64,000 bases of DNA from Octopus vulgaris. Taxonomy: Eukaryota. The DNA is taken from positions 123,442,001-123,506,000 of the forward strand of contig OX597815.1 in assembly GCA_951406725.2 (NCBI GenBank), in the 5' to 3' direction. Shown piece by piece: positions 1 through 64,000 of the stretch. A model generated the notes under the pieces. That model was not told the origin of the DNA and did no database searches. It saw nothing but the letters and a program-made list of their open reading frames with translations. Each line of letters opens with the position of its first letter. Position 1 is the stretch's first letter. The position numbers were made by a program, and so were the translations under genes.

Positions 1-584
1 AATTTACTATGTATACTTTTACAATAAAATCATTTTATGTAATAGTAATATAAAAACATTAAAAACTAAAGTTAAAATACTAAGTAAACCAAATGTCTTT
101 CTATAATAATTATAAGTTTTAACTGAAATTATAGTGATAATATTCACAAGGGTATATTGTAGAGAAGAATGGGGGTGGGGGCATAAATGATTTGGTAATA
201 CATGACAATGAGCATGAAATATATAGTTGATGACAGGACCAAGAGTTTTTATAGGAATAAAACCCTAGTGTATGATTAGAAGGTTATAGAGAAAGATTTT
301 TGGTAGGCTAAAATTTTCAGGAATAGTTTGATAATAAAGCTATTTACCATAATGCCATTGATAAAATTAAGCAAAAACATGTTTAATTCTATTTTTATTT
401 AATCTATTATTAATAGAAAATATCAATAGATTAAATAATGTTAATTGCTAGAAAATACAAATAGTTGTATTGTAATATATGCTTGTACCAATAACAGAAG
501 TCATTTTGAAATACATTAATAATAGTGACTATTAAATGAAAAATCTCTCTTTATATTTACTGTTTTCCTAAACTCAATACACTT

Positions 585-796
585 CTGAAATTGATTGAAA
601 TATTTAGATGAACTTGTGTAATTCTTAAATATTCAGAAATGATTTTTATATGGAAACAAAAAAAAAAAAATCATTTCGCAGATCAATATAAAATGTTTCT
701 TCAGCTTCCAAAAAAGAAGAATGACAGAATTCTTGAATATTAAAATTTTACACAAGTTCATCTAAATATTTTTAATTATATTTTAACTGATTTCAG
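585..796. repeat. AT-rich inverted repeat / MITE-like fold-back
   Basis: Perfect 24-bp inverted repeat AAATATTTAGATGAACTTGTGTAA (598-621 vs 748-771) with imperfect extensions on both sides. Confidence 0.6.
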
Positions 797-944
797 TTTA
801 TGAAAAAATATTGATTACAATGAATAGGATATTATTGCAGAAGTATAAAAATCAATACAACCAAATCAAAAAATGAAAAGGATTTACACTTTCTTGCAAG
901 AGCTTAACATTGATTTTTATTCTATTAAAATAGAAAATAAATAA

Positions 945-1345
945 CAATATTTTCAGATTTTGACATAAGACTAACAGTTTAAAGGGGAGTGGGTAAGTCA
1001 ATTACATAGATCCCAGTGCTCAACTGGTACTTATTTTATCAGCCTCAAAAGGATGAAAGACATTGGCAAAATTTGAACACAGAACGTAAAAGGTTGAAAG
1101 AAATGCCACAACATATTTCTCAACATGTAGTCATTCTGCCAGCTCACTGCTTTAGTAGTAGTAATAATAATTCTTTCTACTGTAGACAGAAATCCTGAAA
1201 TTTGTGGAGAGGGGATTAGTCATATATTTTGATACAAGTACTCAATTGGTATTTATTAATCCCGAAAGGATGAAAGGCAAAGTTGACCATGGCAGAATTT
1301 AAACTCAGAATGTAAAGATGAAGAATATTTAAGACAATGCTAAGA
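945..1345 (-). mobile_element. Two tandem degenerate tRNA-derived SINEs (gcctttcatcctttcggg-domain family)
   Basis: Recurring blocks ccccagtgctcaactggtacttattttatc...aaaggatgaaaggcaaagt...gaatttgaactcagaa, also at 2.1-2.6 kb and 39.4-40.6 kb, separated by (TAA)n. Confidence 0.75.
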
Positions 1346-1379
1346 AAAGAACTGTAGGGATTTACATAAAAGGAATATA

Positions 1380-2105
1380 AGCAATTGAAACAACAACATG
1401 GAATTTAACAAATTCTCCAATTAAAGGGGAAAAACACCACCCAGGGGCAACCAAGGAATCCTGCAGATCTTGAGGCACCTTACTCATCAGGGGTACCATG
1501 AAAAGTGTTCCTCCCACCTCCTTACTTCTTAGTCAACTTAGAGCAGGCCTGTTCATTTGGATCATCCTTACCACATTCACCCACTTTCCAACAAATTTAC
1601 TGGAGAGCAGCACTTCCTTATCAAACCTCACTTTCCTTTTCAAATGGAATTTTAAAAAGTCAATGAGGACTTAACCAAAGAGAAAAGTGTGCCTTCAGTC
1701 CTTTCAGTCTTACCCACCACAAAACCTTTCTTGCCATAACCACCAGCAAAACAAAGGAAAAACTGCCTGCTTTTCCCAAACAAAGGAAAGCAACTAGGTA
1801 ATTTTCAGGATGGAGTAAGCCAACAACCAGATCCATCCTGCATGTGATAGCATCTGTTTGATGTAACTCCACAAATCAGCAATGCTCAAGCATTGTATGA
1901 GTGCATGCAGGATGGTTTTGTCACTATGCATGCATCTCAAACAGAAATTGCTAATGATATTACCATACCTGTGGAGTTTATCCCAAACAAGCTAGGATAC
2001 CACAGTAGCACTGCTAGGTCAAGGATCTCTGGAAATTATCCAGGGTCTAGTCCTCTGGAATAGACCAGCAAGTTGATTTTCTGAATTGTTAACAGTTCCA
2101 CCAAT
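1380..2105 (-). mobile_element. L1/Tx1-clade LINE ORF2 3' remnant (zinc-finger region), disrupted
   Basis: Minus-strand translation LDNFQRSLT*QCY...VWDKLHRYGNIISNFCLRCMHSDKTILHALIQCLSIADLW (CCHC knuckle) and LIDFLKFHLKRKVRFDKEVLLSSKFVGKWVNV, with stops and frameshifts. Confidence 0.7.
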
Positions 2106-2127
2106 ATATTTTTAATAATACTGATAA

Positions 2128-2342
2128 TACTCCTTTATTATAAGGACAAAGCCTGAATGTTTTTAGGGAAGGGGGCTAATCAATTACATTGACCCCAGTG
2201 CTCAACTTTGTACTTATTTTATCAACTACAAACAGAAGAGAGGCAAAGCAGACCTCAACAGAATTTGAACTCAAAACAAAGATGAACAAAATGCTGTTAA
2301 GTATTTTGTCTAGTGTGCTAATGATTCTGCCAGCCCACCACC

Positions 2343-2375
<33 letters not shown>

Positions 2376-2560
2376 TGGTCTGATTTAGATACAAAGCCAG
2401 TGATTTTGAGAGGCGGTGGGGTTAGTTAATACTATTGACAACAGCACTTATGGATACAAGAAGAGGGGTGAAATGAAAGGCAAAGTCAATCATGGCAGAA
2501 TTTGAACTCAGGATGTAAAGAGCTGGAACAAATAAAACAAAGTACTTTTTTTCCAATGCT
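2128..2560 (-). mobile_element. Two tandem tRNA-derived SINE copies separated by (TAA)n
   Basis: Same family blocks as 945-1345. (AAT)n at about 2344-2373. Confidence 0.75.
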
Positions 2561-3230
2561 CAAATGATAATCTTCCCTTAGAAAGAGCACAGGTAAGTGC
2601 TCCAAGTTGACTGTATAATTATTTACAGCTAGGTAGATAAACATCTCAATTTGTACTCACAACCTATAGACCAAGTGACTGATAATCTAAGCTGTCTGAA
2701 TTTAACTCATAATTAATACCTTTATTAGTTGACACTAGAAACAAGATCATAGAGAGAAGCAAGAGCTTTGTGTTTCTAGTAATTCAAACAGGTCAATATT
2801 GAGAGAGCAGTCTTAACTCAAAAACACACACACATCAAAATACAAATACATCAGTCATAAGAAAAAATAAAATAACAAAAACCAGCAAGCAACATTTTAC
2901 AATGCAACAGTAGCAAGAACATACAGAAAATAAAGAATAGTGAGATTATAATGATGAAATAGAACTCGAGAACCCAGGTATTTGTAAATTTTCATGGATT
3001 TTAATGAAAAGAAAAATATTTAAATATGATATTTCATAGATAGTCACAGCTAGGTAGCTTTTTTTCAGAAAGGTTGTTGGGATTTAGAAACCTGATAGTT
3101 AAATCATCATCATCATATTTATGAAAAAGTATCAAGAGTAATTAACTTAAGGAAATATGGAATAAGCTATGAATGATATGTTGGTATGGAAATGTAATAT
3201 GAATGCATAACATCCTTAATCAATATACAT

Positions 3231-4250
3231 TCATCATCATTTAATGTCTGTTGTCCATGCTGACATTGGTTGGATAGTTTGACCAGGGCTGGCAAGCTGC
3301 ACCAGACTCCAGACTGATTTGGCATGTTTTCTGTGGCTGGATGCCCTTCCTAACACCAACCACTCTGAGACTGTAATGGGTGTTTTTACGCACCACCAGC
3401 ATAGGTGCCATTTACATGACATTGATATCTGCAATTTTGCTTGACTTGATGGGTCTTCTCAAGCACAGCATAATGCCAAAGGTCTCAATCATTGCCTCTG
3501 TGAGGCCCCAATGCTCGAAAGGAACTCAGCAACTTTGCCTACATGAAGCCCAATGCTCGAAAAGAACTCAGCCACTTTGCCTCCATGAGGCCTAATGCTC
3601 AAAAGGAACTCAGCCACTTAGCCTTCGTGCGGCCCAATGCTCAAAAGGAACTCAGCCACTTTGCCTCCATGAAATCCAATGCTCGAACAGTGCTCTTTAC
3701 GTGCCACTGACATGGGTGCCAGTTATCTGACACCAACATTAGCCATGACTTTGATTTCACTTGACTTGATGGGTCTTCTCAAGCATAACGCCAAAGGTCA
3801 TGGTCACTAGTCATTGCCTCTGTGAAGCCCAAAGTTTGAAGACCATGCTTCACCACTTTGTCCCATATCTTCATGGGTCTGTCTCTACCACAGGTTCCCT
3901 CCACAGAGATCAGCACTCCTTTACACGGCTGTCCTCGTCCATATGCATCACATGACCATACCAGTGCAGTTGTATCTCTTGCACATCACATTGATGCCTC
4001 TTATACACAAGTTTTCTCTCAAGATGCTTAAACTCTGTCGAACAAGCACACTGACATTGTACATCCAGCGAAGCATACAAACTTCATTTCTTTCAAGCCT
4101 ACTCATATCCTCGGCTGTCACAGCCCATGTTTCACTGACATGTAGCATGGTTGATCGCACACAGGCATCATACAATCTGCCTTTCACTTTGAGAGAGAGG
4201 CCCTTTGTTGCCAGCAGAGGTGGGATCTCTCTGAATTTTTCCCAGCACTT
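3231..4250 (-). mobile_element. RTE-clade LINE, 5'-truncated (ORF C-terminus, 3'UTR, (GAT)n tail)
   Basis: ORF 3948-4259 gives WEKFREIPPLLATKGLSLKVKGRLYDACVRSTMLHVSETW, typical of the RTE post-RT region. The 3'UTR matches 55591-56100. Confidence 0.88.
3494..3688. repeat. 42-bp minisatellite, about 4.6 copies, inside the RTE 3'UTR
   Basis: Unit gcctccatgaggcccaatgctcgaaaggaactcagccacttt starting at 3494, 3537, 3579, 3621 and 3663. Confidence 0.9.
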
Positions 4251-5879
4251 TAAAAACAAGTGAAGATTAAATTTGAAATAAGCATTATCTTCAACAAATT
4301 ATCAGCCTCTATGGAGGGAGAGAGGAGTCACTCAGCTTGCTAAAAATAACAGCCAAATTCCCTTGAAACTGAACGATGGATATTCAAAAAGACAGTTACC
4401 TTAGGTCAGCCATGACAGCAAATCTATGATCAAAAGTGCACAAACTGCAAGTAACCCATCTTTTATTCAAGTTATATCAAGAAATACACTGTCCTTTTCT
4501 AAAGGCCATAGGATCTAATTTGAAGCATATATTGCTGGTATTTCAAGCAAGCCAAGCAACCACATAAAGACTTTCATTAATGTTTCTATATCAGGGCCTA
4601 ATTTTTAAAATTCAAACATTTTTGGAGCTCCTTGTGATTCAGGTATAGGTTCTCTCGTTGTTCACACATATATGCATTATCATCACATTATTACACTGAG
4701 CATTGGTCCAAAATAAAAATTATAACAAATATAAATCTACAATATTTCTCCAATAAAACATATATGCATTTCTCCCCAACAGGTTTCCTCCTACTCCTCC
4801 TCTTGCCTGTTCAGTACTTCTATTCATTGTCCCATGTTACTCATGTAATGACGGAAAATATTAGATCAGCTCATATTCAATCTCCTACATCATCTGTGTA
4901 TCTCTCCTGCACATAACGATGTCTGAATTGCCCAAACCTGCCGTTATCTTATATGCTCCTCAGCACTTAATATCTTTCTCTTTCAACAGCTAACTCATCG
5001 ACTTGCATCACACTGTCTTACCACTGACTATTTCTACAACTATCCATCACTTGCTGTGTCTGTTCAGTCATTTTATCTACCTGCATCTCTCACACGATTC
5101 TCCACCCCAGCAAACATAGTTACTGTTTGTGTCCCCCTGCAATTACCTTCTCTCTCAGTATATCCTGCTAATATTTTCTAAAGCATTATCTCTCCCATTT
5201 CTTCCTCTCCTCATACTCTCTCAGTCAAGTTTATCTTCTGCAATAGTCCTCTTCTATTCATTCTGTTCAGGTTGATGAGTGAGTGAACACACAGGGTTGA
5301 GAGAAGTCTTTAGTTTTGTGTCTTGTCAATAAACTCTAGTACTGGTGACATGAACAAATACACATAGCACTTTCTGAAAAGTGGCTTGTGTATGGAGGGC
5401 CTCCAGCCACAGAAACTATGAAAAATAGTACAAGTCAAACATAAGTAACTCAAGAATTGATTCAAACTGTGATGACCAGTTAAACCTATGCCAGCATGGA
5501 AAGTAGATGTAAAGAAAATAAATATGCAAATGGTACTGAAAATATATTTTATTAAAGGCTTTTTATGAAGTATCTTTAAAATGAAATACAAAAAATTAAA
5601 ATAGAAGTACGAAAACAAATGTCAAACTTAAAAATTGAAATGAACATAGACAAGTTATTTATTCTGACTATATTAGATTTTTAGATGTATGCACCAATAG
5701 CGAAGTATCTGATACTTAACATAGACCCCACAAAATGTAGAGAGCAACGCAAATATTTGACGTTCATTTTGTTTATCATAGAGAATTACAATCAATCCTC
5801 AAAGCCTTATTCTCTTATCTAATCTACAGTTATCAACATTATTTACATTTGACGGATATTTGTCATCATCTTGTTGTTG

Positions 5880-5925
5880 TTAAAACGTTCTGGCTGATAT
5901 ACCCTCCAGCCTTCATCAGGTATCT
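5880..5925 (-). ncRNA. Hammerhead ribozyme-like motif in the left arm (CUGAUGA intact, GAAA altered)
   Basis: Minus strand AGATAC-CTGATGA-A-GGCTG-GAGGGTATAT-CAGCC-AGAAC-GTT. Its defect differs from that of the right-arm copy, so the two-arm consensus is canonical. Confidence 0.58.
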
Positions 5926-6222
5926 TGGGGAAATTTCAAACCTGGGTTCTCATTCTTAAAGTATTTTTCAATGTTATTATTATTATTATTATTATTATTA
6001 TCATTATTATTATTCAGGTCACTGCCTGGAATCGAACTCGGAATCTTGGATTTAGTAACCTGTGCTCTTAACCACTATGCCATATGACTGTGATTAAAAA
6101 GCATGGGCTACTAACTCCAAGATTCCGAGTTCGATTCCAGGCAGTGACCTGTATGGTAATAATAATAATGATGATATCAAAAAATACCTTAGGAATGAGA
6201 ACCCAGGTTCAAAATTTCCCCA

Positions 6223-6270
6223 AGACACCTAATGAAGGCTGGAAGGTATATCAGCTGAAACGTTGTGTTT
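6223..6270 (+). ncRNA. Minimal type I hammerhead ribozyme-like motif (core mutated to CUAAUGA)
   Basis: AGACAC-CTAATGA-A-GGCTG[loop]CAGCT-GAAAC-GTT-GTGTTT: stem I AGACAC/GTGTTT, stem II GGCTG/CAGCT, palindromic ACGT stem III. Confidence 0.62.
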
Positions 6271-6419
6271 ACAACAAACAAGATGAGGACAAATATCTGT
6301 CAAATGTAAATAATGTACATAATTCCTCATCTCTTAAATATAGAACTGTATAGTTATCAATCCCAAAAAAATTTGTATCAGAAACTATACTAACCCTAAC
6401 ACAAATGTTAAATTGAATG

Positions 6420-6830
6420 TGAAAGAAGAAAAAAAGAGAAATCAGCTGTACTGTACAAGGGAAAGAAAGCTGTGCTGGTATGGATGTTTCTATGTAGCAA
6501 TAGTGGTACTCCATTGTGAATCATACTTGAGTTTTGAGGAGGGTCAACAGCTGTTCAGAGCTGGAACGTTTTCTAAACAGGAAATGTGGGTCTTCAGGAT
6601 GCAGCTTGAGTGCTACTATGTGAGAGAGGCATCAGATTGTAAAGCTTAGAATTTATAGTGGCTTTGAGGATTTTAAATGCATGTTGTCAAAGACTAGAGA
6701 GGGTGAGGTACAATTATTTCCTTAACATAAGTTGTTTTGGGGCTGTTGGAAAGCAATTAGATCATTGTGCTTGTTTTAGAGTAAGTTGTCGAAATCTGTT
6801 CATTGAAACAATGCAAGTTTAGTATGAAGA
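6420..6830 (-). mobile_element. Highly degenerate CR1/Jockey-group LINE fragment
   Basis: Minus translation FLFRKRSSSEQLLTLLKTQV*FTMEYHY resembles the LLTLYKAQVRPxMEYCS motif after the RT domain. Related to 61.0-62.6 kb. Confidence 0.55.
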
Positions 6831-6844
6831 TTGTAGGGGATAAC

Positions 6845-7200
6845 AAATCATCATTTAACATCAGAATTCCATACTGGCATGGATTGGATGGCTCAACAAG
6901 ATCTGCCTAATTTGTGGACAGTGTTGGTTTCCAATGTGTGCTTTGATAAGGTTTCTAAGGCTGAATGCCCTTCTTAACTACACTACAGAGTGTACTGGGT
7001 GTTTTTTTTTTCTCCTTTGTACTAGCAGTAATGGGATCACCAAATAATTCACAAGACTAGACCCTTTCCACAGAGTGGGAGTGCAGTATTAAGGGAGGTG
7101 GCTTTGTGTCAGATGTTGAGAAACTAAAGTATGACAGAGGGACAAGAAGAGGTGTCTTGCTGTAGAGGAGATTCATGGCTATCCCAGAAGGTAAGGAAGA
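6845..7200 (-). mobile_element. Degenerate RTE-tail repeat
   Basis: atcatcatttaacatc...ccatactggcatggattggatgg...ggctgaatgcccttctta blocks shared with the RTE 3' ends. Confidence 0.55.
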
Positions 7201-8258
7201 AAGGAAAGTGGAGATGAGGTATCAGGGAGTTACGTGGGGAGGGGGGGGGACAAGAAGGTGGATAGAGACAGAATAGATGCAGAGAATTGAATCAAGGATG
7301 GCTTGGAATGTGGGTAGGTTTACAAGAGTGTAAAAGGAGAGTGACAGGTAGCAAAGATGGAGGAAAAAGTGAAAGCAATGAAATGGAGGCATGGCGTTAC
7401 AGTTTAGGTGAATGTAAGAAAAATGGAAGTAGATCATCGAGGATGAAATGGTAGGGGTAATACTTTAAAGAAAAAAGAAATGAGTTAGAACAGCAATACT
7501 AGAAAGTAGTAAGTAGGAAGATGAGGTGAAGAGAGAAGATGCACAGAGAAAGAGATACATACAGGTGGATATAGTGAGTTACAAAAGGAACATCGTTGGC
7601 AGGTGGGAGTATGTTCAAGGAGCATGTAGTGGACATATAGTGGATACTTATGTGTGAAATGCAAGGAAGAGGTGATGTGTGGTATTGACTGCATTAAAAG
7701 TAAGCATTGTTACAGTTGACAGCAAGCAGTTTGTTAATGTATCAAATGAAGAGTGTAGGGTGTGTAAGTGAACCATGTAGTAAAAGTAACCTATCCAATA
7801 AAAGAACATTCAAAAGAAAAGTCAACATGAAATAGGAGAAGAATGTTAGATTAGACAACTATGTGAGTACCATAATAATGCTGACTGCCTACTTTATAGA
7901 AACTGTTCACAGAAAGAGTATCGAACCATACAAAACACCATCAAATCAAAAATGGAGTTTGAAAATATTTCATTTATCCAGATAGGCATTTATCAGCTGT
8001 TCAACACATGTAAACATACATTTTCACACAATGGACATATGCTAAAATAAATATTATAAGAATCTATATTGTATTTCTAAATGATATAAGCTTGAGGTTT
8101 TTCATTCTTTTTCCATTAAATTTTTATAAAAGAGTACCACTTAAAAAGAGCTGTATCTCACATTAAAAAAGTCAATCATACTGATGTAACACAAATATAA
8201 AATAATTTGTCAAACTAGTAGATTATCATCTATTTGGAAAATTAAAACCATTACTTAC

Positions 8259-8416
8259 TTTTTGCATTCTTAAAGCTGTCATGTAAAGCAGCAGGATTGT
8301 CAATGATACTCTTGTAAATGCCAGGAATCTCATCCATTTCAGTGGGACTAAATCCAGGAACAAAAAAGTTGTTGTCTTTGGCCACAGATTGAACTTCACC
8401 AAGAAATTCATGCACT
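8259..8416 (-). CDS. ABCA2: ABCA2-like coding exon (158 bp, phase 2 to 1): (R)VHEFLGEVQSVAKDNNFFVPGFSPTEMDEIPGIYKSIIDNPAALHDSFKNAK
   Basis: Acceptor ...ataattattttcag|, donor |gtaagt. Open in the frame set by the preceding exon (AG+A = Arg). Weak similarity to recalled ABCA2 VTQLLERLDRVVEEGNLFDP. Confidence 0.82.
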
Positions 8417-11400
8417 CTGAAAATAATTATAAGGTTTGAAAATTAGGAAGTAATACACTAATTAATAAAATAATTGAGGTTGAAACAATACATCAGAAAA
8501 CAGAGTACATTATCCTAAGTGGCATGATGTGAGTTTTCTAGAATGCTCTAAAATTTAATTTTTTGTCCTCCATAAAAACCATCTTTGGTGCTCAGTCAAT
8601 GAATCACAGAGTGTTGAAGGTAGCCAACTGATTCATGTGCCTCAACTCTTGCTGATGGATCGCTGATGCCACAGGTTGCTTTGGTGATTTGCACAGATGA
8701 ATGTATTTTTGGACTGACCACATCATGTTACACACATAACTTTATATATGTTCAGAATAGTTTTCTTCGCTCAGTCAGCAATTATTAACATTATTCATTT
8801 GTAATTAGTCAACACCAAATATTATGTATCAAATTATATGTTTGTTTGTTTGTTTCAGTTATTATTCTCACAGCTAACAAAGATATTTACATGTACATTA
8901 CGCAATGTTAATGAAGCCATACACTTCGACAATGGCAATGCATACTTCTAAAGGGTATTTTTCATTGACCAGCTCAACTCAAACAAAAGACCTTGCAACA
9001 ATCCATCGATTCTTAGAGACACCTCAAAGCATATCTTTCATCAAGCTGTATGACGATAGAAGATAAAATGTTAATTTTACAGTGTTGTTATGGCTTACAG
9101 TAATGAATATGGCACTTGCTCAGAGATAAATGGAATGGTCAATATGTTTTGATCATGGACACAACACTGCAGTAGCAGGATATAACCAGCTGGTTCTTTG
9201 GCTGTTAGTCTCTTTCTTTTATTTTATCTTTTAATCAAGAAGAGCAGTTCCCATGATTTCTTACAAGGCCTCTTCAAATTTGAGTTCTGTCTGAATGCAT
9301 GCAACATAGGGACCTCTGTTTGAGGAGCTAAAGGGACCAAGTGGACATGTTAAGCTGGGAAACAGATTAAGTCTACCACCCAAGTAGGCTGGTGGGGGAT
9401 TTGAACCCCAATCAAAAAGCCAGAAAAATTGCTGAAGGGCATCACCATCTAATGCTGTAACATTTCTGCCAGTCCACCAGCCTAGACAGGTACTTTATCA
9501 ATTCCAGAAAGATAAAAAGCAAATTTAACCTCAGCAAAATTGGAACTGGAAATACAAGGTGTGAGTACCACAATATCTTTTGTTTAATGTTCTAACAACT
9601 GCCAATTTACCTCTATAAATACAATAGCAAGACATCAACTTTCTGATGTAAAGGTATTCAGTTGAGAGAATCAAATTTAAATAATTTTATTGACTTTTGA
9701 ACTTTAAAAAAAAAAAATGATTCCACCCCATTCCCAAATTTTCTGTTGAAAAAAAAACAAGTAGTATGTCAATAACTAAGGAAATGTCGGGTTTGTGTTA
9801 ATTAGTAATCTGTAAGCCAGAAGATCTTTCTTACTGACACAAATTATCAAAAAATCATTAAAAAAAATCGGATTGTGATAATGAAAAGTATTGACAAAAT
9901 GTCACTGGTTAAACATCTGGATGAATGCCTTCTTATGGATTATACCTATAACTAATCTCCTGCTTCTATGAGTGTTTCACTGGCTATACTAAGATGCATG
10001 TGTCAAACCTGCACATTACCTCAGCATTGTAAATATTTTCAGTTTCCTCAGAAGTTCACTGACTCTTTTCCTCTTCATACATAACAGTTTAACAAACATC
10101 ACTAATTCTAAACATTCTTTTATTAGAACTGAATCCACTTTTCTTTCAGATACCAGGCTCAGTTAATTGTTAATATTGTCTGGTCCTGCTAAGTCACTTC
10201 CAAAGATTTTTATCATATCCTTTTATAAAATCTTGACAACCTGATAACATTTAATAAAACCAGAATACTTGCATTATTTATTTCAAAGACAAACTAGCTG
10301 ACAACCTAAATTCTCAGAGATTATCCCTAAAAGGGACTTATTTCTTTATGTTACAAATTATTCTATCTTACACTTTCATGGCTCTTAACACAATCACATG
10401 TCATAAAGGTGACTTGCTTAATTCTTTAAAGAAAATTTCTGATATCATACAGGCTTTGAATACCTTCATTGAGCTCCTCCTTAGCAGTTTCTATGTGGTT
10501 GCTTCACCTACTAGAAATAGCAACCAAATCCCTATTGAAACAACTTATTGCCTTAAAGAATATATTAGATAATGCAGTCCTACATATACCAAAGAAGACA
10601 AGTTAGTAATAGTTGGATTTCTTTTAAGCTTGATCAGAGTTTACCTGGAGCTAAACAACATTCCTACTAAATTACACTAAGACAGTCATTTACTTGATCA
10701 ACTACTCTCATAAAATGTGTGCTCCTTCCTCTGTTTGACACTTTTGTCAAGCCCTTACTTATACTAGTCAAGCATCCCTTTATTCTGTGTTGTACCTTTT
10801 TTCATGCTAAATATTAAACATCTAATTTTCAAGTTGCAACATGACCTCTCAATGTCACCTGCACTACCCTTTCAATGTGAGGTTTAAATAAATAGTATTA
10901 TAATAATCAAACAAGATTAGACTCTATAAAGAACAAATTCTTTCTTCACCAAGCCTTATCTGCAGTTCAGTTTTTTGTTTTAATTTTCTGACAGCTGCTT
11001 TCACTTGTAACTAGGAAAACCAGGTTACAAATATCTTATGATAAAGAATACAAAGCATGACTAATAAAGTAGGTTGCTCTTTATTTCATAAGACATCAAT
11101 ATGCAAAGACAGCATGTTCAATAAGTATAACTTCGATTTGGCAATGTTTATTATATAAGCTTATCTAGCAGTTGAAATTAATGTTTCTTGCAATATTCAA
11201 GGCAGAAAACACTTTATGAAGCCAAATTACAATTCCAAAGGCTTAGAGAACTGGGCTCACTTGTCAACAATATGACAAGTAAATCCAAAGCAGACATAGC
11301 TGTGCGGATAAGGTGCTTACTTCACAATCACACTGTTCTGAGCTTGATCCCACTGTGAGCCACACTGGACAAGTATCCTCTATGATAACCTTGGTTTGAT

Positions 11401-11814
11401 CCAAGCTTTGTCAATGAAATTTGGAAGATAGAAATTCTGTAGAAGCCTATCAGATTATATAGGTTCTTGGATAGTAGGCAAAATCTGACACTCAATTGGA
11501 CTTACACCTGGTGATGTCTTGAGGTCTTTGGTCATGTCTGCTGTTGCCAGCATTCAGTCCAGGTTTACATTCAAAGTGTCTGATTTCTTCCTCTCTCCCT
11601 CCCTCCTACCATCCCTCTCATCAAGGTCCTGATTACTACCCTTTCTCATGAGTAAATCATTAAAAAAAAATGAATAAAACAAAAAAATGCTCAGTCTTCA
11701 GCAACATGAAATTAACAATGGATATAGCTTAATTATTTCATATTTTCCAAATACAATTTACCAGGTGTATTAAGAGCTGACTCAATTTTCAACAACATCA
11801 CAACATAACAGTAA

Positions 11815-12700
11815 TAAATGTTGCAGGCTGCACTGAGTGAGGAGGTGATCAGTGACAATGATGAGACCCTCCAGAAGTACAAACTGAGGAATAATAAAGG
11901 AAAGATCATCAACTGGAAAGAGAGAATTCTACAAAGAGAGTTTTTCCAGCAGACATTGAATGAAGCTGATGAAAAATCCTGAAGATGGTTAAGACATGGA
12001 TTTTTAAAGAAGGACACAGCAGAACTGATCCTTGCCACTCAAGAACAAGCCTTACAAACTAAGTCTATCAAGTGTAGCATTGTTAAGACAGTAGTATCAC
12101 CTTTGTGTAGACTACATGAAAATTCATCCGAGATAGACATACAATTAATGGATGCTCAAAACTATCCCAAAAGGAGTTTAGAAAATACCATGACAAAGTA
12201 GCAGTGCAAATACACTGGCAGTTGTGTAGGAAGTATGGGCACTAAGCTTTTCCAGTCGCAGAGAATGATTAGATGAAACTCACATGGCATATGCCAATCT
12301 ACATATGCCAATCTAACTAGATATCACTCTCTTATAGAAGGAGCCCAAAGAACGGACATTCAACATGGCTATACCTGCAACCTTGACTATTGTGAAGACA
12401 AAACAAGAAAGTTGAGAAATACTAAGATTTAACATTGGAAATAAAACATCCATAGAGCCTCAAAAATGCAAGTGAGATTTATTGTGATCAGTGTACTTGG
12501 GACCATCTTAAAGAAAGCAATATTCTGGTATGAAAAGCTGCAAATCCTAAATTTCATAGGAAGTACACAGTTGGTAGCAATACTTGGAACAGAACATGTT
12601 GAGAAAAGTGTTGTGTCTCTAAGTTGTGAGAAGGAGCTGAAATGTGACAGATAATTCAGAAGAAAGGAAAATACAAGAATATGAATAAAAATAATGATAA
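11815..12700 (+). mobile_element. Dong/R4-clade (restriction-like endonuclease) LINE 3' remnant
   Basis: Plus translation WKERILQREFFQQTLNEADEKS*RWLRHGFLKKDTAELILATQEQALQTKSIK...SPLCRL...GCSKLSQKEFRKYHDKVAVQIHWQLCRKYG, then IVISVLGTI...QLVAILGT. These are characteristic R4/Dong C-terminal motifs, with many disruptions. Confidence 0.8.
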
Positions 12701-13277
12701 TTGTGATAGTGATATGTCAGATATACTATTTAATCTTTTCATATCTCTTATGATTAAATTGTCAGAATACAGAAAATTAACTTTCAAATACCTTTAATAA
12801 TAATCTTTAGCTCTAGAACTAAAAATATTATAATATTCCTAATAATAATTTTAAGTCAAAAATATATTGAAAAATACTATGTGTTATTTTTAATTTCTAT
12901 GATTATATATTTTCTTTATGATACCAAAATAAAAATTGTTTGAAGATTCCTTAATTTTAGACTAAGCAAAGTGTTGTGAAGAGAAAATGTTTCACTATAT
13001 AATGTGCTTGCAAAAAATATTTCAAGTGAATATGACTCATAGAAGCTTCAAAACAACATTTCAAACAGTTGTCACCATTACTGAAATAGAAAATAGAAAG
13101 AACATGCATAGACATATGGAAAACACACATACATACATACATACATACAACTTTTAGAGATAAATACAAATCCATTCACAGCACAGACACACACATCACA
13201 TGAACACACACACTAACACATAGAACATTTGGGCCAAAGGACAAGGCATAAAGGAAGTCTAACACATACACATTGAT

Positions 13278-13308
<31 letters not shown>

Positions 13309-13643
13309 GGGTTCTGCAAAAATGAATACACAAATTTAATGAATTTGTTATGAAAAAAACAGCATTTATAGTCTTACATAAATGTCAAAACTACTATTGT
13401 CATTTGTTTTGCGTAGCCCTCGTTAGCTCAATATTTTGTACACTTATACTTATCTCCTATCTACCCCACCTCTCTCTATCTATAGCTCTTATCCTCTCTC
13501 ATATAAAGACAGAAATTATGTATAACAAACACATACACATGTACTTGCTCAAGGTGAAATACAGTGGAACTAAGCCTGAAATCATGTGGTTTGAAAAAGA
13601 ACTTAACCACATAGATATGCCTGAGTCTATATATACATATGTA

Positions 13644-13692
<49 letters not shown>

Positions 13693-13700
13693 CGTACATA

Positions 13701-14220
13701 CAGGCTGTGGTGGATAAATTGTCGCCTAAATTAGTCAAAAATGAATATAACATTGACATCTCATTCTAACAGATATATTTATCAAAATATCTTGAAATAC
13801 TAAAGAGTAAATTTACTCAATAAAATCGCCATTGGCTTCAACCATGGCCTCCAAATAACTTGGGAATCTCCTGCAACTCTTCTGGATGGTCCCCTTGTTT
13901 AAGTTGGTGAATGCTGCCATGATCTTAGCCCTCAGTTCGTCTCTGGTGGCTAGATGTTAGGGGTGATGTGGTCGCAGAAACTGTCTGACAGTCATGACTG
14001 GATTCTCATGCTTGTGTGTCATAGGGTAGAGTCTTGTTGCCAGACACAGGGTTTTCCCACTCTCTTGGCCCAGGGCAGCACTACCTTGCCAGGCACTTGA
14101 TGAATGCCTCCATGTTGAGTGAGGCTGTGTGGGAACATGAATGGAAGCATAATGTCACCATCACTAGTGATCACTCCAGACACCATGATGTTGACTGGAT
14201 GTTTGATTTTCATGACTCTC
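13701..14220 (-). mobile_element. Tc1/mariner-superfamily transposon fragment (DD37D/maT-like), internally deleted
   Basis: KHPVNIMVSGVITSDGDIMLPFMFP...VVLPW...VWQQDS and C-terminal ELRAKIMAAFTNLNKGTIQKSCRRFPSYLEAMVEANGDFIE*. Probable terminus TA|CAGGCTGTGG at 13699-13710 next to (TA)n. D spacing cannot be checked because of the deletion. Confidence 0.75.
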
Positions 14221-14722
14221 TTGGCTTAACAGCTCTCACCGCTTGTTTTTACTGTTTTGTTCTCACTGCCCTGTTCTTGTTACCACATTCACTCTCCGCA
14301 AAAAATCCCAAAGGGTTGAATAAGAAATTCTAACCGCTAAAATATTTTAAATAAAAATCGTATAGAATAATCGTATGGAGCTAGATCTATCGTGCTTTTA
14401 CTAATAAAACAAAACTCTAATATATTTTTAAATAGATAGCTGCGAGCTCTTACACTATGGCTATTTCTTTCACTCTAACTGCACCTGATTTGGAACATAA
14501 AGAAATAAATAGTATTTGTACGTTGCCTAAAAAAGTTTAATTGACTATATAGTTAATTTAATTTAATCTAATTTAGGTAACACAACTTAAATCAAATAAG
14601 TTACTAATACTTCATAATTTCTATTATAAAGTTAAATAAGTAATGCCACTGCCTTAAAAGTACTATAAGAAATTTCACTATGATAAGTAACACTCTCACA
14701 CCTTGTAATTGACCTCTAGGTA

Positions 14723-16013
14723 CGAGGGACGTTCAATAAGTAATGCCCCTGACCCACTTGCAGTTGATTGATCTTGCTGAAATTTTGCATGTGCAATTAT
14801 TCATATCTCTATAGATTACATGGTGAATTACAGCTCTGAACTAATTGTGGTTTCTGATTTCCAGGTGTTTGAACTTAGTTAAGTGTGAAATGGAGCCTGT
14901 TGAGTGTCGAGCAGTGATCCGTTTTTTGTATTTGAAAGGACGCACACCATGGGAGACTTTTGATGAAATGAAAGTAACTTATGGTGATGATGCCCCATCA
15001 TATGACCTTGTAAAATGCTGGCATCATGAATTCAAACATGGTCGGAACTCTGTGGAAAAGGCTCCCAGATCTGGTCGCCCCCTTCTGCCATTGATGAGGC
15101 ATCTGTCTGTCAAGTTGAGGCTGCCATTTTGGAAGATTGGCACGTAACTATTCGCCAAATAGCCCATTAGGTCAAGATTAGTACCAGGTCTGTGGAAACT
15201 ATCATTCATGACCCTTTGCATATGCAAAGGTTGTCTTCCAGATGGATTCCCAGGTTGTTCACACCTTTTCAGAAGCAAGAACGCGTCGAGTGCTCGAGGA
15301 TGAATTTGGAGATGTGCCAAGAAGATGAGTCAAAGTTTTTCAAAAGACTGATTGCACAGGATGAAATCTGGGTCCATCACTATGATCCAGAGACCAAAGC
15401 CCAGTCAATGCAAGGGAAGCACCGTGACTCACCTCCTCCAAAGAAGGCAAGGGTGCAGCCCTCCACTGGCAAGGACATACTCACAGTCTTCTGGGACCAG
15501 GATGGAGTAGTGATGACAGATTTCCTGGCAAAGTGTACCACAATTACAGGAGCCTATTATGCTTCATTTTTGAGGAAATTAAGAGAAGCTATCAAAATCA
15601 AGAGGCTGGGCAAGATCAGCAAATGCATCCTCCTCCTGCAGGACAACGCTCCGGTCCACAACTCGCGTGTCGCCAGATCAGAAACACAGGCGTGCGGCTA
15701 TGAACTCCTCCCCCATCCCCCTACTCTCTTGACCTTGCACCCTCTGATTTTCACCTCTTCCCAGCCATGAAGTTGTTTTTGAAAGGAAAACGTTTCCCAG
15801 GTGATGCAGCCTTGATTTCTGAAGTCACGTCGTGGTTGGAGGACCAAGCTGGGGTCTTCTACAAAAACGGTCTTCAGAGCTGCATCAAACGATGGGAGAA
15901 ATGCGTAACTCTGGGTGCTTCCTATGCACGAAAAGACTAATAACTGTGCCAAGTTTCGTTGCTCTACTGCTATGGGAAGTGGGTCAGGGGCATTACTTAT
16001 TGAACGCCCCTCG
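14723..16013 (+). mobile_element. Full-length mariner (DD34D) DNA transposon, 1291 bp, 37-bp TIRs, TA TSD
   Basis: TIR CGAGGG(A/G)CGTTCAATAAGTAATGCCCCTGACCCACTT at both ends (1 mismatch), TA at 14721-22 and 16014-15. Confidence 0.97.
14890..15940 (+). pseudogene. Mariner transposase pseudogene (two frameshifts and one stop)
   Basis: MEPVECRAVIRF...RSGRP, WIPRLFT, DEIW, QDNAPVH and HPPYSLDLAPSDF with D-34-D spacing after frameshift repair. Frameshifts near 15080 and 15720, in-frame TAG at 15168-15170. Confidence 0.93.
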
Positions 16014-16978
16014 TATAGACCTACAGTCTGTCATTGTATAAATAGTAACAGTAATAAATAAATAAATTATATGACCTCCTTTCTAGTATTGCACTTGAAT
16101 CTCTTAATGTATTTTCCTCTAGTGATAGCCTTTGACCCCTTTATCCCTTCCCTTGTTCTCTTTAGATTCTTATATCTGCTTTGGCTCCGTGGGATTGGCA
16201 TTTAGCAGCTGAATACTGGTCAAAAGTAATGTTCTCCTTTATAAATCTTAGATTCCTGCAAATTCTAAGCCAGACTGTCTGTCTCCACAGAAAGAGACCT
16301 TTCTGTGTAGGTGGGTACCTGCAACCCCTTCCCTCTCAGTTATCCCAGAATGCTCTATGTGGGCTGTTTTTCTATGCTCCACATAATTCCTTCAGCCATT
16401 ATAATTCTAACATAGCAGTTTTGTGAAATGAACAGAGGTGTGACAAGTATCTTATCATATATCAGGAAATTATACCCATCTTATGGATTAATCATGGAGA
16501 GATTCATCGTCTGTGAGTATGAAATATCTCTTCATATCTCCGGTAATTGCACCTACATTATGGATGGATTCACCTTTTCTGTGAAGCTAACAAACTTTTT
16601 TAAAGCCTGTTATAAGACTGTGCATCATTAGAGAACTTTAGAAGTCTGCTTAAAATCTAAATTTGCTTTTTATAGAACTATCTTTCATACTTCATGAGTA
16701 TAGCCTCACCCACTAGGATGCTTGGAGAACTCAAAAGTGTTTTGGCTGATGAGTACGCGACACTTGTATTTGCTGCAATATTTGCAGGTTTTAATAAAGC
16801 TGGTCTTCGTATGAAACAATTGTACTGAAAAAATAATCCATTCTTGTTGCTTTTTTCTTGTTTATAATCACCCCACATTATTTTATGGTTAATACCATAT
16901 AGTTTTCTGGTGCATCTAAGTTAAGTACCGCATTCAAGTGAATTCAATAGAACTCACTTGAATCTTAATTACTTTTAC

Positions 16979-16980
16979 TG

Positions 16981-17020
<40 letters not shown>

Positions 17021-17225
17021 TATATACATATATATATACATATATATATACATATATATATACATATACACATATACATACATATACACATATACATACA
17101 TATACATACATATATATATACATATATATACATATACATACACATATATATACATATACACATATATATACATATACACATATATATACATATACACATA
17201 TATATACATATACACATATATATAC
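16979..17225. repeat. (TA/TACA/CA)n microsatellite
   Basis: Direct inspection. Confidence 0.97.
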
Positions 17226-19352
17226 ATACTTTGATACTTTGATAGGTTTCGGCCATTATTGGCCCAGGCCATGTCTAACTTAATAGCACCACCTGGTGAA
17301 GTCTTTCAAGTCAGAATTTGGGCACTATGGCCCACTCAAGTAGAGAGTTATTGTTTACAGAGACATATCCGGGTGTAGGGGGTTTATCCGGGATTTCTTG
17401 AAGGAATCTGTCCAAAGACTTCTTGAACCCTATAGGGTCAGTTTCTGTTTTAATGTGTTTTGGTGTAATGTTAAAGAGAGCGGGGCCAATTGAGGTGAAA
17501 TAATTGTGCCGTATTGTTGTTATGAGATGAGAGTGCGATTTTTGTTTTGGGCGGATGGCACAGGGCCCAAGCCTTGGATGTACCTTAAAGGTGATGCCAA
17601 CATCATTTGGGCAATGCTGATGGAATATTTTCCACATCATGCAGATGATGTAGCGCTCACGACGACGTTGGAGAGAATAGAGTTTTAGCTTTTCTAGTCG
17701 ACCCCAATAGTCGAGGCCTGTCATGCCATCTATCTTTTTTGTGATTGCCGTTTGAGGTGCTTCAACTTTTATGATACCTTGTATTGTGTGGGGAGACCAC
17801 AGTGGACAACAGTATTCAAGGTGGGGTCGGGCAAAAGTGGAGAAGAGAAGGATAATGGTGTGGATATCTCTCGACTGGAAAGTTCTGAGAATCCAGGAAC
17901 ACATTCTGCGGGCCATGTCAACTTTGGTGTTTATATGAGTGGCCCAGCTTACGTTGTTGTCCACAATTACTCCCAAGTCTCTGATGTTGTTGGACGCCGC
18001 GAGAGTTTCACCTGAAGGAAGGGAGTATGGGAGTTTCAGGGCATCCTCTTTTCCAAAGTGGATTAGCTCAAATTTATCCTCGTTCAGCAGCATATTGTTT
18101 TTTTCTGCCCATTGGATAACAGCCAGTAGATCTGACTGAAGGCATGTCCGGTCATTCGCCTCATTTATGACCTTCTGTAGCTTGGAGTCATCTGCAAAGA
18201 TTTTTATGTTGCTGTGCTTGATGATGTCATTAATGTCAATGTAAATGATGAAAAGAAGTGGGCCCAGCACAGTGCCTTGCGGAACGCCACTACTGACTTT
18301 GGCTGGGCTTGATTTTACCCCTTCAACTACAACATGTTGAGATCTGTCTGTCAGGAAACACTTAATCCATTTCAGTAACTTTCTAGAGACACCAATGTTG
18401 GATAGTTTTTTCAATAGGATCTTGTGATCGACCCTGTCGAAGGCCTTACTGAAATCAAGGTAGATGACATCGGTGTTGGAGCCTTCTCCCAAAGCTCTCA
18501 AAATGTCCTCAAAGTGATGCAGGAGCTGCGTTAGGCAGTCCCTTCCATTACGGAACCCATGTTGGTTGGAGATCAGCAGTCTGTTGCTTTCCAGAAATTG
18601 GGTTATTCAAGATCTCACCACCCTCTCAAATACCTTGATGATATGAGAGGTGAGTGAGATCGGACGGTAATTCACTGCAAGGGACTTGTTTCCCTTTTTG
18701 AAAACTGGGACAACAGACTGGGACAGAAGGTTTTTTGGAATATAGCCAGCATCCAGTGAGTTTCTCCACAGATTAGCAAGGGGAGATGCAAGTTGGTGTC
18801 GACGCACCTTCAGGACACAAGCAGGGAACCTATCGGGGCCTACTGCTGAATTGTGTTTTATTTCGTTTATCGCCGCTAAGACATCAGGGGCACTAAACGT
18901 TATGTCCGATATAGTGTGTTGGGGGTTGACATCACTGATACAGCCCAGATCGGCCATATCAGGATTGCTGAAAACAGAGCAGTATTGTTTCTGCAGTATC
19001 TCGGCCATGGATTTGGCATTATCTTGGAGAGTGCTAGTTTCGTCAATTAGAGGGCCTACAGTGGAGACAGTGACCCTGCGTTTCCTCGCAAATGAAAAGA
19101 ACACTTTGGGGCTGAGTTTGATTTTTTCAATGGCCCACTTCTCCTCAGCTGATCTTTGGTTATTAATGAGGGTCTTCATGCATTGTTGGAGGTTATATTT
19201 TTTGGATTCAAGCAGTGCGATAGCCGTCGAATGTGTGTGTTGCTGTTGGCAGTACTTTAGTTTGTTAATTTTTTTGTTTGTTCTTTTTATTTTTCTGATA
19301 ATGGTTTTTCTGTTTTGGGGGATTCTGCACTTTTTGTTCACAGGTCTTGGTG
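17226..19352 (-). mobile_element. CR1-group (Jockey superfamily) LINE, 5'-truncated, near-intact RT domain with a single premature stop
   Basis: [42 protein letters not shown] and LEYCCPLWSP motifs. ORFs 18607-20232 and 17311-18501 are in the same frame, split by TGA at 18607-18609. Short 3'UTR ends in an 8-bp repeat (TATCAAAG)2. Confidence 0.93.
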
Positions 19353-19712
19353 TATATGTATATACACACACATATATACATATACACACATATATACATA
19401 TACACACATATATACATATACACACATATATACATATACACACATATATACATATACACATATATATACATATACACAATATACATATACACATATATAT
19501 ACATATACATATACACATATATACATATACACATATATACATATACACATATATACATATACATATATACACATACATATATACACATATATATATATAT
19601 ATATACACATATATACACATATACATATACATATATACACATATATACATATACACATATACACATATATACATATACATATATACACATACACATATAT
19701 ACATATACACAC

Positions 19713-19743
<31 letters not shown>

Positions 19744-20611
19744 TACATATACACATATATACATATACATATATACACATATATACACATATATATATAT
19801 ATACACATATACATACATATATATATATACACATATGTATACATATATACATATACACATATGTATACATATATACATATACACATATATATACATATAT
19901 ACATATACACATATATATACATATATACATATACACACATATATATATACACATATATACATATATATATATATATACATATATATATACACATATATAC
20001 ACATATATATACACATATACATATAATCACATATACATATATACACATATACATATATACACATACATATATACACATACATATATACACATACATATAT
20101 ACATACATACGCATATACATACATACACATATACATACATACGCATATACATACATACGCATATACATATACACATATATATATATACACATATATATAC
20201 ACACATATATATACACACATATATATACACACATATACATATAATCACATATACATATATACACATACATATATACACATACATATATACACATATACAT
20301 ACATACATACGCATATACATACATACGCATATACATACACATACATATATACATACATACGCATATACATACATACGCATATACATACATACGCATATAC
20401 ATACATACACATACATACATACACATATACATACATACATATACATATATATACATACACAGATATATACATACACATATATATATACATACATACATAT
20501 ACATACATACATATATACATACATATACATACATATATATATACATATACATACATATATACATACATATACATACATATATACATACATATACATACAT
20601 ACATACATACA

Positions 20612-20643
<32 letters not shown>

Positions 20644-20658
20644 CATACATACATATAT

Positions 20659-20783
20659 CCTTAAATCCTTAAAAATATTTTAGCCCGAAGGCCGTGGCCA
20701 TGCTGGGGCACCACCGCTGAATGAGCTACACTAGTTTGTGAATCCACCTCTGATACGTGGCACTTGATCAACAAGGGAGTTGA
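20659..20783 (-). mobile_element. Short 3'-end fragment of a SINE/LINE inside the microsatellite
   Basis: Minus strand ...GGTGGTGCCCCAGCATGGCCACGGCCTTCGGGCTAAAA followed by a (TTTAAGGA)-type tail. Motif shared with the SINE tails at 31951 and 41725. Confidence 0.7.
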
Positions 20784-21284
20784 TACATACATATACATAC
20801 ATACATATATACATACATATATACATACATATATACATACATATATATATACATATATATATACATACATATACATACATATATATATACATACATATAC
20901 ATACATATATATATACATATACATACATACATACATATATATATACATATACATACATACATACATATATATATACATATACATACATACATACATATAT
21001 ATATACATATACATACATACATACATATATATATACATATATATACATATACATACATACATATACATATACATACATACATATACATATACATACATAC
21101 ATATACATACATACATATACATATACATACATACATATACATATACATACATACATATACATATACATACATACATATACATATACATACATACATATAC
21201 ATACATATACATACATACATATACATATACATACATACATATATATATACATATACATACATACATATATATACATATACATAC

Positions 21285-21317
<33 letters not shown>

Positions 21318-21424
21318 CATATACATACATATATATATATACATATACATACATATATATATATATACATATACATACATATATATATATATACATATAC
21401 ATACATATATATATATATTACAAA

Positions 21425-21455
<31 letters not shown>

Positions 21456-21738
21456 TATACATACATATATATATATATACATATACATACATATATATAT
21501 ACATACATATACATACATATATATATACATACATATACATACATATACATATACATACATATACATACATATATATATACATACATATACATACATATAT
21601 ATATACATACATATACATACATATATATATACATACATATACATACATATACATATACATACATATACATATATATATATATACATACATATATATATAT
21701 ACATATACATACATATACATATATATACATATACATAC

Positions 21739-21783
<45 letters not shown>

Positions 21784-22552
21784 CATACATATATATATAT
21801 ACATACATATACATACATACATATATATATATATACATATACATACATATATATATATATACATATACATACATATATATATATATACATATACATACAT
21901 ATATATATATACATATACATACATATATATATATATACATATACATACATATATATATATATACATATACATACATATATATATATACATATACATACAT
22001 ATATATATACATATACATACTAAATATACATACACATATACATATACATATACATACATATATATATATACATATACATATATATATATATATACATATA
22101 CATACATATATATATATATACATATACATACATATATATATATACATATACATACATATATATATATACATATATACATATACATACATATATATATATA
22201 TATACATATACATACATATATATATATACATATACATACATATATATATATACATATACATACATATATATATATACATATACATACATATATATATATA
22301 CATATACACATATATATATATACATATACATACATATATATATATACATACATACATATAAAACACACATACACATACATATATATATATATACATATAC
22401 ATACATATATATATATATACATATACATACATATATATATATACATATACATACATATATATATATACATATACATACATATATATATATATATATACAT
22501 ACATATATATATATATACATATACATACATATATATATATACATATACATAC

Positions 22553-22602
<50 letters not shown>

Positions 22603-22847
22603 ATATATATACATACATATATATATATACATATACATACATATATATATATATACATATACATACATATATATACATATACATATATATATATACATAT
22701 ACATACATATATATATATACATATACATACATATATATATACATACATATATATATATATACATATACATACATATATATATATACATATATACATACAT
22801 ATATATATATACATATATATACATATACATATATATACATATATATA

Positions 22848-22883
<36 letters not shown>

Positions 22884-22906
22884 CATACATATATATATAC
22901 ATACAT

Positions 22907-22951
<45 letters not shown>

Positions 22952-22952
22952 C

Positions 22953-22983
<31 letters not shown>

Positions 22984-23112
22984 CATACATATACATATAC
23001 ATACATATAAATACATACATATACATACATATATATACATATACATATACATACATATATATATATATACATATACATACATATATATATATACATATAC
23101 ATACATATATAT

Positions 23113-23167
<55 letters not shown>

Positions 23168-23229
23168 CATACATATATATATATACATACATATATATAT
23201 ATACATACATATATATATATACATACATA

Positions 23230-23263
<34 letters not shown>

Positions 23264-23780
23264 CATACATATATATATACATATACATACATATATATAC
23301 ATACATATACATACATATATATACATACATATACATACATATATATATATATACATATACATACATATATATATATACATATACATACATATATATATAT
23401 ATACATACATATACATACATATATATATATATACATACATATATATATATACATACATATACATACATACATATATACATACATATATATATATATATAC
23501 ATATACATACATATATATATATACATACATATATACATATATATACATACATATACATACATATATATATATACATATACATACATATATATATATATAC
23601 ATACATATATATATACATACATATACATACATATATATATATACATACATATACATACATATATATATATACATACATATATATATATACATATACATAC
23701 ATATATATATACATATACATACATATATATATATATACATACATATATATATATATATATATACATACATATATACATAC

Positions 23781-23812
<32 letters not shown>

Positions 23813-23828
23813 ATATATATATACATAC

Positions 23829-23859
<31 letters not shown>

Positions 23860-24717
23860 CATATACATACATATATATATACATACATATATATATATAT
23901 ATATACATACATATACATACATATATATACATATATATACATACATATATATATATATACATACACATATATATATACATACATATATATATATATATAT
24001 ACATACATATATATATATATACATATACATACATATATATACATATACATACATATATATACATATATATATATACATATACATACATATATATATATAC
24101 ATATACATACAAATATATACATATATATATATATACATATACATACATATATATACATATACATACACATACATATATATATATACATACATATATATAC
24201 ATATACATACATATATATATATACATAAACATACATATATATATATATACATAAACATACATATATATATATATACATAAACATACATATATATATATAT
24301 ACATAAACATACATATATATACATATACATACATATATATACATATACATACATATATATATATATACATATACATACATATATATATATATACATATAC
24401 ATACATATATATATACATACATATATATATATATACATACATATATACATACATACATATATATATACATACATACATATATATATATACACACATACAT
24501 ACATATATACATACATACATATACATACATATATATATATACATATATATATATATACATATACATACATATATATATACATACACATATACATACATAT
24601 ATATATACATACATATACATATATATACATATACATACATATATATATACATACATATACATACATATATACACATACATATACATACATATATATATAT
24701 ATACATATACATACATA

Positions 24718-24749
<32 letters not shown>

Positions 24750-25618
24750 CATATACATACATATATATATATATATATACATATACATACATATATATAT
24801 ATATACATATACATACAAATATATACATATATATATATATATATACATACATATATATACATATACATACACATACATATATACATATACATACATATAT
24901 ATATATATATATACATACATATATATATATACATATACATACATATATATATATATACATATACATACATATATATATATACATATACATACATATATAT
25001 ACATATACATACATATATATACATATACATACATATATATATATATACATATACATACATATATATATATACATACATATATATATATATATACATACAT
25101 ATATATATACATATACATACATATATATATATATACATACATATATATACATATACATACATATATATATACATACATACACACACACACACATACATAC
25201 ATATATATATACATACATATATATATATACATACATATATATATACATACATATACATACATATATATATATACATATACATACATATATATATATACAT
25301 ATACATACATATATATATATATACATACATATATATATATACATATACATATATATATATATACATATACATACATATATATATATACATATACATACAT
25401 ATATATATATACATATACATACATATATATATATACATACATATATATATATACATATACATACATATATATATATATACATATACATACATATATATAT
25501 ATATACATATACATACATATATATACATATACATATATACATATACATACATATACATATATATATATATATATATATACATACATATATATATATATAC
25601 ATACATATATATATATAT

Positions 25619-25663
<45 letters not shown>

Positions 25664-25698
25664 CATATATATATATACATATACATACATATATATAC

Positions 25699-25743
<45 letters not shown>

Positions 25744-25744
25744 C

Positions 25745-25775
<31 letters not shown>

Positions 25776-25858
25776 CATATACATACATATATATATATAT
25801 ACATATACATACATATATATATATATACATATACATATATATATATACATACATATAC

Positions 25859-25891
<33 letters not shown>

Positions 25892-25983
25892 CATACATAT
25901 ATATATATATACATATACATACATATATATATATATACATATACATATACATATATATATACATATATATATATATATACATA

Positions 25984-26083
25984 NNNNNNNNNNNNNNNNN
26001 NNNNNNNNNNNNNNNNNNNNNNNNNNNNNNNNNNNNNNNNNNNNNNNNNNNNNNNNNNNNNNNNNNNNNNNNNNNNNNNNNNN
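25984..26083. other. Assembly gap (100 N)
   Basis: Exactly 100 Ns, a typical placeholder of unknown true size. Confidence 0.99.
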
Positions 26084-26539
26084 TATACATACATATACAT
26101 ATATATATATACACATATACATATATATACACATATATATATATATATACATATATATACACACATATATATATATATACATATATATACACATACATAT
26201 ATATATATACATATATATACACATATATATATATATATATACATATATATACACATATATATATATATATACATATATATACACACATATATATATATAT
26301 ATATACATATATACACATATATATATATATATACATATATATACACATATATATATATATATACATATATATACACACATATATATATATATACATATAT
26401 ATACACACATATATATATATATACATATATATACACATATATATATATATACACATATATATACACATATATATATACACATATATATATACACATATAT
26501 ATATACACATATATATATATATACACATATATATACACA

Positions 26540-26589
<50 letters not shown>

Positions 26590-26596
26590 TATACAC

Positions 26597-26631
<35 letters not shown>

Positions 26632-27020
26632 CATATATATACATATATATACACATATACATACATATATATACACATATACATACATATATATACACAT
26701 ATACATACATATATATATATATACACATATACATACATATATATATATATACACATATACATACATATATATATATATACACATATACATACATATATAT
26801 ATATATACACATATACACATATACATATATATACACATATACATATATATATATACACATATACACATATACATACACATATATATACACATATACATAT
26901 ATATATATACACATATACATATATATATATATATATATACATATATATACACATATATATATATATATATACACATATACATATATATATATATACACAT
27001 ATACATATATATATATATAT

Positions 27021-27905
27021 AATTGCTATTTTCAACTCTTTACTGACCATTCATAATTTTATCAAATTTCTCTATCTGTCAATCTTATCTAATCTTATTC
27101 AATTCATATCATTTCTCCTCGTATTAATCAACATTCGTATCTTCGCGCCATCTTGAAGCCTTTTCTCTCTAATTCACATGTACTATCTCTCTCTCTCTCT
27201 CTCTCTCTCATCTACAAGCTGTGAATTTCCGATTGCGAACAAGATAGGTGTTTTGAATTGCTATTTTCAACTCTTTACTGACCATTCATAATTTTATCAA
27301 ATTTCTCTGTCTATCTTTGACCATTCATAATTTTATCAAATTTCTCTATCTGTCTATCTTATCTAATCTTATTCATTTCATATCATTTCTCCTCGTATTA
27401 ATCAACATTCGTATCTTCGCGGTGCACCCGCCCTACCCACCCCCACCACCAATACTGGATATCTACATTTTTGCTCCATCTATACCGGATGTCGCTTCTC
27501 CCACCACCATTATAGGTGTCTACTCTTCGAACCCCCCTCTTCAATACGCTATTTCACCATGCATTACCCCTCTCTCGATATCCTACGTTCTACTTGCCTA
27601 GAACCTGTCATTTCTCTGAACCACCCCTCCCCACTGGTGCTTCCCTATATTTCTGCACCCCCCCCACATAACAAGCACCATCCGAACGTGGCCGATGCCA
27701 GACCTCTCTGGCACCTGTGCAGGTGGCACGTAAAAAACACCCACTACACTCGCGGAGTGGTTGGCGTTAGGAAGGGCATCCAGCTGTAGAAACATTGCCA
27801 GACTAGACTGGAGCCTGGGGCAGTCCCGAGCTCCCCAGACCCCGGTCGAAACCGTCCAACCCGTGCTAGCGCGGAAAACGGACGTTAAACGATGATGATG
27901 ATGAT
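27021..27905 (+). mobile_element. Non-autonomous RTE-related element (tandemly repeated 5' region + RTE 3' tail ending (GAT)n)
   Basis: 27021-27127 is repeated at 27256-27421 with an inner duplication. 27673-27905 matches the RTE 3'UTR (gttggcgttaggaagggcatccagctgtagaaac...gacgttaaacgatgatgat). Many CpGs are retained. Confidence 0.75.
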
Positions 27906-28603
27906 ATACATATACATATACATACATATATATATATACATATATATATATACATATATATACATATATATATACATATATATACATATATATATACATA
28001 TATATATACATATATATACACATATACATATATATATATACACATATACATATATATATATACACATATATACACATATACATATATACATATATATACA
28101 CATATACATATATATATATACACATATATACACATATACATATATATATATACACATATATGCACATATACATATATATAAATACACATATATGCACATA
28201 TACATATATATAAATACACATATATGCACATATACATATATATATATATACACATATATGCACATATACATATATATACATATACACATATATACACATA
28301 TACATATATATACATATACACATATATACACATATACATATATATATATATACACATATATACACATATACATATATACACATATACACATATATACACA
28401 TATACATATATACACATATACCTATATATATATACACATATATATAAACATATATCTATATATATATACATATATATACACATATACATATATATATATA
28501 CATATATATACACATATACATATATATATATACATATATATACACATATACCTATATATATATACATATATATACACATATACATATATATATACACATA
28601 TAC

Positions 28604-28654
<51 letters not shown>

Positions 28655-30235
28655 CATATATATACACATATATATACACATATATATACACATATATACA
28701 CATATACATATATATATATATACATATATATACACATATACATATATATATATACATATATATACACATATACATATATATATATACATATACATACACA
28801 TATACATATATATATATACATATATATACACATATACATATATATATATACATATATATATACACATATACATATATATATATACATATATATACACATA
28901 TACATATATATATATATACATATATATACACATATACATATATATATATATACATATATATACACATATACATATATATATACATATATATACACATATA
29001 CACATATATGCACATATACATATATATATATATACATATATATACACATATACATATATATATATACATATATATACACATATACATATATATATATACA
29101 TATATATACACATATACATATATATATATACATATATATACACATATACATATATATATATACATATATATACACATATACATATATATATACATATATA
29201 TACACATATACATATATATATATACATATATATACACATATACATATATATATATACATATATATACACATATACATATATACATATATATACACATATA
29301 CATATATATATATATACATATATATACACATATACATATATATATATATATACATATATATACACATATACATATATATATATATACATATATATACACA
29401 TATACATATATATATATACATATATATACACATATACATATATATATATATACATATATATACACATATACATATATATATATATATACATATATATACA
29501 CATATACATATATATATATATACATATATATACACATATACATATATATATATACATATATATACACATATACATATATATATATATACATATATATACA
29601 CATATACATATATATATATATATATACATATATATACACATATACATATATACATATATATACACATATACATATATATATATACATATATATACACATA
29701 TACATATATACATATATATACACATATACATATATACATATATATACACATATACATATATATACATATATACACATATATACATATATATACATATATA
29801 TACACATATACATATATATACATATATATACATATATATACACATATACATATATATATATACATATATATACACATATACATATATATATATACATATA
29901 TATACACATATACATATATATATATATATACACATATACATATATATATATATATACACATATACATATATATATATACATATATATACACATATACATA
30001 TATATATATATACATATATATACACATATACATATATATATATATACATATATATACACATATACATACACATATACATACATATATATACACATATACA
30101 TACACATATACATATATATATATACATATATATACACATATACATATATATATATACATATATATACACATATACATATATATATATATACATATATATA
30201 CACATATACATATATATATATACATATATATACAC

Positions 30236-30267
<32 letters not shown>

Positions 30268-30425
30268 ACATATATATATATATACATATATATACACATA
30301 TACATATATATACATACATATATATACACATATACATATATATATATATATACATATATATACACATATACATATATATACATACATATATATACACATA
30401 TACATATATATACATATATATACAC

Positions 30426-30458
<33 letters not shown>

Positions 30459-30607
30459 TATATATATATATATATACATATATATACACATATACATATA
30501 TATATACACATATACATATATATATAAACATATACATATATATATAAACATATACATATATATATATACACACACATATACATATATATATATACACACA
30601 CATATAC

Positions 30608-30640
<33 letters not shown>

Positions 30641-30919
30641 TATATATATATATACACATATACATATATATATACATATATATACACATATACATATATA
30701 TACACATATACATATATATATATATATACACACATATACATATATATATATATACATATATATACATATATATATATATATACACACATATACATATATA
30801 TATATATATACACACATATACATATATATATATATACACATACATATATATATATACACATATACATATATATATACATATATACACACATATACATATA
30901 TATATACATATACATATAT

Positions 30920-30950
<31 letters not shown>

Positions 30951-31092
30951 CATATATATACACATATACATATATATACACATATATATATACATACACA
31001 TATACATATACATATATATACACATATACATATATATACACATATACATACATATATATACACATATACATACATATATATATACATATACA

Positions 31093-31137
<45 letters not shown>

Positions 31138-31779
31138 ACATATATATATATACACATATACATATATATATATACACACATATACATACATACACATATA
31201 CATACACATATACATACATATATATACATATACATACATATACATACATATACATACATACATATATATACATATACATACATATATATACATATACATA
31301 CATATATATACATATATATACATATACATACATATACATACACATACATACATATACATACACATACATACATATACATACACATACATACATATACATA
31401 CACATACATACATATATATACACATATATATACATACATATATATACATATACACATATATATATATACACACATATATATATATACACATATATATATA
31501 TATATACACACATATATATATATACACATATATACATATATATACACACATATATATATATACACACATATACATATATATATACATATACACATATATA
31601 CATATACACATATATACATATACACATATATATATACACACATATATATATACACACATATATATATATACACATATATATATATACACACATATATATA
31701 TACACACATATATATATATACACACACATATATATATACACACATATATATATATATATACACATATATATATATATAT

Positions 31780-32021
31780 GGAGGCGCAATGGCCCAGTGG
31801 TTAGGGCAGCGGACTTGCGGTCGGAGGATCGCGGTTTCGATTCCCAGACCGGGCGTTGTGTGTGTTTATTGAGCGAAAACACCTAAAAGCTTCATGAGGC
31901 TCCGGCAGGGGATGGTGGTGATCCCTGCTGTACTCTTTCACCACTCTAAAGGCGGTGCTCCAGCATGGCCACAGTCAAATGACTGAAACAAGTACAAAAA
32001 AAAAAAAAAAAAAAAAAAAAA
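31780..32021 (+). mobile_element. tRNA-derived SINE with intact A/B boxes, LINE-like 3' motif and A26 tail
   Basis: A box TGGCCCAGTGG, B box GGTTTCGATTCCC, tail GGCGGTGCTCCAGCATGGCCACAGTCAAATGACTGAAAC, poly(A) 31996-32021. Confidence 0.88.
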
Positions 32022-32838
32022 TACACACATATATATATATACACACATATATATACACATATATATATACACACATATATATACACACATATATATACAC
32101 ACATATATATACACACATATACATACACACATATACATACACACATATACACATATACATATACACACATATACATATACACACATATACATATACACAC
32201 ATATACATATACATATACACATACACATATACACATATACATATACACACATATACATATACACACATACATATATACATATACATACATACACATATAC
32301 ATACATACACATATACATACATATACATACATACGCATATACATACATACACATATACATACATACGCATATACATACATACGCATATACATACATACGC
32401 ATATACATACATACGCATATACATACATACGCATACATATACATACATATATACATACATACATATATATATACATACATACATATATATATACATACAT
32501 ACATATATATATACATACATACAAATATATATACATACATACATATATATATACATACATACAAATATATATACATACATACAAATATATATACATACAT
32601 ACAAATATATATACATACATACAAATATATATACATACATACATATATATATACATACATATATATATATATACATACATACATATACATACATATATAT
32701 ATACATACATACATACATATACATACATACATATATACATACATACATACATATACATACATATATATATACCTATACATATATATATACATATACATAC
32801 ATATATATATACATATACGTACATATATATATACATAC

Positions 32839-32871
<33 letters not shown>

Positions 32872-33929
32872 CATACATATATATATACATACATATATAT
32901 ATACATATACATACATATATATATACATATACATACATATATATATACATATACGTACATATATATATACATACATATATATATACATACATATATATAT
33001 ACATATACATGCATATATATATACATATACATGCATATATATATACATACATATATATATACATACATATATATATACATGCATATATATATACATATAC
33101 ATGCATATATATATACATATACATGCATATATATATACATATACATACATATATATATATACATATACATATATATATACATATACATACATATACATAC
33201 ATATATATATACATATACATACACATATATATATTCATACATATATATATACATATACATATATATACATACATATATATATACATATACATATATATAC
33301 ATACATATATATATACATATACATACATATACATACATATATATACATATACATACATATATATATACATACATATATATACATATACATACATATACAT
33401 ATACATACATATACATATACATACATATATATATATATACATACATACATATACATACACATACATATATATATATATACATACATACATATACATACAT
33501 ATATATACATACATATACATATATACACATACATATATACCACACATATATACACACATATATACACACATATATATACACACATATATATATACACACA
33601 CATATATATACACACACATATATATACACACACATATATATACACACACATATATATATATACACATATATATATACACATATATATACACACACACATA
33701 TACACACACACACACATATATATATATACACACATATATACACACATATATATACACATATATACACATATATACACACACATATATACATATACGCATA
33801 TATACATATATGCATATATACATATACGCATATATACACATATACGCATATATACATCATCATTTATACACATACATACATACACACACACACACACATG
33901 CATATTTTGTATATTTTGCACTCAACAGG

Positions 33930-34120
33930 CATTTTTTTCAGTTCCTGCCTACCAAATCCACTAAGGTTTTGGTTAGCCTAAAGGTATAGAAGACACACAC
34001 TGAGTTTGAACCCAGAATTATGTGACTTGGAAGCAAAGTTCTTACCACCTCATGCCTGCACCTGTATGTATTACTCTTTTATTTGTTTCAGCCATGCAGG
34101 TGTGGTCATGCTGGAGCACC

Positions 34121-34160
<40 letters not shown>
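33930..34160 (-). mobile_element. Degenerate SINE fragments and (TG)n
   Basis: cagttcctgcctaccaaatccact and ttgtttcagcc...catgctggagcaccac blocks match the SINE at 41725-42056. Confidence 0.6.
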
Positions 34161-34165
<5 letters not shown>

Positions 34166-35606
34166 CATATTTTTATATATGTATATATACATATCCTTTC
34201 CACCATCACAGGCAAGGCTAGATGCCATTGTTAGTGTGTAAATGCAGACACACACAAACAACACTTCTAAAAATGCTGCTTCTATTTCCATACTCATACA
34301 ATCAAAAAAGTTATATTGTAGCTGAATGTCTTCTACAGTTATTACACCTGGTCCTATTTTACAGTTTACTACATTGAACTAAAGAAAACTTTGCTGGGTC
34401 CAGATTTAACTCAATGACTAGGGATTAATTATTATGCTATTATCTCAACTATTGAATAATATAACCATAACTACCCTATAATGATTTCTAACATCTATAA
34501 TTAATAATTTTTTAACATACCTACTTTATAATAACTACCACAATGAAGCAAATCTAGTACCAAAATAATTTTCTCAGGGGTGTAAATTAACTTCACTCAT
34601 AATATTCTGCCTTCAAATGTTTTGTTCTTATACTCCTCATTATGACCTTAATGTCTTTAATGTAAAACTTCTCTGCTATCACTATCAAATTTTAATATTC
34701 AGTTTTAGATATTCCAAAAAATGACAAGTTTTGTTCTTAGTCCTCTAATTTGGTATCTGTAAAAAAAAAAAAATATTAAAAAAAAAAAGCAAAAAAGAAA
34801 ATAACCTCGAGTAATTTTTTTTTTTTACTGTGAAGACTTCAGGTAACTAGAATAATCAACACCATTGTGTGAAAGGAGTTTCTTTTTAAACATTGTTGTC
34901 ATTGGTTGGTAAAAAGATCTTGAAATACAGATTAATTACCGAGTACAATTTGAGACATACACTATCTCATCTTCTGTAGTTGCTCTTTCAAGCATTTAGA
35001 ATAAAATAAGCCTGTTTTAAATAAAGAGTGCTTGAATAAAATGGTTACTAGGAAACTAGCCAAGTCACAATCAAAAATAAACTATACTGATTGCAGTAAA
35101 GCAAGTTAGTCATACTAGTAGCTAAACAAGCAACTAGCAGCTAAACAAACAAAGCTGATCTCTAAAATAAATGAATTGAAAAGGAGGAAGACAGCCTCTT
35201 AAGTAGATGTTTTTTATCTACAGAGAGCTCTTTAGGGTTTAGTTTAGTAATTATTATTACCATTGCCAATGCTTCTTAGGCTAGTAAAGTAACTGAATTC
35301 ATTCAATACTGGACCAAATGACATGCAGTAATTAATTACATTTCTAATATTCCAAGTTCAAATCCTGCTGAGATCTGTTACGACTTTCATACTTAAAGAG
35401 TCCAATTAAATGAATACCAGTAATGTTATTTAACCTTAGATCAGCCCTGATTGAGCAAGTGTATTCCTGTCATGATATTTTTCCATACATCAGTAAGCAA
35501 CCTTGTTTTCCAACCTAACACACATCTAAAACCTCTTTTTCAGCGCAGATTATAATTACTTTATTATTTCATTTCATTATCTATCTATGTAAACAGTTTT
35601 GTCTTC

Positions 35607-35987
35607 CATGCTGGTGGTATGTAAAAAGCACCATTCGAGTGTGATTATTGCCAGTGCCACTTGACTGGTACTCATGCTGGTGACATGTAAAAAGCACCAT
35701 TCTAGTGTGGTCATTGCCAGTGCCGCACGACTGGCTCCCATGCCGGTGGCACATAAGAAGCTCCATTCAAGCATAGTCAATGCCAATACCACCTGACTGG
35801 CCCTCATGCCAGTGGTACATAAAAAGCATTCACTACACTCTCGGAGTGGTTGGTGTTAGGAAGGGCATCCAGCTATAGAAACTTTACCAGATCAGATTGG
35901 AGCAGCCTTCTGGCTAGTCAGCCATCAGAGTCAAACCGTCCAATCCATGCCAGCATGGAAAGCAGATGTTAAACAATGATGATGATA
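35607..35987 (+). mobile_element. RTE 3' tail element containing a 66-bp tandem repeat (about 3.4 copies)
   Basis: Units start at 35607, 35673, 35739 and 35805, followed by the RTE terminal block and gatgatgat. Confidence 0.82.
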
Positions 35988-36719
35988 AGTAACTACATTG
36001 TTCAATGAATCACATTTAAGAATGATTTGAGGAGACTTGGCTGCTGTTTCTAGTAGTGTTGAATAATTATAAAGAGGTATCCTTGCATCTAAGTTATGAG
36101 AACAGTTGAAGCATTGCTATTTACTATATTTGTTGTTTTGATAAGTTTCTTTGAGTCCAGTTACATTTAATACTCTAGTGAAGTACATCTATTGAAACTG
36201 AAATGAAACTGGCTGTAATGATTCCCAGAAGATTAAATATTTATTCCTTCAACATACTTGTAGTATATGACTTAATTTTCAAGTGACTCAATCTAAATAG
36301 ACAACATTTTCCATTGCATTTGTCATACTATTTTCATATATTGTTTCAATTCTTTCACTCTGAGGTCTTAAGTAAATATATTAGATAATAATTTAAACAT
36401 GGCTAAGTAAATGCTAAAAGACTGAATTATCATTCTGAAACATTAAAAAGAATGTTAAAGATTTTATCTCATTGAAATTTCATTTGAACAACTAAAATCT
36501 GTTAGTCATCATATTTCTAATGAATAACATCACATTTTTAACATCATCCATATTTTCATAAGCAACTCCATATAATATATATCTCCTTGTTTTTTATTTC
36601 CTCTTCTCCTTCCACCTATCCAAACAGCTGGGTCCCTCCCTACAAAGCCACTTCCTCTTGACATCTATCTCATTCTTACCATCATCAACTCATACCCATA
36701 TTTACTGTCATTATAACCT

Positions 36720-36912
36720 AAGACAGTGAGCTGGCAGAATTATTAGCATGTAGGACAAAATGCTTAGTGGCATTGCTTACACTTTTTTACATTCTGAGCT
36801 CAAATCTCACTTAAGTCAACTGACTTTCATCCTTTTGTTGATAAAATAAACACTGGGGTTGATGTAATTAACTAAACCTCTCCTCTCAAAATTTTGACCT
36901 TGTGCTAAAATT
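36720..36912 (+). mobile_element. tRNA-derived SINE (same family as the 39.4-40.6 kb cluster, opposite strand)
   Basis: gtgagctggcagaattattagcatg...ttctgagctcaaat...ctttcatcctttt is the reverse complement of the cluster units. Confidence 0.72.
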
Positions 36913-39384
36913 AGAATTACTACCATTGTCTACTACCCATTCATTTTATTCATCTCTCACTTTTCCTCACATGTCATAACCTTTAACCATACTCTCATCT
37001 GTCATTCAATCCTTCCATCACACTCCTATCTATTATATTATTTTGCTGCTGTAAATAATGAAATCAAAACTTACTACAATTTCCAATCATTTCTGTGTTG
37101 CCAGTCATTACTCCCTCTCCAAGCTACTCCCAAACGACATCTATATCATTCCTACCACTTGTATTTACCATTTATTATATTCATCTTCTATACACAACTG
37201 ACAACTTCCACCCCATGTTTAAATCCAACTCCCACTCTCCCCTCATACTTTTGTAACCTTACCCGCTCATGCTAATTTCCTAGTCTCTATACTCTATTCA
37301 CTTTTTTGGACACATTACCTTTAGGGCATGATCTGGCATCTCAACACCACCATATTTACCTCTCTGACCTATATAAAATGCACAAGAGCCATCAATCTTC
37401 CCAGTAACAAACCTGTCCTTACTCTTCCCATCATACATTAACCACTCAGCACCTCACACAAAACAACCACTATCTCCTTATTCTCCCGTCCTAGTGAGGG
37501 TGTCACAAAAAAAGTACCTAGCACACTCTGCAAAGTGCTTGACATTAGAAAGGCCATCTGATTGTAGAAACCATGCTAAAACTGAGACATGGGAACAAAA
37601 TGTGGTTCTCCAACCCATTGGGTCCTGTCTAGCCATCCAACTAATGCCAGTACGAAAAGCAGATGTAAAAATGATGATCTCTAAAATGCTTAAATATCAT
37701 ATGTTAATATAAAGACATTGAAAATAGTATATTCTAGCCAGATCAATGCAGCAAATGAAGAACAAAAGAAATCCTCCTTTTTGATGTCAAGTTGTATAGT
37801 GTGAGACTTTTAAAATGCAAGAATGATGTAAACTGCTTGAAGGAATATACATAAAAGAAATTTTTCCTAGAATAGCTAACAGAAAAAAAAAATAAAAGCT
37901 ATGTTAGAAATTATTAGTAATGAGAAATAAAGCATGTAAAATGAACTGTAGCTGTGGCCTTATTTAGGATGACTAAAATTAACTGAAGAAACAATGAGAA
38001 AATGAAAGTCAATAATTAAAGCTTGATATAACACAAGAGAAAAATATGGTTGCAGGCAAAGTTAAAAACCTAGAGAACTGTAAACCAATTTCAAATCTTT
38101 TAATAGGTAAGCAAATTGGAGAAATAAAAATTGATTTGTTATTTATTATGAAACATACCAAGCTACAAACATGACACTGCTTTGTGGAAACAAAGAATAA
38201 AACAGTGCAGAGAGAAGGAGGGAAGGAGAAAGCAGTATGAGAAGGAGAGGGATAACAAAATATATACATTATTCAGAAGCAGATAATCTTCCAGGTTGCT
38301 ATTAAGGGGAGGTATTTGCAGAAAATGATCTTGAAAATAATCTTGAAAAGTAAGGAGATTCTAGAGGGTTGCATTCCCAGAATTGTATAGTGTTTAATGT
38401 AAGCTCAAAGAGGTAAGAGAGTGAGTGGTAGAAGAAGAGACAGATTAGGCAGGCAAGATTGAAGAATGGTAAGCATCTACCTAATTAAGAAAGCAAGAAG
38501 CCCTAGTAGAAGAAATTGTGTGTCAAAGTGCATCTTTGCCACTTAAATGGTGTTTTTTGCATATAATGTTTGAGTATGTAACAATAACACTCAAAATATG
38601 GTTCTTTCTGAAACTTTACAGCAGAACAGTAATTAATCAGGGCTGAAGTATTTCCTGACCCTAAGGAATCGTAGCCTTCATGGCATCATTGTAGCAATAC
38701 TACAATATATGTGTAGGGATTCACCATGAGAGATTTGTTTTGAAATTATTTTCTTCACCATTACTTAGGTTTTATTTTATTTATGACAAGAGAGAGTGAG
38801 GTACAAAACTGTTTCCTCGATCCTCCCTGATGTATCACAGATATATTCACCTGAGCACTGTATACAATAAGTTCATTATTATTATATCTGTGGGCCTTTG
38901 TTCGAAAGTAACAACTATATTGTGAAAGAAATCTCCAGTTAAATTTTCTAGTAAAAAAAAAAAAAAGACAGAGAAAAGGGAAGAAAGAAAAGAAAGGATG
39001 AAAGTAAAAAGATAAAGAAAATGATTGGAAAGATTTTAAAACTGATGTTTAACCATGCAAATAATTTCAAGCCCAATGTCAGTTCTAATATCATTTAACT
39101 TAGATCGTATAAGATTTTAAGTTCTATAATTACAGTATCATAATTTTTTTTTTTTGAGTTGTTGATCATGCAAAAAAAGATTATAATTTTTGTCAAAGAT
39201 TATAAACTAAACACTCAGGAAAACAATTATCTTATATTTCAAATGCTACATCATTAATATTAAATCCTTTGCATGCTTTCTCTCATTCTCTCTCCCTTGC
39301 AGAAAGCTCATTAATCCTCAAAGTAAATCTCTTCGCATTACTTTCAGTAATAGCATTTTCTCATACACATTATACCCACATTTA

Positions 39385-40565
39385 TAATGATTTCAAATTT
39401 TGGCACAAAGCCAGCAGTTTTAGGGGAGGGGTAAGTTAATTATATTATCATAGTGCTCAACTGAAAAAAGGAAAACAAAAGTGACCTCAACAGCATTTAA
39501 ACTCAAAATTAAAGCGAGAAGAAATGCTACTAAGCATTTTGTCTGGTGTACTAATAATTTTGCTAGCTTGCTGCCTTAATCGCATTTATAATAATGGTTT
39601 CAAATTTTGTCACAAGGGCAGCAAATTTTTTTCTTTTTTTTTTTTTTTTGGGTTGGGGGATGAGTTGATTACATCGATACCAGTGTTCAACTGATACTTA
39701 TTTTATCGAACCCAAAAGGATGAAAGGCATAATCAACCTTGGTGGAAATTGAACTGAGAACATCACGATAAGCGAAATACTGCTAGGCATTTCATCTAAC
39801 ATGCTAACATCTAACAAGCTCGCTACCTTGTTTATAATAATAATAATCCTTTCTATTATAGGTACAAGGCCTGAAATTTCGGGGGGAAGAGACTAGTCAA
39901 TTAAATTGACCCTAATGTTTCACAGGTACTTAATTTATCAACCCTGAAAGGATGAAAGGCAAAGTTGACTTCAGCGGAATTTGAACTCAGAATGTAGCAA
40001 CAGATGAAATACATCTAAGCATTTTGCCTGGTGTGCTAATGATTCTGCCAGCTTACCACCTTAATAATAAATGTTTCAAATTTTGCTACATGGGCAGCAA
40101 TTTTGTGGGAGGGAATGAGTTGATTACATCGACCCCAGTGTTCCACCGATAATTTATTGACCCTGAAAGGATGAAAGCTCACCACCTTAATAATAACAAT
40201 AATCTTTTCTACTCTCGGCACAAGGCCCAAAATTTTTGGGGACGAGGCCAGTTGATTAGATCAACCCCAGTATGCAACTAGAACTTAATTTATTGACCCT
40301 AAAAGGATGAAAGCTCACAACCTTAATAATGATAATACTAATAATAAATGGTTTCAATTTTTGGCACAAGGCCTGCAATTTCAAGGGAGGAGAGTAAGTC
40401 AATTGCATCAACCCCATTGCTTAACAGGTGCTTATTTTATTGGCCTTGAAAGGATGAAAGGCAAAGTTGATCTCAGAGGAATTTGAACTCAGAACATAAA
40501 GACAGACAAAATAATTAGCAGCATTTTGCTTGACATGCTGACAATTCTGCCAGCTTGCCACCTTA
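39385..40565 (-). mobile_element. Cluster of six head-to-tail tRNA-derived SINEs separated by (TAA)n
   Basis: Copies at about 39385-39578, 39590-39829, 39845-40060, 40070-40187, 40200-40324 and 40348-40564. Confidence 0.85.
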
Positions 40566-41134
40566 ACATTATTGACTACCCATCTGATAAGGGTACACCA
40601 GGCTCATGCATCACAACTATATGTGCATGACAAAGTGATCTCATATCAAGATAAACAGTGCATGACCATGCAGGTGGAACCCAAGTTAGAATTTTCAAGT
40701 TGAGCAACCCATCCTGCACAAAAGGTCCCTGAATAAGGGCTGTTTAAGGATGCTGAACGAAACGTCCATGCTTTCAGAGTTGAATTAGTCAAACCCCGAA
40801 GAATTCCTCTCAACACATGATTACAATGCTCCCCCACTACTTCTGCTTATGATCAGAGATGCACATATTGTCAGCCACTAAAGACCAGCTCAACTGGTTA
40901 AGATCAAGCAACTGGCAAGCAAATCTGCAGTACTGAACAGAATATTTGCTGTAGCCCATCTTATACAAAGACAAAACATGTACATGATAGCACTTCCAAT
41001 CAGTTAAGATCAAAATCCATGAGAAGCTAGAAGTTCAAGTTGGTGTTATGACTAGGGTGCCATACATTTGGTTTTGCACAAAGTATTGTTCTAGAGAATG
41101 TTTCAGAAAACATAAAAAATTTATAACTTTGTTA

Positions 41135-41180
<46 letters not shown>

Positions 41181-41724
41181 TTCATCACCAGCGAGATGAG
41201 TGCCCAATTACAAGGATAGGCATAAAATGTGGAATTTAATACTGAAAATTGAATGAGTAAGCAAAAAATGAAAAGCTAACATAAAATATAAGTAGATATG
41301 GTATACAACTAATAAATGATGATGATGGAACCCTTCTGATGAAGGACGACCTTCATCTAGAGATAATCAAGGAAACCCAAAGATCCAAGATCACCCCGAA
41401 CACTGCCAAATGTTGCTCTTCAGCATTTGAGAGTATACATAGACTGTCACCCATCTTACAATAAATGCACTTCAAGAGAGCTCTTTATTTTTCTCCATAG
41501 CCATCACCGTCTTTAAGTGAAACTTGAAAATCAGTGAAGGCTCAACCAAAGTGAAAAGTATCTGCTCTCAGACCTTTCAATCTCATGAACTGTAGTCACC
41601 AAACAGAGGGGAACTGTCTTTTTTGTCTGGTTAAATAAGGGTGGTAGAGAAATCATTGTGATGGACTCACTACCCATGACAGCAAACCCATCCCATACAT
41701 ATGACAGCAGATAATTACAGTAAT

Positions 41725-42056
41725 TACTCTTTTACTTGTTTCAGTCATTTGACTGTGGCCATGTTGGAGCACCGCCTTTTGTCGAGCAAATCGACCCCAG
41801 GACTTATTCTTTGTAAGCCTAGTACTTATTCTATCGGTCTCTTTTGCCGAACCACTAAGTTACGGAGACGTAAACACACCAGCATCGGTTGTCAAGCAAT
41901 GTTGGGGGGACAAACACAAACACACACACACATATACATATATATATATATATATACAACGGGCTTCTTTCAGTTTCCGTCTACCAAATCCACTCACAAG
42001 GCTGAACCTGGAACCATGTGGTTGGTAAGCAAGCTACTTACCACACAGCCACTCCT
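41725..42056 (-). mobile_element. tRNA-derived SINE with internal (TA)/(TG) microsatellite and internal deletion
   Basis: Minus-strand head AGGAGTGGCTGTGTGGTAAG...GGTTCCAGGTTCAG and tail GGCGGTGCTCCAACATGGCCACAGTCAAATGACTGAAACAAGTAAAAGAGTA. Confidence 0.85.
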
Positions 42057-43238
42057 TGTTTATAATTTAAGTACAATACCAGCAATTTTTGAGAGGAGGA
42101 GATACCATTTACCCTGTACATTATTTTATAGACTTTGGTGAGAAATACAACACATTTTTTCCAATGTGTTGATAATTCTGCCAATATTGCCTATTGACCT
42201 CAGTGCTAGATTGGGTATCTTGTTTTATTAACTTCAAAGGGCTGAAAAGCAAAGTTGAAACATATACTGCAAGGGATCTTTTCCAAAGCTCTAACAATTC
42301 TTCCAGCTCACCACCTTAATAATAAATATTATAGATAAAATAATTACTCCCTTAATTAAATAAAATGATAATGATTATTATATATCTGTGTGTGTGTATG
42401 TGTGTCTAATCTTTAACATTAAAATGTCAAGTATAGTTTATTAATTAACAGTCCTACAAGAGTAATAGCTCTGTTTAAAATATGTAACTTAAGATCTTAA
42501 TGATCCAGATAAAAGTATTAAAATTGGTTTCATTTTGTTTAATTTCTTTTTACATCTGCTTTTCCCATGCTGGCATAGATTAGAACAGAGACATTTAAGG
42601 GATCATCTTTCAAATTTTTAGAGACTTTGCATAGATTTTTTTTAAACCAAAAGAACTGTATTTCTAACTATAATCCCAGTATCATTTATAAAAAAAAAAT
42701 GAGACTGAGATTATTCAAATTTAGGAAAAATATGATTACTAGTGATTAAAAATCGAAGGGTATCATTCTCTTAAAAATAAAACCATATCTCTACACACAA
42801 GTGCACATACATAGATAATTTTTAAAAAGGCAAAATACAGTAACACCTAATTTCTAGCAAAATTCTTTACTCAGTTTAAGTATGCAGACATGCCAAATGA
42901 AGTGGAGCTATTGTTATCTATCAACCAATATTGCTCACACTGATGAGTTATGTTATTACCAGTTATTATATGTGATGCCCTAATATCCAGTGTACTAACA
43001 CTTAAATACAATGCTTGCTATTGATGTCATTCCTCCTCCTCTTTAATAACCTTTAACTCAAAAAAATAATCAATAAGCTATTTCACGATTCACAACATCA
43101 TTAGTTAATCAAAGTTGTTCAACTAACTATATTATGTGTGCAAAGCTCTACCATATTTGTATTTAAAAAAAAAAGCAACTCCCTGAGGCATTCTCCCATA
43201 AGTCATATTGATGATATTTTATAAAACAGCTGAGTTAA

Positions 43239-43435
43239 CCCTTTAGTGTTTAAACCGGCCATATCCGGCCCCGAACTGGCAATATCTAGCCTTTCACACC
43301 TAACCAACAATGCCATTCTAAAAATAAACAATCACATCATTGAAACCTCAAAGCTATGAGATAATGCTTGATTAATTCAAAACAATTTGAGTGGAAAAGT
43401 ATCACATTTAACAGAGTAATCTGAACACTAAAGGG
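43239..43435. mobile_element. piggyBac-type MITE (197 bp)
   Basis: TTAA|CCCTTTAGTGTT ... AACACTAAAGGG|TTAA: TTAA TSD and 12-bp perfect TIR starting CCC. Confidence 0.88.
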
Positions 43436-43898
43436 TTAATTATGTTTTTCAACTAAGGATCATTGTCATCATTTTGACATCCACCTTTCCATGCTTGGAT
43501 GGAGTTCTGTTAATAACAATGTTAAGTAAGGTGAAGGAACTTTAAATGAAAAAACTAGTACCAACAAAAATATTTAATAAAAAATTTTTAGACAATATAT
43601 ACAAGTTTAGAACATTTATCTACATGCAGATAACATATGGAATAAAGTCAAGTTAAATATGAAATAGAATTTCGAATGTCATTCATGATTAAGTTGATTA
43701 GGCAAATTTTTTTTAAATAAATTGAATTTTTTTTTTTTACTTATTGTTTCTGTCAAGAAATCCAATTATAATCACCCTAAACTACAAGAATCATTTGATT
43801 TTTATACATATCTTTGTAGAATGTGATAAACGAAAACCATTAAAAATATTCAAAACTTTAAAATTTGAATGAATATTATGCTTGGTATTATATATTAC

Positions 43899-44010
43899 CT
43901 GTTCTTTGGAAATGTAACAAAACTATTTTCATCCCAGGAACCACCATCACAAAATGCTTGCATAATAGAAACAACACCTGCTGAAGGCAAAGGTTTTGCT
44001 GCATAGAAAC
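43899..44010 (-). CDS. ABCA2: ABCA2-like coding exon (112 bp, phase 1 to 2): (S)FYAAKPLPSAGVVSIMQAFCDGGSWDENSFVTFPKN(R)
   Basis: Branch-like CTAAC, pyrimidine tract and acceptor ...cttttctctcattacag|, donor |gtaata. Carries the ABCA-family PSAG...MQ..C motif (ABCA2 as recalled: [30 protein letters not shown]). Too short for the ORF track. Confidence 0.95.
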
Positions 44011-46097
44011 CTGTAATGAGAGAAAAGAAAAGTTAGGAAAATAGTAGAATAATAATTACAAGTGTTCAAAATGGTTTCAAAATGGATACATGAGAATAAA
44101 TTGCTTCATTCAGAGCTTCAGAAAAACACCACTCTTTGTAATATAACTGTCATTGTATTTAATCACAATAACCAACTGAATCATCACACTAAATAGAACA
44201 TATTTCAGTTTATGTTTTAATAAAAATGTACCAAAAGAAGTAACATTTAAATTTTTTTTTTAAATCAGAATAGAGTATTGCAAAAAGAATGTAAAACATT
44301 TATTTTGAAAATTATTTTTTTTAAAAAAGTTTAATTTTCTAAATACGTTTTGAAAGACTAAAATTTTTTAGATGCTACACAAAAAAGTGGCAGCCTTCAG
44401 CGTAAGCCAACCATAAACATGAAATAGTTTATGTATAGAAAATAAAAAGGAAGGAAGGAAAAATACCATTTTGAAACCTTAATTTGCTCTCAACATATGC
44501 CCAGCACAAAGATATATAATGGAAATAATGGACAGAGTTCCCCTGGCTCATCAAAGAGGGCAGTAACTTTTTATAAGAACTATTTCAAACTATGACAATG
44601 TCCAATCCCTGCAAGCATGGAAAAACATGCAAAATAAAGATGATGATTATGATGACTTATACTATGTAAGGACAAAGGTAATTTCTCTTAAGTTAACAAA
44701 AAAGTAACCTTCCCTGTAATATAACCAGAAGGATATTATTACAAATAATTCAATTTCATTTAGCAAGAACACATGAGAATGTTGACATACTTTTTGGAGA
44801 AACAAAATGGAAAAAAAAATAAACTACATATTTGTTGATGCGTGAAGAATGCTGCTGCAAGAAGCAGAGAGATGGATATAATGAATAAGATTGATTTGAG
44901 GGAGAGTTCAAGCATAAGTTTATCAGAGTAGCATATGATAGCAATAAAAGCAGCAGCAGCAGCAGGAGATAATCCAGAAACTATTTCCATCATGAATGTC
45001 ATTCTTCTAAATAGAATACCAGTGATCAAATAAAGTGTACCATTCCAGAAATGGAAAGAATATTTCAGAATGAGGTATTCTTAAGATATGTAGATAGTCA
45101 ACAGATACTCAAGACTGATGTAATTATTAGCAATATAAAAAGATCTAAGCCTCTTCAATTTAATTTTTTAAGTATAAGAAAAAAAGCATTCTATCTTGTG
45201 AAGTGAAAAGGATCTTCTAAAATAGAAATGTGAGGGCAAGGTGTAGTATCCTCTCCCACTGACATAACTGAGAAATGTTTATATTTTGGTGTTAAATGGA
45301 ACCAAGTTGTCAGATAGCTTGTGAAAATTTTGACTGATGGCAGAAGTGGATGCCTGATGTGAACAGAAGATACAAAGAGCAACACAAAGTAGATAATTGT
45401 CTCCAATATGTGGGTCTTGGGTTTTGAATAAGAAATAAAGAATCACTATAGTCACTAAAAACATGGAAGAAATCAAATAAGTAGATTGAATTGCTTCTCT
45501 CGCAAAAAACAAATTAAAAACAGAATTACTCCTAAAGATCATGTGAAGAACATTGGGTTTAATTTAATAAACTAAACCATTTATAAGTTTAGTGGTTGGC
45601 AAAAATCACTCATTGTAACATTCAGAAATAATAAAATAAAGCTGTGATTATTATTATTATTTCAGTTATAAATACCAACACAATCAGTTCTGGCAAAACA
45701 TTTAAGGCAACTTTCTCTCATACAAAGAGGCAAACTTGGATCAAAATAAAATATATATCGTGATATACTTTTATTATATAAAGTTGACTATATATTTTTG
45801 TTTGCATTCATTTTTCTTTTATGTCAGTTTTTTTATGCTAGCATGGGTTAGCTGAATATATAACTGAGATGTTATTTTACAGCCAAATACCCTTCCTGTT
45901 GCAAACTCTTACCTGTTTTTCAAGCAAGAGACCTCTTATTCCACACATTTCTGAACACAAAGAGTCAGTGGCTGATTTATTGACAAGGGGGAAATGAGAA
46001 AATATCACTGGTTGCAGCTCAGCAATTTTCAGACGCACAAATATAAACACAGACATATATATTGCATATAGACGAGGACAGTAACAAAGTGCCAGTC

Positions 46098-46380
46098 TCT
46101 AACTGTGGAGGGAATCTGTGGAAGAAGTAGAGCCGGGAAGACGGAACAAGGTGGTGAAGAATGATCTTTGGATGCTGAGGCTCACAGAGGTGATGACAAA
46201 TGATCGAGACCTTTGGCAATTTGCTGTGAGAATACATATCAAGTCAAATGAAATCATGGTCATGGCCAGTGCCAGTAACATGTAAAAGACATCCACTACA
46301 CTCTTAGAGTGGTTGGCATTATTAGTTTGAGTCAAACCATCTAACTCATGCCAACATGGAAAACAGACACTAAATGATAT
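46098..46380 (+). mobile_element. RTE LINE 3' fragment
   Basis: TVEGICGRSRAGKT..KVVKNDLWMLRLTEVMTNDRDLWQFAV plus a shortened 3'UTR. Confidence 0.75.
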
Positions 46381-46517
46381 ATGACAGGCTCCTTTCAGTT
46401 TCCATCTACCTATTCAATACACAAGGCTTTGGTTGATCAAGTGCCACCCAGAAAGATTGAAACCAAAACCACATGGTTGGGAAATGAACTTAACTATATA
46501 ATCATGACTGTGCCTGT

Positions 46518-46905
46518 TATTATCATCATCATCATCATTTAATGTCTGTTTTCCATGCTGGCATGGGTTGGATAGTTCGACTGAAAACTGGTAAGCCAGG
46601 GAGCTGCACCAAGTTCTGATATGATTTGACAAGGTTTCTATGGCTGGATGTCCTTCCTAACACCAACCACTAAGTATAGTGGGTGTTTTATGTGTCACCA
46701 GCAAGGGTGCCATTTACTTAATACTGATATCATCCACAAATACAGTCTCACTTGGCTTGACAGGACTACACAGCATGTTGTATCACCAAAGTTTGTCACC
46801 TATCACTACCTCCATGAGGCCCAATGCTCAAATGGTGCTTTTTACATTCCACTGACATGGATGCCAGACAGCACTGGCATTGGCCACGACTACAATTTCA
46901 CTTGG
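46518..46905 (-). mobile_element. RTE 3'UTR fragment, inverted relative to 46098-46380
   Basis: (ATC)n-atttaatgtctgttttccatgctggcatgggttgga... matches 3231 and 55591. Confidence 0.8.
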
Positions 46906-47644
46906 TGACATAACTATTATCATCATTTACCAGTTTGTATATGTAAGGTATAAATAATTATGCATTAGATGATTAAATTTATTATATACTTTAGTCATTG
47001 TAGCATGTTCTCACTTGACATAATAGTACACACAGGAGCAAATTTAACTATATAATTTAACATTTTAAAAATGCTGTCTAATATCTCAAACATTTTACAA
47101 TATTTTCTCTTTTTTTCACATTTAAAAATATAATTTGCTCTTAATTCTTAAATACAGGCCTAAATTAAAAGACCTAATCAACTTGACTTTGAATTTTTTA
47201 AAGAAGTATTAGATTAGAATGAAACAATATCACGTGGCTGTTTGGCATGGCTGGTTGGATGGTGAATGTGTTCTGCTGACAGTATTTTTTGATACTGGCA
47301 GTAACTATACATGCACAAATACAGAGAAATATACACATGCAGATAGAATGATAAAGAGGGAAAGATATTACAATTTATTAATTGAACATAACTGACAAAC
47401 GCTTTTCCTATCCTCAAAGGCATAAAAAAATATTCACATAGACAGAGAAGCAGATGATGAACTCTAAAGGTTTTTCATTCTTTCTGTTTTTGCCTCTTAT
47501 TACTTTCTTTTGAAGAGTGTAGGCTCGAACCATAAAAGACTTTTTCATTTTTCCCAAGTGTCAAAACTAATACACTTGCTTGTTGTTCATACACCAGTTT
47601 TTGACTTTGGTTTTTCTATAAATTTCAACTACATATATATAATG

Positions 47645-47912
47645 AAATTAATGAAGATCAGGAGAATGGAGATTTGCGCATCCAAGTTTTATTACACAGT
47701 TATTTACATCATTCTTCATTTAGACCTACATGCATTTCTGCTGCTAATTACTGCACACTGACAAGTGTGCATCTTGGTGTTAATTATAGTACAGCTTCAT
47801 CAGTGTACAGTGGTTTGCAGTGAAAACATGCATAGGTCTAGTGATGAATGATGTAAATAACTGTAAAAAAACTTGAATGTGCAATCTCCATTCTCCTGTT
47901 CTTCATTAATTT
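47645..47912. repeat. About 270-bp imperfect palindrome (fold-back element)
   Basis: Arms 47645-47761 and 47800-47912 are reverse complements (AAATTAATGAAGA.CAGGAGAATGGAGATT...). Confidence 0.85.
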
Positions 47913-48120
47913 ATTTTCTCTACGGAAACTATACAGTCCTTATAAGGAAATTTGGATTTACTAAGTGAGGATTAACTGAGTATAGTAAATTTTAACTAAC
48001 CTGAGTTTCCCCAACACTCACTGTGGCTAGCCAGCATTGAGAACCGATAACAGGTAACTGCCAGGGTTATATATCTTTCAAAACCATTTTTGGAAATATT
48101 ACTTTCGGAAATTTTATTTA

Positions 48121-48152
<32 letters not shown>

Positions 48153-51100
48153 AAGAGAGAGAGGGGGGGGAGAACAAGAGAAACATTAAAATGTCTGATG
48201 TCAAATAAGTCGTCATCAAATCAGCAACACCAAAAAGACAAGAAGCTAAAATATCTCATACTCATCTCAGACTTACAACATCCTATAATATTTTATTCAA
48301 AATGTACCATGTAGTACTAAATAAACCACAACAACGTTGTTATTTTAGTATCAGTCCCTTGATATAACTCTTTGACATGACTAATATCACTAATGCTTTC
48401 AGAGAGGTATAAATCTCATTGCAACCATTTCATCCAAATTGAAAAAATATGTATTTGATTTTTAAAAGCCATTTCTAATAGAAATGCTTTTAGTTTTCTG
48501 TTGCTTTCAGTCTCAAAGTCATTTTCCTTTTCAGAGTAAATTACAATGTTGGTGATCAGAACATCAAACTTTGAGAATACTATTATCATGAATAAACCTA
48601 TTAGTTAAATTAATAGAAGAAACTATTCTTTGGATACAGCAATTAAAATAATAGCAAGGATGCCATCTAGGCCTGTAAAAGTGTTAATGAGAAAAAAAGA
48701 ATACCTCAATAAGAGGTGAGGAAAGAAATGGAAACAACAAAAGAAATGGAAACAGCGAAAGAAAAGAAAAATAGATGGGAAAATAGTGTTGAGAATACGG
48801 TTGAATGCCTAATGGATAGTGAAGGACTTGGCAGCAGACCTGCTAACACAGCTATCTGAGTTGAACAAAGGAGGAAAGAAAAAGTTTCCAAACTTTATGG
48901 AGAAACGTTTGGCAGTAAAACAAAACTTGCTCACATTTGGCAAAGAGAAGAAGAATAATGGAATGTATAACATTTAGTAAATTGTAAATTCACATGATGT
49001 TAATATTCTGTTACAACTAAAGGGCAATGTGTGTGTGTGTGTGTATACACAAACACATTTTCCCTTAATTTAGTGTTCTATTACCCTAAAAACATCTTTA
49101 CTGTAATATGACTTATCTATGAAGAAAAATTGTTTGATAGCCATACTTTCTGAATAAAAGGAATAATTATTCCAACATCATCATTTTATAATATTTTCTT
49201 CTAAAACTTGCATGGGTTGGACAGATCTTTTTCCTTCGCAATGTTTTACCACTTGATACAGTCCTTTGTCATCTCTTTTCTGAGGTCCAGCCTCCTGAGA
49301 TAAGCTTTCAACACTCCTTTACATGTCTTCCAAGATCTTTCTCTTTCATTGGTTCCTTCAACTTACAGTGCTTGGCATTTCGTTACACAATCATCATCCT
49401 CTATACAAGTTGCACAATTGTACTAACTCACTCTTCTACCTTGCACTACATCTGATTTTTTACTCAATCCATTTGTGCTCAGAGCATGTTCACATTTATT
49501 TCCAGGCTTTGAATATCCCTCTACATTCAATGATCATTTTTCATGACTATGCAGCCCATTCACACACATACACAGCCGATACCTTTGTTATCAGCAGATA
49601 TAATAGTTCCCACATTCCGACCCCACCCCATTCTTACTAACATGCTTTCAAAACATCTGCCCCCATTTCTTATTAGGCTATCTAGGTAATGGAGGCTATA
49701 AACTGGTTTATAATGCAAGTCTATTAATTAATTACATATTTTTATTGTGCTAAAAGTTGATTAGCAAGTGAATACAAATATATGTCCAACATAAATTCTT
49801 GAATAAATTAGATGATTAAAAAGAGAACACAAAACAGTTGGCTTCAGAAAAGCAATGTTTAAACTTCAGAAATAAAATTGATTGTAAAAAAACCATAAAA
49901 TAATGAAAAATATTTTGGTTCTGTTACAATAATTGTAGGACAAGCAACAACTGACACAATTTAATTCTATGAGTTATTACATTAAAATAATATATAATCA
50001 TCAATGGAGACTATACTGTATTTAATAGCAATGTTATAAAAAAAATATTGCAGATGACTGTCTGCTGGTAATACAAAAAGATAATTTATTTAAAAAGAAA
50101 AATTTTTAAATAACCAAATATGTTACTATGAACAGTTAACAGTTTTCAAGACATTTAATATAGGGTAAGTTAAATCCCCATCAAAAACAAAACTATTATG
50201 TTTCTCTACAGAACTCACAGATTACTGAAAAGGATAATTGCCAACTTCAAAACAGAAATTTCTTTTTTAGTATTAAATTCAGTTTTATATAACAGAATCA
50301 TTCATACAGCTGAAGTGACAGGGGAAGACCAGTCTTACTTTTAATCCAATGTATACACACACATACAAAAAGAATGCTGCTCTAACACTGATGCCTGTGT
50401 AATATTAAATTCAACAAGTTTTTATACATTTTAGATTATATATTATAAATTCTTGATATCCTTTTTCATAACATAATGCTCTGTAGGGTCATGTTTAATA
50501 TAAAGAAGACTGGATCCACTAATACAATTTTGTATAAAATGCTTCAGTAGACATTCAAGCTATAAGTGACACATCCATATTACAAGAAGATCAAATTAGA
50601 TTAAATAGTGATTATTGACTGTACATTGCTAGTCACTTAAGCCATTACTATCTATAAAAACAATGTTATTTTAGACATTTTCTGCACAGTTGTATACATA
50701 TGTATACAAATGAACAGCATGAGTAACTATATGATTAAAATGTTTGCTTTGCAGCTATGGTTATAATCTAATTTCTGCTGCATGGCATCATGGGAGAGCA
50801 TCTACTATAGCCTCTGGATGACAAAATTACTTTGTGAGTGAAATTGAGGGATGGAAACTGCAGCAATGATTTTCGTCTTATATTGCTTCCAAAACTAATT
50901 GTTCAAAACACAATAAGTCTATGATGTAATTTTATCTCAGACAATTCCACAGCTTCATGTCCTCTACTGAGTGTAACAATAAATGTGAAACCAACATTCA
51001 CTTTCTAGCCAGCCATAACCAACAACATAAAATATTGTTCCAAAAAATTTTTTAGAGTGTGTTTTTATCTTTCTTTTTTTATCTATGAACAACTAACCAA

Positions 51101-54100
51101 TCTATATAATATAGTGGGGAGAGTGAGTACCTGCCAATTTGCTTTGATATTTACACCTGGGGTAAAACAAAATATACATGGTTGTTCAGTAGTTCATTGT
51201 GGAAAAGCCTAAGAGAACAAGTAGCTTATTTGCAAATAAGGGTTAACAGGAAAAGCTATTCATCTAACCCATGTAAGCATAGAAATAGCAGATATAACAA
51301 CAATAATGACAACATCATTAAACAATGAGTATTTCTTTGGATTAGGTTTATTTCAGCTATTGGGATTCTTAAAAGCTATAGGAAAAAAATATCAAGACAC
51401 ATTCTTTCTGAAGCAATCCTTTTAAAATGAATTTCCAGTAACTTAAGCCAATATTAATTACCACTAATTCATGTCCATTAAAAATCACAATCAGACATGG
51501 GAGAAAAGACTATAAATTATATAAATGCCAGCTATACATAAAAATATACATACAGTGTAAAAAATTACTAAAATAGTAATTTTTTATAGATGGTAATAAC
51601 TTAAGTAAATAGTAATGTGCACTCAATCCCTGTTTAATCTACCCCAATCTTGCAGTAGTTATGAATAAATTCCTTATTTTTTTTTATATAAAAGTAACAT
51701 TGTTTGATAAATATATTCCATAGTCATCAATTTTAATATTAATTTTTTTTTATTAGAAATTAACTTTTTAAAAATGATTTTTGTTTGCATTTATCAATGA
51801 AGTCAGTATAACAGAGGAAGCTATTAGTCTTCATTTGAGTTGATTCAATTCAGTAAATAATTTGCAGATCTCTGACAATATTAGATTCAATATTAAATTG
51901 CAGTATCCTTTGATAAAGTTACATCTGTTCTTTTGACTTTCCTTTATAACTTGTCTGCTGGGGGTATAAATAAACTAATCATTCAGAGTAGTATTATCAA
52001 GGGAACTAATACTGCAAACAAAACTCCATAGCTGAGGCTACTTCTAAATAATAGATATTTCTAATTAAAGTAAGTGACTATTTCAGCAGCTAAAAGCATA
52101 TAACCCTTTATAAATCACAGGGTGGGTAACTAAAGAAACATAATCCTGGTAACGGCTAGATTATTCTGAGTTCAGTTCTTTCTGCAAAGAAAATAGCAGC
52201 TATAAACTTCATATTTAACTAAACTTGTTTATATTGCTTAATTTTTAATACTTAACTTTAATTTCATAAAAGAGTATGTTAGTGAGTGTATTTTTATTGG
52301 TTTACATATTAGCTACTCTTTTCAATTACCAACGACCATGATAGAGAATGTCAAGCATTTATTTTTATTAAATCTAAGCACTCTAGAATTTGCTTACCCA
52401 GAATTTTTTTTTAATGGGCAGATCATGAGAGGGGGCAGTGATCATAAAACTTGAAATCCCACCCAGTCTGATGAAACTAATATGATTGATGTTCACCTTG
52501 AATATCAGTAAGTTTTTGTCTGTAGGAAAAAGGTAGGTTGGAGAGGTATTCTAGGGAATAGCTGACTTGAGAAAAATGGGACTGGACAAAGTATAAGGCT
52601 CATGGGTGAACCATAACTAACCAAAGGAGCAGAGATGGGGTACTGACAGAGAGGGTGTGCAGCTAGCTAGTTTAAAAGAGTAGAGGCTACATCAGTAGAG
52701 GAACATGTATGTGAGATAGAAATTGTAGTAATGTTCATGAATAAATCTTTGCCAATTAAACAGTTTTCACTGCAAAATGGAATCAATCTAACAGATATTT
52801 TCTGTATTGACCAGAAAGTCACTTTCCTCATTCTGTGTTCCATGTGAATTTACTTTGAAATAGACTACAGGATTCCTATGTAAATTAATTAAAACTTAAT
52901 TGCTAAGTTGAAGAGTGACAAGATTTAAAAAAACGCTTTTTGACAAAGGAGAAATGGAAAGAAAGAAAAGTAATAAGAAATTAATATTTCTTTTTTTCTT
53001 ATAGGTATAACTGGAAAGCATTAAGGCTTCACAGCAATGCCATTGTCTGCTATGCACAAGGAGACTATAGGTAGTGAAGGTAAGGAGAATCATAGAAATC
53101 ATATACTAGCAGAATAAACATTCACATGACATTTAATAATGTAATATAGAAAGAAAAACGGAGCTTGTTTTTCTTTCAACAAAAACAGGTTTGTAAAATG
53201 GGACAATTCTACTGTTAAATCCAATTTTCTGAAAATTCTTAAATGAATCAATTTCTAATTATCTCACCCTATCATTACTCTTTTGACTGCTAATTACACA
53301 TCAAAATTATCAATGTATTTTTGGAAAGCAAACAACTGATGCTTCAAATTCAAAAACTATTTTCCAAAATAGCATGAATTCATTGCTACTCTTGCCTTTG
53401 GTTTAGTTACTTCTCATTATAGGTAGTCTAGAAGTTATTGTGTTCACCACTTATATTACTGTCTCAAATCCTAGAACTCATAGGGCCAGTTATCCATTCT
53501 CTCTGAACAGGACACAAATCTGTTGTAGGGTTACTCGTTTACAGCTGAATGAAATGGAGCATTGTGAAATTAAGTGTTTTGCTCAAGAACACAATAGTGT
53601 TCCAGGAATTGAAACCACAACCATATGATTGTGAGTGCAACACTTACCACTAGGCCAAGCACTTTCATTACTATAAATACATTAGCACTAATTTCACTCT
53701 TTATTTTCCTGTATGATATCCCAAAGTTACTTTCCTTCATAGCTTTGTATTGCTTTACCACCCCAGCATATGTACAATATTTCTTTCTGCATAAATATTT
53801 CTGTATCCTCTTCAATATAGACACATGTGTGTCTGAGCTTTGCTGAAGAAATCTAATAAAGTCAAAACATGTCTGGAGTTGTCACTGTCTACTAAAATTT
53901 TAACTATATTTCTCCTAATAGACCTCGGTTAGATGGTGGGTATAAACTCAAAAGCTGTGAATTATAACAAATTTTTCCAAAGACTACGTTGGATACCAAA
54001 ATAATCACAAAGGGGTATCTTCTATTGGTCATTCGGCCAGATAGAAGTAGCAACCAAATCTGCCTCAAATCACACTCTTTAAGAAAAAAGTAAATGTATT

Positions 54101-55590
54101 ATGCCTTAGATAATGAAGTACTAGATACACTATCTGAAAGAACAATAGAATGGTGGCAGCAGGAACACCTTTGATTATAAGTCTGTTTGATGAAGGTTGG
54201 CCTTGTACAAAACAAAAGCAGTAACAATTAATTGAATGTATAGTTACTCATAAATCTACTTGTAGCAATGAAGAGAGATTTGACATTAAGCTTTGCACAT
54301 CTTTATATTTAACTCCAAATTAATTGCTTTAATCATAATTTGGCACAGATCCTGATGTAAATCCCAAACAACATAATGGCTAATATCAGTTATTAGCATT
54401 AAGAGACATGAATACATCATTATTTCGTATTACCATCTTAGTAACATTCTTTTTTCTTATTTATATATGGAGAGATCTACTCAGTGATGAAATAACTAAG
54501 TGGATAAAATATTCAACTACATTCTTATAAACAAATCAACGACATGCACTTCATTCATAATGTTCCACGCATTTTTTATTTTTTTAACATTTGCTCATAG
54601 CCCATATTTATATCATATCCTACAAGTAAAAATATTTCCATCTCTGGCAAGCCTTATGTAAGCAAAAATGAAAATTTTGACAAAGACTATCTAAAAATTA
54701 TCAACTTCCCAACAGCACACAAATACATTAAAATTTAACTTTTTTTTCTACTTTAGTCCTATTTTAGTCAGGAAATATTCTGCTTTACCTTACTGAGAAG
54801 TTCTCTGCTAACTTTTCAGAATTCTTACTACTCACCACTTCCTAACCAAAATAGCTCTCTAAAATGCAGTCCAGCAAATAAATAAAGTCACCAGCTTTGC
54901 TTCCAACTCCACTATCACACTCTCAACCATGTATGTGCAGTTGTCATAAACAAAAACTAAAATTGTTCCAACCTAACAAAGCAATTAGTCCTGAGGAAAC
55001 ACATTACCCTTTCTTTAATTTACATCTTAAAGATGATAGAAATAGTTGTAAAATTTTTTTTTAAATATTATTTTAATCATTACCATTTTGAATTTTCCTC
55101 CACCCTGTGTGAATACCAGTATTGTTTCTGGTGAGTCATATTTACTACAACCTTCCACTACAATAACTGGTTTTATGCATGGCCAATATAAGATTTTAAC
55201 TGACAACTCATTCAGCTGAGTGTTTTATAGTAAGCTTTATCATCATCATTCTCATTTTAATGTCCATTTCACCATGACTGCATGAATAACTTGAAATTCA
55301 CCCAGGCAAATTTTCTATGACCAGATGCCCTTCTTGTCACCAACTCTCATCTGTTTCTAAGCAAAGTAATACACTTTTACAGACAATTGTGAATGAATAA
55401 CACTATTATTATGAAGGTGATGCTTGTTTACAATTAGCACACAATGTCAAGACAAGGAGACACACACACATACAATAAGCTTAAGTTTATAACCATTAAA
55501 ACCACTCACAAAGCTTCAGTTGTACTGACACTGGAGTCTACTCTAGACACCTACCAAAGTGTTGCATAATGGGACTGAATCCAAAAATAT

Positions 55591-58400
55591 ATCATCATTT
55601 AACATCCGTTGTCCATTCTGGCATGGGTTGGACGGTTTGACCAGGGCTGGAAGGTTGCACCAGACTCCAGTCTGATTTGGCATGGTTTCTACAGCTGGAT
55701 GCCCTTCCTAATGCTAACCACTCCGAGAGTGTAATGGGTGATTTTACGTGCTACTGGCATGGGTGCCATTTGCATGACATTGATATCCGCCATGACTGTA
55801 ATTTTACTTGGTTTGATGGGTCTTCTCAAGCACAACACAGTCAGAGGTCTCAGTCATTGCCTCCATGAGACCCAACATTTGAAAGGAGCTCAGTCACTTT
55901 ACCTCTGTGAGGCCCAACGCTCGAAAGGTGCTTTGTATGTGCCACCAGCACAGGTGCCTGTTTCGTGACACCAGCATCAGCCACAACAATATTACCTGGC
56001 TTGACATGTCTTCTCAAGCGCAGTATATTGCCAAAAGTCTTGGTCACTAGTCATTGCCTCTGTGAGGCCCAAAGTTCAAAGATCATGCTTCACCCTCTTG
56101 TCTCATGTCTTCCTGGGTCTACCTCTACCACAAGTTCCCTCCACAGTAATCAGCACTTTTTTTACACAGCTGTCCTCATCCATATGCATCATATGATGAT
56201 ACCAGTACAGTTGTCTCTCTTGCACACCACTTCTGATGCCTCTTATGCCCAACTTTTCTCTCAAGATGCTTACACTGTCAAGCGTGAACACTGACATTGC
56301 ACATCCAGCAAAGCATATTGACTTCATTTCTTTCAAGCCTACACATATCCTTGGCTGTCACAGCCCATGTTTCACTGCCATGTAGCATAGCTGTTCACTT
56401 ACAGGCCTTTCACTCTGAGAAGGAGGCCCTTTGTTGCTAGCAGAGGTACCAGCTCTCTGAACTCTGCCCAGCCTAATGTTATTCTCACTGTTACGCTCTT
56501 GGAGCATCTACCTCCGCTACTAACTTGGTCACCTAGATAATGGAAGCTATCTACTACCTCAAGTTTATCCCCCTGTACCTATGCATCTTCCACACACAAA
56601 AGCTATTTTCCCTGTTAACCATCCTCTGATATTGCTGCACCTCTTATGTGTCCAAAGCTCACACCAGGTGCATCTTATGGAGTTTCTATCTATGCCTTTT
56701 CTACAGATCAAGCAGGGCCATCTACTTGAAGGGATTTGTGATTTGTCTGCCTTCCTACTTACTAAGACTTTGGTTTTTGCTAGGGTAACTCTAAGGCCCT
56801 TCAATTCTAGACCTCACTTCTATGCCTGCAACTACCTCTCTAGTAGGGATTCAGCTATAAGAACAAGGTCATCAGTATAGAGAAGCTCCCACGGGCAGCC
56901 TGTCTTGAATTCCTCTTATTGCCTGGAGGACTATGATGGACAAGAGGGTTTGAGCACTGATTCTTGGTGAACCCCTACTTGTACTCTGAATTCTTCGCTT
57001 AATGCCAACACTCACCTTATTGGTAGCATTCCTGTACAGAGCTTGTACAGCTCTCACCAACCACTTGTCTATCCCGAGTTTCCACACTGACCACCAGATA
57101 AGGGATTGGGAGGCCCTACCAAAGGCTTTCTCTAAGTCAGCCAAAGATAAACCTCTGTACTTGGCTTTTGTTATTTCTTCTGCAACTGCCTTACCAGAAA
57201 TATAGCATCAGTGGTACTTCTCCCTAGCACAAAACCAAACTGCGTCTCATCTAGACTTACTCTCTCCCTAATTAGTTGGGCTATGACTCTCTCCATAACT
57301 TTCATCATCAGATCCAATAATATGATACCTCTGTAATTATTTCTGCCCAAGGCATCACCTTTACCTTTGTAGCAGTTGACTAAGGCACTGCTACACCAGT
57401 CATTGGGTATGATTTTTTTGTGAACCACCTGATTTACAATATGGGTGATTAGACCATAACCCACAACACCAGATATTTTAAGCATTTCAGTGGTGATTCC
57501 TAATGGGCGGGTGGGGGGGTCTTTCCCTATCTTCATATCCTTAATTGCTTTATCTACCAAGGTACTGTCAATTCGAGTAGCTTGTCATTCAATTGGGTCA
57601 ACATTTGGCAGACTCTCCTCCACTCATTCATTCTCCACGTTCAGCAGTTCTTCATAATAGCATTTCCAAGTTTCTTTCTTTGCAGAATTATTGAATGCAA
57701 GTGCACCATCATCCATGTGGACACATTTCTCTCCTATGACATCACAATTTTCTTTCATACACTGTCTTGCAATCCGAAACACTTCTTTGGTCGTCATGTC
57801 ACTTAACATGAGCAAACTTCTTTTTTGCTTCTCCCTTGGCTAGATATACCTGTCTCCTAGCTTCCCTTATGGCTATCTGATACAGTTCCCTGCTACCCCA
57901 GGCCTTCCAGGCTTGTTTCTAATCGATCTGGCTAGCACAGTCACCTGATTTGTTGGTTATCAGGTAACTGGTTGGCTTCCTGAAATTGGTGTTTCAAATC
58001 AATAGGTTATTTGCATCACAGAACTCCAGTAACCTTGTTCCTTCTTAATTTCAGGGGCCTAAGCAGAGATAATTGTCATTATACTATTCTTCAAGACCAG
58101 CCTGAGCTTAAGTACTCTATTGCACACTCTAATTACCTCTATGACCTTATCCACCCATTTCTCTGCAAGAAGTATGCCCACACCACTTACCCCATTGCTG
58201 TTACTTCTCAGAAGGTTTTATACCTGTGTCTTGCCTATGACGAACCTGGCTGAAGCTCCTCTCCACCTTACCTCTTGGATGCAACATACATCCACACACC
58301 TCCATTCAAGTATCTCAACAATCTCACTAGACCTACCTTTCAATGTGCTTACATTGATAGTACCAAATCTGAAAATTGGGAAAGGGACATGGGAAGGAAC
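55591..58400 (-). mobile_element. Degenerate RTE-clade LINE with APE endonuclease start, RT fragments and 3'UTR
   Basis: FRFGTINVSTLKGRSSEIVEILEWRCVDVCCIQEVRWRG (APE N-terminus), YKGKGDALGRNNYRGIILLD...QFGFVLGRSTTDAIFLVRQLQ, DLEKAF, and a C-terminus/3'UTR as at 3231-4250. Many frameshifts and deletions. Confidence 0.9.
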
Positions 58401-58877
58401 ATGAGAAGGAGAGATGGTATTCAGCACCTGAAAAGAAGGTTTCAATGATTGTTTGATTACAGACGTAAGTTGTTCTTGCTTTAACCCACCACCATTCAAA
58501 TATGTTAAAATTGTTGTCCCTATTAGGAGTGAGTGCAATGTAAGCATTGTAAATAAAAGTGCTATGAGCATTGTAAATATAAGTGTTACTGCTACAAATA
58601 TAAATAGGTCAATGTTTAAATTAAATAAGTAAATGAGGTGCTATTGGTTAGTCCATTATAAATATACAGAGAAAGAAGTTTGTTAATTTACTAAGTAACA
58701 TATCTCCTTTTGGTGCATGCAGTAATGTGGATGATTGGTGGTGGTAGGGAGGGAGGGATTTATGAAGGTATGCAAGTCTTCTGGTACAGCAGCGAGGCAG
58801 GGCCCTATAGAGGTTTTCCGTATAAGATTTCTGGTATAAGTGGTGAGGGCAGGAATGGGTGGGCGCATTGCGGACAA

Positions 58878-59609
58878 GCAATGGCCAGTTTCATCTCAGG
58901 AAACAGAAATAGCAGTTAGAAAACACTAGTGAGGTAGACAGAGAGAAAGACTAGAAAGACTTTATCGCTGGGGAAATCATAACAATATTGAAAAAGACAA
59001 GTTATAAAACAAGGCGAGGATGTTTATTAATTTTAGAGAGAGAGGGAGAGATCGCTGAGGAAATCATGGCAAAGTATGGGAACACGTAAATTATGAAACA
59101 GGGAAAGAATATTGCAAGGATTTAAAAAATTATGATTTCTGAAGAATTAAAGGATTACAAGTTTCAAAAATTATTTTAAATCAAAGTACATCACATTAAC
59201 ATTTACAAGTTAGATGAATGCATGATGAACAATCAAAAACTAGAGAAATTTCTTAGCTTAGCTGGTCATTTCACATGGTATAATAGTGTCAACACCAGAG
59301 CAAGCAATGTGAAAGTTTGGAAAACCATGTGTAAAGAGTTCTTTATATAATCTACAGCCGGAAGTGGTCAAATAAATGGCCAGCTTCACCTCAGTAAATA
59401 AAAATAGCAGTAATAAAACACTAGTGAGGCACAGACAGAGAGAGAGACTTGAAAGGCTATCACTGGGGGAAATCAGGACAAAAATGAGAAAGACAAGTTA
59501 TAAAACAAGAGAATGTTTACAAATTTTAGAGAGATAGAGAGAGAAAGAGAGAGTGATCGCTGAGGAAGTCATAGCCAAGTATGGGAACACATGGGTTATG
59601 AAACAGGGA
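58878..59609. repeat. Diverged direct repeat of about 225 bp (about 58878-59104 and 59374-59609), probably RTE 5'UTR monomers
   Basis: Both copies read atggccag.ttca.ctcag...aatagcagt...aacactagtgagg...gacaagttataaaacaag...gatcgctgaggaa.tcat.gc.aagtatgggaacac...ttatgaaacaggga. Confidence 0.8.
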
Positions 59610-59929
59610 CCACTGTGATGCAAACTTCCTTACTTTCTGACTGTACCTCTAAAAGTAAACATATGCACCTTCTTCAACAAGAATATTCAATAGTGTCAAT
59701 TTTAATATTTTTCTCAGAACATCAACATTTAGTGAGAACACTTCCATCACCTAATGTCATGTTATGTTTTCTTTTTGAAATGCAATTTTTCTTTTTGCAA
59801 CACAATGCCCTTCCCATTTTCATTTCCTTTTTTTTTCTTTTTCAAGTTAACTAGATTCAAGTTTGTAACTAAAATCCATATATATCTTCACACTTTATAT
59901 GAATTATCCCTTGTTTAATGATAATTTTT

Positions 59930-60325
59930 ATCATTATCATCATTTAACGTCCTCTTTCCATGCTGGGATGGATTGGACAGTTTGACTGAGGGCTGGCATG
60001 CCAGAAGGCTGCACCAGGCTCCAATCCAATCTGGCAATGTTTCTACAGCTGGATGCCCTTCCTAACACCAACCACTCTGAGAGTGTAGTGAGTGATTTTT
60101 ACGTGCCACCAGCACAAAGGCCAGTCAGGCAGTAGTGGCATCAACCATGCTCAAATAGTGCTTTTTACATGCCACCGGCATGGATGCCAATCAGGTGGTA
60201 CTGTCATTGGCCATGAAAACGACTTCACTTGTCTCAACTAGTCTTCACAAGTGCAGTGTATTGCCCAATGATTGAATGGGGTGCTCTTAAATGGGCTGCT
60301 TATGCTGCACTTGCATAGGCCATGG
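59930..60325 (-). mobile_element. RTE 3' tail element immediately downstream of the 94-bp exon donor
   Basis: atcatcatttaacgtcctctttccatgctgggatgg...ctacagctggatgcccttcctaac blocks. Confidence 0.78.
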
Positions 60326-60353
60326 TTAAAAAAAATAAATAAATGCAACTTAC

Positions 60354-60447
60354 TTGCTTTCCATGGATGAGCTGGCTGTTTTCTTCGAATTAAGATCAAG
60401 ATGACAAACAACACTAAAGGAATAAATTGTTCAAACAGCAGAACCAA
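60354..60447 (-). CDS. ABCA2: ABCA2-like ABC transporter, coding exon (94 bp, phase 0 to 1; first TM helix): LVLLFEQFIPLVLFVILILIRRKQPAHPWKA
   Basis: Acceptor ...tttaaatttcag| and donor |gtaagt on the minus strand. The peptide aligns with the vertebrate ABCA2 N-terminus as I recall it ([25 protein letters not shown]). Phase is compatible with the next exon. The start exon was not found in the window. Confidence 0.93.
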
Positions 60448-61049
60448 CTGAAATTTAAAAAAATATATACTTAAATTAATACTGGAGGAAAAAAAAAGAA
60501 CTTACAAGATCAACATTATTTTTATTTATTTATTCTTTTGTATAATATTTTACTGATTAGCAGAAAAAGAGAAATAATCGGCTCAGAGTGTCAGCTGCCT
60601 ATATTGTTGCGTCCTTTAAGAAAGCAGCAACTTGGAATGGGAATTAGTTCTACTTGTTTAGAAATTAAAAATACTTAAAACCAATTCATACAAAGCAAAG
60701 AACAAAGACCTTTTTAAATAACAACCTTAACTATTACAGAGCATTGTTCAAAATGTACATAACTAAAATATATAATTTGTACAAAATTATATCCTTAGGC
60801 ATTGAGAATTTGATGTTTAGTATCCTTAAGTGTAAGAATGATAACTTCCAGTATATTAAGCTGTAAGATTGACAACCTTGGTAGTCAAGTTGTCATGGTG
60901 TTTTATATAAGTTTTCTAAGCACTTTTTAAACTATGAACACACATGGTAGGAAACCAACACTGTACAGAAATCCACAGATACCAAAAGTGAGCAAAACAA
61001 ATCTTTTCTTCTAAATTTATACAGATGCTCCACTGAGAATTTACCAAAT

Positions 61050-62600
61050 TAATATACTCTGCACCTATTGGATCATCTGACCAATGTCTATATGGATACC
61101 AACTCTACATCCATATACTACACAATGCTCTTCCATCTTCCAAATTCAATGGCATTTCACACCAGCTAACTGGTTTAAGCCATAGCAATTTTATGTTAAT
61201 CACTGGCATCGGCTTTGCATCATTACCAACTTGTCTGAGATAGCTAAGCAACTGACTGAAACCATCCATTTAAGCAAGTCTTCACATCCTTCACACAGCC
61301 CCACATTTCTCCAGTGGTTCACAACAGATGCATAGTAGTACAAGTAAATGGCCTACAATGACTGGAAACAATTCACTAACCTTTGTTAACTGAAGGTATT
61401 TAGCCACAACCACATCTGCAAGAACCAAAACTCAACCACCACCATCAAGAACTAGTCAGTCCTTTTAATCCATAGCCAAAACATTCGAACACCACATAAT
61501 ATTCTTACCAATTATAATGGCTCCATAAGCAGTACTCCCATGAAAAAAATGCCCACATTTGCTGACCACTTTGTAACCAATTCCACAGTACATACACTTG
61601 GTACACCTTTCCTACACCACTAATTTCACCACAATGTGTACCTATAATCCAAGCACAAAGATGCCTGTTGCTTCAATCCTACAAAATTATCTCTTGGACC
61701 AGACTTTCGGCCAGAATTTATATCAGACTGCATTGTCCCAACATGTCCTGATGAGGATCTTTCTGAACCACATAATCAAATGATATACTCTTAAGATTCA
61801 ATTATATCATACTCCTTTTTCTATATATTCTAAGACATTACTTGCTAGCATTTCTAACATCCACTCCAATATGGATATCACTTCATTCCTCCCTAACCTT
61901 CTACACACAAATAACCTAGACACTTCATATCAAACATGCACAATTTTCACAAACACAGACATTGCAAACAAGACTTCACTTGTCATTCCAGAGCACAAAT
62001 ACACAATTACTGTACATACCAAGGAAAGTTTGTACACTCTATAGTCCCGGACAATTTGCAACTAAAACCATCAAAGTCTTTACAAATGCTAGGCCTCAAA
62101 ATCACTGATCTCTTCTGTCAAATTTACATTCCAAAGACTAGCCTTCCTCTATTGAGAGCAGTTGCTGTCATTCTATAAAGCTCAAAGCTCAGAATGAAAC
62201 ATAGCTCTAAGATAAGAGACAATGCTACTGTTACACAAAAACTCTAGCTAATTTGCAAAGACATAGACCAGCACACTTCAACCTTTAACCTGCATGTGTG
62301 CTCTCTTTTACCAATTCTACTATGACTAAAACAGCCTCAACTATTTAGATCTGATAGCATCATTACCAACTTTCACCCAATCTATTCATCACTTCCTTGT
62401 ACCACTACTCCAATCCCAAACTTCACACAACCCACTATACCCAGTACTTTCTGACTATCACACTTTCTACCAATATTTTTCCTGCTGCTTTTTGACTTTA
62501 AAATGTTCAAATTTAATGCCAACAGCACCAATTTCTCCTATCCCAAAGGGCCTGTGAAAGTCATGTGAAGAATTTAAAAACTAAAATAAAAAAAATTAAA
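61050..62600 (+). mobile_element. Very degenerate CR1/Jockey-group LINE remnant
   Basis: C/A-rich sense strand. Scattered motifs LKPSKSLQMLGLKIT, QLLSFYKAQ and a terminal PTNIFPAA.D.KMFKFNAN-like stretch. Related to 6420-6830. Confidence 0.5.
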
Positions 62601-64000
62601 ATATTGCTTTCATAGGCATCAACATGAGCCTTAAACTCCTCTTGCTTGTATTATCAAACCAAACTTTTTTCAGTATTCTAACAAGGGTCTCAAACTCACT
62701 TTGTATTCATGTGATTTTAGGTTTGGTCCCACTAAATAGCAAGTGATTTGGCTGTATTTTCCAACTGACTAAAGTTTTTTCTAAATGAAATTTGGTAGAC
62801 TAAAATTGTCTGGAGAGACTTTCATGTGTGGGTGTTGGTGGGTGCTGTGTGCATGCTGGTGTAAAATGGTGCAGCAAGTTGCTTCTTTTTAGCAACAAAA
62901 TGTTATTTAGCCAACTGACAGATTGGATAGCTGCAGTCCAATAACTGACACTAGTAAGAAGAGAAATTACTATTAGATTAACATTCAAACTGAAAAACTA
63001 AGAAGCAAGTTTCCAACAGCCAAGTCTGATTTCAGATCCCATTCCAAGTCTTCTTTTCACCTGACTTATATCACTAAATAATTATGAAAGGAATTAATAT
63101 CAAAACCCTTGATGCCTTCTATCCTACTGAATACATCTGACCATGAATCAAAGCCATTCATTGTTATTTACACTATTAAGATAAAAATTATTTTTATTTT
63201 TATGATTTAAAAAAAAATATATATATATATATGGTAATTAATATTCACATATACAAATGAAACTTTTCTAATACAAACCAAGCATGTGACTAGATGTTTG
63301 TTAAACCAGAACTGTAAATAGAAGCCATCAGGATAATCAAACATCAAGTTGCCAAATGTTAATTAGGCAGAAAGAACATAAAACTCAGAAGGTTCAAAAT
63401 ATAATTGTTATTCTATATTGATGTTTTAGGTTTACTGGTGCCAAAAATATTGGCCTGTGCTGAAGTTTAGCAGTTGGATTAAGCAGTTTGGAAAATTCAT
63501 CAAAATGCCAGTAAGTTATTAAATAAATTTACTTAAAGTGAATATTTTCTGGCAAATTGTACAATTCAAAATTATAGGTACTCCACTACTTTAAAAATAT
63601 CTAAAAAGAAAAATAAAGGCTTGACTTATAACTTTATGTGCATCACAAAGCATCTTAATTTAACAAAAATGATGTTCAAGTGGTCAGCTCAATTTTAAAA
63701 ATTTTGTTTTTATTACACTTAACACCTTCCTAAGATTTTTTCAATAAAATATATTACTTCTGAGAGTACAAGCAGGTTTTTTAACCAGAAAATAAAATTT
63801 ATTTTCCTATTGATAGAATATTGCTCAATTATTGACTCATTTGTCATTCGTTTATACTGAATGAAAATGTATATTTAGCAGGTTCAATAAAAAATATATT
63901 TAAGAGATTTTCAGCTCACAACTGTTTAAATAAAAATAAAATCAATTGTGACTATAGGTTGAAAAGAAAATAAGTTGTAGCAAATAATATGAATTAATTT

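Follow-up and report, generated by a model that had tools for sequence, protein, structure and literature searches.

Penelope-like elements (PLEs) leave a recognisable footprint at their insertion sites. According to the accessible parts of Frangieh et al. (2024, PMC11167929), an optional tail of 30–40 bp is shared by and unique to PLEs, and was traced to two internal start sites of reverse transcription after nicking of both strands of AT-rich DNA. The anole PLE is the one PLE studied in vitro; according to the same sections, its enzyme prefers ATT, and its hammerhead cleavage is protein-assisted and dispensable for insertion. For rotifer Penelope, inverted repeats that face each other head to head, only one of which bears a tail (31 bp), and duplications of 8–10 bp are described, as is the mobilisation of foreign sequence in trans by Penelope elements (available text of Arkhipova et al. 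2013, PMC3846280). The same inverted-copy layout is drawn in the portion available of Craig et al. (2021, 10.1101/2021.04.23.441226), in which MRC1 of Chlamydomonas appears as a non-autonomous PLE derivative. The minimal hammerheads of metazoan PLEs have a CUGANGA and GAAA core, a helix I of 5 bp, a bulged base between positions 9 and 10.1, a G10.1–C11.1 pair, a palindromic 15.2–16.2 and no helix III, as set out in the accessible sections of Cervera and De la Pena (2014, PMC4209133).

Two further systems resemble the locus treated here, at least as excerpts of the respective papers present them. Sm-alpha and Sj-alpha of Schistosoma are non-coding, many-copy elements with a tRNA-derived Pol III head (tRNA-Gln in the SINE Sm-alpha) followed by a type I hammerhead; this hammerhead is a canonical self-cleaving one in tandem repeats, and those excerpts describe neither a tail nor an inverted-copy signature and name no partner (PMC6765202, PMC2770079). 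Animal non-LTR retrozymes are short, non-coding and non-autonomous, carry type I hammerheads (canonical, not minimal, according to PMC7229834), and are proposed to be PLE derivatives that borrow PLE enzymes; they are defined as tandem repeats processed to circles, and the excerpts mention no tRNA head and name no cephalopod (Cervera and de la Pena 2020, PMC7229834; Li, Clavereau and Pollet 2026, 10.64898/2026.07.22.740005).

Here, we analysed a fold-back element within a 64-kb window, the whole stretch of DNA under study. We found that the element begins as a SINE does and behaves as a non-autonomous PLE would, and we think it rather likely that it represents a SINE-like element of the Pol III type that a Penelope-type reverse transcriptase/endonuclease mobilises.

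Results

Two arms meet head to head at 5836–6350 and are about 90% identical outside the microsatellite, which bears out the layout proposed in a preceding sequence-only reading (Table 1). The inverted repeats 5830–5884/6268–6322, 5871–5991/6157–6277 and 5983–6069/6097–6183 share 83–85% identity. Outside the microsatellite, 19 of 189 aligned columns differ between the arms (JC 0.108; 16 of the 19 are transitions and 7 lie in CpG context), corresponding to a drift of about 0.05 per arm if the arms were identical at insertion. The flanking direct repeat of 11/12 (5825–5836/6349–6360), with its perfect core of nine, was confirmed as well; a match of this kind was found in 38 of 200,000 random position pairs. 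The left arm had been called truncated, which holds for the missing 34-nt tail but not for its 5′ end, which is full. It is the right arm that is 5′-truncated, since its start falls inside the A box, 14 nt short. The boundaries of the left arm are supported by read and contig depth, which begins at 5835–5861, and by loose ends at 6316/6317. In the tail, 6324–6332 is predicted to pair with 6281–6289. Contrary to the textbook drawing, the truncated arm is here the tailed one. Within the 64-kb window, we found no further copy of the arm. The locus itself is likely dead: its left arm combines a broken ribozyme with a T4 run and a missing tail, and most of the A box is gone from its right arm.

Table 1 Features of the fold-back element (positions within the 64-kb window).
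Feature	Position	Strand	Remarks
Left target-site duplication	5828..5836	+	perfect over 9 bp; counted from 5825, 12 bp with a single mismatch
Right target-site duplication	6352..6360	+	9/9 with 5828–5836
Left arm	5836..6089	−	5′ end complete, tail absent; stops at the equivalent of 6316 (one of two family 3′ ends)
Right arm to first family end	6090..6316	+	first 14 nt of head missing, most of A box gone
A box, left arm	6072..6082	−	T at +8 counted from 6089
B box, left arm	6029..6037	−	G at +53, as in tRNA numbering
B box, right arm	6129..6137	+	from sequence and arm alignment
(TAA)n linker, left arm	5974..6014	−	
Degenerate (TAA/CAA)n linker, right arm	6152..6179	+	
Broken hammerhead, left arm	5881..5924	−	CUGAUGA intact, GAAAC changed to AGAAC, 3-nt stem I deletion
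Minimal type I hammerhead, right arm	6224..6269	+	matches the descriptor with majority letters only
Optional 34-nt tail	6317..6350	+	right arm only; loose ends at 6350/6351

The head of the left arm carries an A box (TGGCATAGTGG, minus strand) followed by a B box 45 nt further on, the sole such pair in the 64-kb window and one obtained by chance in 1 of 5,000 shuffles; the intact left A box and the B boxes in both arms had been recognised correctly. When 6089 is taken as +1 of the left arm, both boxes fall on their tRNA positions, and the same +1 is the common 5′ end of the family. The head had been described as tRNA-like, and this stands for the two boxes and their spacing but not for a cloverleaf: ARAGORN predicted 0 genes, the tRNA model of Rfam had no match at the locus, and the folding z-score of the head (−0.39) is unremarkable. 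A cloverleaf returned by ARAGORN at a relaxed threshold of 70% was rejected, 80 of 500 shuffles scoring as well. As the cloverleaf lacks support, we use ‘tRNA-like’ for the boxes and their spacing alone. RNA reads map equally in both directions without a start site, and their loose ends point to a few host transcripts, so that these reads are no demonstration of Pol III transcription. A T4 run is absent from the right arm and from its majority form; the one in the left arm (5882–5885) was created by the 3-nt stem I deletion.

The arm belongs to a large family. It is present in 20 of the 24 runs listed (14 studies, 5 organism labels), and alignment of four public runs at 80% likeness, one raw RNA run and three contig sets, placed 10,022 RNA reads and 46,211, 41,631 and 20,318 contigs on the locus. 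Family depth is restricted to approximately 5835–6351, with the flanks at single-copy depth, and 3,179–5,540 contigs per DNA run lie only partly on the element, which suggests thousands of insertions at least; summed depth is not to be equated with copy number. What is repeated is a single arm of about 260 nt, comprising the A and B boxes, the (TAA)n linker and the 3′ part, and the element is thus short (<700 bp), non-coding and dispersed at many copies. Depth climbs from the head, at about 0.2–0.3 of the 3′ depth, towards the 3′ end, as for reverse transcription that truncates 5′ ends. DNA pattern scans of genome-contig, viral-contig and plasmid collections yielded no family copies, and the four loci from a metagenome scan are all coincidences of 21–25 nt. 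The family details given below come from the rows listed: 40 differences out of 106, 15 joints out of 475 and 24 loose ends out of 1,821.

In all four runs, the 3′ ends of the family fall into two classes, 6316–6323 and 6350–6351, 28–34 nt apart. At the places listed, four per run from a total of 1,821 rows, short and tailed loose ends number 1,482/1,124 in the RNA reads and 335/595, 442/637 and 298/401 in the contigs, a short-class share of 0.57, 0.36, 0.41 and 0.43, respectively. The end of the left arm coincides exactly with the short class. Both classes end in complex sequence, the (TAA)n run being internal and a poly(A) or simple-repeat end absent, and the AT-rich flanks beyond them are heterogeneous, with an agreement of about 0.4 in contigs.

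Of the 15 joints listed, eleven lead from the 5′ end of the head to an inverted copy cut variously between 6180 and 6318. They leave the head at 6086, where matching stops ahead of a family difference at 6087. The remaining ones include two truncated arms joined to each other. The intervening letters, where given, are mostly 1–12 nt and differ. The 15 joints include neither an empty site nor a head-to-tail joint, and there is no tandem repeat at the locus. The junction of the present copy, 6089/6090, is private to it, and 2–5 RNA reads cross this centre (6093–6099). Given the variable joints and the few reads across the centre, we conclude that the unit is a single arm and that every insertion creates the palindrome afresh, around a centre of its own. 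The fold-back had originally been taken for the unit itself, a reading that we rejected as the centre differs between copies and the inverted copies are cut at many points. Two 3′ ends, variable head-to-head inversions and a duplication of 9–12 bp, whose length is known from one locus, constitute the published PLE integration signature, and the suggested mobilisation by a Penelope reverse transcriptase thereby gains family-wide evidence.

The hammerhead motif of the right arm consists of stem I (6224–6228/6265–6269), the core (6229–6235, with G5 changed to A in this copy), a bulged A (6236), stem II (6237–6242/6251–6256), GAAA (6257–6260), a palindromic CG (6261–6262) and a GUU triplet with the predicted cut after 6264. 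Helix III is absent, the CG being all that lies between GAAA and the cleavage triplet. Neither arm passes the minimal type I descriptor with its own letters; with family majority letters, the right arm does (helix I of 5 bp, helix II of 6 bp), compared with 0 of 20,000 shuffles, and it then has all four extra features of PLE minimal hammerheads given in the accessible sections of PMC4209133. For this substitution, 30 of the 40 difference rows listed (106 in total) were used, the ten omitted being minority letters or backed by at most 5 reads. The core defects reported for both arms are real and revert in the majority: position 6231 is G in 2,555 of 2,872 RNA reads and 92–97% of DNA contig depth, and for T at 5890 the figures are 354 of 376 reads and 99%, respectively. 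Other positions are less uniform; 6256–6257 is a decaying CpG (position 11.1), with C at 6256 in 73% of RNA reads versus 19–20% of contig depth, and the corresponding shares at 5891 are 39% versus 58–74%. All these shares carry a reference bias, as short contigs and reads were aligned to this single copy, and refer to the rows listed.

The family majority thus restores the core of the consensus that had been proposed. The left arm has a stem I deletion in addition to its core defect. The hammerhead model of Rfam gave no match at the locus. This blank says little, because the same search also missed three of three textbook-looking phage/MAG hammerheads at E 0.01. A hammerhead pattern scan led to five phage/MAG loci with unrelated hammerhead-like motifs, and an Rfam match to MIR5380 was rejected as a generic hairpin far under the gathering score. 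Folding z-scores are −1.96 for the right motif and an unremarkable +0.41 for the left one, and the active hammerhead dimer is predicted to lie about 7 kcal/mol above the dimer minimum. The earlier idea of processing by the ribozyme is not supported. No pile-up of RNA ends was seen in the one RNA run inspected, whose library type may not reveal ends, and for the anole PLE cleavage was reported as dispensable (PMC11167929, available text). Because the two arms carry their motifs on opposite strands, a single transcript cannot bring both together as a dimer. The hammerhead is likely a passenger of a PLE cis-element and not an obligatory processing site.

Discussion

With PLE insertions, the element has in common the head-to-head inverted copy, the variable 5′ truncation, the one-ended tail of 28–34 nt, the duplication of 9–12 bp, the AT-rich flanks and the position of the hammerhead upstream of the tail. 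In contrast to PLEs, it begins with a tRNA-type Pol III 5′ end instead of a Pol II repeat, shows no direct tandem repeat at the locus and contains no RT and GIY-YIG open reading frame, and is therefore not an autonomous PLE. Its majority hammerhead agrees with those in the available parts of PMC4209133 in helix I, bulge, G10.1–C11.1 pair and palindrome, and opposite-strand pairs occur there too; it differs in its location behind a tRNA head, in the 6 bp of helix II and in that both genomic copies are broken. The earlier view is supported in that the retroelement is non-coding and non-autonomous, has a tRNA head and carries a minimal hammerhead of the PLE type. It shares with tRNA-derived SINEs a length below 700 bp, an A/B-box head, a body and a dispersed high-copy family, whereas the LINE partner and the simple-repeat tail that the SINE definition, as excerpted from SINEBase (PMC3531059), requires were both not seen. 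Comparison with the two LINE remnants of the window gave matches of 21 nt at most, the best with an E of 0.38; no autonomous PLE sharing the 3′ part was found in the window, where both RT remnants look LINE-like by their translation. As the element lacks both the 3′ tail of a SINE and a PLE reading frame, we file it under neither SINEs nor PLEs.

How could such an element move? Pol III would start at the tRNA +1, where the common sequence stops and beyond which the letters are short and variable, and would read through, given that the right arm and the majority form have no T4 run. The 3′ part, comprising the minimal hammerhead, the downstream stem-loops and the tail, may be a captured PLE cis-element that binds PLE protein. 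By analogy with the anole PLE in vitro, such a protein, supplied in trans, would nick both strands of AT-rich DNA and start reverse transcription from two internal sites separated by about 30 nt. The expected product is the layout observed here: inside a duplication of 9–12 bp, a copy with the tail and a copy lacking it stand head to head, and the 5′ end of one of the two is truncated to a variable extent. Owing to internal initiation, neither poly(A) nor a fixed terminator would be needed. The element may have originated by insertion of a PLE 3′ stump into a simple tRNA-derived element, within its (TAA)n tail, which would fit the (TAA)n linker in view of the ATT preference of the anole enzyme.

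All integration features are also those of 5′-truncated stumps of an autonomous PLE, and the copies could be just that if its terminal repeat contained a tRNA-derived piece, in which case no independent Pol III SINE would exist. Opposite-strand minimal hammerheads 100–700 bp apart in S. mansoni are described as truncated PLEs in the accessible text of PMC4209133, and the frame 6072–6350 is open, as would suit PLE repeats, which include the ORF start according to the parts available of PMC11167929 and PMC3846280. Against this speaks that the common sequence stops sharply at the tRNA +1 and gives way to short variable letters. For the open frame, Pfam gave no match and a search among longer proteins, a weak test, yielded no candidate; we treat the frame as chance. 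On balance, we regard stumps of this kind as unlikely. An ordinary LINE-mobilised tRNA SINE with a hammerhead, similar to Sm-alpha as excerpted in PMC6765202 and PMC2770079, seems less probable still. The A/B-box head and the 5′ truncation are SINE features and the window contains LINE remnants, yet the simple-repeat 3′ tail is absent and there are two fixed 3′ ends. The inverted pair would then have to stem from twin priming or from two insertions, whereas both arms bear the same 3′ sequence, one duplication frames both and head-to-head joints recur family-wide. In twin priming, the inverted segment derives from another part of the RNA, so that two arms with the same 3′ sequence are unlike its product.

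Reverse transcription of monomers or circles, cut by the hammerhead from tandem units as in a non-LTR retrozyme, is a reading to which we give very little credence, although animal retrozymes are likewise non-autonomous, have type I hammerheads and are proposed PLE derivatives in the excerpts of PMC7229834 and 10.64898/2026.07.22.740005. Of the 14 truncation points listed, two are no more than 1 nt away from the predicted cut (P about 0.04 if a uniform model is assumed, for a selected list), but the copies begin with the tRNA +1 instead of the cut site, and the DNA that follows the 3′ ends is AT-rich and heterogeneous. The absence of head-to-tail joints among the 15 listed and of an RNA-end pile-up in the one RNA run, like the minimal instead of canonical hammerhead, speaks against it too. 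Lowest of all do we rate a Tc1/mariner-type MITE with TA|CAG...CTG|TA ends and a 23-bp deletion in its left terminal repeat, a TA-duplicating origin that the sequence-only reading had itself put forward as the opposing case. TACAG at 5825, CTGTA at 6346–6350 and the mariner remnants at 14.8–15.8 kb are in line with it. However, a mere five terminal bases are common to both ends, the centre varies between copies, the ends are bimodal with the tail missing at 36–57% of the 3′ ends listed, depth is 3′-biased and the direct repeat of 9–12 bp would be a 2-in-10,000 coincidence, and we thus rejected the MITE.

With the Penelope-mobilised SINE-like element as the preferred reading, it seems to us an evenly balanced question whether it constitutes an undescribed SINE class, Pol III tRNA-headed, of very high copy number in its probably octopod host, with a Penelope-type telomerase-like RT/GIY-YIG enzyme and not a LINE as partner, that seeds long RNA hairpins genome-wide because insertion itself builds the inverted second copy. 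The combination had been thought to be without a described counterpart. This does not apply to a tRNA head with a hammerhead, already known from Schistosoma Sm-alpha, nor to non-autonomous PLE derivatives, but it may apply to the PLE footprint on a tRNA-headed SINE. No PLE-mobilised tRNA-headed SINE was found in the literature searched, nor were six short motifs found in print; Repbase, Dfam, bioRxiv supplements, the 1994 octopus SINE paper and the 2015 octopus genome paper lie outside that search, and the family may already be catalogued in Repbase, Dfam or the octopus SINE and genome papers. Octopus tRNA-derived retroposons of three families were reportedly described by Ohshima and Okada in 1994. 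The available text of the O. vulgaris repeat paper and its supplement does not contain the word ‘ribozyme’ (PMC13282606), and the accessible portions of PMC6962438, PMC10886601, PMC8967140, PMC4824008 and PMC9795677 hold nothing specific to the element.

If the preferred reading is true, a Penelope-type enzyme would be a new class of partner for SINEs, which are defined as LINE-dependent (PMC3531059, as excerpted). Thousands of natural insertions with a known 5′ template end would be at hand for testing two-site initiation of PLE reverse transcription and the building of inverted copies, and the question would arise whether the PLE hammerhead matters beyond protein binding. If the host is an octopus, part of the DNA annotated there as unclassified SINE (11.6% in O. 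vulgaris) or Penelope-like (6.83%), as given in the available sections of PMC13282606, may be this tRNA-headed family. Its built-in inverted repeats could also serve as a ready source of double-stranded RNA for editing.

The 64-kb window as a whole consists of AT-rich DNA of animal type in which remnants of LINEs and of a mariner occur, and its repeats are ones that we take to be octopus-like. Protein searches point weakly to the host; the one with the mariner named no cephalopod among its matches. For the LINE reverse transcriptase, Argonauta hians, the sole cephalopod named, gave the highest identity (62%) among the 120 matches listed.

Sequence variation and predicted folding of the element

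Aligned on the fold-back element, the RNA read run X24 was more variable than the three contig sets from DNA runs in two substitution classes: T>C changes were found at 31 places (10 in the DNA runs) and A>G changes at 18 (12-13 in the DNA runs). At position 5934, T>C was carried by 224 of 490 RNA reads, compared to at most 0.2% of contig depth. This excess may reflect A-to-I editing, or a few expressed copies from another organism label.

The first 3' end of the element is enclosed by a predicted 9-bp helix between body and tail, in which 6281-6289 would pair perfectly with 6324-6332. Folding of 6275-6340, a stretch picked after the helix had been seen, gave z = −3.27, compared to −1.28 for 6265-6350.

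Hammerhead-like motifs in phage/MAG loci

The hammerhead pattern scan also matched five phage/MAG loci unrelated to the element (L005-L009), whose type I hammerhead-like motifs are missed by Rfam (three of three at E 0.01). The motif of L007 is identical to that of the element at 29 of 35 nt, a match that takes in part of loop II, which the search pattern had left free.

Other repeats of the window

In the four stretches checked of two other dispersed repeat families, neither an A/B box nor a hammerhead core was present. A second palindrome (47645-47912; 270 bp, 77%) is unrelated to the element, and a search of its flanks for a direct repeat of at least 8 bp found none. In protein searches, relatives of the mariner fragments reached 90% identity, and the top-identity match to the nearly intact LINE reverse transcriptase, among the matches listed, came from Argonauta hians (62%). 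Judged by their translations, this LINE appears CR1/L2-like and the decayed remnant RTE-like. A TA/TACA microsatellite tract of 14.5 kb spans 19355-33890 and contains a 100-N gap (25984-26083).

Features of the window and of the phage/MAG loci (locus coordinates for the latter)
Feature	Position	Strand	Evidence
RNA-run (X24) T>C/A>G excess	5928-5953 and 6040		reads vs DNA contigs
Type I hammerhead-like motifs, phage/MAG, long stem III	L005-L008 1501-1534; L009 1501-1534		
Mariner transposase fragments	14845-15770	+	Pfam HTH_48 + Transposase_1
LINE reverse transcriptase frame, nearly intact	17314-18606, remnant reaching to ~19300	-	Pfam RVT_1, E 4.5e-22
Decayed LINE reverse transcriptase	~56500-58600	-	weak Pfam RVT_1
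Dispersed repeat family 1, several copies	925-1318, 2109-2521, 36718-36916, 39461-40566		
Dispersed repeat family 2, several copies	3228-4246, 27665-27906, 35599-35988, 46057-46904, 55590-56472, 59924-60231
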